NCBI GenBank assembly: GCA_902801515.1 | Contig: CADCII010000020.1 | Location: 2,097-66,096, forward strand | Length of the DNA stretch: 64,000 nucleotides | DNA from: an uncultured Lachnospiraceae bacterium | GTDB lineage: Bacteria; Bacillota; Clostridia; Lachnospirales; Lachnospiraceae | Direction of reading: 5' to 3' | Part shown: piece after piece, positions 1-64,000 of the stretch | Numbering within the stretch: the first letter of the stretch is position 1 | How the letters are laid out: every line of letters starts with the position of its first letter | Position numbers and translations under genes: made by a program | The notes under the pieces: model-generated | The model's input: the letters and a program-made list of their open reading frames with translations, nothing else | Databases searched by the model: none | What the model was told of the DNA's origin: nothing

Positions 1-267
1 GGGAGCAGACTTTGCAGGTTCCACGGCAGGCATGTCAGACTCTTCAGCCGGCCGGACCTCAATCTTCTCAGCATCCGCCAGTCTCAGGGTCAGCTCATAA
101 CCGTGGATCCGCAGTTCCATTGGATCGCCCATAGGCGCCAGCTTCGTAAGGGTGACTCCGGCTCCGGGAATCACGCCCATATCCAGAAAGTGCTGCCGCA
201 GTGCTCCTTCGCCTCCGACAGCTGTTATTACGGCACTGTCGCCGGGATTCATATCTCTGATCGTCAT
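1..267 (-). CDS. feoA: FeoA-domain ferrous iron transport protein (N-terminal part; the ORF runs off the left edge)
   Basis: My own reverse-strand translation from the ATG at 267-265 gives MTIRDMNPGDSAVITAVGGEGALRQHFLDMGVIPGAGVTLTKLAPMGDPMELRIHGYELTLRLADAEKIEV..., a typical FeoA core. A GGAG RBS lies just upstream. The ORF is absent from the track because no stop codon falls inside the window. Confidence 0.75.
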   Translation of the reverse strand, partial: MTIRDMNPGDSAVITAVGGEGALRQHFLDMGVIPGAGVTLTKLAPMGDPMELRIHGYELTLRLADAEKIEVRPAEESDMPAVEPAKSAP

Positions 268-283
268 AGCAACTCCACATCCA

Positions 284-302
284 CTAATGATAATTTGTTA
301 TC
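284..302. promoter_or_regulatory. Fur-box-like operator upstream of feoA
   Basis: TAATGATAATTTGTTATCA resembles the classical Fur consensus GATAATGATAATCATTATC. The first 10 nt are identical to TAATGATAAT. The site lies 17 nt upstream of the feoA start codon. Confidence 0.4.
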
Positions 303-402
303 AATTACTTAAGTTAGGTACACAGTACCACAGTTCGATATTGAAATCAACACCCGACTTCATTTTTTCAGGCGGTTGTCATATTTCGGCCGGAGAGTTC
401 GA

Positions 403-1875
403 TCACCGCTGCTCCAGATAGGCGGACCTCAGCTGGGCCCTGCCGGAACAGCCGGTCTTCTGAAGAAGATTGTGGACATGGAACTTGACTGTACTCTCTG
501 ACACAAACAGCTTCTCGGCAATCTCTGAGTTCGTACAGCCGTCCAGAAGATAACGAAGGACTTCCTTTTCCCTGACAGAAAGATCATGGCGGACTGCGAA
601 ATGTTCAAAGATCTCGCGGTCTGTTTTCTGCTGCACGGCAGCAGGAAGATAGAGGTCCTGATACATCCTGACAAACAGGAACACGGTAAGGGCAAACAGA
701 GCAGAAGCTGTCAGGACCAGAGGAGCAGTGTACTCCCGGAGAAGGTGATTGAGCAGATTGCCTGCGGCGTCACCAAGACGGCCGATCATCAGTCCGGCAC
801 CTGCAAGGCAGGGCAGTTTCTGACGGTCCGCAAGGTCGGTGAACAGAAGGACTCTGTATACAGAGAAGAACCCGAAGGTCAGGTAATCGATGTTCCAGAG
901 AATGATATGCGGGACCGATTCACGGGCAAGAGTCAGCATGATAAAAGGCGTCACCAGAGCGGCAAGCGTACAGACGGCGCCATACTTGCGGCTTCTGTCA
1001 TTGACATAACCTGCGCAGATCAGACCGGCGGCGTAGACCAGGCGGGACAGCTCGATGCTGATACCGGAATGGACGTCCGCCGAAGGAAAACCAAAACCGA
1101 GGTTCTTGACCAGGCATATCAGGAAAAGGGTAAAACCGATCATGAGCACAGTCTTCCTGTCAAGCCTGGCGTCAGTCTTTCTGCTGCCGGCCGGAATGTC
1201 CCTTTTGTCCGTTTTCCCTGCTTTTACAGAACCTGTGACATTATTATTTCCAGAGACAACCGCCTCATTAATCTCTTCGAAAGCCGTCTCACAGCTTTTA
1301 TCAGCCTCATCCTGCTCCCCGGGAAGGTCGCCAAGCCATGCGCACAGAGCGGCGGTGGCAGCATAGAGAAGCAGCGACCAGGGAGACCTGAGAAAACTGC
1401 CCCTGCCGATGAGGGAGATCACCCAGGTCATCAGGGCAGAGACGGCATATCCATAGCCATAGATCCTGCCCCTGCGGGAAACACCTGCGGATAAACTCAG
1501 GGCATACAGATAATAACCTGCGATCAGTCCGCAGCATACATTCAGCAGAAGCCCGAAAACAATCGTACCTGTCGCTCCGGCGCTCAGAACAGACGGGACA
1601 AGACAGATGAAAAACAGGACCATCAGCAGAGAGTACAGGCTCCTGCCGATCAGATCCGCCCTGCGGTATATCAGCACGCAGAACATCAGGATACCTGCCG
1701 CCTGCGCAGCATATCCGACGGACATGCTCAGAAGATCTGTCTGCCCTGCGGATACCAGAGGCATCAGGTGATAGAGCCATGACAGATAACCTGACGATGT
1801 CAGGAAAAATGAAAAAGCGATCAGTGCAAAGCATCTAAGCGCTCTTTTTTTATGATCTGTCATCCCAGCAGCCAT
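403..1875 (-). CDS. Polytopic membrane LuxR-family transcriptional regulator
   Basis: The C-terminus, REKEVLRYLLDGCTNSEIAEKLFVSESTVKFHVHNLLQKTG, is a LuxR/GerE HTH. The N-terminal ~400 aa contain about 10 hydrophobic helices. The preferred start is MAAGMTDHKK at 1875, which has an AGGAG RBS; the track start at 1923 is a GTG. Confidence 0.8.
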   Translation of the reverse strand: MAAGMTDHKKRALRCFALIAFSFFLTSSGYLSWLYHLMPLVSAGQTDLLSMSVGYAAQAAGILMFCVLIYRRADLIGRSLYSLLMVLFFICLVPSVLSAGATGTIVFGLLLNVCCGLIAGYYLYALSLSAGVSRRGRIYGYGYAVSALMTWVISLIGRGSFLRSPWSLLLYAATAALCAWLGDLPGEQDEADKSCETAFEEINEAVVSGNNNVTGSVKAGKTDKRDIPAGSRKTDARLDRKTVLMIGFTLFLICLVKNLGFGFPSADVHSGISIELSRLVYAAGLICAGYVNDRSRKYGAVCTLAALVTPFIMLTLARESVPHIILWNIDYLTFGFFSVYRVLLFTDLADRQKLPCLAGAGLMIGRLGDAAGNLLNHLLREYTAPLVLTASALFALTVFLFVRMYQDLYLPAAVQQKTDREIFEHFAVRHDLSVREKEVLRYLLDGCTNSEIAEKLFVSESTVKFHVHNLLQKTGCSGRAQLRSAYLEQR

Positions 1876-2067
1876 ATCCGTCTCCTGAATCACATCAAAG
1901 GTTTCATAATATAAGTAACCCACAAAAACCGCATAAAATCAAGCATTATTCGAAACTGATCCAAAACTGGACTCTGTCTCAGTTCACTTCTGTGCCATAT
2001 TATCCTTGAGTAATTGTGTCCTGCCGCCTCTGCGCGGTCATGATGAAAGATGGAAAGGAAGGCAGCA

Positions 2068-5000
2068 ATGAACAAGACCAGGAAACTCATTTCCATATTG
2101 TGTATCGTATGCATGATGTCTCAGATCCTGAGCGGGTACATTTTCGCGTCAGAAGACATATATGTCATCGGGGAAGACAACTCATATGAGCAGGAAATCA
2201 TGTTGGAAGCGCCTGACGAGGGAGCGGAAGAGGACTATGCTGATCTGATTGAGGATGTAGATGAAGATCCGGGTACAGATGCGGACGATGCAGCTGTGCA
2301 GTCTGCTGCTGAAACCGAGTCTGAGGTTCAGCCGGAAGGAACTGCTGCACCGGAAACTGAAGAAGTACTGTCCTTAGAAGATGCTTCGGATAACGACGGT
2401 GAAGAATCTGCCGGGGAATTCATTACAGCCTGCGAAGACGGAGGACAGGCTTCTCTGCGGATACTGGACAGCAATACCGCAGACGGAAAACCTGTCACGG
2501 CTATTGATTTCGGCACCATTGACCTGTCACAGGCTTCCGGAACGTACAGCAGGGAGATCTATTACAGGCAGGGCGATGCAGGAGATGCGCCGGTTATCGC
2601 AGGATCACCGATCTTTACGGTTGGCGGCAACTGGTTTGAATACCCTGCGGAGTATAACGGCGTCAACGATGCAATATTCGGTAATCCGTTCACTCGTGGC
2701 GCAGAGGGGCTTAGCAGCAGTAGTATAAGAGATGAGATCAGGCTGAATGTGGATAAGATGCTGGCAGGCACTTACACGGCAACTTACCATGTATTTGCCC
2801 AGCCGCAGTGTGTTGACGCTAACGGTCTGCTGGAAAATGACCCGGATTCCGGTGAGATCCTGATCCCGATGCGTGTGCAGCTTACCGGAATCAACTCCAG
2901 TCTGCCCGACAGGGTCGAGAACCTGAGTGCAGAAGCGGGTAATGGACAGGTCATTCTGCAGTGGGATGCAATAGACAGTTTCGGTGTCTGTGACAGCACC
3001 TATAATATCTACCGCCGCACAGGCAGTGAAACGGGAGATGATCCGGACAGGTATGATTACAGTCTGTATGAACAGATCGATATTGTGCCTGCCTCTGACG
3101 GTATCACCCGTTATATAGATGAAACCGTAGAAAACGGAGAGACATACTCTTATTTTGTAATGGGATCAGAACCTGGCCAGGGATATCCCAGTATAGCTGT
3201 CGCGGCGACCCCCACCGATCAGGCACCTTTCCGCCCCGCCGCTCCGGATTTATCTGCAGGACCTGTAACAGGCGCGGTTGAACTGGACTGGAATCTGACT
3301 GCAGACGAGGATCTGTACCCGGGTTACAGCGAAGGCTGGGCAGACGGAGCAGGAGTCATCGACCACTTTAATGTCTACCGGAACGGTGTGATAGTTGCGC
3401 AGGTTGACCAGAATGCCTGTATAAGAAGACCGGATGAGGATAAGTATGAGTGGATCACCCGGATTCCCTGCGAAGACCTGTCCGGAGAGAATCTGTACGC
3501 AGGCTATACCTGGTGGGTAACGGCAGTCGCCGTTGAGGAAAAGGGCGGTCTGGAAGGTCATGAGAGTTCTCATAAAAATGTGTCTCCATATTCCGGGAAG
3601 CCTCTGATACAGGCATTTCGTACAGTATGGGACCCGGATGATCCTTCGGTGACGCTCTATGCGGAGGCCGAATACTCGATGAAATGTCTGAAAGTATGGA
3701 GAAACGGGGTTTATCTGGGACCATCCGATAAATACTCGAACGGTGAATACAGATTTGAAGATACTACAGCAAAACGCGGTAAGACATACACCTATCTTCT
3801 TGCCTTTGTTGACCATAGCAATGTAGAGAGCGAACCAGTCACCATTACGGTGAAAACGCAGGGTTCTGAATACCTGGAACTGGGAAGTCCGAGGGTCGTA
3901 TATGGAGAAAACTGGTACATCCTGAACGGAAAAACCGCAGTCATAGAAAACGTGGATGTGGATGCGGACGCCACGTACAGAGTCATGAAGAATAATGAAG
4001 CTGTCGCCGTCTACGGTGCAGGGGGTACTGCTGCAGATACTATCTCATACAGAGATACTCCCGCGGATCCCGGAACATACATCTACCGGGTCGATAAAGA
4101 ACAGGATGGCATAACTATGTCATCTGTGGAGTTTGCGTTTATCAAGGAGGCCCAGGGCAGCATCGCCGGACAGAAGCCATGCGCTCCGGAACTGACCGCC
4201 AGAATCTGCGGGAGACCGGGAGACCGGAATGTGCAGCTCTCCTGGACCAAATCGTCTGACGGTGCGGAGCCGGAAGGCTACTATATCTACCGGACAGACA
4301 ATGGGACATACAATACAGGAATGTTTAACAGATCGGATGGGCACGAGGAATATACAGCGTCACATTACGGACAACCTGAACCTGCTCAGAACAGGTACTT
4401 CAGGAGATACGCTCCGGGAAACAGTTTTCTGGATGAGAATGTCGAATGGACCTATTCAGCCATGTATCGGCTGAAGTACTGGGTGTGTGCCTATAACAGA
4501 TATGGAGTCAGTGAGCCTTCGCAGGTCATTGTTTATGAGCCGGTCGATGCAAACGGCGACGGAATTCCCGAAGAGCCTGAAAATGAAGACACTCTGGCTC
4601 CGGGAGAACCTTTGATCATTGATTTTTCCGTGAGCTGTAATCCGGAAACCTACGGGATCAATGACAATTATTATTACGGGTATCTGAATGTTTCATGGGA
4701 GCAGTCCCCATCCGGCGGAGGCGTCGACAGCTATAACATACAGTTCCAGCTTGCGGGCGGGGGCAGCTATTCAGTAACACGCTATCCAGGCGCATCCGGA
4801 GAAGACGGACAGATGACGGCATACGACATTGTTTATTTCCCGAAGGATTACGGTGTCTGCCATGTGACAGTCACAGCAGAGAATTCGGAAGGTACAGCGT
4901 CCTCAGAGACAGAGTATCTTGTCGGAGGTATACCGTCTCTTCGCGTCAGTCCGGCACAGTCCCCGGAAGGAGTTTCCGGAGCGTCGGCTTACCTTGAATG

Positions 5001-6969
5001 GACGGCGCCATATAAGGACGATGTGAACGTGACAGGATATGAGATCTGGAGAAAGACCGAAGACAGCCCATGGGAGCAGGTAATCTATGATCCCGGGGAT
5101 GTTTTATTTGAAACGGAGTCAGGCAAATACGCTTATACAGACACAGGGCTTGCGGATGGTAAGACTTACCTGTACTACGTTTCAGCGATCACTGAAACTG
5201 CCGCTCCTCAGCGTAAATCCGTTGAGAGAGAGGTGACGGTATTTGAACAGTACACACCTCCTGCAACTCCGGTCCTGAAGATGCCTGTATTGACAGGAAA
5301 CGCATATTATCCAGATCTCCTGATCTCCTGGGAGAAACCTTCTGCAGGACGTCCGACCGCCTATTATCTGGAGTTTCAGAAAACTCTTAACGGCGTGCAG
5401 GGAGAATGGGAAGACTGGATAAAACTCAGCCATGAGCGTCGCCCGCTCCGGGTAGAAACAGACCAGGCGGGCTTTGTCACAGGCCAGATGAGTATACAGC
5501 AGTATAACTATTGGGATCCTTTCAGCTATGCAGAGGGAGATACTGTCAGTTTCCGTCTGCAGGCAGTCAATTCTCTGGGCGAAAGTGAATGGAGCGAACC
5601 GGTCACCATCAGCCCTGCAAGGCTGATCGCAGACTATTTACAGGAGGATACAAAGCCCTGTCCTTATTATGCTGAGCCTGCCGCTGAGCGTGGAGACGGA
5701 CAGGTGACCCTTACCTGGAACCAGGTACTGCCGACGGATGAATATGCCCAGGTGCTCTATTATAAAATCTTCCGCTATAAAGTGACAGCCACTCAAGGAT
5801 CGACTGCGGCTGACTGGCAGACAACATACTATGACTATGATGCTCCGGATACAGTGGCACAGATCCCGGCGGAGCAGGACAGCTACACGTATACAGATAC
5901 AGACCTTGAAAATGGGCAGCTCTATGCATACCATGTAGCTGCCTGCAGCGCAGATGGACATTACTATAACGAAGGGATCACAGCGATTCAGTACATGAAG
6001 GGCGTTGTCATGATCACCCCTCATGGACAGCTCAGTGAAGAGGCCGAAGCAGCGCAGACACTGGTTGATAATCTTCCGGCCGCAGGGACTGTAACAGAAG
6101 ACATCCTGCAGGATCAGGATGCGCTCCGTGACCTTGAGGAGCAGATACAGGAGAGCAAAGACGCTCTTGCAGCTTTACCGGAAGATGAACAGGACCAGGT
6201 GGATCAGGCAAAGCTCAACGAGCTGGAGTCTCATCTGGAAGCGCTGAAGCAGGAGGCAGGCCAGCAGGGCGATCCGAATCTGCAGACTATGACACTCAGC
6301 GGGACTAAGGCGTACACGCAAAGAGCCAGCGCAGGAGCGTTCAGCCTCCAGGTAAAATGTTCAGCAGCGGATGCGGAACTGACTTATACATCCGGCAATA
6401 CAAAGGTAGCAAAGGTAGATGCGAATGGCCGTGTGACGCCGGGCACAGCCGGCACAGCGAAGATCAGGGTACAGGCTGCATGCACAGGCTATGCGGATAC
6501 GGAGATGACCCTGACCGTCACGGTGACAGGGCTTGCGAAGGGCGGGAGCAGCGTCTGCGCAGCCGGAACATCAAGAGCACTTTACAAGGTGACAGGTACC
6601 GACACTGTCACCTATGTAAAGTGCAAAGCTGCAGCAGATGCCAAAACCCTGTCAGTGCCGGCCACGGTTACGATCAACAGGGCAGTCTACAGAGTGACCG
6701 CTGTCGGAGCCGGCGCATTTACCGGCTATAAGAAAGTGAAGAAACTGACCATCGGGGCAAACACTGCTTCGATCGGAAGCCAGGCATTCAAAAAATGCAA
6801 AAAACTGAAGACACTGACGATACAGACCACAAAGCTGACCAAAGGAAGTATCAGAAAAGCGCTGAGCGGCTCTTCGGTCAAAAAGGTCAAAGTGCCAAAA
6901 GCGGTCAAAAAAGCATATAAACAGATATTCAAAAAGAAAGTGTGCGGGCGGAAGGTATCTGTAAAATAA
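2068..6969 (+). CDS. Giant secreted or cell-surface protein with repeated fibronectin-type-III-like modules, a Big_2-like domain and a C-terminal BspA-type leucine-rich repeat
   Basis: The signal or anchor sequence is MNKTRKLISILCIVCMMSQILSGYIFA. Many modules follow the pattern W...Y.IYR...Y.Y.V.A. A coiled-coil segment reads LRDLEEQIQESKDALAALPEDEQDQ. A Big_2-like stretch reads LTYTSGNTKVAKVDANGRVTPGTAGTAKIRVQA. An LRR_5-like stretch reads AFTGYKKVKKLTIGANTASIGSQAFKKCKKLKTLTI. No LPXTG motif is present. An RBS (GGAAAGGAAGG) precedes the ATG at 2068. Confidence 0.85.
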   Translation: MNKTRKLISILCIVCMMSQILSGYIFASEDIYVIGEDNSYEQEIMLEAPDEGAEEDYADLIEDVDEDPGTDADDAAVQSAAETESEVQPEGTAAPETEEVLSLEDASDNDGEESAGEFITACEDGGQASLRILDSNTADGKPVTAIDFGTIDLSQASGTYSREIYYRQGDAGDAPVIAGSPIFTVGGNWFEYPAEYNGVNDAIFGNPFTRGAEGLSSSSIRDEIRLNVDKMLAGTYTATYHVFAQPQCVDANGLLENDPDSGEILIPMRVQLTGINSSLPDRVENLSAEAGNGQVILQWDAIDSFGVCDSTYNIYRRTGSETGDDPDRYDYSLYEQIDIVPASDGITRYIDETVENGETYSYFVMGSEPGQGYPSIAVAATPTDQAPFRPAAPDLSAGPVTGAVELDWNLTADEDLYPGYSEGWADGAGVIDHFNVYRNGVIVAQVDQNACIRRPDEDKYEWITRIPCEDLSGENLYAGYTWWVTAVAVEEKGGLEGHESSHKNVSPYSGKPLIQAFRTVWDPDDPSVTLYAEAEYSMKCLKVWRNGVYLGPSDKYSNGEYRFEDTTAKRGKTYTYLLAFVDHSNVESEPVTITVKTQGSEYLELGSPRVVYGENWYILNGKTAVIENVDVDADATYRVMKNNEAVAVYGAGGTAADTISYRDTPADPGTYIYRVDKEQDGITMSSVEFAFIKEAQGSIAGQKPCAPELTARICGRPGDRNVQLSWTKSSDGAEPEGYYIYRTDNGTYNTGMFNRSDGHEEYTASHYGQPEPAQNRYFRRYAPGNSFLDENVEWTYSAMYRLKYWVCAYNRYGVSEPSQVIVYEPVDANGDGIPEEPENEDTLAPGEPLIIDFSVSCNPETYGINDNYYYGYLNVSWEQSPSGGGVDSYNIQFQLAGGGSYSVTRYPGASGEDGQMTAYDIVYFPKDYGVCHVTVTAENSEGTASSETEYLVGGIPSLRVSPAQSPEGVSGASAYLEWTAPYKDDVNVTGYEIWRKTEDSPWEQVIYDPGDVLFETESGKYAYTDTGLADGKTYLYYVSAITETAAPQRKSVEREVTVFEQYTPPATPVLKMPVLTGNAYYPDLLISWEKPSAGRPTAYYLEFQKTLNGVQGEWEDWIKLSHERRPLRVETDQAGFVTGQMSIQQYNYWDPFSYAEGDTVSFRLQAVNSLGESEWSEPVTISPARLIADYLQEDTKPCPYYAEPAAERGDGQVTLTWNQVLPTDEYAQVLYYKIFRYKVTATQGSTAADWQTTYYDYDAPDTVAQIPAEQDSYTYTDTDLENGQLYAYHVAACSADGHYYNEGITAIQYMKGVVMITPHGQLSEEAEAAQTLVDNLPAAGTVTEDILQDQDALRDLEEQIQESKDALAALPEDEQDQVDQAKLNELESHLEALKQEAGQQGDPNLQTMTLSGTKAYTQRASAGAFSLQVKCSAADAELTYTSGNTKVAKVDANGRVTPGTAGTAKIRVQAACTGYADTEMTLTVTVTGLAKGGSSVCAAGTSRALYKVTGTDTVTYVKCKAAADAKTLSVPATVTINRAVYRVTAVGAGAFTGYKKVKKLTIGANTASIGSQAFKKCKKLKTLTIQTTKLTKGSIRKALSGSSVKKVKVPKAVKKAYKQIFKKKVCGRKVSVK

Positions 6970-7023
6970 AATGCCTGATGTCTTATCACAGACTTATCCT
7001 GGATTGCCCACAATATTGAATAT

Positions 7024-7066
7024 AAAACAGGCGTTTGGTATAATTAATCAGACGTCTGTTTTCTTA
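7024..7066 (+). terminator. Hairpin downstream of the surface-protein gene
   Basis: AAAACAGGCGT...ACGTCTGTTTT forms a stem with one mismatch, followed by TTTTCTTATT. Confidence 0.45.
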
Positions 7067-7077
7067 TTGACGGATAC

Positions 7078-7110
7078 AAACTGCCCGAGATAAATATTCC
7101 GGGCAGTTTT
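7078..7110 (+). terminator. Intrinsic terminator-like hairpin
   Basis: AAACTGCCCG-(12 nt loop)-CGGGCAGTTTT forms a perfect 10-bp stem followed by a T run. Confidence 0.55.
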
Positions 7111-7222
7111 CATACAAGGGGCAGAAATCCGGTTATCCTGCGGAAGCATGCCAGACCTGTGAGTGACACAGACACCTGCAGAAGAGTATAAATAATGCAT
7201 ATAGTTCAGAGGAGGAAATTGT

Positions 7223-8353
7223 ATGAAATACCGTGATTTTGGCAAGCTGGGGATAAAGGGTTCAGCGTTCGGCCTTGGCTGCATGCGCTTTAACGGCGCG
7301 GCCTCGGGAGACAGCATTATAGACGAGGAGAAGGCCATCTCTCTGATCCGCCGCGCGATTGACGGCGGAGTGACCTATATTGATACCGCATATGTCTATC
7401 TGGACAAGACTTCCGAGATAATAGTGGGCAAGGCTCTTCAGGACGGCTACCGCGACAAGGTCACGATCGCGACCAAGATGCCTGCGGAGCTGGTGCATAA
7501 CCGTGCAGAGATGGAGACCATGCTTGACGAGGAACTGAAGAAACTCCAGACCGACCACATCGATTTCTATCTGATGCATGGCATCAACAAGGAGAAATGG
7601 GAATACTTCAAGTCCATCGGCGCGCCGCAGTTTTTCGATGACATGAAGAAGGCGGGAAAGATCCGCTTCAAATGTTTCTCCTTCCATGCTCCTTATGAAG
7701 AGTTCGAATACATCATCAAAGATTATGACTGGGATATGTGCCAGATCCAGTATAACTTCATGAATGAAGAGTACCAGGCAGGAACGAAGGGACTGGAACT
7801 TGCCGGGAGTCTGGGGATTCCTGTCGTCATCATGGAAGGCCTGCTCGGCGGACGTCTGGCGAAGGCGCCGGACAATGTGCAGGCGATCTACGATGCCTTC
7901 CCGGTGAAGCGTTCTCCAGTGGAATGGTCATTCCGCTGGCTGTGCAACCATCCTGAGATCGGGACGGTCCTGTCCGGCTGCAATGAGGAAGCACAGATCG
8001 ATGATAACCTGCGTATCTTTGATACCGTAGAGCCCGGCATCATGACAGAAGATGAACTTAAACTCATGGCAGACGCCCGCGACGCGTACCTCAGCCTCAT
8101 GAAGATCGGCTGCACCGGCTGCCGCTACTGCATGCCATGTCCGAACGGCGTAAACATTCCCGGCATCTTTGCTGCCTGGAATGACTATTCCCTGTACAAC
8201 GCAGATCCCGCTCAGCATTACGGGCTAAATGAGATCCGCAAGAACAGTGCAGGTGCGGATAACTGTGTCGCCTGCGGAGCGTGCGAGGCTGCATGTCCCC
8301 AGCACCTGTCGATCATCGACGCGCTGCAGGAAGCGTGGAAGGAACTGAACTGA
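7223..8353 (+). CDS. Aldo/keto reductase with a C-terminal 2x[4Fe-4S] ferredoxin-type domain
   Basis: The N-terminus has the AKR pattern (GLGCMRF, IDTAYVY). The C-terminus carries CTGCRYCMPCP and CVACGACEAACP. A strong RBS (GAGGAGG) is present. Confidence 0.85.
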   Translation: MKYRDFGKLGIKGSAFGLGCMRFNGAASGDSIIDEEKAISLIRRAIDGGVTYIDTAYVYLDKTSEIIVGKALQDGYRDKVTIATKMPAELVHNRAEMETMLDEELKKLQTDHIDFYLMHGINKEKWEYFKSIGAPQFFDDMKKAGKIRFKCFSFHAPYEEFEYIIKDYDWDMCQIQYNFMNEEYQAGTKGLELAGSLGIPVVIMEGLLGGRLAKAPDNVQAIYDAFPVKRSPVEWSFRWLCNHPEIGTVLSGCNEEAQIDDNLRIFDTVEPGIMTEDELKLMADARDAYLSLMKIGCTGCRYCMPCPNGVNIPGIFAAWNDYSLYNADPAQHYGLNEIRKNSAGADNCVACGACEAACPQHLSIIDALQEAWKELN

Positions 8354-8366
8354 CCGGAGACTGTAA

Positions 8367-9299
8367 ATGACCAGAGTTATAGAAGTATTGCAGACTATCC
8401 TGCCTGTCATGATCATGCTGTGCATCGGTATGATCTGCAGGAGCAGGCAGCTGATCTCGCGCGAAGGAATCAACTCCCTGAAAAGTGTGGCAGTGAACAT
8501 CGCACTGCCGGCAGTTCTGCTGAGCGCATTTGCCACCACAAAGTACACCTTCATGGACATCATCATACCGCTGATGATGTTCATGGTATGTGTGGCTGCA
8601 TGGGGGCTGGGCAAAGCCGGGGCAAAACTTTTCGGGATGACTTCCCGGTTCGTTCCGTTTCTCACAACGGGATTCGAAGCGGGAATGCTTGGCTATGCGC
8701 TGTTCAACATGCTCTACGGCAGCAGCAGGACAGCGGAATTTGCCCGGATCGACCTGGGGCAGGTCCTGTTCGTTTTCACTCTATACAAAATACTGCTCGG
8801 GCTGGAAGGACGGGAGAAGGCTGACGTAAAACAGCTGCTGAAAGAGATGGCATTTTCTCCGATCATCATCGCCATTGCGGCAGGTGTGCTTCTCGGCGCG
8901 ACCGGTATCTACCAGGCATTGATACCATCCGGGATCAGCGGGATCTTTGACGCCTGCACAGATTTCGTATCCGCTCCGACCGGAGCCATCATCCTGCTGA
9001 CCATCGGGTACGATCTGGTACTGAAAGACATTCCGTGGTTTTCTGCCGGCAAGGTAGTAGCACTGCGCCTGGTAATCATGATGATCCTCCGGATTGTATT
9101 CATAACAGTCCTTCACTTACTGTGGCCTGAGGCCGCGCTCGATTCTGCGGTTAACGTAATGTTTATCCTTCCGCCGCCTTTCGTACTTCCGGTATTTGCC
9201 GACGACCCGGACCAGAGGGTGTACGTATCCTCCGCCCTGTCCATTTCAACCATAGTGGCGATCGCAGGTTTCGCGGTTCTGGCGGCAGCAGGCATCTGA
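8367..9299 (+). CDS. AEC (auxin efflux carrier) family permease
   Basis: The protein is about 310 aa with around 10 TM helices. Its N-terminus, VLQTILPVMIMLCIGMICRSRQLISREGINSLKSVAVNIALPAVL, is typical of AEC or malate-permease-like transporters. Confidence 0.75.
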   Translation: MTRVIEVLQTILPVMIMLCIGMICRSRQLISREGINSLKSVAVNIALPAVLLSAFATTKYTFMDIIIPLMMFMVCVAAWGLGKAGAKLFGMTSRFVPFLTTGFEAGMLGYALFNMLYGSSRTAEFARIDLGQVLFVFTLYKILLGLEGREKADVKQLLKEMAFSPIIIAIAAGVLLGATGIYQALIPSGISGIFDACTDFVSAPTGAIILLTIGYDLVLKDIPWFSAGKVVALRLVIMMILRIVFITVLHLLWPEAALDSAVNVMFILPPPFVLPVFADDPDQRVYVSSALSISTIVAIAGFAVLAAAGI

Positions 9300-9322
9300 T
9301 GACATCATAAGGAGAAGACAAT

Positions 9323-9862
9323 ATGAACATAACCGTATTTTTGGGGTCCTCGTCCGGCACGAAAGAGCTTCGGGAAGAGGCTGCCAGACTCGGCGCATGG
9401 ATTGCGCAGAAGAAGCATCACCTGATCTACGGAGGCAGCAGTACAGGCCTTATGGGTATTCTGGCACGCTCTGCCATGGAGGGAGGGGCTGCCGTCACCG
9501 GCGTGGAGATCGCCTTCCTCACACAGCAGCGCCTGAGCCAGGGCAGCCTGACGGAACTTATCGTCTCTGAGACGATGGCAGAACGTAAAAAACTGATGCT
9601 GGAGAGGGGAGATATCTTTCTGGCATTTCCCGGCGGAACAGGGACCCTGGAAGAGATCGCGGAAGCCATCTCCCACACAAGACTCGGCTTGCAGAAGGGA
9701 ATCTGCGTGTTTTACAATCTGAACGGATACTACGATCCGATGGCAGCCATGCTGGACAGAATGACTGAGTATGGACTGCTCGATGAAGATGGCAGGAAAT
9801 CGATCCGGTTTGTATCCTCCATCGAAGAACTCGACAAGATCTGCACACGGGCAGGCTCCTGA
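9323..9862 (+). CDS. LOG / TIGR00730-family nucleotide 5'-monophosphate nucleosidase-like protein
   Basis: The motifs YGGSSTGLMG and FPGGTGTLEEI (PGGxGTxxE) are present. Confidence 0.85.
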   Translation: MNITVFLGSSSGTKELREEAARLGAWIAQKKHHLIYGGSSTGLMGILARSAMEGGAAVTGVEIAFLTQQRLSQGSLTELIVSETMAERKKLMLERGDIFLAFPGGTGTLEEIAEAISHTRLGLQKGICVFYNLNGYYDPMAAMLDRMTEYGLLDEDGRKSIRFVSSIEELDKICTRAGS

Positions 9863-9875
9863 GAGGACAGAAATT

Positions 9876-10523
9876 ATGAAGATCCTTCTGATTCGTCATG
9901 GTGAAGTGGCCATGAAATGGGAGAAGCGATACACTGCAGAAGAATATAATGAAGCCTGCGAGCGCTATGACATGGCAGATATCAATTTCCTGCCGGATTT
10001 AAAACCGCAGGATACGGGAGACTACGAGCGCATTTACGTCAGTACATTGAAGAGATCTGCCCAGACCCGGCAGCAGATGTTTCCCAATGTTCCCGAAGAG
10101 ATGGTGATACAGACTCCGCTGCTCAATGAAGTTCCCATGAAAGCCTTCGACAGCTCAGCGAAGATCCGTCCCAGGTGGCTCTACGATCTTCGCGGCAGGG
10201 TGCAGTGGTGGATCGGAGGCGGCCAGACCGAATCCTGTGCACAGACAAGAGCGCGGGCAGACGCCCTGATCGATCTGCTTGAAGAGAAAAATGAAAACGC
10301 GATTCTTATCACCCACGGTTTCTTCATGGGCGTACTGATCTCGCGGTTCAAAAAGCGGAAACGGTATGAAGTCTACAGAGGCAGCACCTTTGTGATCCGG
10401 CCGCTTGAGAAGATTAAGATCATCGACAGGCAGCCTCACTGCGGAGGCTGCCATCACAACTGTCTGCTGAAAAATGCAGGCTGCATGATAGGACAGGATA
10501 AGGCGAGAAGGGAAGGAATATGA
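9876..10523 (+). CDS. Histidine phosphatase family protein with a Cys/His-rich C-terminal tail
   Basis: MKILLIRHGE carries the RHG motif, and ILITHGFFM supplies the second catalytic His. The tail reads HCGGCHHNCLLKNAGC. I chose the ATG at 9876 rather than the track start at 9771, which would overlap the LOG gene. Confidence 0.8.
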   Translation: MKILLIRHGEVAMKWEKRYTAEEYNEACERYDMADINFLPDLKPQDTGDYERIYVSTLKRSAQTRQQMFPNVPEEMVIQTPLLNEVPMKAFDSSAKIRPRWLYDLRGRVQWWIGGGQTESCAQTRARADALIDLLEEKNENAILITHGFFMGVLISRFKKRKRYEVYRGSTFVIRPLEKIKIIDRQPHCGGCHHNCLLKNAGCMIGQDKARREGI

Positions 10524-11167
10524 GAGAGATAGATTATGACAACTGGGAGAGACGGCAGGCATATGAATTTTTTTCCGCCATGTCCCATCCTTTCTATGCG
10601 GTAAGTTTCCGGCAGGATGTGACCGGACTGTACAACTGCGCGAAACAGCAGGGGATCTCATTTTACGAGAGTATGATCTGGGCGTGTACACAGGCCGTCA
10701 ACAGCGTCAGTGCTTTCCGCGTTGCCATGCGCGGCGGCAGACCTGTTGAACTCGACATGCGCCATCCCAGTTTCACTGACCTGCGCCCGGGGGAGGAGCA
10801 GTTCAATATTGTCACCATGAAACATAACACAGACCTTTCAGCCTTCTGCGAAGAAGCCTCGCAGCTGCGCAGGGCACAGGATACTTTCATGGATGAGAGC
10901 AAGGAGACGGACGATCTGATCTACTATTCCTGCCTTCCATGGATCGATCTTACCGCGGCGACCAACGAGCGGGATCTATCCGCGCCGCAGGCGCTGGACG
11001 ACAGCATTCCCCGCATCATATGGGGGAAATATACGGAAGAGAACGGCCGCAAAATACTGGGAATCTCCATGGAAGTCAATCACCGTTTTATCGACGGATA
11101 TCATATCGGACAGTTCGCGCAGAACCTGGAACAGTGTATTAACAGTCTGGGAGGGAGCAGAGAATGA
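10520..11167 (+). CDS. Chloramphenicol acetyltransferase (CAT)-fold acyltransferase
   Basis: The N-terminus DYDNWERRQAYEFF and the motif VNHRFIDGYHIGQF align with the CAT motif VHHAVCDGFH, and the catalytic His is conserved. The gene overlaps its upstream neighbour through an ATGA. Confidence 0.75.
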   Translation: MREIDYDNWERRQAYEFFSAMSHPFYAVSFRQDVTGLYNCAKQQGISFYESMIWACTQAVNSVSAFRVAMRGGRPVELDMRHPSFTDLRPGEEQFNIVTMKHNTDLSAFCEEASQLRRAQDTFMDESKETDDLIYYSCLPWIDLTAATNERDLSAPQALDDSIPRIIWGKYTEENGRKILGISMEVNHRFIDGYHIGQFAQNLEQCINSLGGSRE

Positions 11168-11994
11168 CCAGAATAATTGAGGCAGACCCGACAGTCTGGA
11201 ACAATTTTCATATACATACTTACCGGTGCAGGCATGCTGAGGGAGATATAGCAGACTATGTAAAGAAGGCTGCAGAACTGGGCATGAACAAGATCGGTTT
11301 CTCAGAACACGCTTTCATTGCAGGCATGGAGAATCCTCTGTGCATGCCGGAGGAAGACATTCCGGGATATGTTGAAGCATGCCGCGCAGCGGACGGGGAA
11401 CAGGGGGTCAGTGTCCTGTGCGGGATGGAATGTGATTATGACCCGTCAGATGAATCATTTTTCCGGGAGTTTTACCTCGGGAAATTCGGAATGGATTATC
11501 TTGTGGGATCGGTACATGTACTTAAAGGCAGGCATGATACCATGAACGTATTTGCCAATTCCCACTTCGGTGTAAAAGAACTGCGCATATACACGGATCT
11601 CTATGTCAGGATGATAGAGAGCAGACTTTTTACATTCTGCGCACATCCGGACCTGTTTGGCAGACCCATCGAAGTCGGTGAAGGTTCAAATGGATGGGAT
11701 GAGAACGCGGAGGCTGCAGCGAAGGAGATACTTGACGCGGCTGAGGAAAACAACACTGTTCTTGAGATCAATACCAGCGGGATATGGAAGACCCGGGAGA
11801 GAGGGCATAAAACCATTATCTATCCGCGCTGGCAGTTCTGGGAGATGGCGTCAGACAGAAACATCAGAGTGATCGCCAATACAGACTCGCATAGCGTTGA
11901 GAGACTTGATTCGGGTATCGATTACGGAATGGAGCTGATCCGCCGCTATAACCTGCAAAGAGTCGAACTGGAAAAAGACCAGGCAAGAGACTAA
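11164..11994 (+). CDS. PHP-domain phosphoesterase, HisJ (histidinol-phosphatase)-like
   Basis: FHIHTYRCRHA is the H-x-H motif at the start of the PHP fold, with GFSEHA and NTDSH further along. The start overlaps the CAT-like gene through an ATGA. Confidence 0.8.
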   Translation: MTRIIEADPTVWNNFHIHTYRCRHAEGDIADYVKKAAELGMNKIGFSEHAFIAGMENPLCMPEEDIPGYVEACRAADGEQGVSVLCGMECDYDPSDESFFREFYLGKFGMDYLVGSVHVLKGRHDTMNVFANSHFGVKELRIYTDLYVRMIESRLFTFCAHPDLFGRPIEVGEGSNGWDENAEAAAKEILDAAEENNTVLEINTSGIWKTRERGHKTIIYPRWQFWEMASDRNIRVIANTDSHSVERLDSGIDYGMELIRRYNLQRVELEKDQARD

Positions 11995-13487
11995 GTAAGC
12001 TTTATTGCGAGGATTTTTTCAAACAGCGGCTTATCCGCGCAGACAAGAAGACACAGATTTTCACGGGTCCTGGACAGGCCTTCATAGAGAAGGCGCAGGG
12101 CCTCTTCTTCATTTTCCCGGCACCTCAGATGCTGTTCTTCGTCGTAATAGAAATTCTCATCAAGGACCATGAGAACCCTGTCATATTCACGGGCAATGAC
12201 GTCCTCTTCATTTTCATCCCCGCCCGTCATACTCACGTAGACATAGCCCTTCTCTTTATAATACTCTTCCAGAAGCTTTCTCTCCGCCTCATCGTTTGCG
12301 AACACAACATCGATACAGCTGTAGTCAGTCCGGCCCGGACGGTCATTTGGCCGCAGCAGTGTCCTGAGGAAAGAATACACCGGACGGTTGATCCTGATGT
12401 TTCCGCTGAAGGACAGGTGGAGCGTGCTCACCTTCGCAAAGATGCCTGACGCACAGGATTGTGCATGGTCCTGCGTCAGGGCAGAAGTATCCAGCAGCTC
12501 ATGGGTGTCATACGTCAGGATGACAGGGATATTTCTTTCTTTTGCTTTGAAATAAAGAGATTCCCACGCGTTCATTTCCAGGTGATCCGCTTCATCAAGC
12601 AGGAGATAGTCATATCCGGCAAGGTCTGCCTGCGGAATCTGGCTGTTTCCGATGATGTCAACATTTTTCAGCCTCTGGTCAATGGCGATGTGTCCGCGGC
12701 GAAGCGGTCCGGAATGCACGAACAGCACCCGCTGTTTTCTGGACAGTTCCAGACACAGATCCAGCAGGAGCAGCGTTTTTCCCGTACCTGCGATACCGGC
12801 GATGCTGATAACAGGGGAGTCTTTGCCGGCACAGCCTTCCTGCAGATAGGACAGGATCCGCCGCCTGAAATCAAACTGCTGGTTGGTGAGGAAATATCTG
12901 CCCTGAAGAAAATCTTCCGGCGACGCGATGGGAGAGATCAGATAGTCCGCAGCCTTGAAGAAGGAATCGATCCCATCCTCAAGATAATCAGCCAGCGCCT
13001 CTTTCATCAGAACATTTATCAGATCCGGAAGATCACATTTCTTAAGAAAGCCCTTCTCATTTAACATGTAGAACTGACCGGTCTCCATGACGTAGGTAAA
13101 GGAATAGATGGTCCCGGCGATATGAGACAGGTAATAACGGTTCAGTTCAAGCTGCTTCTTGATCCGCTCTTCCCCGGTCATCTCACTCTTCAACTCGATA
13201 TTGAGGATGCAGGATCCGTCATTCGCAATCTTCAGAAGGTCGAACTCCTTGCCGATATGCTCGATCACATAGGAGAAATAAAAGCCGTCCAGGAGGTTAA
13301 GCCAGTTTCCCTGACTGCTGTTTTGGGCAAGATACGCAGCAATCATATCTGTGAGCGACCACAGAGAAGCAGCCTCATGCTCACTGATACTCTTGGCATC
13401 CTCCCGGCAGGAAAGCGCCTGACAGAGCATGGACACAGTTCCGGCATCATGAGTTCTGGTTAAGAGGAGAAGATTCAAAGCTTTCAT
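11991..13487 (-). CDS. PD-(D/E)xK nuclease-like N-terminal domain fused to a DUF2075/SF1-like P-loop NTPase
   Basis: The N-terminal stretch FDLLKIANDGSCILNIELKS fits a D-x14-E-x-K nuclease motif. Walker A is IAGIAGTGKTLLLLDL and Walker B is YDYLLLDEADHL. The C-terminus, REYDRVLMVLDE...GLSRTRENLCLLV, resembles UvrD_C/DUF2075. Confidence 0.65.
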   Translation of the reverse strand: MKALNLLLLTRTHDAGTVSMLCQALSCREDAKSISEHEAASLWSLTDMIAAYLAQNSSQGNWLNLLDGFYFSYVIEHIGKEFDLLKIANDGSCILNIELKSEMTGEERIKKQLELNRYYLSHIAGTIYSFTYVMETGQFYMLNEKGFLKKCDLPDLINVLMKEALADYLEDGIDSFFKAADYLISPIASPEDFLQGRYFLTNQQFDFRRRILSYLQEGCAGKDSPVISIAGIAGTGKTLLLLDLCLELSRKQRVLFVHSGPLRRGHIAIDQRLKNVDIIGNSQIPQADLAGYDYLLLDEADHLEMNAWESLYFKAKERNIPVILTYDTHELLDTSALTQDHAQSCASGIFAKVSTLHLSFSGNIRINRPVYSFLRTLLRPNDRPGRTDYSCIDVVFANDEAERKLLEEYYKEKGYVYVSMTGGDENEEDVIAREYDRVLMVLDENFYYDEEQHLRCRENEEEALRLLYEGLSRTRENLCLLVCADKPLFEKILAIKLT

Positions 13488-13580
13488 ATCATTATTCTCC
13501 GGCTGGTTTTCTTTCCTTCACGAAGCATCATAAGTCTGCAGGAATGTTAGCAGAAATATCTGCGGGTATGTCTGCGGGAA

Positions 13581-14015
13581 TCAGGATTCGTGCTCCATAA
13601 AAGTCTTTACACGCGAAGACAACTGTTCCAGCTCCTCCTTCGACAATTCCGGCAAATGCTCCAGATCATCAATAAAACCCTTGGCACTGTCTGAAGCCTT
13701 CGCCTTGCCCAGGTCCAGGAAGAAACTGGCAATAACAGCCGTAAAGACAGCCATAGTCACGATTGAAAAGAGAGAAAGAATCAGCGTCAGGATCCTGCCG
13801 GCAGGCGTAACCGCGGCAATATCCCCAAAGCCGACAGTCGTAACCACGGCAAAACAGTACCACAGACTGTCGCCAAATGTGATGATACTGGGTTCCGCGA
13901 ACCGGAGCACTACAGCCATCACAATAAAAAACACGATGAACGAATAAAAAAACTTGTCAACACCGGCAATTTTGAACGACATAAACAAAAGCCGCCATAC
14001 CTTTTTCCGCTTCAT
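13581..14015 (-). CDS. Small two-TM potassium channel
   Basis: The selectivity filter TTVGFGD sits between two hydrophobic helices. The ATG at 14015 is preceded by AAGGGGGA. Confidence 0.85.
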   Translation of the reverse strand: MKRKKVWRLLFMSFKIAGVDKFFYSFIVFFIVMAVVLRFAEPSIITFGDSLWYCFAVVTTVGFGDIAAVTPAGRILTLILSLFSIVTMAVFTAVIASFFLDLGKAKASDSAKGFIDDLEHLPELSKEELEQLSSRVKTFMEHES

Positions 14016-14157
14016 CACACATCCCCCTTAAAGAACAAGTGCCGATATGTATATAATATCTCATAATCATCCACACATGAAGACACTGATTCATTGATAT
14101 GCTATGATGTATCAGATTCTGAAACAGGCAGCATTAAGCATAGAAAGAGATTAATAA

Positions 14158-14838
14158 ATGGAATTCAGCAAGACAGCAGCCGTAATCTTTGACATGGACG
14201 GGATCATATTTGACACAGAGCGTTTGTATATAGAGAGCTGGAAAGCCGTCGCCCAGGAGTATGACCTGAATAATGTTACAGATATGGCTTACAGGGTCAT
14301 AGGCGTCAATGACATAATGTCACGAAAAGTATTTACTGATTATTACCAGGGGACACGGGACTATGATCAGTGCAGGAAGAGAGTCTCTGAAGTATTTCAC
14401 AGCCGCTATGACGGAAAGATTCCGGTAAAGCCCGGAGTCCATGAGATACTCGCATTCCTGAGAGAGAGAAACATACCGGTCGCACTGGCGTCGTCAACGA
14501 GGATAGAAACCGTACAAAGAGAACTGAAAGAAGCCGGTCTGTATCAGGCATTCGATCATATCATCGGAGGCGATATGATAAAACAGAGCAAACCGGCCCC
14601 GGACATCTTCCTTGCGGCGGCAGAAAAACTCCAGGAAGCGCCGGAAAACTGCTACGTTCTCGAAGACTCTCACAATGGAATCCGGGCAGCCGCGGCAGCA
14701 GGTATGCACCCCATCATGGTGCCGGATCTCCTGGAGGTGACAGAAGAGATGCAGGAACTGGCAGAGACTGTCTGCCCCACCCTGTACGAAGCAATCGACT
14801 ACCTGGACAGGCGTATTATTACGGAGATTAACAGATGA
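14158..14838 (+). CDS. HAD-superfamily hydrolase (beta-phosphoglucomutase/phosphatase subfamily IA)
   Basis: AVIFDMDGIIFDTE is motif I (DxDG), LASST is motif II-like, and EDSHNGIRAAAAAGM is motif IV-like. Confidence 0.85.
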   Translation: MEFSKTAAVIFDMDGIIFDTERLYIESWKAVAQEYDLNNVTDMAYRVIGVNDIMSRKVFTDYYQGTRDYDQCRKRVSEVFHSRYDGKIPVKPGVHEILAFLRERNIPVALASSTRIETVQRELKEAGLYQAFDHIIGGDMIKQSKPAPDIFLAAAEKLQEAPENCYVLEDSHNGIRAAAAAGMHPIMVPDLLEVTEEMQELAETVCPTLYEAIDYLDRRIITEINR

Positions 14839-15146
14839 ACATTCAGATTTTCGGGACAAAGAAAAGCAGTGACACCCGCAAAGCGGAGCGGTTTTTCAAG
14901 GAGAGAAGGATCAGATTCCAGTCGGTCGATCTGAAGGAAAAAGGTCTGAGCAAAGGGGAGTTCCAGTCAGTCATGAAGGCTGTCGGCGGTATTGACGCCA
15001 TGATCGATCAGGATGCAAGGGATAAGGATCTTCTTGCGCTGATCAATCATATCTCCGCTGATGATAAAGCTGATAAAGTGTTTGAGAACCAGACGGTATT
15101 AAAGATACCCATTGTGAGAAATGGCAGAGTTGCGACTGTGGGTTAG
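14835..15146 (+). CDS. ArsC/Spx/MgsR-family (YffB-like) protein, apparently truncated by an in-frame TAG and lacking the usual N-terminal Cys
   Basis: MNIQIFGTKKSSDTRKAERFFKERRIRFQSVDL matches the family N-terminus, but SS occupies the position where a Cys is expected. The ORF ends ...IVRNGRVATVG-TAG. The same frame then continues as EPDIWKTWE-TGA (15147-15176). The start overlaps the HAD stop through an ATGA. Confidence 0.7.
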   Translation: MNIQIFGTKKSSDTRKAERFFKERRIRFQSVDLKEKGLSKGEFQSVMKAVGGIDAMIDQDARDKDLLALINHISADDKADKVFENQTVLKIPIVRNGRVATVG

Positions 15147-15213
15147 GAGCCGGATATTTGGAAGACATGGGAATGACTCTGCCGCAGCAGGGATTCCGGA
15201 ACAGGAGGATGAA

Positions 15214-15684
15214 ATGAGCAGGATCAAGGAAGTACAGAAATATGTGTTTCGTATTCTCAAGGGGGTAGAGGATAATTCAAAACGGTCCAAGGCGGCTGCG
15301 CATCTTTCAGGAGTGTCTCTGGCTGCGGTTATGATTGCGAAAAAGCGGGGCGAGAATTCTGAACTTGCCGCAATATGCGGCCTGCTGCATGATCTTTATG
15401 CCTATAAATCTGATTCATATGAGGACCATGCACATAAAGGCGCTGAATACGCCCGGAAGATTCTTGATGAACTTGACCTTACATCAAAGGAAGAGACGGA
15501 TGTCATCTGCTCTGCGATCTGGCACCACGACAGCAAGGCACAGACCGATTCTCCGATGGATGAGATTCTGAAGGATGCAGATGTGATCCACCACAGTCTC
15601 GCCGATCCGACAAAAGATGTGAAGGAGCATGAAAAAGAACGCTATGCCAGACTGTGTGAAGAGTTTGGAATGAGTGATTCCTGA
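15214..15684 (+). CDS. HD-domain phosphohydrolase
   Basis: GLLHDLYAY carries the HD dyad, and the conserved His/Asp stretch WHHDS...DADVIHH follows. An AGGAGG RBS precedes the ATG at 15214. The track start at 15121 would overlap the ArsC-family gene. Confidence 0.8.
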   Translation: MSRIKEVQKYVFRILKGVEDNSKRSKAAAHLSGVSLAAVMIAKKRGENSELAAICGLLHDLYAYKSDSYEDHAHKGAEYARKILDELDLTSKEETDVICSAIWHHDSKAQTDSPMDEILKDADVIHHSLADPTKDVKEHEKERYARLCEEFGMSDS

Positions 15685-15853
15685 TCTCATAATTCATCTG
15701 ACGGATATTCGCCTAAGACCCGGCAGTACCGAGATCCAGGAAAAAGTATTATATGTGAGATAAGAATATAAATGCCCGTGGCAGCTGATATGCTCCCTTC
15801 CAGGTAGACAAGCGAAATAATAAAAGCTTGGCTGCCGGAAGGGAGCATTTTCA

Positions 15854-16510
15854 TTGAGAAGGACTAAGCTTGATAATGAAACCAATTTATCAGGTAACTC
15901 CTCTAAAGAGGCAATCGCTAAAAGACTAGGAGTCAGCCGGTGGAGCATTGATCAATGGGTAGTAAATTTCCAGTCGATTGGCGAGAGCGCTTTTCTCGGC
16001 AATGGAAACCAGCACTATCCTAAAGAACTTAAAGAACAAGCAGTAAGGGATTATCTTTCTGGTAAGGGTTCGCATCTGGAGATTTGCAGAAGACATAAGA
16101 TCAAGTCAACCAGGCAACTCCGCAGCTGGATAAAGAAGTATAATGGTCATGAGGAACTGAAAGCTTCCGGAACAGGAGGAACAACCATCATGACCAAAGG
16201 CAGAAAAACATCCTTCGATGAGAGGGTGGAGATCGTCCAATACTGCATTACCCATGACCATAATTATGCAGAGACAGCGGTAAAGTATAAAGTATCCTAT
16301 CAACAGGCACGAAGCTATACTGTCAAATATGAAGCTGATGGTATCGAAGCTCTCAGGGACAGACGCGGCCGGACAAAGCCATTGGAGGAAATGTCAGAGC
16401 TGGAGAAACTCCGGGCTGAGAACAGGATTCTGCGCGCAGAAAAGGAACGAGCCGAAATGGAGGCATCTTTCCTAAAAAGACTCGACGAGATAGAGAGGAG
16501 GCGGGGCTGA
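15854..16510 (+). CDS. IS3-family transposase OrfA (HTH domains plus leucine zipper)
   Basis: The HTH-rich sequence includes AIAKRLGVSRWSIDQWV and AETAVKYKVSYQQARSYTVKY. A coiled-coil tail reads ELEKLRAENRILRAEKERAEMEASFLKRL. The start is a TTG with a GGGAG RBS 8 nt upstream. Confidence 0.8.
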   Translation: MRRTKLDNETNLSGNSSKEAIAKRLGVSRWSIDQWVVNFQSIGESAFLGNGNQHYPKELKEQAVRDYLSGKGSHLEICRRHKIKSTRQLRSWIKKYNGHEELKASGTGGTTIMTKGRKTSFDERVEIVQYCITHDHNYAETAVKYKVSYQQARSYTVKYEADGIEALRDRRGRTKPLEEMSELEKLRAENRILRAEKERAEMEASFLKRLDEIERRRG

Positions 16511-17424
16511 GCCTGGTCAGGCATGGATACATCTATCAGGCAATCAAGGAAGAACACGAAGCGTATGGTTATCCAATAGGAGTTCTTTGCAAGCTGGGAC
16601 AGGTAAGCCGTGCGGCATACTATAAATGGCTTCACAGAAGCATCCCGACTTGTGAGGCAGAAAACAAACGAATCGCTGAGGAGATTGAAAAGATCCATAT
16701 GGCCAGTCCTGATAAGGGTTATCGCAGAATACGGGATGATCTGGAACGTTATCATGGGATCAAAGCAAATGATAAGCGTGTGCTTCGTCTTTGCCGGAAG
16801 AAAGGAATCAAGTCCACGATCAAGTATTCTAATAACGGGTGTACGAGACAGGCCGCAAATCCCCAGTTTATTGCGGAGAATGTACTGAACAGGGATTTCA
16901 CGGCAGAAGCTCCAAATCAGAAATGGCTGACAGATGTCACAGAATTCAAGTACTACACCGGCATAGAGGTCCATAAGATTTATTTAAGTGCGATCCTCGA
17001 TTTGTTTGACAGAAGGATCGTATCATTTGTTATCAGAGACACTAACAATAATTCTCTTGTATTTGATACATTTGATGCAGCCATAGCAGAGAATCCGGGA
17101 GCAACACCTCTGTGCCATTCTGATCGAGGATTTCAATACACCAATCGGATCTTCCATGCCAAGCTTGAAGCAGCCGGAATGACACAGAGTATGTCCAGAA
17201 TCGCCAAATGCATTGATAATGGTCCGATGGAAGGATTCTGGGGCATCCTGAAACGTGAACGGTATTACGGCAATCGGTTTACTGACAGGGACTCCCTTGT
17301 AAAAATGATAGAGGGCTATATTAAGTATTACAACACCAAGCGGTTACAACGAAAACTGGGAGTTTTAACACCATTCGAGAAGCATGAGCAATATCTTGAT
17401 GGCAGAAAAGTTTTATTTTTTTAA
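16474..17424 (+). CDS. IS3-family transposase OrfB (DDE/rve integrase core), expressed as an OrfAB fusion by a -1 frameshift
   Basis: From 16474 the -1 frame reads KKTRRDREEAGLSLVRHGYIYQAIKEEHEAYGY...NQKWLTDVTEF...HSDRGFQYT...DNGPMEGFWGILKRE. The DDE triad context is visible in WLTDVTEF, HSDRGFQY and PMEGFWG. Confidence 0.8.
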   Translation, partial: KKTRRDREEAGLSLVRHGYIYQAIKEEHEAYGYPIGVLCKLGQVSRAAYYKWLHRSIPTCEAENKRIAEEIEKIHMASPDKGYRRIRDDLERYHGIKANDKRVLRLCRKKGIKSTIKYSNNGCTRQAANPQFIAENVLNRDFTAEAPNQKWLTDVTEFKYYTGIEVHKIYLSAILDLFDRRIVSFVIRDTNNNSLVFDTFDAAIAENPGATPLCHSDRGFQYTNRIFHAKLEAAGMTQSMSRIAKCIDNGPMEGFWGILKRERYYGNRFTDRDSLVKMIEGYIKYYNTKRLQRKLGVLTPFEKHEQYLDGRKVLFF

Positions 17425-17488
17425 GTTGTCTACTTGACGGGTAGCGGTTCAGATACCCCGGGTGTTTTTAATGCATATCTGATTTCAT

Positions 17489-18127
17489 TTACAGGGAAAT
17501 GAGACGCCCGCATTTCCACAGGATTACTGCCAGCATCCACGCGGCGGAGGCGAAGATGGCGATAATAAGAGGCGCCCATGACAGCCCCAGGAACAGAAGA
17601 CCGTACCAGTCATTCGTGTTCGGACCGCTTCCCGGACCGTTGATCAGTATATTGCCTAGATAGAAGGCTGCGTAGATTAGCACCGGGATCACCGCCAGGA
17701 AGGTGTGGCCAAATGATAATGAATGCGAGCCTTCCAGGATACAGAAGATCAGGATCGCCAGCACAGGCACGGTCAGGTGAAGGTGAAGATTGACACCTGC
17801 CAGCATCGCTTTGTAGCCAAAACGGGGCCCCAGATATACGATAACAGTCAGCAGTGTCACAGAGACGGATACCGTTCCCGCAAGTTTCAGAGAGGAAGCC
17901 CACACCGGCATCGTCCCCTTGCGGAAGACCTGGAAATAAACTGCAATCAGCGAAGCCGCCGCAGCCAGGAGATTAGAGTCCAGCGTAAAGTATTTCAGGC
18001 TGCGCAGGCGGACATCCGTGAGCATAGCGCCCGTGTCATTTCCGGAAGCCATGGTAAGCCAGGAATAGAGAACGAGCACAGTCAGGATCAGGTTTAAAAC
18101 AACAGCAGTTTTTATTTTCATAAACAA
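17489..18127 (-). CDS. Integral membrane protein (6 TM; Pr6Pr / FAR-17a-AIG1-like)
   Basis: The 212-aa protein has six hydrophobic segments, and its overall pattern resembles Pr6Pr-family proteins. The family assignment comes from memory only. Confidence 0.5.
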   Translation of the reverse strand: MFMKIKTAVVLNLILTVLVLYSWLTMASGNDTGAMLTDVRLRSLKYFTLDSNLLAAAASLIAVYFQVFRKGTMPVWASSLKLAGTVSVSVTLLTVIVYLGPRFGYKAMLAGVNLHLHLTVPVLAILIFCILEGSHSLSFGHTFLAVIPVLIYAAFYLGNILINGPGSGPNTNDWYGLLFLGLSWAPLIIAIFASAAWMLAVILWKCGRLISL

Positions 18128-18285
18128 ACATCATTATGGGTAAAATAAACTTCAGGATACCTGAAAATTATAACACAGGCTGATTCTTTCTGTATCGTAC
18201 TATGTTATACTTTTAGCGTTGCATTAAGCGGCGCCCGGATGGCGGATAAATGTGTTATATGCGGGATTTGCAGGAGGTTTTACGC

Positions 18286-19083
18286 ATGGAAATAAGAGAC
18301 AGCAGGATAGATTCCGGGAAAGCATTTGACTGGGGCCGGACATCGGAAGATTATGCAAAATACAGAGATATCTATCCGGAAGAATTCTATAAGAAGATCG
18401 TGGAGAGAGGCCTCTGCCTTGAAGGACAGAATGTTCTGGATCTTGGGACGGGCACCGGCGTGCTGCCGCGGAATATGTACCGGTATGGGGCGCACTGGAC
18501 AGGCACAGATATATCTCCTGAACAGATCGAACAGGCAAGAAACCTGGCGGACGCCGCAGGCATGAAGATATCTTTTCAGGCAGTCCCTGCAGAAAAAACA
18601 GACTTTCCGGACGGAAGCTTTGACGTGATCACGGCGTGCCAGTGCTTCTGGTATTTTGACCATGAAAAAGTAATTCCGAAGTTGTATGACCTGCTGAAAC
18701 CAGACGGCAGACTGCTTATTCTCTACATGGCTTGGCTTCCGTACGAAGATCCCATAGCCGGAAAAAGTGAAGAACTGGTATTGAGATACAACCCCGGCTG
18801 GTCAGGTGCCGGAGAGACAAGACATCCGATCTGGATACCGGATGTGGCATACAAATATTTTGAAACAGAAGATCATGAAGAATACGACCTGAGAGTTCAC
18901 TTCACAAAAAACACCTGGCATGGCCGGATGAAAGCGTGCCGCGGCGTAGGGGCATCGCTGTCGGAGAACGAGCTTCAAAAATGGGACGCAGAACACCGCA
19001 AACTCCTGGACGAGATCGCACCCGAAGAATTTGACGTGCTGCATTACGCCGCACTGGCAGTACTTCGCAAAAAAACGGAATAA
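18286..19083 (+). CDS. Class I SAM-dependent methyltransferase
   Basis: VLDLGTGTGVLPRNM is motif I. FDVITACQCFWYF and LKPDGRLLI are also present. The preferred start is MEIRDSRID. Confidence 0.8.
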   Translation: MEIRDSRIDSGKAFDWGRTSEDYAKYRDIYPEEFYKKIVERGLCLEGQNVLDLGTGTGVLPRNMYRYGAHWTGTDISPEQIEQARNLADAAGMKISFQAVPAEKTDFPDGSFDVITACQCFWYFDHEKVIPKLYDLLKPDGRLLILYMAWLPYEDPIAGKSEELVLRYNPGWSGAGETRHPIWIPDVAYKYFETEDHEEYDLRVHFTKNTWHGRMKACRGVGASLSENELQKWDAEHRKLLDEIAPEEFDVLHYAALAVLRKKTE

Positions 19084-19084
19084 G

Positions 19085-19175
19085 ATGAACAGGTGCCTGC
19101 TGAACAAGTGCCTGTCACTTGTTCTTGAACAGGTGCCTGTCACTCGTTCTTGAACAGGTGCCTGTCACTTGTTCA
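19085..19175 (+). repeat. Tandem array (3.6 units, 25-bp period) of a palindromic REP-like element, loop orientation CCTGT
   Basis: The full units are TGAACAAGTGCCTGTCACTTGTTCT (19101-19125), TGAACAGGTGCCTGTCACTCGTTCT (19126-19150) and TGAACAGGTGCCTGTCACTTGTTCA (19151-19175). A partial unit lies at 19085-19100. In each unit GAACAAGTG pairs with CACTTGTTC. Confidence 0.9.
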
Positions 19176-19203
19176 CATTCACTGTTGTAATTGACATGGG
19201 GGA

Positions 19204-20100
19204 ATGGCGGATATGCATTATGTTAATGCCAGGGGGATCCTTACCAATACCGGCGGATACTGCGGGATGAATATCTACCGCGGGTGTTCCCACGGATGCA
19301 TATACTGCGACAGCAGGAGTAAATGTTACCGCTTTACACACCCGTTCGAGGACATCGAAGTTAAACAGAATGCGCCGGAACTGCTGGAGACAGCACTTCG
19401 CTCAAAGCGTAGGAAATGCATGATCGGAACAGGCTCCATGTCTGACCCGTATATGCACTGTGAGGAAAAACTCTGTCTGACAAAAAGATGCCTGGAGATT
19501 ATCCTGAAGTACGGATTCGGAGCGGCGGTCCAGACCAAGTCCGACCGGATCCTCAGGGATATCGATCTTCTGGATGAGATAAATAAGCAGGCAAAATGTG
19601 TAGTGCAGCTGACCTTGACCACATATGATGACCGCCTGTGCAGGATCATAGAACCTGATGTCTGCAATACGAGAAGACGAATCGAAGTCCTGGAACAGAT
19701 GCAGCGGCGGGATATTCCCACCATCGTGTGGCTTACGCCAATCCTTCCATTTATCAATGACACGGAAGAAAACATCCGCACCATCCTGGAAGCGTGTGTC
19801 CGCACAGGCGTTAAAGGGATCATTTGCTATGACATGGGTCTGACCCTCAGGGACGGTGACCGCGAATACTACTATGCCGCTCTGGACAGACACTTCCCGG
19901 GACTGACCCGGAAGTACATTGAGACATACGGTAATTCCTACGAACTGCCAAGCCCGCATTCCTCGGAACTGATGGCACTGTTCAAAGATATCTGTTCACA
20001 AAACAACATCCTCAGCACACCACAGGAATGCTTCGCATATCTGCAGGAACTGCCGGAAAAGAATCAGCAGCTGAGCATGTTCGACTATTTGCACAAGTGA
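19204..20100 (+). CDS. Radical SAM protein of the SPL / Rv2578c (DNA-photolyase-like SplB) group
   Basis: YRGCSHGCIYCDSR contains the CxxxCxxC motif, and the overall length is about 300 aa. The start could instead be the second ATG at 19213, which is better spaced from GGGGGA. Confidence 0.8.
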   Translation: MADMHYVNARGILTNTGGYCGMNIYRGCSHGCIYCDSRSKCYRFTHPFEDIEVKQNAPELLETALRSKRRKCMIGTGSMSDPYMHCEEKLCLTKRCLEIILKYGFGAAVQTKSDRILRDIDLLDEINKQAKCVVQLTLTTYDDRLCRIIEPDVCNTRRRIEVLEQMQRRDIPTIVWLTPILPFINDTEENIRTILEACVRTGVKGIICYDMGLTLRDGDREYYYAALDRHFPGLTRKYIETYGNSYELPSPHSSELMALFKDICSQNNILSTPQECFAYLQELPEKNQQLSMFDYLHK

Positions 20101-20152
20101 CTGCACAAGTGACAGGCACTTGTTCTTAAACGAGTGACAGGCACTTGTTCAC
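20091..20152 (-). repeat. REP-like element array (2 full units plus 1 partial), inverted loop orientation ACAGG
   Basis: The sequence reads GCACAAGTGACT (partial unit, containing the radical-SAM stop codon), then GCACAAGTGACAGGCACTTGTTCT, then TAAACGAGTGACAGGCACTTGTTCAC. Confidence 0.9.
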
Positions 20153-20167
20153 GCAAGGGGGTTAAAA

Positions 20168-20860
20168 ATGAGTGAAATTCGTAAAGAGATCAGGGATGAG
20201 CTGTTTAACCTGCAGGATCCTGAATACCGGGATTTCCAGGGGAAACTGATCCCCTCGCAGGAGGGCGTGTCCATGATCGGTGTGAGAACGCCGGAACTTC
20301 GCAGGATGGCTAAGATGTTTGCGGGAAGGGAGAATATCTCAGAGTTCCTGGATGATCTTCCGCATCAGTATTTCGATGAGAATCAGCTTCATGCGTTTAT
20401 CATCTCCGGCATCAAAGATTATGAGAAATGTATCGGGGAGGTCGTCCGTTTTCTCCCGTATGTTGATAACTGGGCAACCTGTGACCAGATGTCGCCGAAG
20501 GTGTTCGGGAAGCATCGGCAGGAAGTGGCAGAGCTTGCCGGAGTATGGATCCGTTCAGAGCATACTTATACGGTCCGGTTCGGAATCAAGATGCTGATGG
20601 AACATTTCCTGAATGAGGACTTTGATCTGATGTATCCGGAGATGGTCGCCCAGGTCAGGTCAGAGGAGTACTATATCCGGATGATGGTCGCGTGGTATTT
20701 CGCGACTGCCCTTGCCAAGCAGTATGACGCGGCGCTGCCGTTTATTGAAAACAGACGGCTCGATTCCTGGACGCATAATAAAACGATCCAGAAAGCAGTG
20801 GAGAGCTACCGCGTCACACCTGAACATAAAGAATATCTGAAGAGTCTGAAAATAAAATAA
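20168..20860 (+). CDS. DNA alkylation repair protein (AlkD/AlkC-like HEAT-repeat family)
   Basis: LQDPEYRDFQGKLIP...MIGVRTPELRRMAK and DNWATCD are patterns typical of the DNA_alkylation family. The RBS is AAGGGGG. Confidence 0.75.
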   Translation: MSEIRKEIRDELFNLQDPEYRDFQGKLIPSQEGVSMIGVRTPELRRMAKMFAGRENISEFLDDLPHQYFDENQLHAFIISGIKDYEKCIGEVVRFLPYVDNWATCDQMSPKVFGKHRQEVAELAGVWIRSEHTYTVRFGIKMLMEHFLNEDFDLMYPEMVAQVRSEEYYIRMMVAWYFATALAKQYDAALPFIENRRLDSWTHNKTIQKAVESYRVTPEHKEYLKSLKIK

Positions 20861-20904
20861 CGTATAATAATATCGTCTCTTTTGGCCGGCTTTTGCACCC
20901 AGCC

Positions 20905-22125
20905 TTACGCCAGTGACTGCATGTACTGGTCCATGTCGTCAGCGATCTTCTTGGAAAGGCTTACCGCGCTGACGACGGTCCTGGCTCCGGTCACTACATC
21001 TCCGGATGCGAAGACTCCTTTCATAGTCGTCTCGCCCATCTCATTGGTCTTGAGCGTACCGCTCTTGTTCAGGGTCAGTTCATGGTCCCTCTTGACAAGG
21101 TTGTCCTGCGGTGTCTGTGAGATAGCGATGATCACGGTACTTGCGGGGAACAGTCTGGCGGTCTCTTCTTTGAGGGTTACGCCCTCATCTTCTGTTCCTT
21201 CGGTATCGCAGATAATCACGCCTTCATCTGTTATCTCTTTTGCCGTCTGATGATACTCAAATCGAACACCGTCGATCTGTGCATACTGCATCTCACGCCT
21301 GGATGCCAGTGCCCGCTCAGCCCGGACGAAAACTGTGACATTTTGAGACCCGTGCCGGATGGCTGTACGGGCGACGTCCATTGCAGCATTTCCTGCACCG
21401 ATGATCGCAACGTCATTTCCAAGCTTATAGACGTCAGGATTGTTCAGATAGTTGATAGCGTACTGGACATTTCCAAATGTCTCTCCGGGGATCTTCATAC
21501 GTCTCGGACGCCAGGCGCCGGTACCGATGAATACGGATTTGTATCCGTCATCAAGCAGGTCCTGCACACTTATATAGCTTCCGATCTGGAAGTTCGGGCG
21601 GAAGAGGATGCCGAGCTCTCTCATTTTATCCTGATAACGTTCCAGGTTCTTCTTGGGCAGGCGGAATTCCGGGATGCCATAGCGCATGACGCCGCCGATC
21701 CTGTCACGGCTGTCAAAGACAGTGATCTTATAACCCCGAAGAGCAAGGATGATAGAGATGGTGATGCCCGCGGGACCGGCTCCGATCACCGCAGCCTTCA
21801 TCCCGTTGAACGGCTTCTGGTCCATCTTCAGACGCTCGAAACAGGAGTCCGAGATATAGTTCTCGATGGCGGAGATATGGATCGGCGCTCCTTTCTTTCC
21901 GAGGATACAGTGCCCTTCGCACTGCTTTTCATGGTTGCACACAAGGGAGCAGATCATCGAGAGCGGGTTATTTTCAAACAGCATCTCCGCAGCTTCCAGA
22001 ATCTCCTTCTCCCTCAGCATACGGATCATTTCAGGGATATTGGTATGGATCGGGCATCCCTGCCGGCACTGCGGATTCTTGCATTGCAGGCAGCGTTTTG
22101 CTTCGTCCAGAACATGTAGAGCCAT
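20905..22125 (-). CDS. NAD(P)-dependent oxidoreductase, glutamate synthase small-subunit (GltD)-like
   Basis: The N-terminal Fe-S motif is CLQCKNPQCRQGCPIHTNIPEMI. Dinucleotide folds appear at AVIGAGPAGIT and VAIIGAGNAAMDVA. Confidence 0.8.
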   Translation of the reverse strand: MALHVLDEAKRCLQCKNPQCRQGCPIHTNIPEMIRMLREKEILEAAEMLFENNPLSMICSLVCNHEKQCEGHCILGKKGAPIHISAIENYISDSCFERLKMDQKPFNGMKAAVIGAGPAGITISIILALRGYKITVFDSRDRIGGVMRYGIPEFRLPKKNLERYQDKMRELGILFRPNFQIGSYISVQDLLDDGYKSVFIGTGAWRPRRMKIPGETFGNVQYAINYLNNPDVYKLGNDVAIIGAGNAAMDVARTAIRHGSQNVTVFVRAERALASRREMQYAQIDGVRFEYHQTAKEITDEGVIICDTEGTEDEGVTLKEETARLFPASTVIIAISQTPQDNLVKRDHELTLNKSGTLKTNEMGETTMKGVFASGDVVTGARTVVSAVSLSKKIADDMDQYMQSLA

Positions 22126-22383
22126 TATCGTATTCTCCTTGAGATATATTAATTCATCTGGTCAGACCGGGTTCTCTTCCGACCGGATCATGTTTAAACA
22201 TATTATAACACTCTTTGGAGAAAATGAACACAATATTAAGCTGCATGGATATCTTTACACATATCTTAATGTTTGACGCTGTTTTGAGCTATCCGGGTAG
22301 TGTATAATTAATCCTGTAGTAGAAATTTCGTGAGCCGGGCGGGATGCATACCGGTCCGGAGCAAAGGAGGTTGCCTCACTGAT

Positions 22384-23226
22384 ATGCTTTTTACCCGGTT
22401 ACCTGACAATGTAATCAGTGAATACAGAACGATACCGGCAGGACGAAAAAGGCTGGAACTTCTGATCGTCAGATCGGCATATGTCGATAAGTTAAACAAA
22501 CCGCCCTGCGTACTCTGGATGCACGGCGGCGGTTTCCTGCTCGGCAGGCCTGAGGTCCTGTACAAGTCAAGGGCGATCGATCTGGTCACCCGCTGCGGCG
22601 CGGTGGTAGTCTCACCTAGATATACGCTGTCCGTCCGGGCACCATATCCGCAGGCTGTTATAGAATGCCATCACGCACTGCTCTATATCCTGCGCCATGC
22701 AGAAGAACTGGGGATCAATAAAGACCAGATTATCGCAGGGGGAGAGAGCGCCGGGGGAGGCCTCGCTGCGGCACTGTGCATGTATGCGCTGGATCATCAT
22801 ACGGCAAACATCGCGTTCCAGCTTCCGCTCTACCCGATGATAGACTGTTATGACACCGACTCCTCCAGAGACAACCATGAGAGGGTATGGAATACCAGGA
22901 GAAATCATATAGCCTGGAGGATATATCTTCGGAATCTGAAAGGACGAAGAATACCTGTCTACGCATCACCGGCCAGGCGCAGAGACTTCAGAAATCTTCC
23001 GCCCTGCTATTCATTTGTAGGAGACATCGACCCCTTCCATGACGAGACCCTGACCTACATAGAAAACCTGAAGAAGGCAGGAGTTCCGGCAGAGGCGGAT
23101 GTGTATGAAGGCTTCTACCATGCCTATGACCGGATACAGTCACAGACCCCTGAAGCAAAGCGCGCAGCGGATGTGTTTGTCAGGAAGTTTCAGGAGTACT
23201 GCGAAAGATATACCGCTGAGAACTGA
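22384..23226 (+). CDS. Alpha/beta hydrolase (esterase/lipase, hormone-sensitive-lipase-like fold-3)
   Basis: HGGGF forms the oxyanion hole and GESAGG carries the nucleophile Ser. I prefer the ATG at 22384, which has an AGGAGG upstream, over the GTG at 22330. Confidence 0.8.
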   Translation: MLFTRLPDNVISEYRTIPAGRKRLELLIVRSAYVDKLNKPPCVLWMHGGGFLLGRPEVLYKSRAIDLVTRCGAVVVSPRYTLSVRAPYPQAVIECHHALLYILRHAEELGINKDQIIAGGESAGGGLAAALCMYALDHHTANIAFQLPLYPMIDCYDTDSSRDNHERVWNTRRNHIAWRIYLRNLKGRRIPVYASPARRRDFRNLPPCYSFVGDIDPFHDETLTYIENLKKAGVPAEADVYEGFYHAYDRIQSQTPEAKRAADVFVRKFQEYCERYTAEN

Positions 23227-23250
23227 GAAGTATTGTGAGAGTAAAAAACC

Positions 23251-23766
23251 GTGAGACTGTTTATAGCGATACAATTCAATAAAGAGATAACAGATTCGCT
23301 GGTGCAGCTGCAGGAAGACATGAAAACCCAGGGCGTCCAGGGCAATTACACAAAACCGGAAAACCTGCATCTGACCACAGCATTTATCGGAGAGTACGGC
23401 AATCCGGACGAAGTGATGAACGCACTCGAACAAGTTACGTTCGACCCATTTCCGATCAAACTGGATGGAGTGGGACAGTTCGGAGACATCTTCTGGGCCG
23501 GAACAGCGGACAGTGAAGAACTGAAAATCCTGGTAAAGCGCATACGCAGAGCACTGTCACAGCAGGAGATCCCCTTTGACAAGAAGAAATTCTCCCCGCA
23601 CATCACTCTGATCCGCCGGGCCTGGTACAGACACGGAGAAAAGATCCCCGTGTACAGAACACCCGAGACAGAGATGACAGTCACCTCCGTATCACTGATG
23701 AAATCCGAGCGCGGCAGACATGGGATGATCTACACCGAGATCGGCGCCATAGACTGCAGAGAATGA
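23251..23766 (+). CDS. thpR: RNA 2',3'-cyclic phosphodiesterase (2H family, LigT/ThpR)
   Basis: Two H-x-T/S-x motifs are present, HLTTAF and HITLIR, and the size of about 170 aa fits the family. The start is a GTG. Confidence 0.8.
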   Translation: MRLFIAIQFNKEITDSLVQLQEDMKTQGVQGNYTKPENLHLTTAFIGEYGNPDEVMNALEQVTFDPFPIKLDGVGQFGDIFWAGTADSEELKILVKRIRRALSQQEIPFDKKKFSPHITLIRRAWYRHGEKIPVYRTPETEMTVTSVSLMKSERGRHGMIYTEIGAIDCRE

Positions 23767-23788
23767 ACAAGTGCCTGTCACTTGTTCA
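23764..23788 (+). repeat. Single REP-like palindromic unit overlapping the thpR stop codon
   Basis: TGAACAAGTGCCTGTCACTTGTTCA is a perfect consensus unit. A partial arm, TTCTTGTTCAAC, follows it. Confidence 0.9.
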
Positions 23789-23987
23789 TTCTTGTTCAAC
23801 TCTGTAAATTTTGCATATTTTCCGTGGATGTTTTCGGAGCGTTTCGTATATTTTATCGAGTGGTACAGAAACCGGCGATTTTAATATAGAAAATGAAAAG
23901 AGTATATCGATCCGGAACTGATACGCATTTATCAAACGCATAGAATTGCAGAATATATCCTGATAGAACGAAGGAGGACATAATACT

Positions 23988-24917
23988 ATGAGAAAAATGA
24001 TGATTACAGCCGCGATGGCGGCAGCAGTTGCAATGGCGCTTTCTTTCGGAGCTATGGCTTCAGAGGATACAAAGGTTGAAGCGGGCGGACTTGTGTTCGA
24101 CATCCCGGCTGAGTTCAAGGATCTGGTGACGGTTGAGACGGAAGGTCTTGAGCCTGGCGAGCTGATCAGGGTATCTGAGACTGCGTCCATTGAGGCTGCA
24201 GAGGCAATGGGAGGAAACACGGACGGAGCAGGATGGCTGTTCAGCATCTCCGAGATCTCGGAGGATGCGCTTGGTAAGCTTCGCTGCGAGGATATGTCCG
24301 GCAGCCAGGTGTTCGCAGAGGATGAGGATGTCTACTATATGTTCAATCACCCGACAGATGTACGTCTGGAAAGAGAGTCGGCTGAAGAAATGGATGAGGC
24401 GATGAATCAGTGGAGCACTCTGAATGAATGGGTACATGCAGATGTCCGCAATGAGATCCTGGCAAACAATCCGCGTCTGGAAAAGGAAACCTGCAGCAAT
24501 ACCGACCTTGATATGTATCTTGCCCGCGCAAGATTCGATGGCAAGAAGTACAAGATCCGTTCCCTGGATATCGGAGAGATGGATCCGACCATCTACGATG
24601 AGGACGATTTCCTGGATGAGCTGACAGAGGATGTCATCTATGAGGTAGTCACGGATCTTCCGGATGAGGAGCGTCCGGACGGAGAATACATTGTCATGGC
24701 TTTCGATGACGATAATGTGAGATTCGACTTCTTTCTGGGTGAAGGCATGGAGAACTACATCCGCGAAGTAAGGACGATGGATGACGGAGAAGAGATTGAG
24801 ACTCTGTACAAGGCTGTCTTTGAGGATCCGGAAGACACTTCGACCGGGATCATGAAAGAGGCGATCGCTTCCATGGCTTTTACAGATGACGACGGCGACA
24901 TCGACATCGATGACTGA
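23988..24917 (+). CDS. Secreted, highly acidic hypothetical protein
   Basis: The signal peptide is MRKMMITAAMAAAVAMALSFGAMASE. The protein is rich in Asp and Glu and ends in DDDGDIDIDD. The RBS (GAAGGAGG) is good. Confidence 0.6.
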   Translation: MRKMMITAAMAAAVAMALSFGAMASEDTKVEAGGLVFDIPAEFKDLVTVETEGLEPGELIRVSETASIEAAEAMGGNTDGAGWLFSISEISEDALGKLRCEDMSGSQVFAEDEDVYYMFNHPTDVRLERESAEEMDEAMNQWSTLNEWVHADVRNEILANNPRLEKETCSNTDLDMYLARARFDGKKYKIRSLDIGEMDPTIYDEDDFLDELTEDVIYEVVTDLPDEERPDGEYIVMAFDDDNVRFDFFLGEGMENYIREVRTMDDGEEIETLYKAVFEDPEDTSTGIMKEAIASMAFTDDDGDIDIDD

Positions 24918-24973
24918 GATGAGTGTTAACCGGCAAAGCATTGATTAATCGAAAATAAAAGCAGCAATACTTA

Positions 24974-25015
24974 CATCCGGCGGGTGCGCAGACACTCGCC
25001 GGATGTTGCTTTTTG
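24974..25015 (+). terminator. Intrinsic terminator
   Basis: CATCCGGCG-(14 nt)-CGCCGGATG forms the stem, followed by TTGCTTTTT. Confidence 0.7.
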
Positions 25016-25088
25016 CCCTGCATCTGCTATCATTTATTCCTGAATACAGCAGCGCAGCTGCGTCAGGCGGAAAGGAAGTGCGATACAA

Positions 25089-25613
25089 GTGGACAGCAGC
25101 AAATATAAAGACGATTTTTCCGGGACCCAGGAGAAGTATGCCAGGATCACAAAGACACTGATAAGGGAAAATAAAACTGTCACCACCATGGAGAGCTGCA
25201 CTTCGGGTCTGATCGCGTCTCTGATCACGGATACCGAAGGTTCTTCGGCCGTTATGAAAGGTGCATTTATTACCTATTCAAATGAAGCCAAGATCATGCA
25301 GGGTATCCCGGAGGAGACAATTAAGTCCCATGGAGTATATTCCATTGAGACTGCATGCGCCATGGCTCAGCGGTGCAGGGAAGTCTACGGTGCGGATTAC
25401 GGCATCGGTGTGACCGGGAGTTTTGGCAATGCAGACCCGGCGAATGCAGACAGTGTTCCGGGAGAAGTCTTTTATGCTCTGACAGGACCGGAAGGGACCC
25501 GGCCTTATCACTGCACAGTTCCCGCCCAGCCTTCAAGATATGCATATAAAATGTATATGGCGGACCGGATCGCTGACTGTTTCCTGGAGATGCTGCAGGA
25601 TTGTTCCGGATGA
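25089..25613 (+). CDS. pncC: CinA-family nicotinamide-nucleotide amidohydrolase (PncC domain)
   Basis: TTMESCTSGLIASLITD matches the ESCTGG motif region, and the protein is about 170 aa. The start is a GTG. Confidence 0.75.
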   Translation: MDSSKYKDDFSGTQEKYARITKTLIRENKTVTTMESCTSGLIASLITDTEGSSAVMKGAFITYSNEAKIMQGIPEETIKSHGVYSIETACAMAQRCREVYGADYGIGVTGSFGNADPANADSVPGEVFYALTGPEGTRPYHCTVPAQPSRYAYKMYMADRIADCFLEMLQDCSG

Positions 25614-25739
25614 CTCAAATCTGTGGCAATATCCGCCAGCATAAGATACACTGAATCATAGTGGTTCCATATAGGAATGTGATGGAATACACACGAAGGA
25701 AGATGCGAAGAAAACCGCACGCACCAGCAGGTACATGAT

Positions 25740-27074
25740 ATGAATTATTATGAAGAATACAGGCATAAACTCCGCACGCCCGACGAGGCAGTGAAGGTGA
25801 TCAAGAGCGGGGACTGGGTGGATTATACGGTCGCACTCGGATTTCCTGCCCTGCTCGATGAGGCTCTGGCAAAGCGCCGGGATGAGCTGACGGACGTCAA
25901 GATCAGGGGCAATCTGATCTTCGGTCCCATCCAGGCGGCAGAATGCGACCCGAAGAGAGAGCATTTTATCTATAACAGCTGGCACTGCTCGGGATATGAG
26001 AGAAAACTGTCCGACCGCGGGCTGTGCAATTATATCCCCATGGTATTCCACAATGTAGTGCCCTACTACCGGCATTTTCTGCATGTCGACGTGGCCATGC
26101 TGGCAGTGACGCCCATGGACCGGCACGGGTATTTCAATCTTTCCTGCAATACCGGAACCTCCAAGGGAATCGCCGAGCAGGCGGATATTGTGATCGTTGA
26201 GATAAATGAGAACCTGCCGCGTGTCGCCGGCGGTTTTGACGACTGTATCCATATCTCCGAGGTGGATTATATCGTGGAGGGAGAGCACGGTCCTCTTCCC
26301 GAGGTTCCGGTAAATAAACCTTCCGAGACGGACCGTATGATCGCGGAGCATATCCTGCCTCATATCCAGGACGGCGCGACACTTCAGCTCGGGATCGGCG
26401 GCATGCCGACGATCCTCGGAAAGATGCTTGCCCAGACAGACCTGAAGGATCTCGGCATGCATACAGAACTGTGTACGGACGCTTATGTGGATCTGCATGA
26501 AGCAGGGAAACTGACCAATAAAAAGAAGAAGGTATTCCCGGGAAAGGGTGTTGCAGGTTTTGCGTTTGGGACAAAGAGGCTCTATGAGTGGCTGGATGAG
26601 AATCCCGGGCTTTCCTTCTGCCCGCTTGAATTTGTCAATGATCCTTCCGTCATAGGCAGGATCGACAATATGATCTCCATTAATGGATGCATAAGTGTCG
26701 ATCTGTACGGGCAGGTCTCTTCGGAGAGTTCCGGCATCCGGCAGATCAGCGGGACCGGCGGACAGCTGGACTTTCTGAACGGCGCTTCCACATCCAAGGG
26801 AGGCAAGGCGTTCCTGTGCCTTCCCTCTACCTATACAGACAAGAAGGGCGTAATGCATTCTAATGTATTGCCGTACTTTACCGGAGGAATCGTGACCTCG
26901 CCAAGGTCGCAGGTTTATTTCATCGTAACAGAGTACGGCGCGGTCAATCTGGAAGGAAGAACCACGTGGGAGAGAGCAGAAGCACTCATTTCCATAGCAC
27001 ATCCCGACTTCAGGGATGAACTGATCAAAGCAGCAGAAGCGCAGAGGATATGGATCCGTTCGAACAAAAGATGA
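25740..27074 (+). CDS. Acetyl-CoA hydrolase/transferase family enzyme, butyryl-CoA:acetate CoA-transferase-like
   Basis: The N-terminus contains [25 protein letters not shown]. Internal motifs include LQLGIGGMP and [10 protein letters not shown]. The C-terminus, [22 protein letters not shown], closely follows the pattern I remember for Roseburia-type But enzymes. Confidence 0.8.
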
Positions 27075-27242
27075 AGCATTCCGGCAGTAAGACAGGCCGT
27101 TTTTGCAGGTTTTCAGCAGGCATAAAGAGTCAGACTACCATTCTCAAACGTTTAGTAGTATAATACGAGAAGTTTTTCGCAATAAGCGATAATCCTAACT
27201 GCCAGCCGCAGTTTTCCGGCGCAGTTATTCTTGGGAGGGAAT

Positions 27243-29063
27243 ATGAGTTTCTTTGATCTGCTGACTCTTTTCGGCGGACTTGCAATGTTTCTGTACGGCA
27301 TGCGCCTCATGGGCGACGGCCTGAAGGAAAGTGCTTCCGGTGCCCTGAAGATGGCAATGGAACACGTGACGAACAATCCGTTTAAGGCATTCCTGCTGGG
27401 ATTTGCCGTCACCGCGCTCATCCAGTCCTCAACTGCAACCATCGTCATTACGTCCGGTCTTGTCGCGGCAGGGATACTGTCACTTCACCAGTCTCTGGGC
27501 ATCATTGTCGGAGCGAACGTCGGTACGACCGTCACCGGCCAGATCATCCGTCTGCTTGATATGGATGCGTCCGGCGGATCGTGGCTGCAGATCTTCAAAC
27601 CGTCTTCTCTTGCCCCGATCGCGCTGATCATCGGCATCATCCTCATCATGGGGACGAATTTCAAAAACTCGCGCTCCATCGGCAGCATTGCGATCGGCTT
27701 CGGTATCCTGTTCTCCGGGCTGCTGAATATGACAGACGCTGTGAGCAGTCTGACCGAATCCGGCATATTTGAGAAACTCCTGTCCGGACTTGGCAGCAAT
27801 CCGCTCCTTGGATACGCAACCGGTGCCGGCGTTGCATTTGTTCTGCAGAGTTCCAGTGCTACGATCGGTATCCTCCAGGCATTTTCAGCCGCAGGCGTAC
27901 TGACGTTCAAGGCCGTGTATCCTGTTATCATCGGTGTTTACCTTGGAGACTGCGTTACGACGGCTATCGTATGTTCCATCGGCGCCAAGGTAGACTCGAA
28001 GCGTGTCGGCATCATCCATATTCTGTTTAATATCAGCAAGAGTATCCTGATCTTCCTGGTAGTGTTCATTATTCACAGGCTCGGTTTCCTGAACTGGATC
28101 TGGGATGAGACGGTGAATTCAGGTATCATTGCGAACACAAACACGCTGTTCAATCTGGGCAGCGCGCTGGCGCTCTTCCCGCTTCTCAACACCTTTGAGA
28201 GACAGAGCCGGCAGATCGTGAAAGATAAGCCTGTTCCCGAAAATAAATACAAGGTTAAACTTGACGGGCTTAATCCGGCATTCTTCGCGACGCCTGCACT
28301 TGCGCTTAAGAGCTGCTATGACCTGCTGATCACTCAGTTTGAGGCGGCGCGAGCCAATGTTGCACTGTCCATCACTCTGCTGGATGACTATGATGAGAAG
28401 AAGGCAGCGGAGGTTGACGCTGAGGAAGAGAATATCGACCTCATGACGGACCATGCGAGCCAGTATATCGTGCAGCTGCTTCCCCATCTGCGCGAAGAGT
28501 CGCAGATCTCTACGCTGGACCAATATTACAGGGTCGTTTCGGAATTTGAGAGGATCGGTGACGAGGCTGCCCAGATCACAAAGGCGGCAAGAGACCTCTC
28601 AGAGAGAGAACTGACCTTCTCTGAGATCGCTCAGCAGGAACTGAGGACTCTGTTCGGACTGGTCTCCCGCATTCTGGACTATACGGACCGCGCTTTCCGC
28701 AACGGGGATATTGAGGCGGCCTACCAGATAGAGCCACTGGAAGAAGTGGCGGATGACCTGTGCTCCATGTTTAAGGTCAATCACCTGAACCGCATGGGCA
28801 ACGGGATGTGCAAACTCTATGCGGATACCAATTTCATGAACCTGCTGTCAGCCAGCGAACATCTGGTGAGCGCATGTTCCAATATTGCCGAGGCGACCGT
28901 CATCCGGGTCAGGCCTGAACTGGCGGCAAATGAACATAACTACTTCGAGTCGCTGCGTGCGGGCGGAGACGAGTCGTACAATGAAGCTTACCGCAGCGCG
29001 AAAGAGGAATACCTCGGCAAGCTTCCGCCGGAATCACTGGATTCGGCAAACCTGAACACATGA
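27243..29063 (+). CDS. Na+/phosphate cotransporter family protein (NptA-type with C-terminal PhoU-like domain)
   Basis: LLTLFGGLAMFLYGMRLMGDGL and the duplicated QSSSAT motifs (IQSSTATIVI, LQSSSATIGI) are present. A GGGAGGG RBS precedes the ATG at 27243. Confidence 0.85.
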   Translation: MSFFDLLTLFGGLAMFLYGMRLMGDGLKESASGALKMAMEHVTNNPFKAFLLGFAVTALIQSSTATIVITSGLVAAGILSLHQSLGIIVGANVGTTVTGQIIRLLDMDASGGSWLQIFKPSSLAPIALIIGIILIMGTNFKNSRSIGSIAIGFGILFSGLLNMTDAVSSLTESGIFEKLLSGLGSNPLLGYATGAGVAFVLQSSSATIGILQAFSAAGVLTFKAVYPVIIGVYLGDCVTTAIVCSIGAKVDSKRVGIIHILFNISKSILIFLVVFIIHRLGFLNWIWDETVNSGIIANTNTLFNLGSALALFPLLNTFERQSRQIVKDKPVPENKYKVKLDGLNPAFFATPALALKSCYDLLITQFEAARANVALSITLLDDYDEKKAAEVDAEEENIDLMTDHASQYIVQLLPHLREESQISTLDQYYRVVSEFERIGDEAAQITKAARDLSERELTFSEIAQQELRTLFGLVSRILDYTDRAFRNGDIEAAYQIEPLEEVADDLCSMFKVNHLNRMGNGMCKLYADTNFMNLLSASEHLVSACSNIAEATVIRVRPELAANEHNYFESLRAGGDESYNEAYRSAKEEYLGKLPPESLDSANLNT

Positions 29064-29072
29064 GAATAAAGA

Positions 29073-29097
29073 GTTCCGGACAGAAACTGTCCGGAAC
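29073..29097. terminator. Bidirectional hairpin between convergent genes
   Basis: GTTCCGGACAG-AAA-CTGTCCGGAAC forms a perfect 11-bp stem. Confidence 0.6.
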
Positions 29098-29108
29098 AGA
29101 ATAGAAAA

Positions 29109-29129
29109 TCCCGGGGAAGATCCCCGGGA
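29109..29129. terminator. Second hairpin between convergent genes
   Basis: TCCCGGGGA-AGA-TCCCCGGGA forms a perfect 9-bp stem. Confidence 0.5.
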
Positions 29130-29138
29130 GGTATGAGA

Positions 29139-30515
29139 TCACTCCGAAGGAACGGCAGTGGTCTCTTTTATTTCTGCTGTTCCTGCCGGAAGCAGGATGC
29201 GGATCCTTGTACCCAGGCCTGTGCGGGACAGGATCTCAAAATGACCTTTATGCTTATCGACGATCCATTTCGCGATGGACAGTCCCAGGCCGGTTCCCTG
29301 GTAGGAGCGGACTTCGTCTGAGCGGTAGAAGCGCTCAAACATATGCTTCACGTCAGCTTCTTGCATGCCGATGCCGGTATCCTGGACCTGGATGTACGCT
29401 TCATTTCCTGAAGATCCGCACGCCAGGAGGATCTCGTCACCGGGATTGGTATATTTCGCTGCATTGTCGATCAGGATGCGGACAGCCTGCTTGAGCAGCC
29501 CGATATCCGCGCTGACGGTCACGGGCCTCTCCGGTGAACGGTACCGGTAAGGGTGCTCTTCATCGATCATAAATGATTCTTCATAGACCTCCTGCATCAT
29601 GGAGCCAAGATCTGTCTCTTCCAGGGTGACAGAGGTCTTTCCGCTGTCACCGCGTGCCAGGAACAGGAGCTGTTCCACCAGGTGGTTCATATGCTGAGCT
29701 TCGTTCTGGATGGCAGTGATGGACTCATCGAGGATCTTCTCATCGTCCTTGCCCCAGCGGTCCAGCATGTTGGCGTAACCCTGTATGACGGCTATGGGAG
29801 TCCGCAGCTCGTGGGATGCGTCATTGACAAAACGTGCCTGCTGCCTGTAGGTGTCCCGCATGCGGATCAGAAGATTGTTCATGGCAGCCTCGACTCCCGT
29901 CAGGTCAGAATCCTGGAAGGAGAGAGTCGTCGATTCACCGGGCTGGATATGGTCGATCGCGTTCTCCAGCAGCTGGTATTTGTCTTCTGTAAATGAAAGC
30001 CTGCTCAGTTCATCCGCTTTCAGGGCGATCTCATTGATAGGACTAAGGATCCTGCGGATACGCCGGTTTTCACTGAAGTATCCAAAGAGAATCCCCAGCA
30101 GCTGGAGCCCCAGGAGAGAGAGGACGACGCAGCTCACAATAATAAAAAACAGAGTGACATTTTTGCTCAGCAGAGTCGTTCCGTCACCGTCGGCAATCGT
30201 ATACCAGATCTGCCTGGCTGATCTGTCTGTGGAAAACCATCTTGAGGTATCCTTCAGGGATTCGAAGCCGGACAGAGTACTGTATTCCAGCCCGGCCAGA
30301 AATGCGACGGAGGAGAGCAGGAACAGCAGAATGTCGGAAAACAGGTAGATACCCAGTTTCCGGCGGACAAGACGTATATTCAGTTTGCGCGTAATGGAGG
30401 TCATCCGCCGCGACTGGTCGCCATAGAACACACGGCGGCCGGAGGCCTTCTTACCGGTTTTGGGAGAGGTATTTTTTTTATTTTTCATAATCGTGATTAA
30501 CCGCAGTCTTCCCAT
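29139..30515 (-). CDS. Sensor histidine kinase (HisKA + HATPase_c, two N-terminal TM helices)
   Basis: The H-box is FVNDASHELRTPIAVIQGY, the G-boxes are DTGIGM and GTGLGLSI, and the N-box is IDNAAKYT. The start is uncertain: it is either 30515, which overlaps the regulator gene, or 30488. Confidence 0.85.
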   Translation of the reverse strand: MGRLRLITIMKNKKNTSPKTGKKASGRRVFYGDQSRRMTSITRKLNIRLVRRKLGIYLFSDILLFLLSSVAFLAGLEYSTLSGFESLKDTSRWFSTDRSARQIWYTIADGDGTTLLSKNVTLFFIIVSCVVLSLLGLQLLGILFGYFSENRRIRRILSPINEIALKADELSRLSFTEDKYQLLENAIDHIQPGESTTLSFQDSDLTGVEAAMNNLLIRMRDTYRQQARFVNDASHELRTPIAVIQGYANMLDRWGKDDEKILDESITAIQNEAQHMNHLVEQLLFLARGDSGKTSVTLEETDLGSMMQEVYEESFMIDEEHPYRYRSPERPVTVSADIGLLKQAVRILIDNAAKYTNPGDEILLACGSSGNEAYIQVQDTGIGMQEADVKHMFERFYRSDEVRSYQGTGLGLSIAKWIVDKHKGHFEILSRTGLGTRIRILLPAGTAEIKETTAVPSE

Positions 30516-31213
30516 TTATTGATCACATATCCGACGCCGCGGACTGTCCGGATCATCTGAACAGAGAAGACATCATCGATCTTGGAGCGCAGGTACCGGA
30601 TATAAACATCAATGACATTGGTCTCGCCCGCGTACTCATAGCCGCAGACTTTCTCCAGCAGTGTATCGCGCGAGAGTACGATATCCGTGTTCTCCAGAAG
30701 GGTCTGGAGCATCAGGAATTCCCGGTTGGTCAGAGTGATCTCGTGACCGTTCATCGTAACCCGGTGCCTGGGGATATCCATTGTGAGAGGTCCCCAGACC
30801 AGCAGGCCTTCACCGGATGCCTGTTCAGCTGCCGCGCCGCCTGCCTGACGGGAATGAAGCTTGAGAGCGACACGGATCCGCGCAAGCAGTTCTTCGATGG
30901 CAAACGGCTTGGTGACATAATCGACAGCGCCCGCATCCAGCCCCGAGACCTTGTCCATGACAGCGTCGCGCGCCGTCAGCAGGATAACGGGGGTGTCCTT
31001 TTCCTTTTTCAGCCTGCGAAGAACCTCCAGGCCATTGAGTTCAGGAAGCATGATGTCCAGCAGGATCAGGTCATAGGATCCGGCCAGAGCCTCGGCAAGG
31101 GCAGCGCGGCCGCTGCCCTCTGTTTTCACCGTATATCCCTCATGGATCAGTTCCAGCTCGACAAAGCGGGCCAGTTTCTCTTCGTCTTCTACAACAAGGA
31201 TATTTGCGTTCAT
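30497..31213 (-). CDS. OmpR-family response regulator
   Basis: The receiver domain shows ILVVEDE, DLILLDIMLPELNG and LTARD. The winged-helix output domain shows LTNREFLMLQTLL and IRTVRGVGY. Confidence 0.9.
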   Translation of the reverse strand: MNANILVVEDEEKLARFVELELIHEGYTVKTEGSGRAALAEALAGSYDLILLDIMLPELNGLEVLRRLKKEKDTPVILLTARDAVMDKVSGLDAGAVDYVTKPFAIEELLARIRVALKLHSRQAGGAAAEQASGEGLLVWGPLTMDIPRHRVTMNGHEITLTNREFLMLQTLLENTDIVLSRDTLLEKVCGYEYAGETNVIDVYIRYLRSKIDDVFSVQMIRTVRGVGYVINKWEDCG

Positions 31214-31260
31214 ATGTCACTCCTGTCCAGTCGGGACTGCTGAAGTTTACTGATTACTGT

Positions 31261-31872
31261 TTACTGTGCGTTATTTTCACCGTTGCTGCCGGTGTTCTCG
31301 GAAGCAGTGCTTTCGGAAGCAGCATTTCCTGACGCAGCTTTTCCTGAGCTGGTGAAGCCTTCCCTCAGGCTCTCGGCTGCATTGGAGGCAGATTCCATAA
31401 ATGCGTTTGCCTGTTTCAGCTCATCTTTTCCTTCAAAGGAATAGCGGAAACCGAACAGCAGCGCGATAAGCATGACAGGGATCGTGATCTTCCATGTAAA
31501 GAGCAGGATCACAACAGCTGCCAGGAGCGGCAGGCGGATCATGTTGTTGTCACGATGATTGATGCAGAAGGAGTTGTCCCGGCAGATGCGGAAGAACTTG
31601 CGGATGGCGCCGCCGATGGTCTTGCCCGGGCGGGGCTGCCGCTCTTCCTGCTCTATCACCTTCTGGATCACGGGGATGTATTCTTCCTGCTGGTCATAAC
31701 TGGTGGAATACTGTTCCTGTCTGGGACTGTTGGTCTTCCCGGCTTTCTCAAGCGCGACCATCGCGTCCAGCAGATCCCAGTTATTTTCCTCCAGGGCAGC
31801 CTTGGCTTCCTGGTAAGATACATTTGCACGTTCTCTGAGCTTTTCGACTTTTTCAAGATTATCCATTTTCAT
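31261..31872 (-). CDS. Membrane protein with an N-terminal UBA/EF-Ts-N-like domain (DUF4342-like); first gene of the two-component operon
   Basis: VEKLRERANVSYQEAKAALEENNWDLLDAMVALEKAGK follows the UBA-like pattern. Two TM helices are present, and the tail is rich in Ser, Ala and Asn. Confidence 0.55.
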   Translation of the reverse strand: MKMDNLEKVEKLRERANVSYQEAKAALEENNWDLLDAMVALEKAGKTNSPRQEQYSTSYDQQEEYIPVIQKVIEQEERQPRPGKTIGGAIRKFFRICRDNSFCINHRDNNMIRLPLLAAVVILLFTWKITIPVMLIALLFGFRYSFEGKDELKQANAFMESASNAAESLREGFTSSGKAASGNAASESTASENTGSNGENNAQ

Positions 31873-32141
31873 TTCCTTTCCTGTGTCTGCCTCCCGGCAG
31901 CTTTATGCTGTAACCGCCTTCCGGATTTCCGGACCGGCATCTCTTTGACGATTGTCATGATAACGGTCCTGCCTTAACTGTGCTTTTAAGTAAGATTAAA
32001 AACACATTAGAAATACCTGACACAGGTTTTAACTAAGGGACAGTATACCACAGGAACAGAGGACGCTGACAAAACAATATCTGTCTGATGCGTTCTGTGC
32101 AGCTTAGCCTGCGTGCAGACAGTGGGAAATGAGAACGAGAT

Positions 32142-32172
32142 GGCGCAACAAAACGGCCGTTTTTGTTGCGCC
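32142..32172. other. 31-nt near-perfect palindrome in a ~490-bp non-coding region
   Basis: In GGCGCAACAAAACGGCCGTTTTTGTTGCGCC the 12-bp arms GGCGCAACAAAA and TTTTGTTGCGCC pair, and the centre is also self-complementary. No flanking U-tract is present. Confidence 0.6.
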
Positions 32173-32360
32173 TGTGGTTGGGCGATTCTGCGGTTTGGCA
32201 TAAAAATGCAACAATCCCCATGTTTTTGCGAGATACCGATAAGAATTCATTTTCCAAAGACTATACAATTAGGGTAAGAAACAGAGACAGACCATATCAG
32301 TACAGGATATCAGATACAGAAAACAGCACTGTGAGTGCGCAGGAAAGGAGACAGAGCAGC

Positions 32361-33233
32361 ATGTACAAGTATGACAGAAAAGGACCGAAGCGCGGAGTGG
32401 CTCTCTACAGCTATTCGGCTGAGTTCGGACTGACCAAGACCCTGGAGGATTGCTTTGAAGATGTGCACGATATGGGGGCGCACGGGATTGAGATCCTTGC
32501 CAACACACACATCGAGAACTATCCGTATCCCACGGATGAGTGGGTTGAGAAATGGTGGAAGCTCTGCGACAAATATGAGATCGTTCCCGTAGAATACGGC
32601 AACTGGATCGACTCCCATGTGCTCGGAGACAGAGATCTCACGACGGAGGAGTCCATTGAAATGCTCAAGAGAGATATCCGCCTGGCGCACCGCCTCGGCT
32701 TTACCGTCATGAGGACCAAGATGCCCGTCATCAACGATCTGCTCGAGCCGGTTCTCAACTGGAGAGAGATCATCGAAGGAGCGCTTCCGCTGGCAGAGGA
32801 ACTCGGGATCAGAATGTGCCCGGAGATCCACACACCGTCCAACCTTAAGGGCAAGCTGGTCACGGACTTTGTAGACTTCATCAAAGAGACCGGGACAAAG
32901 AACTTCGGACTGAACATTGACTTCTCCGTGTTCCGCACAGGGTTCTCCGAGGGTGAATGGAGAGATCCGAACTATACGCCCAACGTACCGGAAGACATCA
33001 TCCCGCTTCTGCCGTACATCTACTGCTGCCATGCAAAGTTCATCAACATGAGCGATGACTTTGAAGAGACCACCATTCCTTATCCGGAGATCGTGAAGGT
33101 CATGCAGGAGAACGGCTATGACGGCTATCTTCTGAGTGAGTACGAAGGCGCGGATAAGTATGAGGACGGCTATGAAGTGGGACAGACCCTGAGAAAACAG
33201 CACATCATGCTCAAGAATCTGCTTGGTGACTAA
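32361..33233 (+). CDS. Xylose-isomerase-like TIM-barrel protein, candidate C-glycoside deglycosidase alpha subunit (DgpC/CarB-like)
   Basis: The TIM-barrel sugar-phosphate isomerase/epimerase pattern is visible ([19 protein letters not shown]). A DUF6379-like small-subunit gene follows 12 nt downstream. An AGGAAAGGAG RBS precedes the ATG at 32361; the track start at 32163 lies in non-coding-looking sequence. Confidence 0.6.
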
Positions 33234-33245
33234 GGAGGTATCGAT

Positions 33246-33689
33246 ATGGAAAAACAGGTTATCCAGTCTGTAGGATTCAGAAACACCAAAGACGAGAACG
33301 GCAATGTCACCGGCTTTCAGTTCAAAGTAAGACTTCCGTACTACAGAGGAATCTTCCTCTCTCAGCTGCGCCCGGGCACCCTCTTTGTGGATGGCGAAAA
33401 GATTGAGAAGGACGACATCATCTGGAACATTAACGGCGAAGACTTTACCAATGAAGAAATGAAGTCCGACTTCCAGACACACTGGGCAGTCACGTCCCCC
33501 GCAGTCCTGAAGGTGAAGAAGGCAGGCGGGCTGGCACAGGGCTACCATGACCTGAAGTACGGATTCTGCTTCACGTCATCCTACATGCCGCCGATCATCC
33601 AGGATCATCTGGATCCGGACCAGGAAAGCATGGTCTTCATGCCTGAGTTCGGACATCACGTAAATGAGAGAAGACTTCTGATTGTCTGA
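33246..33689 (+). CDS. C-glycoside deglycosidase beta-subunit-like protein (DUF6379-like)
   Basis: The 147-aa product begins MEKQVIQSVGFRNTKDENGNVTGFQFKVRLPYYRGIFLSQL...DGEKI. This matches my recollection of the DgpB/CarC-type small subunits, and the gene is genetically coupled to a TIM-barrel partner. Confidence 0.55.
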   Translation: MEKQVIQSVGFRNTKDENGNVTGFQFKVRLPYYRGIFLSQLRPGTLFVDGEKIEKDDIIWNINGEDFTNEEMKSDFQTHWAVTSPAVLKVKKAGGLAQGYHDLKYGFCFTSSYMPPIIQDHLDPDQESMVFMPEFGHHVNERRLLIV

Positions 33690-33893
33690 CAGGGATAATT
33701 TATTTCACTTTTTTTTATCCTTACTCGGAAGAGAAACAGTCAGAATGCAATATTCGTCAATCAAAATATCCGTCTGGGCAAGATTGAGGGGATATTTCAA
33801 GTTATAATAACAGACAGACAGGGCGGATATGCCCGGAATTGTAACAGAACGTGTTATACAATGCAGAATAATATGAAAAGGGAGGAATCTAAA

Positions 33894-34733
33894 ATGAGCA
33901 AAAAGCTTCCGGTTGGAATTCAGGTGTACGGTCTGAGAGATCTTCTTGAGAATACTCCGGAGAACTTCAAGAACGTTATGGAGCAGGTCAAGGCTCTGGG
34001 ATATGACGGAGTTGAGCTGGCAGGTCTGTATGGACTTACCCCTGAATATGTCAAGGAAGTTCTGGATGAAGTAGGTCTTGTGCCGATCAGCGCGCATGTT
34101 GCTTTCGCTGAGATGATGGAAGATCTGGATACCATCATCGCTGATTACAAGAAGATCGGCGTTCAGTATCTGGTTATGCCGTACATGGCAGAAGAGTATC
34201 GTCCGGTCAATCCGGAAGGATTCAAGAAGTTCCTTCCGATGCTGAACGAAGTCGGCAAGAAGATCCATGATGCCGGAATGACTTTCCTGTATCACAACCA
34301 TGATTTCGAGTTCGTTAAGATGGAAGACGGACAGTGGGGCTACGACGTAATGTTCGCATCCATTCCGCATGACAACCTGATGCCGGAACTTGACACCTGC
34401 TGGTGCGACGTTGCTACAGGCGATGCTCCCGGATTCATCAAGAAGTATTCCGGACGCATCCCGGTCATCCACCTGAAGGACTACATCAAGAAGGGTGAAG
34501 TCAAGAACATGTACAAGCTGATCGGAATCGACGATGAAGAGTCCGAGGGCGACACCGGTTACTTCGGTCTTCGTCCGGTAGGCTTCGGCCAGATGATCTG
34601 GGAGCCGGTTCTTGAGGCAGGCCTGGAAGCAGACGCTAAATGGGTCATCGTAGAGCAGGATGAGCACTATGAAGTGGATCCGCTGGAGTGCGCAAGAAGA
34701 AGCCGCGAATATCTGAAGATCCTTGGCTGGTAA
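33894..34733 (+). CDS. Sugar phosphate isomerase/epimerase (xylose-isomerase-like TIM barrel)
   Basis: MSKKLPVGIQVYGLRDLL..., GYDGVELAG, YHNHDFEF and IHLKD form the typical AP_endonuc_2 pattern. A GGGAGG RBS precedes the ATG at 33894. Confidence 0.8.
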   Translation: MSKKLPVGIQVYGLRDLLENTPENFKNVMEQVKALGYDGVELAGLYGLTPEYVKEVLDEVGLVPISAHVAFAEMMEDLDTIIADYKKIGVQYLVMPYMAEEYRPVNPEGFKKFLPMLNEVGKKIHDAGMTFLYHNHDFEFVKMEDGQWGYDVMFASIPHDNLMPELDTCWCDVATGDAPGFIKKYSGRIPVIHLKDYIKKGEVKNMYKLIGIDDEESEGDTGYFGLRPVGFGQMIWEPVLEAGLEADAKWVIVEQDEHYEVDPLECARRSREYLKILGW

Positions 34734-34795
34734 TGTGTAAGCAGTAAACCGATATCATTTTTAACCCTATACCATTCAAACGAAAGGAATCAATC

Positions 34796-36073
34796 ATGAA
34801 AGAAATGAGAATTGCCATCATCGGCTGCGGTATGATCTCTCACAGACATATGACCGTTATCGAGAACCTGAAAGCTCTTGGCTACAACCTGAAGGTCGTA
34901 GCAGCTGCCGAAGTCAAGAAAGACAGACTTATGGCATGGGGCAAGCAGTATGGACTGGATGAGAAGGACCTGTATCAGGACTTCCGTGAGATGCTGAAGA
35001 GAGATGACATCGACGAAGTCGAGGTCTGCGTACACAACAACCTGCACACTTCTGTTTCGACTGCAGTCATGGCAGCAGGATTCCCGTGCTATTCCGAGAA
35101 GCCGATGGCAGCAAGCTATGCAGATGCCAAGATCCTCTATGACGCACAGAAGAAATACGGCCAGAAGCTGGCTGTCCAGATCAGCTCCATCTACAATCCG
35201 CAGACCCGTATCGCAAAGAAGATGATCGCGGAAGGCAAGCTCGGCAAAGTCTATCACGCTCGTTCCGTAGGCCACAGACGTCAGGGCCGTCCGGGCTATG
35301 ATATGCCGTTCTTCAGCCAGGATTTCATCGATCCGAAGATTGGCGTTCACGGACCGCTGTTTGACCTTGGTATCTATCATCTGGCACAGATGCTCTATGT
35401 ACTGGGCATGCCGGAACTTGAGAGCGTATACGGCTTCCAGAGCTGCGATTACTGGACCGATCCGGCGATCGACAAACTTGTCGGACGCACCGCACCGGTG
35501 GAAGACCTCGGCGTAGGTATGGCACGCTTCAAGGGCGGCCTGTGCATGGATATCTATGAAGACTGGGCAATCCATATGGAAGATATCGGCGGAAGCTTCA
35601 TCGCAGGTTCTCTCGGCGGACTGAAGTTCCTCGATGTTGACCAGACCGGCGGCCCGATGGCAGTTCCGGCAGGCGGACAGATCGTCGGCGGCGGCAACCT
35701 GCAGAAGCCGAGACTGGTGTACTACGGCGTAGACTCCGAAGCAAAACTCTTCGAGACCAAGCTCGACTGCGCGATCGGCGATGTCACCGGACAGCAGGAA
35801 CTCCTGATCCATCCGGAGATGGCTATGTACAACGACAACCAGCTGCAGTGGTACTCCTATCTGTGGGGCGACCTCACAGACGAGACCAGGATCGACTCCC
35901 CGTACATCGCAATGCAGACCGCATTCCTGTCAGAGGGCGTTGTCCTCTCCAGCGACCTCGGCCGCAGCGTGACAGCAGACGAGATCAAGGCTATGGCGAA
36001 GTCCATCGCACTGCGTGAGCAGGAGACCGAATTCGGAACCATCACATACGACTTCGACGACTACAAGGCATAA
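34796..36073 (+). CDS. Gfo/Idh/MocA-family NAD(P)-dependent oxidoreductase (candidate glycoside 3-oxidase, DgpA-like)
   Basis: The Rossmann N-terminus is MRIAIIGCGMISHRHM, and the EKP motif appears in CYSEKPMA. The gene sits next to the deglycosidase-like genes. Confidence 0.75.
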   Translation: MKEMRIAIIGCGMISHRHMTVIENLKALGYNLKVVAAAEVKKDRLMAWGKQYGLDEKDLYQDFREMLKRDDIDEVEVCVHNNLHTSVSTAVMAAGFPCYSEKPMAASYADAKILYDAQKKYGQKLAVQISSIYNPQTRIAKKMIAEGKLGKVYHARSVGHRRQGRPGYDMPFFSQDFIDPKIGVHGPLFDLGIYHLAQMLYVLGMPELESVYGFQSCDYWTDPAIDKLVGRTAPVEDLGVGMARFKGGLCMDIYEDWAIHMEDIGGSFIAGSLGGLKFLDVDQTGGPMAVPAGGQIVGGGNLQKPRLVYYGVDSEAKLFETKLDCAIGDVTGQQELLIHPEMAMYNDNQLQWYSYLWGDLTDETRIDSPYIAMQTAFLSEGVVLSSDLGRSVTADEIKAMAKSIALREQETEFGTITYDFDDYKA

Positions 36074-36118
36074 TCCTCATTAATACAATCAGCAAACAAC
36101 AAATACAATCAACAAAAA

Positions 36119-36156
36119 CTGTGCCGCGGGTGTCTGGCCCGCGGCACGGCTTTTTT
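36119..36156 (+). terminator. Intrinsic terminator of the oxidoreductase cluster
   Basis: GTGCCGCGGG-(7 nt)-CCCGCGGCAC forms the stem, followed by GGCTTTTTT. Confidence 0.8.
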
Positions 36157-36172
36157 ATTGAGGAGTGCTTTT

Positions 36173-36229
36173 TTGCACAAGTGCCTGTCACTCGTTCAAC
36201 TTTGCACAAGTGCCTGTCACCTGTTCACC
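36173..36229 (+). repeat. Two tandem REP-like units (about 28-bp period), loop orientation CCTGT
   Basis: The two units are TTGCACAAGTGCCTGTCACTCGTTCAAC and TTTGCACAAGTGCCTGTCACCTGTTCACC. Confidence 0.85.
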
Positions 36230-36242
36230 TCCCGGGCTGCTC

Positions 36243-36271
36243 TCGACAAAGGCGTTTATATCCAATATAAT
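36243..36271 (+). promoter_or_regulatory. Sigma-70-type promoter for the P-type ATPase gene
   Basis: A -35 box TCGACA (36243-36248) is separated by a 17-nt spacer from a -10 box TATAAT (36266-36271). Confidence 0.5.
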
Positions 36272-36308
36272 CGTCCATAGATTCTGATAAGGAATGTCAT
36301 TGTTTGAC

Positions 36309-36339
36309 CTTGATTGCAGATCGTATATCTGCAATCAAG
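36309..36339 (+). promoter_or_regulatory. Perfect 13-bp inverted repeat in the ATPase 5' leader (operator or RNA hairpin)
   Basis: The sequence is CTTGATTGCAGAT-CGTAT-ATCTGCAATCAAG. It lies about 38 nt downstream of the -10 box and 25 nt upstream of the ATG. Confidence 0.5.
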
Positions 36340-36363
36340 ACGATAAGACAAGGGGTGTGCATT

Positions 36364-39003
36364 ATGGAAAATGTAGAGCAGAAGGGTTTAACTTCCCAGC
36401 AGGTCGCAGCACTGCAGAAAGAAGGAAAAAATGTTCTGACTCAGGGCAAGAAGCAGTCTCTGCTGGCTGTGATTGCAAGTCAGTTCAAGTCACCGCTGAT
36501 CCTTCTTCTGATCGTAGCCGCGGCTATTTCTTTTGCGACCGGGGAAGTGGTTGACGCTGTTATCATCGCGATCGTCGTGATCGCAAACTGTGTCATCGGT
36601 ACGGTGCAGGAGGTGTCTGCGGAGAAATCCGTTGAGGCTCTGAAAAGTCTTAGTGTGGCGACAGCGGTTGTTATCCGTGACGGAGTGCAGCAGGAGATCT
36701 CCTCGGAGGAACTGGTTCCCGGAGATTATGTCATCCTGGAGGCAGGACGGATCGTTCCCGCGGATCTTAAACTGACGCAGACCAGTTCTCTGAAGATAAA
36801 TGAATCCGCGCTGACCGGAGAATCGGTTGCGGTGGAGAAGGATGCGCAGGAGAAGAGTAACGAGAGCACTCCTCTGGCGGACAGAAAAGACAGAGCCTAT
36901 ATGTCTTCTCTTGTGGAATACGGAAGAGGCGAAGGCGTAGTTGATCAGATCGGTGACCATACTGAGATCGGCAAGATCTCGGGCATGCTCCACAGCATCA
37001 CCAAGAAGGAGACGCCGCTTCAGAAGAACCTGAACCAGATCTCGCTTGTGCTCGGCATCGCGGGCGTTGTTCTGTGCGTCCTGATGTTTGTCTGCCAGAT
37101 TCTGGTCTACCACACAGAAGTGATCGAGACCCTCATGATCTCCATCGCATTTGCGGTGGCAGTCATTCCGGAAGGCCTGGCCACGGTCGTCACCCTGGTC
37201 CTGTCAGCCGGCATTAAGAAAATGAGTGAGCGCAACGCTATCGTCAAGCAGATCCATGCGGTCGAGACGCTTGGCGCGGTGAATGTGATCTGCTCCGACA
37301 AGACCGGTACCCTGACACAGAACAGGATGACCGTCGTTCGCTGGTTCATGAACGGGGAAGAGACGGACGCCGAAGGGCAGAACACGGAAGATCCTCTGTT
37401 CAGAAGGATTCTTGTCGGCTTCTGTGCATGTAATGACGCGAAGTACGATATGGACACGAAGGAAGGGATCGGAGATCCTACAGAGATCGCGTTCATTAAA
37501 TATGGAAAGGAACTTCTCCAGGATTACGAAGCTGTCATGGAGAAGAACAGCCGGTTTGACGAGATTCCGTTTGATTCCGACCGGAAGATGATGACCGTCC
37601 TGTGCGCCGCCGACGAAGGCGGGAAGAAGGTCAATGTGTCCTACACCAAGGGCGCCATCGACTCGGTGATCGTGCGCTGCGACCGGATCCTTACCCCGCA
37701 GGGCGTGCGTCCGATTACAAATGAAGACGTCTACCAGGCGACAAAGGCTGCGGAGGATATGAGCTCCAGAGCACTGCGCGTGCTCGCCCTTGCCTACAGA
37801 GAAGGGGATGAGAAGCCGCAGGAAGAGGACATGATCTTTGTCGGCCTTGCCGCGGAGATCGATCCGCCGAAGGAAGGCGTCAAGGAGACCGTGAATGAGT
37901 GCCACCACGCCGGGATCGACGTGGCTATGATCACGGGCGACCACAAGATCACCGCGTTTGCCATTGCCAGGGAACTGGATATCGCGCAGAGCCTGGAACA
38001 GTGTATCTCCGGCCAGGAGATCGATGAGATGGATCCGGAAGTATTCCGTGAAAATGTGCTCAACTACAGAGTCTTTGCCCGCGTATCGCCGGAGAACAAA
38101 GTACAAATCGTACAGGCATTCCAGAGCCATGACAAGATCGTTTCCATGACCGGAGACGGCGTGAATGACGCGCCGTCCCTCAAAGCGGCGGATATCGGCG
38201 TCGCCATGGGCGTGGGCGGAACGGAAGTCGCCAAGGACGCTGCCGAGATGATCCTGGTGGATGATAACTTTATCACCATCAAGAATGCGGTCATGGAAGG
38301 AAGAAACCTCTTCAACAACATCCGCAAGTCTGTAGTTTATCTCCTGCGTTCCAACTTCGGAGAAGTCGTACTGATGGCGACAGCTGTTTTTGCCGGCCTG
38401 TCTTCGCCTCTGTCCACTGTTCAGATTCTGTGGGTCAATCTGCTGACAGACACGGCACCGTCTCTTGCACTCGGAATGGACAAGGGAACGGATGCGGTCA
38501 TGAATGAAAAGCCGAGAAATGTCAAAGCAGGACTTCTGGGAAAGAGTGATTATGCCAGCATCGTCCTTCAGGGTGCGATCGGTGGCGGCGTTGCGCTTCT
38601 GGGCTTCCTGTTCCCGCTGCTGCTGCGGGACGGCATTACGAATATTTTCAAAGAACTGGCAGAAAACCCGCAGCTGCTCTCCCTGTGCCGGACATACTGT
38701 TTCAGTACGCTTGCGATCAATGAACTGCTGATGGCCTATGTGTGCAAGACAACCGGCAATCTGGCGTTCTTCAGCAGGGAATCCTGGAACAACAAGGCGC
38801 TGAACATCATCACCGTCTGCGGAATCGTCCTTCAGTTCCTGGCACTGCTGTGCCCGCCGCTCCGCACACTGCTGAAACTGTCACCGGTCGGCGCAGGAGA
38901 TATCGCAGCGATCCTGATCCTGGCAGTACTCGGCGTGCTGGTCAATGCCGCCATCAGCCTGGCGAAGGAGAGGATGGATATCAAGAGAGGAAGGAACCTG
39001 TAA
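36364..39003 (+). CDS. Cation-transporting P-type ATPase (P2-type, Ca2+-ATPase-like)
   Basis: CSDKTGTLTQN carries the phosphorylation site. TGES, MITGDH and TGDGVNDAPSLKAADIGVAMG are all present, and VIPEGL in TM4 is a PEGL motif. The ATG at 36364 has an AGGGG RBS. Confidence 0.9.
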   Translation: MENVEQKGLTSQQVAALQKEGKNVLTQGKKQSLLAVIASQFKSPLILLLIVAAAISFATGEVVDAVIIAIVVIANCVIGTVQEVSAEKSVEALKSLSVATAVVIRDGVQQEISSEELVPGDYVILEAGRIVPADLKLTQTSSLKINESALTGESVAVEKDAQEKSNESTPLADRKDRAYMSSLVEYGRGEGVVDQIGDHTEIGKISGMLHSITKKETPLQKNLNQISLVLGIAGVVLCVLMFVCQILVYHTEVIETLMISIAFAVAVIPEGLATVVTLVLSAGIKKMSERNAIVKQIHAVETLGAVNVICSDKTGTLTQNRMTVVRWFMNGEETDAEGQNTEDPLFRRILVGFCACNDAKYDMDTKEGIGDPTEIAFIKYGKELLQDYEAVMEKNSRFDEIPFDSDRKMMTVLCAADEGGKKVNVSYTKGAIDSVIVRCDRILTPQGVRPITNEDVYQATKAAEDMSSRALRVLALAYREGDEKPQEEDMIFVGLAAEIDPPKEGVKETVNECHHAGIDVAMITGDHKITAFAIARELDIAQSLEQCISGQEIDEMDPEVFRENVLNYRVFARVSPENKVQIVQAFQSHDKIVSMTGDGVNDAPSLKAADIGVAMGVGGTEVAKDAAEMILVDDNFITIKNAVMEGRNLFNNIRKSVVYLLRSNFGEVVLMATAVFAGLSSPLSTVQILWVNLLTDTAPSLALGMDKGTDAVMNEKPRNVKAGLLGKSDYASIVLQGAIGGGVALLGFLFPLLLRDGITNIFKELAENPQLLSLCRTYCFSTLAINELLMAYVCKTTGNLAFFSRESWNNKALNIITVCGIVLQFLALLCPPLRTLLKLSPVGAGDIAAILILAVLGVLVNAAISLAKERMDIKRGRNL

Positions 39004-39049
39004 ACGAACCAGGATACTCTGAGCCATTAAGAAAACATCGCAATAAGCA

Positions 39050-39097
39050 AGACCTCAGAAAACCCGGCACAGGGCTTTCTGAGGTCTTTCATTGTTT
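39050..39097. terminator. Bidirectional terminator between convergent genes
   Basis: AGACCTCAGAAA-(14 nt)-TTTCTGAGGTCT forms a 12-bp stem, followed by TTCATTGTTTT. Confidence 0.75.
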
Positions 39098-39114
39098 TAG
39101 TAAGGATCACCGAT

Positions 39115-40647
39115 TCAGAACTCTACAACTTCTGCATAGCGCATCTGTGGCATATCGCCAAAGCGCAGAGACATCTTTTCGTCGCCGTTCAGGACACGGC
39201 CTCTCTTCCATTCGCCGTCTGCAAGGCTTCCTTCTTCCAGTCTCAGGACATCAACTCTCGTGTTCTTTCCGGTCTTCGGACGGAAGGTCATGGAGCAGGA
39301 AGTACCGATGATCAGGAAACGTCCTTCACCAAGTTCAAACACAACGCCGGCGCCGAGAGGCTTCCCGGACTGCTTCGGATCGTAGGCAACCGAGAGATCG
39401 AAGTCTTCAAAGCGGAGGAAGGTACCGTAATCCAGATCGCCGTGGCGGACAAACGCCTTCAGGTGATCGGTGCCGCGATATTTTCTGTACAGCGGATCCA
39501 TCTGGTCGATGAACTCATATGCACGTGCCAGATAGTCCTTGCTTCCTGCGGTATCAAAAGCAGACGGGTCGATGTTCAGTGCGATCATGACTTCCATCGG
39601 CGGTCTGTCGATCTGGGATGGGTCAAGCGCCAGCTCCTCGATACCGAACGGGGAGAAGCAGATCGCGTTCTTTGCAGCGTATGCATAGAGTGCATAGGAG
39701 GCGGCGACTGCATCCTTGCGGATCTCCGGGATGAACAGCGGATTGCCGTCAACTGCATAAGTGTCCATGACGTCTGCGCAGTAAGGAACATAGATATCAG
39801 GTCCGAAAGCAAACAGCGAAGGAGCTGCTGCTCTCCAGATTCCATGCATGGTCTCTACCGGACCGCCGGACGGATAGGAGCCCGGGAACCAGGGATACTG
39901 CTTCAGCCATGCATTGGCATAGCAGGGAAGCGGATAGACTTCCTGGCCGGAAGATGTGATCTTCTCGACTGCCTTGGCGAAGTACCATGCCATGAAGGCT
40001 TCACCTGCCTCATCACCGAAGACTTCTTCCCATGTGCCGGTCTTGTCTGAGATCCCTTCCGGAATCTGCTGCGCGAATGCTTCGCGGGCAGCGGGGCTGT
40101 AGTCACGGTCTGTTCCAAGAAGGCCGATTTCATTTTCCACCTGGATCACGATGACGGTATTCTCTTCTGCGTCTGTCTCACGGATGTGTCCCATCAGCTT
40201 CGCGAAAGCTGCAGCATCCTTCTCAACAGCTGCCGTGCAGAGCGGGGAGATGGTGGTCATCGGCTCGCCGGAGACCTTCTGGGCGCGGAAATAAGTCTTC
40301 GTATCTTTCTTCACCCATGCAGGAGCATAGAAGGATTCGGCGTTCTTCCACAGGCCGAACCACAGGAAAATGAGCTTCAGGCCTTCCTCTCGCGCCTGTG
40401 CGATGAGGGAATCGACCGTTGAGAAATCATAGACGCCTTCAGTCTCTTCGATCAGTTCCCAGTAAACAGGAACGATCACGCTGTTCATGTTCAGTTCGCG
40501 CAGATTCGGCCATACATTCTGAGCCATGTATTCCGCGTCAGAAGCGCTGGAGTTGTGGATCTCGCCGGCTCTGCAGAAGAAGGGGCGGTCATTTACATAC
40601 AGAGTCTTGATTCCGTGTTCGTCTTCTTTGATATAGGGGATACTCAT
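39115..40647 (-). CDS. Clan GH-A glycoside hydrolase, GH35-like catalytic domain (beta-galactosidase-like; DUF5597-type C-terminus)
   Basis: GEIHNSSASD..., PVYWELIEETEGVYDF, and the acid/base motif VIQVENEIG are present. No signal peptide is visible. Confidence 0.65.
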   Translation of the reverse strand: MSIPYIKEDEHGIKTLYVNDRPFFCRAGEIHNSSASDAEYMAQNVWPNLRELNMNSVIVPVYWELIEETEGVYDFSTVDSLIAQAREEGLKLIFLWFGLWKNAESFYAPAWVKKDTKTYFRAQKVSGEPMTTISPLCTAAVEKDAAAFAKLMGHIRETDAEENTVIVIQVENEIGLLGTDRDYSPAAREAFAQQIPEGISDKTGTWEEVFGDEAGEAFMAWYFAKAVEKITSSGQEVYPLPCYANAWLKQYPWFPGSYPSGGPVETMHGIWRAAAPSLFAFGPDIYVPYCADVMDTYAVDGNPLFIPEIRKDAVAASYALYAYAAKNAICFSPFGIEELALDPSQIDRPPMEVMIALNIDPSAFDTAGSKDYLARAYEFIDQMDPLYRKYRGTDHLKAFVRHGDLDYGTFLRFEDFDLSVAYDPKQSGKPLGAGVVFELGEGRFLIIGTSCSMTFRPKTGKNTRVDVLRLEEGSLADGEWKRGRVLNGDEKMSLRFGDMPQMRYAEVVEF

Positions 40648-40824
40648 GTTTTTCCTCGCTTTCTGGTGATTTGCATTTACGATGTGAAAATTTGGATTTT
40701 AGGGTGTCTGGTTTTGCGGGTCGGCAGTTTTTTATTTCCTGTCTCTATTATAGTTGACACAGAGAAAAAAGAAATCTTAATATATTAATTAGTATATAAC
40801 GATCTTAAGATTTGGAGGCTGTAT

Positions 40825-41655
40825 ATGGATTATATGGTACGGGTGACAAAACAACAGTATATAAATACGCCGCTGGTACTTCGCATGGCGGGGATCGACC
40901 ATATCCAGGAGAAGGTGAACCGGCCGTCCGGACTTCCGGTCTGGCAGATCCTCTACGGAGCATCAGGCACAGGAAACATACGGATCGAGGAGAGCCGGTA
41001 TAACCTTGAGGAGGGACAGATCGCGGTCCTTCCGCCTCATACAGGGCATCAGTACGAGAGCGCACAGAATGAGTGGAAGGTTCATTTCCTCGGATTCGAC
41101 GGGAATTCCTGCCAGAAACTGCTCACGGACCTCGGACTGGCCCGGCCGGGGGTCTATCACCTGAGCCACAGCGAGAAGGCCAGCCAGGCATTTCTTCTGC
41201 ATCTGAAAGAGATCGTGAGTGTGATCAACAGTCAGATACATCTGAAATACAGAGCTCTCTCCAAGGAACTCTACAGTACGCTGCTGGATCTGGCATCGGG
41301 CAGTTCTCTGGAGAGGACCGCTCTGTGGAATGACCCGGACGGACTGATGTCGGATGTGATCGAATACCTGGAGAAACACTGCAGTGAAGACATCTCCCTG
41401 ATGCAGATCGGAGAGGAATTCCATCTGACTCCGGAATATCTGTGTGCCCGTTTTAAGAACAGCACGGGCGAGACGGTCGGCCAGTATCTGAAGAGAGTCC
41501 GGATCGGCCGGGCGAGGATCCTTCTGATGGAGAGACCGGATCTCAATCTCAGCAGGATCGGAGAACTGTGCGGATACCGTTCACCGAGTTACTTCGGGAA
41601 GGTATTCCGGGAAATGACGGGACTGACGCCGCAGAACTTCCGGACGGTCCGGTAA
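40825..41655 (+). CDS. AraC-family transcriptional regulator (cupin sensor + HTH)
   Basis: The C-terminal stretch is ISLMQIGEEFHLTPEYLCARFKNSTGETVGQYLKRVRIGRARILL...IGELCGYRSPSYFGKVFREMTGLTPQNFR. Confidence 0.9.
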   Translation: MDYMVRVTKQQYINTPLVLRMAGIDHIQEKVNRPSGLPVWQILYGASGTGNIRIEESRYNLEEGQIAVLPPHTGHQYESAQNEWKVHFLGFDGNSCQKLLTDLGLARPGVYHLSHSEKASQAFLLHLKEIVSVINSQIHLKYRALSKELYSTLLDLASGSSLERTALWNDPDGLMSDVIEYLEKHCSEDISLMQIGEEFHLTPEYLCARFKNSTGETVGQYLKRVRIGRARILLMERPDLNLSRIGELCGYRSPSYFGKVFREMTGLTPQNFRTVR

Positions 41656-41770
41656 GACTGATGCTGCAGAATTCCCGGACCATCCGGCAGGACTGGCGCC
41701 GATTCACAAAAGTATCGTTTCATTATATAATGAAAACCAGTCGTGACGGGGATACGGAGGTTGTGGAAGG

Positions 41771-44161
41771 ATGAGAGACAATCGGGATTTCAGGATCGAT
41801 ATCATGAAGGATGCGCAGGAGAAAGAGTATGCGCATTCTTTTATTGAACTGTTTTATGTAGTGTCCGGCACATGCAGGATCACAGTCAGGGATTATCATT
41901 CCGACATGGAACAGGGAGATATAATTCTGGTCAATGCGATGGAACCCCACAGCTATAAGTCAGAAGGGATTCTGTGCATTATCAAGATCTCATACAGGAC
42001 ATTTCTGCGATTCGCGCCGGACGGAGGATGCATATTCTTCCTGAATACAACACAGAAAAAGGAAGGAGAACATGACGCGATCCGTCATCTGATCCACGAA
42101 CTGATCTGGCTCGAGACAGACCGGAAGTCAGTCCGGGAGTGCCGGATCTACCGGGATTTCTATGAGCTGATGGATATTCTGCTGCTGCATAACAGGAAGA
42201 ATTATTCAGGAAATACGTCTGACCGCAGACATATGACGGAGGACCGCAAGCTGCAGCAGATTATCGCATATGTGCACGGGAATTACCGTGAGACGGTATC
42301 TCTGTCCCACCTTGCGAAGGACATGTACGCCTCCACATCCACCCTGTCCCGTTTCTTCAGGAAACAGACCGGCATTTATTTCACAGATTATGTGAACCAG
42401 GTACGCCTTGCATATGCAGCAGGGGAGATGAGGTACACCGGCAACAGTATTACCAAGGTTGCGTCGGACTGTGGCTTTTCCAGCGCGTCATCATTCGCGG
42501 GACTGTTTCATGATTACTATGGAATGTCTCCGAATGAGTACCGCAAAAAGCTTCTGGAAGAACAGGAAAATAAAACAGAAGAAGAACGGACACTGAAGGA
42601 AGAACTGGCTGCACAGTTCGCGCCGGCAGATGAAGAACACAGTCCCGCCGGGGCGGATTATGAGATTTCTGTCGATACATCCAGGACAATCAGATGCCAT
42701 CAGCCGTTCAGGCGGATTATGACGGTCGGATCCATGTCAGCCCTTACACGGGCCAATGTCCAGTATCATCTCGTGTACGCTTCCAGAGAATTGCATATTA
42801 CTCATGTGAGGATATGGTCCATCTTTACTGAAGACCTTAGAGTAACAGACGGGTCTACGATCGGTCTGTATAATTACAATGCGATCGATACGGTTCTCGA
42901 TATGCTGGTGGAAAACCACATCGGAGTTTATTTTGACTTTGGACGCAGACCGGAGATGGCGGTCCGGACCCAGGACCGGTCTGTTTACCATGAAGAAACT
43001 TCGGTCCGGTTTACGTCACGGAGAGCCTGGGAAGCACTCCTGGAAGATTTTGTCAGGCACCTGATCTCCCGATACGGGGCTGATGAGGTGCGCGGGTGGT
43101 ACTTTGATTTCAACCAGGATCCCAGTTACAAAGGCACCTGTGCGTATTCTGATGATCCGAAGCATACGTTCGAAGACGTCTGGAGACATGCCTGGAGAAC
43201 AATACGGTATTACATACCGGGGGCCAGAGTCGGGGGACCGGTCGGTCTTCCGAACAGTCCCAGAGATGAGCTTTCAGCATTCCTCAAGGCTGCGCTGAGG
43301 GATGGCTGTGTGCCGGATTTTCTTTCTGTTGTCCTGTTTCCGTATGAGCCGACGCCGGATTATCAGAGCTTCAGCAGGTCTCCGGACCCGGATTTTGAAG
43401 AGCATATGCTCAGGAAGATCAAGGCTGAGCTGGCAACACTTGGCCTGGAGAATCTTCCGATTCATGTGAGTGACTGGAATCTTTCTCTTTCTACCAGGAA
43501 CTATATCAATGACAGCTGCTTCAGGGGTGCATACCTGGCGTCAAGAGCAGGCCTTATGATGCAGAATACAGAGATCTGTTCCATGTGGGTTTTATCAGAC
43601 TGGGTGAGCAGTTATTTTGATTCCAGACATGTACTGAACGGAGGAGGAGGACTGCTGAGCCGTGACAGCATACGGAAGCCTGCATGGTTTGCGCTGCAGT
43701 GCATGAGCCGGCTGGGACAGTCACTCCTGTATTCGGATTCTCACTTGGTAGTGACGATGCGCACGCCGGACGATTACATGATCCTTGCAGTGAACAGTAC
43801 ACCCTTCGATGTAAGTTATTATCTGACCAGTGAGGACGAGATACAGCCGGATGACGTAGAGAATTGTGTAATGAAAGGCGAGCCCCTGAATCTAAGGGTG
43901 AACCTGAACGGCCTGGCTGATGGCGGTGAATACATTATTAAGACCAGAAGTATCAGCAGACAGCACGGGAGCATTCTGGACGAATGGAAACGGCTGCGCT
44001 GTGAGTCGCAGCTTGAGAGAGCAGATATAAAATATCTGCAGGGCGTCTGTGTGCCGCATATGAGTATGGAGCGGAAGTCTGCACAGGGGGACCGGCTTAC
44101 GATCCCGATCCGTCTGGAAGCTCAGGAATTCTGTCTGTTTCATATCTACAGAAGCAGTTGA
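41771..44161 (+). CDS. AraC-family regulator (cupin + HTH) fused to a GH39-like domain with substituted catalytic residues
   Basis: Residues 1 to about 270 form an AraC module (LSHLAKDMYASTSTLSRFFRKQTG..., CGFSSASSFAGLFHDYYGMSPNEYRK). The C-terminal ~500 aa align with GH39 beta-xylosidase: HLISRYGADEVRGWYFDFNQDPS against [23 protein letters not shown], and NLPIHVSDWN against NLPFHITEYN. Confidence 0.8.
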   Translation: MRDNRDFRIDIMKDAQEKEYAHSFIELFYVVSGTCRITVRDYHSDMEQGDIILVNAMEPHSYKSEGILCIIKISYRTFLRFAPDGGCIFFLNTTQKKEGEHDAIRHLIHELIWLETDRKSVRECRIYRDFYELMDILLLHNRKNYSGNTSDRRHMTEDRKLQQIIAYVHGNYRETVSLSHLAKDMYASTSTLSRFFRKQTGIYFTDYVNQVRLAYAAGEMRYTGNSITKVASDCGFSSASSFAGLFHDYYGMSPNEYRKKLLEEQENKTEEERTLKEELAAQFAPADEEHSPAGADYEISVDTSRTIRCHQPFRRIMTVGSMSALTRANVQYHLVYASRELHITHVRIWSIFTEDLRVTDGSTIGLYNYNAIDTVLDMLVENHIGVYFDFGRRPEMAVRTQDRSVYHEETSVRFTSRRAWEALLEDFVRHLISRYGADEVRGWYFDFNQDPSYKGTCAYSDDPKHTFEDVWRHAWRTIRYYIPGARVGGPVGLPNSPRDELSAFLKAALRDGCVPDFLSVVLFPYEPTPDYQSFSRSPDPDFEEHMLRKIKAELATLGLENLPIHVSDWNLSLSTRNYINDSCFRGAYLASRAGLMMQNTEICSMWVLSDWVSSYFDSRHVLNGGGGLLSRDSIRKPAWFALQCMSRLGQSLLYSDSHLVVTMRTPDDYMILAVNSTPFDVSYYLTSEDEIQPDDVENCVMKGEPLNLRVNLNGLADGGEYIIKTRSISRQHGSILDEWKRLRCESQLERADIKYLQGVCVPHMSMERKSAQGDRLTIPIRLEAQEFCLFHIYRSS

Positions 44162-44208
44162 TCTACAGCCGGCTTTACGGCTGCAACAATTATAGTAAGA
44201 TTATTGCG

Positions 44209-44255
44209 CATCGATTGCGGCAGTTAATGGAACTGCAACAATCGATGTCTTTTTA
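44209..44255 (+). terminator. Intrinsic terminator
   Basis: The outer stem is CATCGATTG...CAATCGATG and the inner pair is GCAGTT/AACTGC, followed by TCTTTTT. Confidence 0.7.
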
Positions 44256-44373
44256 TTGAACAGAATAGAAGAGAAGAGGATAAGACACTGATATTCTGAA
44301 TGCAAGAAACAGCCACAATCCTGCATCGTGCAGGGGGGCGAGATCAAACAGTTAAACTCTAGGAGGGAGTAAA

Positions 44374-45768
44374 ATGGGACAGACTGGTTCTCAGACAGTA
44401 GAAAAAACCAATAAGTTCACCGCATTCTGCTATGCATTCGGCGAAGTCGGATCACAGCTGTCATGGTATATGATCAATACGTACCTGACAATCTTTTACA
44501 CAGACGTTGTCGGCCTGACAGCAACAGCTATCTCCGCGATCCTGCTGATCGCACGTATCTGGGACGCGGTCAATGACCCGATGATGGGCGTTGTCGCAGA
44601 CAAGACACATACACGCTGGGGCAAGTTCCGTCCGTATCTGATGTTTGCTCCGATCTTCCTGGCAATCTTCAATATACTGACCTTCACCGTATTCCCGGTT
44701 CAGGGTATCGCGAAGGTTATCCTCTGCCTGGTATGCTACATCGGCGCCGGCATGGCTTACACCGCAGTCTGCATTACTTATGGCGCTCTGGTCAACCTGA
44801 TCGCAAGAGACTCTCAGGTTCGTATGAACTACACATCGGCCCGTGCGATCGGCGCTTCTGTCATCAAGATCATCCTTTCCGCAGTTGCAATGCCGATGAT
44901 CCTGTTCTTCGGCAAGAGCGACGCTCCGAATGCCCAGGGTTATTTCTGGACAGCAGTTGTCTGCTCCATCGCTCTTCTTCCCTGCTTCTGGCTGTGTGCA
45001 TGGAGATGTAAAGAGACCGTGAAGGTAGACAGACCGGCACTGGAAGGTCCGAAGCGCTCTGTTCTGCAGAACCTCGTACTTCTCTGCAGGAATAAGAACC
45101 TGATGATCACCGTATGGTGCGTGTTCCTTGGCGCTGTTGCAATCATGGCCCGTATGTCCATGCTGACCTACTATGTCATCTACGTTGTAGGCAATCCGAT
45201 GATGATCGCTCCGATGTTCACCACCATGACGATCACTGAGCTGATCGGCTGCACGGTCATGCCGTGGGGAACCGCTAAGATGGGTAAGCGAAACTGGGTT
45301 CTGTTCCTCAACATCATCATGGTTGCAGGCTTCCTGATCATGTTCGCATTCCCGCAGGGCGGCACCACCTTCCTTCTTGCGATCTGCGCAGTCATCGGTT
45401 TCGGCAACTCCTGTGCAAATGTCTGCACCGGTATGCTGTCTGACTGCATCGAGTACGGCGACCTCAAGTACGGCATCCGTGAAGAAGGTATCACCTACTC
45501 TTACATGAGCTTCGGCGTTAAGCTGGCTACTGCAGTCGGCGGCGCAGTCACAGTCCTGGCACTCGGCGCGATCGGCTATGTTCCGAACGCAGAGCAGACC
45601 GAATCCGTCAAGCAGGGCATCAACATCATTGTAAACCTGGCTCCGGCGATCGCAGTTGTTCTGTCCGCAATCCCGCTGCTGTGGTATGATATTAACGGCA
45701 AGGCTAAGATGGATGAGATCTATGCTGCACTGGAAGCAAGAAACGCAGCACAGAAGAAAGATCAGTAA
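44374..45768 (+). CDS. GPH-family (glycoside-pentoside-hexuronide:cation) MFS symporter
   Basis: FGEVGSQLSWYMINTYLTIFYTDVVGL and RIWDAVNDPMMGVVADKT carry the DP-x-G motif typical of MelB/GPH transporters. The protein has 12 TM helices. Confidence 0.85.
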   Translation: MGQTGSQTVEKTNKFTAFCYAFGEVGSQLSWYMINTYLTIFYTDVVGLTATAISAILLIARIWDAVNDPMMGVVADKTHTRWGKFRPYLMFAPIFLAIFNILTFTVFPVQGIAKVILCLVCYIGAGMAYTAVCITYGALVNLIARDSQVRMNYTSARAIGASVIKIILSAVAMPMILFFGKSDAPNAQGYFWTAVVCSIALLPCFWLCAWRCKETVKVDRPALEGPKRSVLQNLVLLCRNKNLMITVWCVFLGAVAIMARMSMLTYYVIYVVGNPMMIAPMFTTMTITELIGCTVMPWGTAKMGKRNWVLFLNIIMVAGFLIMFAFPQGGTTFLLAICAVIGFGNSCANVCTGMLSDCIEYGDLKYGIREEGITYSYMSFGVKLATAVGGAVTVLALGAIGYVPNAEQTESVKQGINIIVNLAPAIAVVLSAIPLLWYDINGKAKMDEIYAALEARNAAQKKDQ

Positions 45769-45897
45769 TCAGTAACTAATAATCTGGCAGCAGGGACATC
45801 CGCATTCCTGCTGCCGGTCCAGTCAGAGAAACCACCGGTCGGAAGTCTGGCATAAGACTTCAGAGAAAGCATTCTTAATTGAGAAAGGGATAAAACC

Positions 45898-46851
45898 ATG
45901 GCAAAAGTTGTAGCTTTTTCATTTGGCAGAAAGATGTCGAATACCGATGTTATGCTGAAGGAAGTACTGAAGAAATGCGAAGAAGCAGGACATGAGATTC
46001 AGTTTGTACGTCCGGATGACCTTGATATCAAGCCGTGTACCGGATGCTGTGCATGTGTAGTAGGAATCATGTCCGGAAGAAACAACGGCAAGTGTGTGCA
46101 CAAGGATGATTTCCATATCCTGGAAGATGCATACTATTCCGCAGATGCACTGATCATCGGATCACCGGTCTATGAGACTTCCCCCAGCGGAACATTCAAG
46201 ACCTTCTGCGACCGTTTCGGTCCGTCCCATGACCTTGCTTTCCTCACCGAAGCAAAGAAAGAACGTCTTGCAAGAGACGGAGAGAACGCCCTGCTTCCGG
46301 ATGAGAGAGTTTTCAAACCGCGTGTCGGATGTCTGGTAGGCGTCGGCGGAGCAAGGACCGAGAACTGGACCATCTTCACCATCCCGATCATGTATGAGAG
46401 CATGATGTCCGCAGGTGTTGACGTCATCGATACCCATGTATACTATGGCGCGATGAATGTGCAGCATGTCCTCGGAGTTCCGGAACAGATGGAGCGCATG
46501 GATAAGATGGCACAGAACATCCTGGATGCGCTTGCAGCAGATTCCGATGACGAGAGAAAGAAATGGCGCGGAGAGGAAGAAGGCGCCTGCCCGGTCTGCC
46601 ATCAGAGCATGTTCAAGGTTCATCAGGGAAGCGACAGAGTCGAGTGCGCAATCTGCGGCATCGACGGCAAGGTCGGCCTTGTGGACGGCAAGATCATGTA
46701 TAACTTCTCCCAGGCAGAGCAGGACCGCAGCCGCATGAAATATGCCGGCAAGCTGGAGCACAGAAATGAGATCGCTGACGGTGCCATGACCCAGAAGAAG
46801 GTCGAAGGCCTTGCTGAACTGAAAAAGCCATATCTGAATATCGGAGAATAA
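45898..46851 (+). CDS. Flavodoxin-like fold / NADPH-dependent FMN reductase family protein with Cys cluster and C-terminal zinc-ribbon-like extension
   Basis: The N-terminus reads KVVAFSFGRKMSNTDVMLKEVL...PCTGCCACV, and IIGSPVYETSPSGTFK follows. The C-terminus reads CPVCHQSMFKV...VECAICGIDGKV, which gives two CxxC pairs. Confidence 0.65.
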   Translation: MAKVVAFSFGRKMSNTDVMLKEVLKKCEEAGHEIQFVRPDDLDIKPCTGCCACVVGIMSGRNNGKCVHKDDFHILEDAYYSADALIIGSPVYETSPSGTFKTFCDRFGPSHDLAFLTEAKKERLARDGENALLPDERVFKPRVGCLVGVGGARTENWTIFTIPIMYESMMSAGVDVIDTHVYYGAMNVQHVLGVPEQMERMDKMAQNILDALAADSDDERKKWRGEEEGACPVCHQSMFKVHQGSDRVECAICGIDGKVGLVDGKIMYNFSQAEQDRSRMKYAGKLEHRNEIADGAMTQKKVEGLAELKKPYLNIGE

Positions 46852-46900
46852 AGAACGATACGATAATCATACAACTTTAACATAACCTTCTGAAAGGCTG

Positions 46901-46942
46901 CATGCCCGTCTATACAAAGTATAGTCGGGCATGTGGTTTTTT
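46901..46942 (+). terminator. Intrinsic terminator
   Basis: CATGCCCGTCTATAC-AAA-GTATAGTCGGGCATG forms the stem, followed by TGGTTTTTT. Confidence 0.8.
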
Positions 46943-47040
46943 ATGCAGATACGTGCTTCTGCAAACTTGATTCTGCCATGGCGAGTGTTATACTGTTCTC
47001 TGGCTAAAGTTACTGATCTGTCAAAGCATATGGAATACCG

Positions 47041-48369
47041 ATGACCAACGATCTTACTTCCGGGAAGCCGCTTCCCGCTATTATCAGGATGTCCCTTCCG
47101 ATCATGGCGGGGAATCTGTTTCAACAGTTTTACGGGATGACAGACACCATCATCGTCGGCCGCTTTCTCGGGAGAAATGCGCTGGCGGCGGTGGGGTCCA
47201 CATCATCTCTGTACAATATGATCCTCTGGTTTGCCAACGGCGTAGCCGGAGGCTTTGCGATCATACTTGCGCAGAAATTCGGTGCCAAAAGGTACAGGGA
47301 ACTGAGGCAGAGGCTTGCGCTTTCTATTATGCTCTCTGCGGCAACTTCTCTGCTGGTGACCCTGTTCAGTCTGCTTTTTATCCGCCAGACTCTGCACCTG
47401 ATGAATACGCCGGCCGAGATCTATCCGGACGCTGAGCGCTATATAGTCACTGTTCTTGCAGGCCTGACGGCGACAGTCGCCTATAACATGGCAGCCTCTG
47501 TCCTGCGTGCGCTTGGGGACAGCCAGACTCCGCTGTTCTTTCTCATTTTCTCCAGTGTTTTGAACATAGGACTCGATCTTCTGTTTATCGGACCTCTGGG
47601 CTGGGGGACGGCAGGAGCGGCAAGAGCTACAGTACTGGCACAGACTATCTCCGTACTGCTCTGTGTCCTTTATATGAGAAAACGGTATCCGATCCTTCAT
47701 CTGAAGAAATCTGACTGGACTTTTGTCCCTGGAGACGCAGCGCAGATGCTGAAACTGGGACTGCCTCTTGGTTTCATGGGAGTACTGACAGCGTCCGGCA
47801 TCATCATACTCCAGGTTGCGATCAATTCCTTCGGGGCGGCGAGTGTAGCTGCGTATGCTGCAGCAAATAAAGTCGAGACCCTGTTTACATTTCCGCTTGG
47901 CGCGTACGGGATGACGATGTCCAGTTTCTGCGGACAGAACTTTGGCGCGAAGAAGTACGACAATATCAGGAAAGGGATCCGGCAGTGCATTCTCCTGATG
48001 TGCTGCAATGCTCTTGTATTCATGGTGGTCCTGGAGACGGCTGGCGATATGATCGCAGGATTTTTCCTCAGTTCTGCCGACGCGGAGGTGATATCACTGA
48101 CGGCGGAATACCTGCACGTTATTGCGTTGTTCCTTCCCGTCTTCGGATTCATAATGATCCTTCGCAGCAGCATCCAGGGAATGGGAAATGCCGTTGTCTC
48201 GACGCTGAACGGGATTCTGGAATCAGTTGTACGTGTCCTGTGGACGATGTGGCTGATCCCGTACGGGTCTTTCCATCAACTTTGTTATGTCAATCCCACG
48301 GCGTGGATCATGGCCGCGCTGATGATGCTTGGAGTATACGAATTCAGGATCCGGAGATCTTTGAGATGA
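47041..48369 (+). CDS. MATE-family efflux transporter
   Basis: LPIMAGNLFQQFYGMTDTIIVGRFLG is the typical MATE N-terminus. The protein has 12 TM helices and is 442 aa long. Confidence 0.85.
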   Translation: MTNDLTSGKPLPAIIRMSLPIMAGNLFQQFYGMTDTIIVGRFLGRNALAAVGSTSSLYNMILWFANGVAGGFAIILAQKFGAKRYRELRQRLALSIMLSAATSLLVTLFSLLFIRQTLHLMNTPAEIYPDAERYIVTVLAGLTATVAYNMAASVLRALGDSQTPLFFLIFSSVLNIGLDLLFIGPLGWGTAGAARATVLAQTISVLLCVLYMRKRYPILHLKKSDWTFVPGDAAQMLKLGLPLGFMGVLTASGIIILQVAINSFGAASVAAYAAANKVETLFTFPLGAYGMTMSSFCGQNFGAKKYDNIRKGIRQCILLMCCNALVFMVVLETAGDMIAGFFLSSADAEVISLTAEYLHVIALFLPVFGFIMILRSSIQGMGNAVVSTLNGILESVVRVLWTMWLIPYGSFHQLCYVNPTAWIMAALMMLGVYEFRIRRSLR

Positions 48370-48373
48370 GGTA

Positions 48374-49633
48374 GTGTGTGAGCGGCAGAAAGACAGATAC
48401 TCAAGAGACTTTACAATCATTACGGTGGGCAGCGTTATTTCCATGCTGGGAAATACGGTGTCCGGCTTTGCGATGAGTCTTCTTGTTCTCGATATTTCAA
48501 AGTCGACGCTGCTGTACGCGATCTACCTTGCCATGTATACCCTGCCGCAGCTGATCATGCCGGTGATCTTCGGGGCGGTGCTGGACAGGTTCTCCCGCAG
48601 GAAAATGATCTATACGCTGGACTTTCTCTCTTCGGGGCTTTACCTGGTCATGGCGTGCGTTCTTGCAGCCGGCTGGTTTTCATTTCCGCTGTTTGCAGCG
48701 GGCTGTTTTCTTCTGGGCTCGATTGAGAGTATCTATATGGTTGCCTATGAGAGCTTCTATCCGCTGTTGATCGGAGAGGGGTTTTTTCAGAAGGCATATT
48801 CGATCGCGAGTGTGCTGGAAACATTCACTGCCGTGATGGTCCCGGTCTCCGCGTTTCTCTATGGGCTGATCGGTCTTGCGCCGCTTCTTGCGGCCAATGC
48901 AGTATGCTTTTTCCTGGCTGCAGTCATGGAGACACAGATTAAGGCAGATGAAGACTATATCAGGAAGCAGCGCCAGGTACAGGATAATCAGGAAGAGAAG
49001 CTTCCGTACAGAAAGCAGATCCTGACAGATATCAGGGAAGGGTTCGCATATCTTCTGGCTGAGAAAGGCCTGCTGATCATAGCAGTTTATTTCGTGATCT
49101 CATCCATCTGCGGAGGGACATCCTGGACCCTGACGCTTCCGTATTTCCGGAAAACATTTGAGCACGGAGAGTATATCTATATGCTGGTATGGGGGACCAT
49201 GCTTGCCGCCAGGTCACTGGGAGGCATAATCCACTATAAATGGAGCATCCCTGCAGCCTGGCGGTATATGATCGCGCTTATCGCATATATTATTATCAAT
49301 GTAAATGAGGGCGTGTATCTGTTCTTCCCGATCCCTGTCATGATGGCGCTGTGCTTCGTGATCGGAGCCGGAGGAGTGACCACCTATACGATCCGGGTCT
49401 CCGCTACCCAGAGTTACGTTCCGGATGAGAAGAAGGGCAGGTTCAACGGTGCTTTCAATGTGCTGAATACCGCAGGTCAGCTGGCGGGAGAACTCCTTGC
49501 AGGATGGCTGACATTATACATGAATGAGAGGATCATACTGCTGATCGTCATGCTGGCCGGTGCGGCGTCCGCCGTTTTGCTGGTCGGAGGAGGAAAGCGG
49601 TACGTCGAGCCCATTTACAACAGGCAGGAATAG
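48374..49633 (+). CDS. MFS transporter (MFS_3 / enterobactin-exporter-like)
   Basis: The protein has 12 hydrophobic segments and contains GAVLDRFSRRKMIY. The start is a GTG 5 nt after the MATE stop. Confidence 0.75.
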   Translation: MCERQKDRYSRDFTIITVGSVISMLGNTVSGFAMSLLVLDISKSTLLYAIYLAMYTLPQLIMPVIFGAVLDRFSRRKMIYTLDFLSSGLYLVMACVLAAGWFSFPLFAAGCFLLGSIESIYMVAYESFYPLLIGEGFFQKAYSIASVLETFTAVMVPVSAFLYGLIGLAPLLAANAVCFFLAAVMETQIKADEDYIRKQRQVQDNQEEKLPYRKQILTDIREGFAYLLAEKGLLIIAVYFVISSICGGTSWTLTLPYFRKTFEHGEYIYMLVWGTMLAARSLGGIIHYKWSIPAAWRYMIALIAYIIINVNEGVYLFFPIPVMMALCFVIGAGGVTTYTIRVSATQSYVPDEKKGRFNGAFNVLNTAGQLAGELLAGWLTLYMNERIILLIVMLAGAASAVLLVGGGKRYVEPIYNRQE

Positions 49634-49648
49634 TCATTTCTGCCTGTT
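49619..49648. terminator. Hairpin spanning the stop codons of convergent MFS and glmS genes
   Basis: AACAGGCAG...CTGCCTGTT forms a 9-bp stem plus additional A-T pairs. Only 14 nt separate the two ORFs. Confidence 0.4.
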
Positions 49649-51516
49649 CATTCTACAGTAACACTCTTTGCAAGGTTCCTGGGCTTGTCCACATCCAGTC
49701 CGCGGGCAACTCCGCTGTAATATCCGAACAGCTGGAGCGGCACGACAGCCAGGCTTGCCATGAAATGAGGATCCGTCTTCGGGACATATACCGTGAAGTT
49801 GGCGGAATCCTCCGCACTGTAATTGCCGTAGCAGGTTAGCGCCATCAGGTAGGCGCCTCTTGCCTTGCACTCGGTCATATTGCTGACAGTCTTCTCAAAC
49901 AGATCGTTCTGTGTCAGAACGCCGATCACAAGCATATTGTCTTCGATCAGGCTGATGGTACCGTGCTTCAGCTCTCCGGCGGCGTAGGCTTCGGAGTGTA
50001 CATAACTGATCTCTTTAAGCTTAAGGCTTCCTTCCAGGCTGATGGCATAGTCGAGACCGCGGCCGATGAAGAAAATATCCCTTGCGTTGGAATACTTTGC
50101 CGCAAACCACTGGATACGTTCTTTCTCTTCCAGGATACGTTCGATCTTGTCCGGGATCGAAGACAGCTCCCTCAGATAATACTCATATTTATCATCATCG
50201 ATAAGTCCGCGGACATATCCGGCCTGGACTGCCAGGCAGTACATGGCGGCCAGTTGGGCGGAGAAGGCCTTCGTAGTGGCGACTGCGATCTCGGGCCCCG
50301 CATGGGTATAGAGGACATGATCGGCTTCTCTTGCGATGGTGGATCCGACGACATTGACAACGGCAAGAGTGCGGACCCCCATCTCCTTTGCCCTGCGAAG
50401 CGCGGCAAGGCTGTCCGCGGTCTCTCCGGACTGGGAGATCACGATAAGCAGCTCATTTTCCCCCGGCAGGACCCTGCGGTACCGGTATTCCGAGGCAAGC
50501 TCGACCCGGACAGGGATCTGTGTGATATCCTCCAGTATGTACTGTGCAGCCATTCCAACGTGCCAGGCAGAGCCGCATGCAACGATGCGGATCGACGCGG
50601 CATCGCGAAGAACCTCGTCACTCAGGCCTGCAGCCTCCAGACAGATCCGGCCGTCCGTGATCAGGCTTGCAAGCGTATCCCGGACAGCTGCGGGCTGCTC
50701 ATAGATCTCTTTGATCATGAAATGTTCAAAGCCGTTTTTCTCTGCAGCCTTTGCATCCCAGGTGATTTGGGTACTTTCCAGCTGTACCTCGTCCCCGTTC
50801 AGGTCGTAGAAATGAACTTCGCCCGGGCGAAGCTGAGCGATCTGCAGGTTGCCGATGTAATAGACATTGCGGGTATAGTTCAGGATCGCCGGGACATCAG
50901 ACGCAAGGTAGGATTCATTTCCATCGATTCCGATGATCATCGGCGCATCCTTGCGGGCGGCGTAGATCTCACCGGGATAATCGCGGAACATCAGGGCGAG
51001 AGCGTAGGTCCCGCGCACACGCACCAGTGTGCGGTTGATAGCATCGATCGGACCAATCTTATACTTCTTGTAATAGTAGTCGATCAGCTTGACCACGACC
51101 TCCGTGTCGGTGTCGCTGTAGAACTGGTATCCGTGCCTGGCCAGCTTCTCCTTGAGTTCCAGATAGTTTTCAATGATGCCGTTGTGAACACCAGCGACCT
51201 CAGACTCAACCTGCCCTGAACCGGATCCCGAACAGTTGCCGCTCACATGGGGATGCGCATTGGTCTGGCTGGGCTCGCCGTGTGTAGCCCACCTGGTATG
51301 CCCGATCCCGCAGGTACCGGCAAGAGACCTCCCGCCATCCGTTTTCTCAATCAGACTGCGCAGTTTGCCCGTCGATTTGACCACTTCAGCAAGATCAGAC
51401 CCGTTGCGCACGGCAAGACCTGCAGAGTCATAGCCTCTGTACTCCAGCCTTCCGAGTCCGTCAAGAAGGACCGGGGCCGCCTGCTGAGTTCCTGTATATC
51501 CGACTATTCCACACAT
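49648..51516 (-). CDS. glmS: Glutamine--fructose-6-phosphate aminotransferase (isomerizing)
   Basis: MCGIVGYTG supplies the N-terminal nucleophile Cys. Two SIS domains are present (SQSGETADSL and others), and the C-terminus reads DKPRNLAKSVTVE. Confidence 0.95.
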   Translation of the reverse strand: MCGIVGYTGTQQAAPVLLDGLGRLEYRGYDSAGLAVRNGSDLAEVVKSTGKLRSLIEKTDGGRSLAGTCGIGHTRWATHGEPSQTNAHPHVSGNCSGSGSGQVESEVAGVHNGIIENYLELKEKLARHGYQFYSDTDTEVVVKLIDYYYKKYKIGPIDAINRTLVRVRGTYALALMFRDYPGEIYAARKDAPMIIGIDGNESYLASDVPAILNYTRNVYYIGNLQIAQLRPGEVHFYDLNGDEVQLESTQITWDAKAAEKNGFEHFMIKEIYEQPAAVRDTLASLITDGRICLEAAGLSDEVLRDAASIRIVACGSAWHVGMAAQYILEDITQIPVRVELASEYRYRRVLPGENELLIVISQSGETADSLAALRRAKEMGVRTLAVVNVVGSTIAREADHVLYTHAGPEIAVATTKAFSAQLAAMYCLAVQAGYVRGLIDDDKYEYYLRELSSIPDKIERILEEKERIQWFAAKYSNARDIFFIGRGLDYAISLEGSLKLKEISYVHSEAYAAGELKHGTISLIEDNMLVIGVLTQNDLFEKTVSNMTECKARGAYLMALTCYGNYSAEDSANFTVYVPKTDPHFMASLAVVPLQLFGYYSGVARGLDVDKPRNLAKSVTVE

Positions 51517-51535
51517 AAAAACATCTCCTCAGAAT

Positions 51536-51607
51536 CTGAACAAGTGCCTTTTGAACAAGTGCCTGTCACTTGTTCAAAATTAAACAAGTGACAGGCACTT
51601 GTTCAAG
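51536..51607. repeat. REP-like units in the glmS leader: one partial unit plus two full units in opposite loop orientation (REPIN-like doublet)
   Basis: The partial unit is CTGAACAAGTGCCT. The full units are TTTGAACAAGTGCCTGTCACTTGTTCAAA (51550-51578) and ATTAAACAAGTGACAGGCACTTGTTCAAG (51579-51607). Confidence 0.9.
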
Positions 51608-51610
51608 TTA

Positions 51611-51654
51611 AATATAAAATAAGGCGTCAGCGGGACAGACCCCACTGACGCCTT
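51611..51654 (-). terminator. Intrinsic terminator of the helicase operon
   Basis: AAGGCGTCAG-(14 nt)-CTGACGCCTT forms a perfect 10-bp stem. On the minus strand it is followed by ATTTTATATTT. Confidence 0.75.
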
Positions 51655-51732
51655 TGTCATTAAGGATAATAAAAATAAAATAAGTGGCTTTATTATAAAT
51701 AGATAATGTCTGAATGTAAAGAGCGGCGGGTA

Positions 51733-54105
51733 TCAGATGCCCTCAGTCCACTCGCCGATCCGCTGCTTCAGGCCTTCGATATCCAGAACGCCGTACGCGA
51801 AGCCTCTTCGCACCAGTTCTTCCGGGAGGATGTCGTCATACTTGTCAAAGACGGGAACCTCTTTCGGATAGAGCAGCTCCATGGGATCGATCCCTTCTTC
51901 CATCTCTTCCTTCAGCACTTTGTAGAATTCCTGCTCGCTGACTCCTAGTGTAAACTGGCAGAAATAAGGCCGCACGGAGTTGAATCCTTTCAGCCCCAGC
52001 CGCTTTGCGCAGCGGATCCGCAGGAATCTTTCCAGCGCAAGAAAGGCGTAGCTTCCAAGCCAGGGGGTAAGGCAGTACATGCTCCCGCCAAGGCTGACCA
52101 GCGGCCGGTAGCCGAGACCTGAGTGCAGGGCGTCCACACGTGCGGTCATGAGCCTGGCCTGCGCATTCTTCAGAAGATAGGGATAATCCGATGTCTCCAG
52201 AAGGACCTGTCTCATACGCTCCAGGATCTTCGTGTGAATGTCACCGGGCTCCTCCCCGAAATAAGCGGGGACCCTGCCCTTGATCATGTGGCAGTAGACC
52301 TGGTGATGAGTGCGGTCCACTTCCTCGACAACCCAGACATGTCCGGCGATGGCGATCCGGTCTCCGATGGGGGGCGGCTTGACGATAGTCCCGATCTCCT
52401 GGGACTCGCACCGGACACTGTACTCTTCATTTTCCTGGAAGACCGCGTAGAACTTGAAATTGTTCGTTATGCGCTCTCCGGCAAGACCGACGATCAGGCC
52501 CCTTTCCTCCGTCAGCTCTATGTGATCCTTCGCGATCAGGTCATTGATGAGGATACGGAAGTCATCCCTGGTGACATTCTCAAAAGGAGCCAGGGTAAGG
52601 ACTCTGGATGCAAGCTCCGCCGGAGACATCTCTCCGCCCGATGCCAGGGTGCTCATGGTCTGGTGGTAGAGCAGGCTGAAAGGAAGCCGGCCTCTGCGCG
52701 GGGGCTCGACCCAGCGCTCTTCCAGATAGAGCTGGACCAGCGCGATCCCCTGCAGGAGTGCCCACGGGATCTTGTCAGGGAGGAGATCCCTTGCTTCCGC
52801 ATGTTCTTCTCTCATGACAAACCACATCTCACAGGGCTCGCCCCTTCTTCCGGTGCGGCCCATCCTCTGGAGAAATGCAGAGACCGTGAACGGAGCATTG
52901 ATCTGGAAAGCACGCTCCAGCTTGCCGATATCGATGCCAAGCTCCAGGGTGGCAGTGGTGCAGGTAGTCAGGGCTGAATCGTCATCGCGCATCTCATCTT
53001 CCGCAGTCTCCCTGAAAGCGGTGGACAGGTTGCCGTGATGGATCAGAAAACGGTCCGGCTCATGATTGTATTCACAGTACGCGCGAAGTGTCGTGGTGAC
53101 CTCTTCACATTCTTCTCTGGAATTGCTGAAGACCAGACATTTCCGGCCGCGGGTATGCTCAAAGATATAGCCCATGCCCGGATCCGCTGTGAGCGGCGCT
53201 TTGTCCGTAGGCTTCGCGTCCGCCTTTGTCTGGCGAAGCACAGACACGTCAGCCTTCGCGATGCCGGACGCCGATACATCCGCCTTCACCCCGCCATCCG
53301 CCGGCATCTTCGAGGTTCCTATGGCCGGCCGCATGCTTGCCGACGGGACCCCGCCTGCCCATGCGCTCTTTTCCGGGTTCTCTATGATGTCGGATGCCTG
53401 CGGCGCTGCATTGAAGAAATGCTCCATGGAAAGTCTCCAGCGCATGCCCTTTGCTTTGATATCCGGAATGACAGTGCCCCTTCCGGAACCGGCGGCGAGG
53501 AACCTTCCGGCTTCCTGCGGATCACCTATGGTCGCGGACAGACCGATCCTTCTGGGATTTGCACCGGACAGTCTGCACAGTCTCTGGACCAGGCACATGC
53601 ACTGTCCGCCGCGGTCGCCGCGAAGAAGCGAATGAATCTCATCGATCACTACATACCGAAGATCTCCGAACAGTTTCGGGACTTCGCTGTGCTTGTGCAT
53701 CAGAAGCGCCTCCAGGGACTCCGGCGTGATCTGCAGGATGCCCGAAGGGTGTTTGAGCAGTTTCTTCTTGTGGGAAGAGGAGACGTCGCCGTGCCAGTGC
53801 CAGACCGGGATGTGGCCCTCCTCGCACAGGTCATTTAACCGGATGAACTGGTCGTTGATCAGAGCCTTGAGAGGCGCGATATACAGACAGCCCACCGATT
53901 CCGGCGGATCCTCGGTAAACTCTGTGAGAATCGGGAAGAAAGCGGCTTCCGTCTTCCCGGATGCGGTGGAGGCGCACAGCAGGACATTCTGGTCCGTATT
54001 GAATATGGCGTCCCCTGCCGCAACCTGGATCGCCCTGAGGTCCTGCCAGCCGCTGCGGTATATGAAATCCTGTATAAAATCCGAATAACGGGAGAAGATA
54101 TCCAT
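51733..54105 (-). CDS. Lhr-like (COG1201-type, BrxHI-like) DEAD/DEAH-box helicase
   Basis: The N-terminus is GWQDLRAIQVAAGDAI. Motif I is CASTASGKTEAAF, motif II is VVIDEIHSL, motif III is GLSATIG and motif VI is LQRMGRTGRRG. A C-terminal extension of about 300 aa follows. Confidence 0.8.
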   Translation of the reverse strand: MDIFSRYSDFIQDFIYRSGWQDLRAIQVAAGDAIFNTDQNVLLCASTASGKTEAAFFPILTEFTEDPPESVGCLYIAPLKALINDQFIRLNDLCEEGHIPVWHWHGDVSSSHKKKLLKHPSGILQITPESLEALLMHKHSEVPKLFGDLRYVVIDEIHSLLRGDRGGQCMCLVQRLCRLSGANPRRIGLSATIGDPQEAGRFLAAGSGRGTVIPDIKAKGMRWRLSMEHFFNAAPQASDIIENPEKSAWAGGVPSASMRPAIGTSKMPADGGVKADVSASGIAKADVSVLRQTKADAKPTDKAPLTADPGMGYIFEHTRGRKCLVFSNSREECEEVTTTLRAYCEYNHEPDRFLIHHGNLSTAFRETAEDEMRDDDSALTTCTTATLELGIDIGKLERAFQINAPFTVSAFLQRMGRTGRRGEPCEMWFVMREEHAEARDLLPDKIPWALLQGIALVQLYLEERWVEPPRRGRLPFSLLYHQTMSTLASGGEMSPAELASRVLTLAPFENVTRDDFRILINDLIAKDHIELTEERGLIVGLAGERITNNFKFYAVFQENEEYSVRCESQEIGTIVKPPPIGDRIAIAGHVWVVEEVDRTHHQVYCHMIKGRVPAYFGEEPGDIHTKILERMRQVLLETSDYPYLLKNAQARLMTARVDALHSGLGYRPLVSLGGSMYCLTPWLGSYAFLALERFLRIRCAKRLGLKGFNSVRPYFCQFTLGVSEQEFYKVLKEEMEEGIDPMELLYPKEVPVFDKYDDILPEELVRRGFAYGVLDIEGLKQRIGEWTEGI

Positions 54106-54197
54106 GGTACACCTCGGTGGGGTGCCCCCGCCTTCTCAGGCAAAGAGCCGCTCGTGTGTTTCAATGCGTTCCTGAATCCTGTCCTCTGACAGTGTAT

Positions 54198-55565
54198 TCA
54201 TAAAATGAAATCGGCGTATTCTTCATCGACGGGATCGTCACTCACAGCTTCACTTTTTGCATATGAGAATTCATCCGATCCGAGCAGTTTTTCGACATTC
54301 ATGTCCGGGTGCTGGTACAGAATATCCAGCAGCTCGATAAAGTCGCGGATCACTTCACGCGGAGTGATGTGGGAATCCGCCCCGATCCGCCCGTACTCGA
54401 TCCGGATGAAAGTCACCAGATCTCCGGTGGATATGGTCCTGGGATACCCGTACAGCCCTGCGTGCATATCGGCAAGCTTCTCACACAGCACCATCATCTC
54501 CTCGGAAGTCAGAGCCTCCAGGCGAATGACGGGAGCCAGCAGATCCCGGGAGCCTTCCCTGGAAAATTTCCCTTCCGAGAGGCGGGATCGCAGTGCCTCA
54601 TAGCTGTAGATGCCCCTTCTGGTATCCTCGATGCACTGAGGCGTTCCGCTCATGAGGATCCCCAGATACTGGGCCTTCCCCTGAAGCGTATCGTTGTACA
54701 TGGTAAGGATCTTCTCATAATTGTTATTGCGGGTGATGGACTGGGGGATCTTGTAGATATTCACCAGTTCGTCGATAAAGATCAGCAGGCCCCTGTAGCC
54801 GGCGAGCCGGAAGAACATGGCGAACAGCTTCAGGTAATCATACCAGTCATCATCAGTAATGATCACATTAACGCCAAGATCTCTGCGGGCCTCCGTCTTT
54901 GTGGCATACTCACCGCGGAGCCATTTAATGACCTTTCCTCTGGTCTCGTCGTCATCGGACAGGTACGCACGGTAGTAGAGCGTGATCAGGCGTGCGAAAT
55001 CAAAGCCGTGGACCATCTCGCCAAGAGAGTTGATGACCTCACGGATCATTTTTCCGACTTCATCCGGAAATGAAGGCGCCGATACGTCAAGCCCTGTGCG
55101 CTCCGCGACAGCAGACTGAACCGCGCTGATCCAGCGGTCGAGGACCAGCGTCAGGGCTCCACCCTCCGGCCTGGTCTTCGTGGCAAGGTTTGAGATCAGT
55201 TCACGGTAGGTCGCAAGCCCCTGCCCCCGGGTGCCCTGCAGGCGCCTCTCGGGAGAGAGGTCGGCATCCATGACAGCAAAACCTCTGTCCATCACGTTAT
55301 TGCGGATCGTCTGCAGCAGGAAACTCTTGCCGCTTCCGTAGCGTCCGACGATGAAGCGGAAAGACGCCCCGCCCTCGCCAATGATCTCCACATCCCGCAG
55401 CAGCGCCTCGATCTCACTGGTGCGCCCGACCGTGATGTAGGGAAGCCCGACCCTTGGAACGACGCCGCCCTTCAGGGAACTGATGACCGCCTGGGCGATC
55501 CTTTTGGGGACTTTCCTTCCTGTCTGCGGGGAAGTGCTCTGATTCATCTGTATACTGTCTGCCAT
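54198..55565 (-). CDS. DUF2791 / BrxD-like P-loop ATPase
   Basis: KRIAQAVISSLKGGVVPRVGLPYITVGR, Walker A (VGRYGSGKSF), Walker B (LLIFIDELV) and the acidic tail EEYADFIL match my recollection of BREX BrxD/DUF2791 proteins. The ATG at 55565 has an AGGAG RBS; the track start at 55571 is a TTG. Confidence 0.7.
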   Translation of the reverse strand: MADSIQMNQSTSPQTGRKVPKRIAQAVISSLKGGVVPRVGLPYITVGRTSEIEALLRDVEIIGEGGASFRFIVGRYGSGKSFLLQTIRNNVMDRGFAVMDADLSPERRLQGTRGQGLATYRELISNLATKTRPEGGALTLVLDRWISAVQSAVAERTGLDVSAPSFPDEVGKMIREVINSLGEMVHGFDFARLITLYYRAYLSDDDETRGKVIKWLRGEYATKTEARRDLGVNVIITDDDWYDYLKLFAMFFRLAGYRGLLIFIDELVNIYKIPQSITRNNNYEKILTMYNDTLQGKAQYLGILMSGTPQCIEDTRRGIYSYEALRSRLSEGKFSREGSRDLLAPVIRLEALTSEEMMVLCEKLADMHAGLYGYPRTISTGDLVTFIRIEYGRIGADSHITPREVIRDFIELLDILYQHPDMNVEKLLGSDEFSYAKSEAVSDDPVDEEYADFIL

Positions 55566-55790
55566 CAACAATCTCCTGAAAATGAACTGCCGGTAGATAT
55601 TGCCTGACCGGCAAACCGGTCTGAAACGTATCTATCATTGTACCATACTTTTCGAATATTTGTTCGACTATTTTCAGGCGCATCATCAGCTTGCCTTTAG
55701 CGGACTATCGGCGTACCTGCGCAGGGCCGCCTGGAGTATTCGGAAAATCCGCCAACAGAAATGCTGTCTGCCGCCGCAGATATATGTACC

Positions 55791-55819
55791 TTGCACGAAA
55801 ATTCTGATATACTGATAAT
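55791..55819 (+). promoter_or_regulatory. Sigma-70-type promoter of the udp-cdd-deoC operon
   Basis: A -35 box TTGCAC is separated by a 17-nt spacer from a -10 box GATAAT. The site lies about 70 nt upstream of the udp ATG. Confidence 0.45.
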
Positions 55820-55889
55820 CAGTCGGAATGTCTGCCGCGGACGGAGAAGGGGCAGACTGTGGAGATTAAATAAAAGGAGGCATAAAGAT

Positions 55890-56675
55890 ATGGTAGATTA
55901 CACAGAAGGATCTGGTAAACAGTATCATATTGGGGTAGCTCCGGGAGAGGTTGGAAGATACGTGATCCTGCCGGGAGATCCGAAACGCTGTGCAAAGATC
56001 GCGGCATATTTTGACGATCCGGTACTGGTTGCTGATAACCGTGAATACGTAACATATACCGGAACGCTGGACGGCGTCAGAGTCTCCGTAACTTCCACGG
56101 GAATCGGCGGACCGTCCGCATCGATCGCCGTCGAAGAACTGAAACGCTGCGGCGCTGACACATTTATCAGAGTCGGTACCTGCGGCGGCATGCAGCTGGA
56201 CGTCTGCGGCGGAGACCTGGTCATAGCTACAGGCGCGATCCGCGCGGAAGGCACCAGCAAGGAATATGCACCGATCGAATATCCGGCAGTGGCGGACTTT
56301 GACGTGACCATCGCCCTGAGAGAAGCTGCGAAGAAACTGGGATTCACTGCACATCTTGGCGTTGTCCAGTGCAAGGACTCCTTCTACGGACAGCATGAGC
56401 CGGAAGTAAAGCCGATCGGATATGATCTGCTCAACAAATGGGATGCCTGGGTGAAATGCGGCTGCAAGGCTTCCGAGATGGAGTCGGCTGCCCTGTTTAT
56501 CGTATCCTCCTGCCTGAATGTAAGGTCCGGGACCGTTCTTCTGACGGTTGCCAACCAGGAACGCGCTAAACTGAACATGCCCAACAAGCAGGCACATGAT
56601 ACATCCATGGCGATCCAGACGGCAGTCGAGGCGATCCGCATGCTGATTAAACAGGACGGAGCACAGGCAGAATAA
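55890..56675 (+). CDS. udp: Uridine phosphorylase
   Basis: [37 protein letters not shown] and EMESAAL all parallel E. coli Udp. The RBS is AAAGGAGG. Confidence 0.85.
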
Positions 56676-56686
56676 GAGGTGTGAGT

Positions 56687-57118
56687 ATGGGACAGAACAC
56701 GCTGAGTCAGGAAACAGTCAGGAAACTGTGCGAGACAGCTGTTGCCATGAGACAGAAAAGCTACGTGCCGTATTCTCATTTCCGCGTAGGCGCAGCCCTA
56801 CTGACCGAAGAAGGAGAGATCTTCACGGGATGCAACGTAGAGAACGCAGCATTCACCCCTACGAACTGCGCCGAGAGGACTGCGATATTCAAAGCGATCA
56901 GCGAAGGATATCACAGGTTTGCCGCGATCGCAATCAGCGGCGGGCCGGAGGACGGGGAACTGCAGTACTGCCCGCCCTGCGGTGTATGCAGGCAGGTCAT
57001 GGCAGAATTCTGCCGAGGAGATTTCCCGGTTTATCTGGCAAAGTCAGGGACGGACTATGAGGAATATACCCTCAGCGACGTACTTCCGATGCGCTTTACG
57101 CCGGACAATCTGAAGTGA
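56687..57118 (+). CDS. cdd: Cytidine deaminase
   Basis: The zinc-binding motifs are CAERTAIFKA (C/HAE) and PCGVCRQVM (PCxxC). Confidence 0.9.
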   Translation: MGQNTLSQETVRKLCETAVAMRQKSYVPYSHFRVGAALLTEEGEIFTGCNVENAAFTPTNCAERTAIFKAISEGYHRFAAIAISGGPEDGELQYCPPCGVCRQVMAEFCRGDFPVYLAKSGTDYEEYTLSDVLPMRFTPDNLK

Positions 57119-57187
57119 TGCATCAGGTCTGCAGACGGCAGATCAGTACAGAAAATACAGCAAAAACAGTATGAAGGAGAATGAATT

Positions 57188-57826
57188 ATGGGTAATATTG
57201 CAGGAATGATCGATCACACTCTGCTGAAGGCAGCTGCCACATCAGCTGATATCAAAAAGATCTGTGCAGAAGCCAGAGAATACAAGTTCGCGTCGGTCTG
57301 CGTCAACAGCTGCTACGCAAAACTTGTCACAGAACAGCTGGCAGGGACCGGAGTGAAGACCTGCTGTGTCGTAGGCTTCCCCCTTGGTGCCATGTCTACA
57401 GAAGCAAAGGCTTATGAAGCAAAATGCGCTGTCGCTGACGGTGCTGCCGAGATCGATATGGTCATCAATGTCGGCGCGGTCAAGGAAGGAAATGACCAGT
57501 TTGTGGAAGATGATATCCGTGCAGTAGTAGAGGCATCAAAACCTGCGATCGTCAAGGTGATCATCGAGACCTGCCTGCTCACAGATGAGGAGAAGGTCAG
57601 GGCGTGCGAACTGTCCGAGAAGGCAGGAGCCGCATTCGTCAAGACGTCAACCGGATTCTCTACCGGTGGAGCCAATGCCCACGACGTGGCCCTGATGCGG
57701 AAGACTGTCGGTGACCGTCTGCAGGTCAAGGCGTCCGGCGGCATCCACACTCCGGACCAGGCACAGGAACTGATCGAAGCAGGCGCGGACAGGATCGGAG
57801 CCAGCAACGGCGTAGCGCTTCTGTAA
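57188..57826 (+). CDS. deoC: Deoxyribose-phosphate aldolase
   Basis: [18 protein letters not shown] (the Schiff-base Lys) and VKASGGI are present. Confidence 0.9.
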
Positions 57827-57859
57827 GATCCGGGCAGCAGATCATAAACAGAGACAGAA

Positions 57860-58636
57860 ATGAACGGACATAAGATTCAGGTATGGGCGCATCGCGGAGC
57901 TTCCGCCTATGCGCCCGAGAATACCATGGAAGCGTATATCCTGGCGCATCAGTACGGAGCGGACGGGATCGAGCTGGATGTGCATCTTTCAAAAGACGGG
58001 GAGATTGTTGTCATCCACGACGAGAAAGTCAACCGCACTTCAGACGGAAAGGGATATGTCAGGAACTATACGCTGAAACAGCTGAAGAAATTCAATTATA
58101 ACCGGACCCGTCCGACACATTTTCATGCTGAGATCCCTACGCTCCGGGATGTGCTGGAATATCTGCAGGATAAGCCTCAGATGAGCCTGAATATAGAACT
58201 GAAGACCAATGTCTTCTCCTATGACGGCATCGAGCAGAAGACGATCGATCTGGTACATCAGACTGGAATGGCACAGAGGGTGATCTACTCCTCCTTCAAC
58301 CATTATTCGATAAGAAGGGTTCAGCAGATCGATCCGGAGGCAAAGGTCGGACTTCTGTATGAGGACGGATTTATCGACGTGCCTCAGTACGCGGCAAAAC
58401 TTGGAGTGGACGCACTTCATCCGAAGTACATCAACCTGCGCTATCCGGGCTATCTGGAAGACTGCAGGCGTTTCGGCCTGGACATCAACGTCTGGACGAT
58501 CAATGATGAACAGATGATGCGGGACATGTGCGCCGCCGGCGTGCATGCGATCATCACCAATGATCCGGCCCTGGCGATCCGGGTCAGGGATGAGTTTGAA
58601 AGAACCGGGCAGGCTGCAGGCGGAGTGAAGGTCTGA
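57860..58636 (+). CDS. Glycerophosphodiester phosphodiesterase
   Basis: AHRGASAYAPENTMEAY, GIELDVHLSKDGEIVVIHD and NIELK are present. Confidence 0.85.
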   Translation: MNGHKIQVWAHRGASAYAPENTMEAYILAHQYGADGIELDVHLSKDGEIVVIHDEKVNRTSDGKGYVRNYTLKQLKKFNYNRTRPTHFHAEIPTLRDVLEYLQDKPQMSLNIELKTNVFSYDGIEQKTIDLVHQTGMAQRVIYSSFNHYSIRRVQQIDPEAKVGLLYEDGFIDVPQYAAKLGVDALHPKYINLRYPGYLEDCRRFGLDINVWTINDEQMMRDMCAAGVHAIITNDPALAIRVRDEFERTGQAAGGVKV

Positions 58637-58739
58637 AAGGACCGGGCAGGATGCGGGGAGCATCGATCCGGTGCCGGAGACATATTTAAGAATCTGGCGC
58701 CCCGGGAACAAGGGGGTTCCCGGAATAAGGGGAGAAACT

Positions 58740-59783
58740 ATGGACAGGATTAAACGATACGCAGGGGTGATCATTGCGGCAGCCACAGTCATGACTGCCG
58801 CATTTGCCATGCCCGCGGGCGCCGTCACGCTGGACTGGAACGATCTGACGGACGCGCAGCAGGAGAATGCCTACAAGAAACTGGAATCTGAAAATGAAGA
58901 CCTGAAGAAGCGGATCAAAGAGCTGGAAGGGCAGCTGGGCATATCCGGTGAGACTTCAGGCGAGAGCGCATCAGAAGGCAGCGCTTCCACGGCAGGTACC
59001 TCATCAGACAGTGCTTCCGGCCAGACCGGATCAGATGGCAGCACCTCTTCAGGCAGTGATACAGGTATCGCAGCGGATACATCGACAGATGACGATACGT
59101 CAGCAGCGGCTGCTGAAGCGCAGGCAAGCGCAGTGCGCAGCATCGACGGTTTCCTGAATGATCTGGCAGCTTCCTTCGAAGCGCGCCAGGAGATCGCACG
59201 AACGCACACGACAGACGAAGTCAGTGCCATGAGCGACGCGGACATGTGGGCCTTCCGTTTTCAGTGCGCCGAGGCGGAGCGCAGTTTCTATGACAGCTAT
59301 TCAGAAGCCCAGTTTGATGACCTGAATGTCTTCTATCTGTGCTCGGAATACTGCCTCGGTCTTGGAAAACAGTTCCAGGCAGAAGAGGTCTGGAACAGTT
59401 CCGGCAACGGGGATGAGGCAAATAAACTCTACACAGCCGGATACTACAACCGTGCGTATGCGCTCGTTGAACTGTGCGAATATTACGGACTGGACCTTGC
59501 GGAAGAATACCGGAACCTGAAGGATGCGGTAAGGCAGATGGATGCGCTCAGCGGCGATGAGACGAGAAATTCAGCCGCCGACCCGCAGGATGTGATGAAG
59601 GTCCAGGAACTGCTTAACAATATAGGTTTCCTGTGCGGGACGCCGGACGGGATCGCGGGTCGTCAGACGACCAGCTGCGTTGAACGCTTCCAGATGATGT
59701 ATGGCTACGAACCCGCAGACGGAATCATTGACGATGAACTGATCACCCAGCTTACAGACATTCTCGCGCGCAAACAGGGCTGA
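58740..59783 (+). CDS. Secreted protein with coiled coil, Ser/Gly-rich linker and C-terminal peptidoglycan-binding (PG_binding_1-like) domain
   Basis: The signal peptide is MDRIKRYAGVIIAAATVMTAAFAMPAGA. The C-terminus reads VQELLNNIGFLCGTPDGIAGRQTTSCVERFQMMYGYEPADGIIDDEL. A GGGGAG RBS precedes 58740. Confidence 0.7.
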   Translation: MDRIKRYAGVIIAAATVMTAAFAMPAGAVTLDWNDLTDAQQENAYKKLESENEDLKKRIKELEGQLGISGETSGESASEGSASTAGTSSDSASGQTGSDGSTSSGSDTGIAADTSTDDDTSAAAAEAQASAVRSIDGFLNDLAASFEARQEIARTHTTDEVSAMSDADMWAFRFQCAEAERSFYDSYSEAQFDDLNVFYLCSEYCLGLGKQFQAEEVWNSSGNGDEANKLYTAGYYNRAYALVELCEYYGLDLAEEYRNLKDAVRQMDALSGDETRNSAADPQDVMKVQELLNNIGFLCGTPDGIAGRQTTSCVERFQMMYGYEPADGIIDDELITQLTDILARKQG

Positions 59784-59811
59784 GTGAGACTGCCGGAGCA
59801 GACCGGAGGAT

Positions 59812-61086
59812 ATGGCATTGAAAATACTGGCAATCATACTGTTTCTGACAATGTACGTTCTCATGACGATCTTCATGAAGAGACGTATCTGGATCGTGCT
59901 GGCAACCGCACTGATTTTCATAGCGACCGGCATCCTGCCGCTTGCCGCGATCCCTTCAGCGATCAACTGGAATGTGCTGCTGATGATCGGAGGCACCATG
60001 GTACTTGTGGATTTCTTCATAGAATCCAGAATGCCGAACCTGATCGCGGACTGGCTGCTGGACAAAGCCAGAAATGTCATGTGGGTCATCATCTACATGT
60101 CCCTGTTTGCCGGTTTCATATCTGCTTTTGTCGATAATGTAGCTACGGTACTGATGGTAGCTCCCGTCGGGATCGCCGTCTGCCGGAAACTGAAGATCTC
60201 CCCGGTACCGATGATCCTGTCGATCGCAGTCTCGTCCAACCTGCAGGGCGCCGCGACGCTGGTCGGCGACACGACCTCGATCATGCTGGGTGCCTACGCG
60301 AAGATGGACTTTATGTCCTTCTTCTGGATGGAAGGAAGACTGGGCATCTTCTTTGCCGTAGAATTGGGAGCACTCGCGACAGTTCCGGTCATGATGATAT
60401 TGTTCCGGGGATTCCGCCAGAGTGTCAGGGCAGAGACCAGGACGAAAGTTGAGGATATGTTCCCGACAGTGATACTGGTACTCATGGTGGTCCTGCTGAT
60501 CGCAGCCTCCTTCATCCCCGGCAAACCGGAGATCACGAACGGAGCAATCTGCTGCATCCTTGCAGCCGTGGCTGCGGTAAGAGAGGTGCTGAAGAGCCAC
60601 AGGAGCGACGGTGCGGTGCATGCACTGAAGGCTGTCGACTTTGAGACCCTCCTGCTTCTTGTCGGCCTGTTCCTGGTGATCGAAGGAATCACCCAGGCAG
60701 GAGTGATTACCGACGTTGCCAATGCGATCGCGTCTGTGGGCGGCAGGAACATGTTCCTGCTCTATACGATCATCGTATGGGGCTCTGTCGCAGCATCCGC
60801 GTTTGTCGACAACATTCCCTACGTCGCCACCATGCTCCCGGTTATCAGAGGGATCACTGCGGCGCTCGGAGTCGAACCTTACCTGCTTTATTTCGGACTT
60901 CTTACAGGGGCAACATTGGGAGGCAACCTGACGCCGATCGGCGCTTCCGCGAACATAACTGCGACAGGACTTCTGAAGAGAGAAGGATACGAGATCTCAT
61001 TTGGCGACTTCGCAAAGATCGGGATCCCGTTCACACTGATAGCCGTGATGACCGGATATTTATTTATCTGGTTCGTGTGGGCGTAA
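59812..61086 (+). CDS. ArsB/NhaD-superfamily (SLC13-like) anion permease
   Basis: The 424-aa protein has about 11-12 TM helices. Its pattern (VLLMIGGTMVLVDFF, FVDNVATVLMVAPV, FVDNIPYVATMLPV) shows a duplicated FVDN motif. Confidence 0.7.
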   Translation: MALKILAIILFLTMYVLMTIFMKRRIWIVLATALIFIATGILPLAAIPSAINWNVLLMIGGTMVLVDFFIESRMPNLIADWLLDKARNVMWVIIYMSLFAGFISAFVDNVATVLMVAPVGIAVCRKLKISPVPMILSIAVSSNLQGAATLVGDTTSIMLGAYAKMDFMSFFWMEGRLGIFFAVELGALATVPVMMILFRGFRQSVRAETRTKVEDMFPTVILVLMVVLLIAASFIPGKPEITNGAICCILAAVAAVREVLKSHRSDGAVHALKAVDFETLLLLVGLFLVIEGITQAGVITDVANAIASVGGRNMFLLYTIIVWGSVAASAFVDNIPYVATMLPVIRGITAALGVEPYLLYFGLLTGATLGGNLTPIGASANITATGLLKREGYEISFGDFAKIGIPFTLIAVMTGYLFIWFVWA

Positions 61087-61120
61087 GGCGTATCAGAGAA
61101 GGAAAAGACCTGAAGATAAA

Positions 61121-61151
61121 TACAGCCCTGAGCAGTGCGCTCAGGGCTGTA
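61121..61151. terminator. Bidirectional hairpin between convergent permease and putP genes
   Basis: TACAGCCCTGAGC-AGTGC-GCTCAGGGCTGTA forms a perfect 13-bp stem. Confidence 0.55.
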
Positions 61152-61170
61152 AATGAATAACCGGACTTAA

Positions 61171-62733
61171 TTACATGGCCGCTACCTTATCGAAGGTATC
61201 GGTCACTTCTTTATCAGGAGCCTTCGTCACCAGGCTGACGATGACGATTGCCAGACTGGACAGGATGAATGCCGGAAGCAGTTCATAGATATCCAGCACG
61301 CCGCCCATGGGACGGACAGCGAACTTCCAGATAAAGATCATGGCGCCGCCGACGACCATGCCTGCGAGGGCACCCTGGCGGTTCGTGCGTCTCCAGAACA
61401 GGGAGAACAGCATCAGCGGACCGAACGCCGCGCCGAAGCCGGCCCATGCGAAGGAGACGATACGGAATACAGAACTCTCCGGATTCCAGGCAAGGAACAC
61501 GCCGATCACAGCAATGATCAGGAGGCTGCCGCGGGCAACCTTCAGGTGAGTCTTACTGTCAAGCTTCAGTCCGAAGAAACCGGAGAGAATATCCTGGGAG
61601 ACCGAACTGGAAGCTGCCAGAAGCTGGGAATCCGCGGTGGACATGGTAGAAGCCATGATGCCGGAGAGGATCAGACCTGCAAACAGTGCCGGGACAAATC
61701 CAAAGGTACTCAGACGGTGCGCGATCGATACGATGATGGTCTCGGCGCTTCCGGAAGTGGTCAGCTGCGGGATCACACCTGCAGCAGTCATGCCAAGACC
61801 GATGACACCGATCATGATGGCAACACCCATGGCGATGACGACCCAGACGCTGGCGATGCGGCGGGAAAGCTTCAGTTTATTTTCATCCTCGATCGCCATG
61901 AAGCGAAGAAGGATGTGGGGCATTCCGAAATATCCAAGGCCCCACGCGAGTGTGGAGACGATGGTCAGGAATCCGTAAGGAGTAGTGGTGCCGGCCGCGA
62001 ACAGATCCTTGGGATCCGGAACATGGCTGAAGGCCAGTGACAGGTGGCCTGCAAGCCCCTTTGCATTCTCAAGCACCGCACCCATACCACCGGCCTGGTT
62101 GATGCCGAAGAAGAGGACAATGGTAAGAGCGATCGACATGATGATGCTCTGGACCAGGTCCGTCATACTTGCAGCCAGGAAGCCTCCGGTCATGGTATAG
62201 AAGATGACTACGATCGCGCCTACGATCATGGCAAGATGATAATCCACATTGAACAGGGATGAGAACAGCTTACCGATCGCGGAGAACCCGGACGCGGTAT
62301 AGGGGATGAAGAAGATGACGATCACGAGTGCCGCGATCAGTGTCAGGACATTCTTCTTATCACCATAACGGTTCGAGAAGAACTGAGGGAGCGTGATAGA
62401 GTTCCCTGCAGCGTGGGAATAGCGGCGGAGCCTCTTTGCGACGATCAGCCAGTTGATATAGGTTCCGACTGCCAGGCCGATTGCGGTCCAGACCGGTTCG
62501 GCGATACCGGACAGATAAGCAAGTCCGGGCAGTCCCATCAGCAGCCAGCTGCTCATGTCGGAAGCCTCGGCGCTCATGGCCGTGACAAAAGGCCCGAGCT
62601 GGCGTCCGCCCAGATAGAAATCGCCGACTGTCTCATTTTTCCTGGAAGCCAGGAAACCGATGGTCAGCATACCGAGCAGATACGCAACCATTGCAACAAT
62701 AATTCCAAATAATGATACACCCGATAGATCCAT
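61171..62733 (-). CDS. putP: Sodium/proline symporter (SSS family)
   Basis: [29 protein letters not shown] closely parallels E. coli PutP ([28 protein letters not shown]). The ATG at 62733 has a GAGGAG RBS. Confidence 0.85.
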   Translation of the reverse strand: [520 protein letters not shown]

Positions 62734-62891
62734 ACTCTCACTCCTCTGCCGCACAGGGCGGCGACTGGTTTATACAACACTGCAACTCATTAATGCATTA
62801 AAGCACGATTGGTGTGAATTATACCACAGCAGTCCTGAGTGAACAAGTGTATATATCCATTCAGCAGGTAAACTGTTATAATAGTTGCATT

Positions 62892-63863
62892 ATGAAAGAC
62901 AGTTACGGAAGAGAGATCAACTACATAAGGATATCCCTGACCGACAGGTGCAACCTGAGGTGTATCTACTGTATGCCCGAGGGAGTCGAACTGGTTCCCA
63001 GAGAGGAGATCCTGAGAGAGCAGGAGATCCTGGAGATCGCAGGGGCAGCCGCCCGTGTGGGAATCAGCCATGTCAAACTGACCGGGGGAGAGCCGCTTGT
63101 AAGGCGCTGCTGCAGGAGGCTGATCCGGGAAATGAAGCAGGTTCCGGGGATCGAGACAGTGACGCTCACGACCAACGGAGTGCTCCTGAAAGAGCACCTT
63201 GAGAGCCTGAAGGAAAGCGGGATCGACGGGATCAATGTCAGCCTGGACACGGCAGATCCGGATCTTTACCGGAAGATCACAGGCGGCGGAGACGTATCTG
63301 TGGTGACAGACGCGATCCGCGCAAGCGTGGACGCGGGGATCCGGACGAAGATCAATGCGGTCGCCCTGAGTGAGGAAAATGAAACGCTTCTCGAATTTGC
63401 AAGAGATTATCCGGTTGACGTCCGGTTTATAGAGATCATGCCGATCGGATACGGGACACGGTTCCCGCAGACCGACAACCGGAAGATACTGGAAACCATC
63501 CGGAAGAATCATCCGGACATAGAGAAGGATCCGTCAAAACACGGATTCGGGCCGGCAGTGTATTATCAGATCCCCGGCTTCAAAGGCGCAGTCGGTTTTA
63601 TAAGCGCCATCCACGGCAAGTTCTGCGGAAGCTGCAACCGTGTAAGGCTGACATCCATGGGGTATCTGAAGACCTGCCTGTGCTATGAAGACGGGACAGA
63701 CCTTAGGAAGATCGTCAGAGATGAGAACCTTACACAGCAGGAGAAGGAAGAGCGGCTGGCAGAAGCGATCCGGGAGGCGATCCTGAGAAAACCGGAAGCG
63801 CATTGCTTCGATGATCCGGTCGATATCACAGAGAAGCATCTGATGGCGTCAATCGGCGGATGA
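62892..63863 (+). CDS. moaA: GTP 3',8-cyclase (molybdenum cofactor biosynthesis protein A, radical SAM)
   Basis: INYIRISLTDRCNLRCIYCMPE carries the first cluster (CxxxCxxC). The C-terminal cluster is CGSCNRVRLTSMGYLKTCL. No obvious RBS precedes 62892. Confidence 0.9.
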   Translation: MKDSYGREINYIRISLTDRCNLRCIYCMPEGVELVPREEILREQEILEIAGAAARVGISHVKLTGGEPLVRRCCRRLIREMKQVPGIETVTLTTNGVLLKEHLESLKESGIDGINVSLDTADPDLYRKITGGGDVSVVTDAIRASVDAGIRTKINAVALSEENETLLEFARDYPVDVRFIEIMPIGYGTRFPQTDNRKILETIRKNHPDIEKDPSKHGFGPAVYYQIPGFKGAVGFISAIHGKFCGSCNRVRLTSMGYLKTCLCYEDGTDLRKIVRDENLTQQEKEERLAEAIREAILRKPEAHCFDDPVDITEKHLMASIGG

Positions 63864-63889
63864 ACAGGATGGCATCGATCGGCGGATGA
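63843..63889 (+). repeat. Imperfect 26-bp tandem duplication of the moaA 3' end
   Basis: ATGGCGTCAATCGGCGGATGA (63843-63863) recurs as ATGGCATCGATCGGCGGATGA (63869-63889). Confidence 0.85.
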
Positions 63890-63906
63890 CAGAAGGAGAC
63901 AGAGCG

Positions 63907-64000
63907 GTGGGAGAAGAGAAAGAGAAGAGACAGATAACCGGCATCATTCACGCGGTCTGTGTGAGTGACCGGAAGGGAACAGGAAAAACGCCGGTCAGCG
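63907..64000 (+). CDS. MOSC-domain protein (N-terminal fragment; runs off the right edge)
   Basis: My own translation gives (M)GEEKEKRQITGIIHAVCVSDRKGTGKTPVS, which resembles MOSC N-termini such as GKV.AICIS.KKGT.K. The GTG at 63907 is preceded by GAAGGAG. An in-frame ATG at 63886 is an alternative start. Confidence 0.5.
   Translation, partial: MGEEKEKRQITGIIHAVCVSDRKGTGKTPVS

What the first reader, a model, noticed from the sequence alone, without database searches (positions are those of the whole stretch)
51733..55565. Orphan BrxD-like (DUF2791) ATPase plus Lhr-like helicase operon with no other BREX or Ter genes: candidate stand-alone defence or DNA-surveillance module
Seen in the sequence: two co-directional genes lie 92 nt apart on the minus strand. 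They have their own terminator (51611-51654) and a 320-bp upstream region. The first gene encodes a P-loop protein with Walker A GRYGSGKSF, Walker B LLIFIDELV and an acidic C-terminal tail. The second encodes an SF2 helicase with Lhr-type motifs (ASTASGKTEAAF, DEIH, SAT, QRMGRTGRRG) and a ~300-aa C-terminal extension. Established knowledge: DUF2791-type ATPases (BrxD) paired with Lhr-like helicases (BrxHI) are described as accessory genes of type 2 BREX (Goldfarb et al. 2015). DUF2791 ATPase plus helicase operons have also been noted next to TerB-domain genes (Anantharaman, Iyer and Aravind 2012). Here no PglZ, PglX methyltransferase, PglW, BrxA-C or TerB gene occurs within at least 8 kb on either side. 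The pair is wedged between housekeeping genes (glmS on one side, udp-cdd-deoC on the other), and its downstream boundary carries a REP-like doublet. Inference: the pair may work as an autonomous two-gene module whose mechanism has not been characterised.
Basis: partly seen in the sequence, partly recalled or inferred. Interest (0 to 1): 0.7.

Follow-up and report, generated by a model that had tools for sequence, protein, structure and literature searches.

The report
Shango defence pair without TerB gene
These two genes are the ATPase and helicase of the known Shango anti-phage system; in one group of gut Lachnospiraceae the usual third (TerB-type) gene is gone from the locus, yet selection has kept the pair intact, and a DNA-damage (LexA) switch appears to control it.

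Summary
Two intact co-directional genes lie on the minus strand (54198-55565 and 51733-54105), with the stated motifs, spacing and flanks.

They are not BREX accessory genes. PADLOC identifies them as SngB (632 bits) and SngC (899 bits) of Shango, a validated three-gene anti-phage system. Its third gene, SngA (TerB_N/TerB_C), is absent from the whole window.

In about 135 related loci SngA sits directly upstream of SngB. Apart from one short MAG contig (L040), only one Lachnospiraceae clade lacks it: the window plus seven or eight metagenomic lineages. In this clade the sngBC block is inverted next to udp.

Since that change both genes have stayed under purifying selection as strong as on neighbouring housekeeping genes (dN/dS 0.03-0.12). 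This is not a decaying remnant.

The pair has its own conserved extended -10 promoter. It is overlapped by CGAACAAATATTCG, a LexA-type operator identical to the one in front of uvrB in a related genome, where Shango is appended to uvrBA.

Best reading: a functional, probably SOS-induced, SngA-less Shango core. An SngA gene elsewhere in the genome cannot be excluded. This is a new variant of a known system, of moderate interest.

The parts
54198..55565 (-). sngB: BrxC_BrxD/DUF2791-family P-loop ATPase, 455 aa. Walker A is at 55320-55346, Walker B at 54762-54788, and the conserved acidic tail ...EEYADFIL at 54201-54239.
   Evidence: ORF; Pfam PF10923 567 bits; PADLOC SngB 632 bits against BrxD 173; motif coordinates; dN/dS 0.045-0.12 within the SngA-less clade.
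51733..54105 (-). sngC: SF2 helicase, 790 aa. It has RecA1 (motif I at 53938-53973, DEIH at 53632-53643, SAT at 53530-53538), a hypervariable low-complexity linker, RecA2 (motif VI at 52840-52869), and then a winged helix, a five-strand beta-barrel and an unmatched alpha/beta domain.
   Evidence: ORF; Pfam DEAD + Helicase_C; PADLOC SngC 899 bits; AF2 models; Foldseek best matches Lhr 5v9x and MrfA 6znp; C-terminal region has only winged-helix matches; dN/dS 0.03-0.045.
53212..53457 (-). Region encoding the disordered, length-variable linker between RecA1 and RecA2 of SngC (aa 217-298).
   Evidence: pLDDT below 50. Length differs among relatives, 773-803 aa. This is the site of the +1 frameshift in L001.
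55653..55666 (-). LexA-type (Cheo/SOS) box CGAACAAATATTCG, overlapping the -35 position of the sngB promoter.
   Evidence: One mismatch from CGAAC-N4-GTTCG. Conserved in all SngA-less lineages with upstream sequence, while the flanks are unalignable. The identical 14-mer lies 28 nt before uvrB in L057. It fits the clostridial motif GAACnnnnnTTC (PMC4234289).
55637..55645 (-). Extended -10 promoter element TGGTACAAT of sngBC. The inferred transcription start is near 55630.
   Evidence: Conserved as TGnTAnAAT in all SngA-less loci, and in the SngA-SngB spacer of L091, L088 and L002. Not experimentally mapped.
55572..55577 (-). Ribosome-binding site AGGAGA, 6 nt before the sngB ATG.
   Evidence: Sequence; conserved in the alignment of upstream regions.
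51611..51654 (-). Intrinsic-terminator-like hairpin (15 bp) plus T-run, 79 nt after the sngC stop. It also lies in the glmS leader.
   Evidence: Terminator scan; conserved in L087, L001 and L096.
51692..51720 (-). Promoter-like site TTTACA-17-TATAAT directly after the sngC stop, facing glmS. It is adjacent to the module, not part of it.
   Evidence: 11 of 12 consensus matches; conserved in L087, L001 and L096.
51547..51608 (.). Doublet of a REP-like palindromic repeat between the hairpin and glmS. This is a lineage-specific insertion at the rearranged junction.
   Evidence: The 21-nt palindrome occurs at 5 sites in the window, 0 expected. Present in L087 and in L096 (partly masked by N), absent from L001. 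Only spurious miRNA-model hits in Rfam.

Best explanation
The locus is the conserved ATPase-helicase core (SngB-SngC) of a Shango anti-phage system.

Shown: in the ancestor of one Lachnospiraceae clade the sngB-sngC block was inverted next to udp, and the TerB-type first gene, sngA, left the locus. The pair already had its own promoter and has since been inherited with the flanking housekeeping genes under strong purifying selection. It is therefore still a working unit.

Inferred: the promoter is repressed by LexA, so the pair is produced when DNA damage, phage replication or prophage induction generates RecA-coated single-stranded DNA. SngB is a BrxD-family P-loop NTPase. It then works with SngC, an Lhr/MrfA-like SF2 translocase carrying a winged helix and a beta-barrel. 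Together they bind and track along single-strand-containing DNA intermediates and interfere with the replication of foreign DNA. No nuclease domain is recognisable in either protein. The effect would therefore come from ATP-driven remodelling or from recruiting host nucleases.

In canonical Shango the hypervariable SngA would add sensing or localisation. Here the core acts without an adjacent SngA.
For: Identity: PADLOC SngB 632 bits and SngC 899 bits, far above BrxD and BrxHI. The TerB_N/TerB_C neighbours in relatives are SngA by PADLOC.

Derived loss: SngA is directly upstream of SngB in essentially all 80 species-representative loci and all 57 metagenome loci. The full sngA-sngB-sngC set lies co-directionally next to the same udp-cdd-deoC genes in sister lineages L002, L088 and L008. 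The SngA-less loci are window, L087, L001, L092, L093 and L094, which form one clade in the SngB tree. L096 and L095 share the layout or high identity and were added later.

Functionality: dN/dS is 0.045-0.12 for SngB and 0.03-0.045 for SngC at dS 0.5-1.4, the same range as udp, glmS and deoC. About 30 intact helicase clusters at 89-98% identity were found. There is no excess of changes at conserved positions. All catalytic motifs are intact.

Own promoter: the block CGAACAAATATTCG-N10-TACAAT (with TG) is conserved in otherwise unalignable spacers, and it was already present in the SngA-SngB spacer of L091 and L002.

LexA: the identical 14-mer precedes uvrB at -28 in L057, where uvrB-uvrA-sngA-sngB-sngC form one tight cluster. 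Two of the only three perfect CGAAC-N4-GTTCG boxes in 2.1 Mb lie at sngA promoters, in L010 and L012. There are 10 boxes with at most one mismatch in the 62.7 kb upstream of sngA, against 2.2 expected. In L096 only the N4 spacer of the box differs.

Helicase type: Foldseek top hits are Lhr and MrfA. SngC groups with BrxHI, DruE and DpdJ in a defence-specific SF2 clade (PMC12278908). DruE acts on ssDNA-containing replication intermediates (PMC13192584).
Against: - Only 64 kb of the genome is visible, so an sngA gene elsewhere is not excluded. The unchanged constraint on every conserved SngB and SngC position is also what a still-present partner would produce.
- A single one-mismatch LexA box is not significant by chance in the window (3 found, 1.8 expected). 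Most Shango loci have no such box. The loci that carry boxes are partly related to each other. LexA binding is untested.
- No interaction between SngB and SngC, no helicase polarity and no anti-phage activity has been measured for this or, to my knowledge, any Shango.
- The RecA2 part of the structure model is poor.
- Vertical inheritance and housekeeping-level constraint would also fit a repair role rather than defence.
Confidence: 0.55

Rival explanations
1. Split but canonical Shango. The rearrangement only separated sngA from sngBC. SngA is still encoded elsewhere in the genome, and the three proteins work together as usual.
For: In the sister lineages sngA and sngBC were already separate transcription units with a 170-250-nt spacer and an internal promoter, so a separation would be tolerated. 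No conserved surface of SngB or SngC shows relaxed constraint in the SngA-less clade. The region that flanked sngA in relatives (uvrA, RlmL, ABC transporter) is not in the window, so that place cannot be inspected.
Against: There is no SngA in the 64-kb window or in the fetched 21.4 kb of the 59.6-kb L001 contig. All 57 SngA genes recovered from metagenomes, and all SngA genes in the species-representative loci, are immediately followed by SngB; no orphan SngA was seen.
Confidence: 0.25
2. Domesticated SOS repair module. In this clade the ATPase-helicase pair no longer defends against phages. It has become a LexA-regulated DNA-repair or replication-restart factor, comparable to Lhr or MrfA.
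For: There is a LexA-type operator identical to that of uvrB. Shango is physically linked to uvrBA in this Lachnospiraceae group. SngB and SngC diverge in step with udp (82-83% against 83-84% identity), and their dN/dS is at housekeeping level. The closest solved folds are the repair helicases Lhr and MrfA. The pair is not in a defence island; its neighbours are metabolic genes.
Against: The proteins remain 70-83% identical to Shango components that move between phyla together with SngA, which is typical defence-system behaviour. The SngA-containing sisters carry the same box, so SOS control is not specific to the SngA-less form. There is no direct evidence for a repair role.
Confidence: 0.13
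3. Decaying remnant. After losing SngA the pair is non-functional and on its way to pseudogenisation.
For: PADLOC and DefenseFinder define Shango as three genes (my own knowledge). The L001 helicase is split by a +1 frameshift.
Against: dN/dS is 0.03-0.12 across all pairs at dS up to 1.4. Both genes are intact in the window, L087 and L096, and the helicase is intact in about 30 further clusters. The L001 frameshift lies in a CCGGCCGGCC run of the hypervariable linker of what is probably a long-read contig (inferred from its name), and both halves have dN/dS near 0.03. The promoter and operator are conserved.
Confidence: 0.03
4. BREX type 2 accessory pair (BrxD + BrxHI), whose PglZ, PglX and PglW partners lie outside the window.
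For: The Pfam family is named BrxC_BrxD. The BrxD and BrxHI models do match at lower scores.
Against: The SngB and SngC models score 2.4-3.7 times higher. NCBIfam BrxD gives 174 bits against a cutoff of 350. Every close relative has SngA, not Pgl genes, next to the pair. No BREX component is among the 48 other window ORFs.
Confidence: 0.02

Closest known systems
Shango (SngA-SngB-SngC), Millman et al. 2022 and Johnson et al. 2022/2023. This is the same operon type as the TerB-linked DUF2791 ATPase + helicase cluster of Anantharaman, Iyer and Aravind 2012.
   Same: SngB and SngC are full-length, high-scoring members (632 and 899 bits), in the same order and orientation. Close relatives at 79-85% identity are complete three-gene Shango loci at the same chromosomal place.
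   Different: There is no sngA at the locus or within 64 kb. sngBC is driven by its own promoter carrying a LexA-type box. The locus is not in a defence island and is inherited with the flanking core genes. sngB and sngC are separated by 92 nt rather than abutting.
BrxD + BrxHI of BREX type 2 (Goldfarb et al. 2015; my own knowledge and PADLOC model names).
   Same: The same two protein families are paired without a TerB protein (PF10923 ATPase; SF2 helicase of the SngC/BrxHI/DruE/DpdJ clade, PMC12278908). This shows that the ATPase-helicase pair is a module that can serve different partners.
   Different: Scores for the BrxD and BrxHI models are far lower, and the NCBIfam BrxD cutoff is not reached. 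No Pgl or Brx genes are present.
Lhr-core and MrfA (YprA) DNA-repair helicases (PDB 5v9x, 7lhl, 6znp).
   Same: These are the best sequence and fold matches among solved structures. They share an SF2 core followed by a winged helix and further C-terminal domains. They have a DNA-damage context.
   Different: Identity is only 15-19%. Pfam DEAD_assoc and DUF1998 are absent, and the NCBIfam Lhr models are far below cutoff. The terminal alpha/beta domain has no PDB match. SngC has an obligate ATPase partner gene.
Druantia III helicase DruE (PMC13192584).
   Same: Same defence-specific SF2 clade (PMC12278908). It is reported to engage ssDNA-containing replication intermediates, which is the kind of substrate proposed here.
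   Different: DruE is much larger and carries a nuclease. It has different partner genes. PADLOC DruE models match only short stretches of SngC.
DNA-damage-controlled defence loci with WYL regulators (for example PMC12392091).
   Same: Both couple defence-gene expression to DNA damage.
   Different: Here the proposed regulator is the host LexA acting on a Cheo-type box, not a dedicated WYL protein encoded at the locus.

Membership tests
Shango | SngB-type DUF2791/BrxC_BrxD P-loop ATPase | tested here: met
   PADLOC SngB 632 bits over the full length; Pfam PF10923 567 bits.
Shango | SngC-type SF2 helicase directly downstream of SngB | tested here: met
   PADLOC SngC 899 bits, residues 3-781; co-directional, 92-nt gap.
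Shango | SngA (TerB_N + TerB_C protein) encoded directly upstream of SngB | tested here: not met
   Upstream is a 324-nt spacer and a divergent udp. tblastn with SngA and PADLOC on 48 window ORFs are negative. Relatives do have it.
Shango | Protection against phage when expressed | not testable with these tools
   Shown for the E. coli and P. aeruginosa three-gene systems only.
BREX type 2 accessory pair (BrxD/BrxHI) | BrxD equivalog | tested here: not met
   NCBIfam NF033438 gives 174 bits against a cutoff of 350; PADLOC BrxD 173 against SngB 632 bits.
BREX type 2 accessory pair (BrxD/BrxHI) | BrxHI helicase as the best match | tested here: not met
   PADLOC BrxHI 379 bits against SngC 899 bits.
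BREX type 2 accessory pair (BrxD/BrxHI) | PglZ, PglX, PglW and BrxC in the neighbourhood | tested here: not met
   No such PADLOC hit among the 48 other window ORFs; none in relatives' loci.
Lhr helicase family | Lhr-like SF2 core fold with a following winged helix | tested here: met
   Foldseek top hit 5v9x, E=1e-16; winged helix recognised in the C-terminal model.
Lhr helicase family | Family HMMs (NCBIfam Lhr and ligase-associated DEXH helicase; Pfam DEAD_assoc) | tested here: not met
   TIGR04121 gives 196 bits against a cutoff of 850; NF007284 gives 79 against 1496. No DEAD_assoc hit at E<0.01.
LexA (SOS) regulon of Firmicutes | Operator of type GAAC-N4-GTTC/T (or GAACnnnnnTTC) in the promoter region | tested here: met
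   CGAACAAATATTCG at 55653-55666 overlaps the -35 position, 10 nt from the -10. Motif definitions are from PMC4234289. The site is identical to the one 28 nt before uvrB in L057.
LexA (SOS) regulon of Firmicutes | Conservation of the operator among orthologous promoters | tested here: met
   The half-sites are invariant in all SngA-less lineages examined, and L096 differs only in the N4 spacer. Related boxes occur in L091 and L002 and at sngA promoters of other lineages.
LexA (SOS) regulon of Firmicutes | LexA binding and induction by DNA damage | not testable with these tools
   Needs EMSA or footprinting, and expression data after mitomycin C or UV.

The most novel reading that the evidence does not exclude
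SngB-SngC is a self-sufficient, LexA-controlled machine for surveying DNA intermediates, and the TerB-type SngA is a dispensable, fast-evolving accessory. On this reading the Lachnospiraceae clade is a natural separation-of-function experiment. It would also mean that Shango in these gut bacteria belongs to the SOS regulon: fused to uvrBA in L057, and carrying a perfect LexA box in L010 and L012. That would tie an anti-phage system of unknown mechanism directly to the host DNA-damage response.
Probability: 0.3. Interest if true: 0.6.

Novelty: new variant of a known kind. Interest (0 to 1): 0.42.

Why it matters
Shango is widespread. It is experimentally validated, but no mechanism is described in the literature searched.

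This locus gives three handles on the problem:
- A natural lineage in which the ATPase-helicase core has been kept by selection for a long time (dS about 1) without the adjacent TerB gene. This suggests which part is the engine and which is the accessory.
- A contrast in evolutionary rate. SngA has a median identity of 31%, against 74% for SngB and 70% for SngC. That fits a variable sensor attached to a conserved engine.
- A concrete, testable regulatory link to LexA and the SOS response, and to uvrBA.

The locus also shows that detection rules requiring all three genes will miss functional-looking two-gene derivatives.

Tried and rejected
- BREX assignment: rejected on the model scores.
- Hidden or degraded sngA in the 324-nt spacer or elsewhere in the window: tblastn, a local HMM and PADLOC were all negative.
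- Orphan sngA in public metagenomes: none among 57 loci.
- Pseudogenisation: rejected by dN/dS and by the intact homologues.
- Relaxed constraint on a putative SngA-binding surface: no signal.
- glmS ribozyme or another Rfam family between sngC and glmS: none. There were only spurious miRNA-model hits on the REP palindrome.
- A nuclease or other effector fold in the SngC C-terminus: no PDB match beyond a winged helix.
- Chance significance of the LexA box in the window alone: not significant. The case rests on conservation, position and the uvrB comparator.
- REP elements as the cause of the rearrangement: not supported. They are absent from L001 and the other relatives examined, apart from L087 and L096.
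- A general uvrBA-Shango linkage: seen only in this Lachnospiraceae group.
- The 1639-aa ORF at 2050-6969 as a defence gene: it is an fn3/LRR surface protein.
- Whether relatives exist that have udp-cdd-deoC without any Shango genes could not be tested.

Full report
**Observation.** The two ORFs are real and intact. The ATPase gene is 54198-55565(-), 455 aa from the ATG that homologues use. The helicase gene is 51733-54105(-), 790 aa. Every quoted motif is present at the coordinates listed under 'parts'. The genes are 92 nt apart, and 324 nt separate sngB from the divergently transcribed udp. A 15-bp hairpin with a T-run follows sngC. The 'REP-like doublet' belongs to a family of 21-nt palindromes found at five intergenic sites in the window, with none expected by chance. 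glmS lies on one side and udp-cdd-deoC on the other.

**What the proteins are.** Pfam places the first protein in BrxC_BrxD (PF10923, formerly DUF2791; 567 bits). The second has DEAD and Helicase_C domains only. The defence-specific PADLOC library is decisive:
- SngB scores 632 bits against 173 for BrxD.
- SngC scores 899 bits against 379 for BrxHI.
- NCBIfam's BrxD equivalog is missed: 174 bits against a cutoff of 350. All Lhr-type equivalogs fall far below their cutoffs.

The pair is therefore the ATPase and helicase of Shango. Shango is a three-gene system: SngA with a TerB-like domain, the SngB ATPase and the SngC helicase. It was shown to protect E. coli and P. aeruginosa from phages. No mechanistic study of Shango is in the searched library, and no component has a solved structure.

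**Is SngA really missing, and is that usual?** tblastn with two SngA proteins from close relatives finds nothing in the 64-kb window. A PADLOC scan of 48 other window ORFs finds no SngA, although SngA proteins of this clade score about 1e-42 with that model.

Elsewhere the three genes are almost inseparable:
- In 80 species-representative genome loci fetched with SngB, a local HMM finds SngA directly upstream of SngB wherever enough flank exists.
- In 57 metagenome loci fetched with SngA, SngB always follows.

There are two exceptions. One is a short contig of an Oscillibacter MAG, L040. The other is a single clade containing the window.

**How the two-gene form arose.** Relatives with 79-85% identical SngB carry the full set:
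- L002, L088/L007 and L008 have sngA-sngB-sngC co-directional with, and directly upstream of, the same udp-cdd-deoC-GDPD genes.
- L091 has sngA-sngB-sngC, but its contig ends before any downstream genes.

The SngA-less members are the window, L087 (95.9% DNA identity), L096-98, L001, L092, L093 and L094, probably together with L095. In these the sngB-sngC block is inverted, so that sngB faces udp, and sngA is gone. Six of these loci form one clade in an SngB tree, sister to the SngA-containing udp-linked clade. L096 shares the layout. L095 is added on sequence identity only, because its contig starts inside sngB and so does not show the upstream gene.

The downstream junction is glmS in most lineages. 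It differs in L095, and a single inversion cannot produce the glmS junction, so more than one rearrangement step occurred. The REP doublet at that junction is a later insertion, because L001 lacks it.

**Is the pair still functional?** Yes, by every sequence test available.
- Nei-Gojobori dN/dS between SngA-less lineages is 0.045-0.12 for sngB and 0.03-0.045 for sngC, at dS 0.5-1.4. This is indistinguishable from udp, glmS and deoC on the same contigs (0.025-0.09).
- About 30 protein clusters of the clade's helicase, at 89-98% identity, are intact at 773-803 aa.
- The one split helicase (L001) has a +1 frameshift in a CCGGCCGGCC run of the hypervariable linker. Both halves show dN/dS near 0.03, so an assembly error or a very recent event is likely.
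- Positions at least 97% conserved across all other Shango loci are no more often changed in the SngA-less clade than in its SngA-containing sister. For SngB the counts are 4-6 of 176 against 5-7. For SngC they are 8-9 of 280 against 5-8.

The last result cuts both ways. It fits an intrinsically functional core, and it also fits a partner that still exists elsewhere.

SngB and SngC identity between the two clades (82-83%) tracks that of udp (83-84%). This indicates co-inheritance with the flank.

**Regulation: the unexpected part.** The spacers upstream of sngB in the SngA-less lineages are otherwise unalignable, but they share one invariant block: CGAACAAATATTCG, then 10 nt, then TA(C/T/A)AAT preceded by TG. 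This is an extended -10 promoter whose -35 position is covered by a 14-mer.
- L096 differs only in the central N4 (AAAC).
- The SngA-containing sisters L091 and L002 have CGAACAAATGTGCG plus TGnTAnAAT in their unusually long sngA-sngB spacers. So sngBC was already a separate transcription unit before sngA was lost.

The 14-mer is one mismatch from the Firmicute LexA operator CGAAC-N4-GTTCG. It fits GAACnnnnnTTC, one of the motifs used for clostridial LexA (PMC4234289).

By chance alone one such hit in 64 kb means nothing: 3 were found and 1.8 expected. Three further observations give it weight:
1. In the Lachnospiraceae MAG L057 the identical 14-mer lies 28 nt before the ATG of uvrB, just after an extended -10. 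The C. difficile uvrB box is at -30.
2. In L057 the genes uvrB-uvrA-sngA-sngB-sngC are co-directional and almost contiguous. uvrBA also lies about 3.5 kb upstream of sngA in L002, L008 and L088.
3. Only three perfect CGAAC-N4-GTTCG boxes exist in the 2.1 Mb of fetched DNA. Two of them sit at sngA promoters, in L010 and L012. Boxes with at most one mismatch occur 10 times in the 62.7 kb upstream of sngA, against about 2.2 expected, in roughly five lineages.

Most Shango loci have no box, and the lineages that carry one are partly related. LexA control is therefore an inference. I put it at roughly two in three for this locus. It is not a demonstrated fact.

**The proteins as machines.** AlphaFold models built on an alignment of 38 homologues give:
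- a confident RecA1;
- a disordered, length-variable linker (aa 217-298);
- a poorly modelled RecA2;
- a well-modelled C-terminal region (pLDDT 83 when modelled alone), made of a winged helix, a five-strand beta-barrel and an alpha/beta domain.

The full model's best PDB matches are Lhr (5v9x, E=1e-16) and MrfA (6znp), then Hel308, Hjm and Brr2. So 'Lhr-like' holds for the fold, though family membership is not met. The isolated C-terminal region matches only winged-helix proteins, and nothing reaches E of 1e-3 or better. No nuclease fold was recognisable.

SngC falls in a defence-specific SF2 clade with BrxHI, DruE and DpdJ (PMC12278908). DruE is reported to act on ssDNA-containing replication intermediates (PMC13192584).

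From this I infer that SngB and SngC form an ATP-driven DNA-tracking unit acting on single-strand-containing intermediates. Nothing here shows their interaction, substrate or effect.

**Verdict.** The family assignments were broadly right, and the absence of a TerB gene is real. However, the module is a known system (Shango) in a derived, essentially clade-restricted two-gene state. It is neither a BREX offshoot nor a widespread unnamed architecture. The best-supported reading is a functional, probably SOS-induced, SngA-less Shango core. The main rival is an sngA gene relocated outside the window. I rate it a new variant of a known kind, of moderate interest. It offers a natural separation-of-function lineage and a testable LexA link for a defence system whose mechanism is unknown.

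Noticed in passing
window 11991-13487 (-): A 498-aa ORF matches the PADLOC AbiO (363 bits) and Nhi (339 bits) models over its full length. It is a candidate single-gene abortive-infection or defence protein, about 40 kb from sngBC.
   Followed up: partly
window 19103-19173, 20104-20149, 23766-23786, 36176-36225, 51554-51603: A family of 21-nt REP-like palindromes (AACAAGTGCCTGTCACTTGTT) occurs in singlets, doublets and a triplet at intergenic sites, with 0 expected by chance. In Rfam it gives only spurious miRNA-model hits.
   Followed up: partly
window 51516-51732 (-); also L087, L001, L096: A conserved promoter (TTTACA-17-TATAAT), then a terminator-like hairpin, then the RBS and ATG of glmS. 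There is no glmS ribozyme by Rfam. This could be an uncharacterised attenuator-type glmS leader that doubles as the sngBC terminator.
   Followed up: partly
L057 3060-13636: uvrB-uvrA-sngA-sngB-sngC are co-directional and nearly contiguous behind one extended -10 promoter with a LexA box. Here Shango seems appended to the SOS-regulated uvrBA operon.
   Followed up: partly
L010 7899-7912 and L012 7992-8005: Perfect CGAAC-N4-GTTCG boxes, each followed by TGnTATACT, lie directly upstream of sngA. These are two of only three perfect boxes in 2.1 Mb of fetched sequence.
   Followed up: partly
69 Shango loci (L002-L086): SngA is hypervariable (median pairwise identity 31%), while SngB (74%) and SngC (70%) from the same loci are highly conserved. 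This suggests a fast-evolving sensor or adaptor on a conserved engine.
   Followed up: partly
L011, L013, L030, L032, L047, L054, L080 and others: SngB is 70-75% identical across MAGs assigned to Bacteroidales, Lactobacillus, Chloroflexi, Planctomycetes, Spirochaetes, Myxococcota and Kiritimatiellia. This points to recent cross-phylum transfer in gut and rumen communities, or to some mis-binning.
   Followed up: no
L003-L006, about 11452-12187 in L003: A nucleotidyltransferase/HEPN (MNT-HEPN-type toxin-antitoxin) gene pair is inserted between sngB and sngC of an otherwise complete Shango.
   Followed up: no
L040 1-2214: A second, independent SngA-less sngB-sngC occurs in an Oscillibacter MAG. 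An M20-peptidase-like ORF ends about 60 nt before sngB. The contig is only 3.2 kb, so mis-assembly is not excluded.
   Followed up: partly
L001 11388-13731: The helicase is split by a +1 frameshift at a CCGGCCGGCC run in the hypervariable linker. Both halves are under strong purifying selection, so this is probably an assembly error.
   Followed up: yes
window 51736-52440 (-), SngC aa about 555-790: A confidently modelled beta-barrel plus alpha/beta C-terminal domain has no significant match in the PDB. It carries invariant residues (for example PWxGxY, ER, FDKYD) of unknown role.
   Followed up: partly
window 55782-55814: A second conserved block (CAGTATATCAGAATTTTCGTGCAAGGTACATAT on the minus strand) lies near udp in all SngA-less loci but not in the SngA-containing sisters. 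It is presumably the udp promoter or operator created or brought in by the rearrangement.
   Followed up: no
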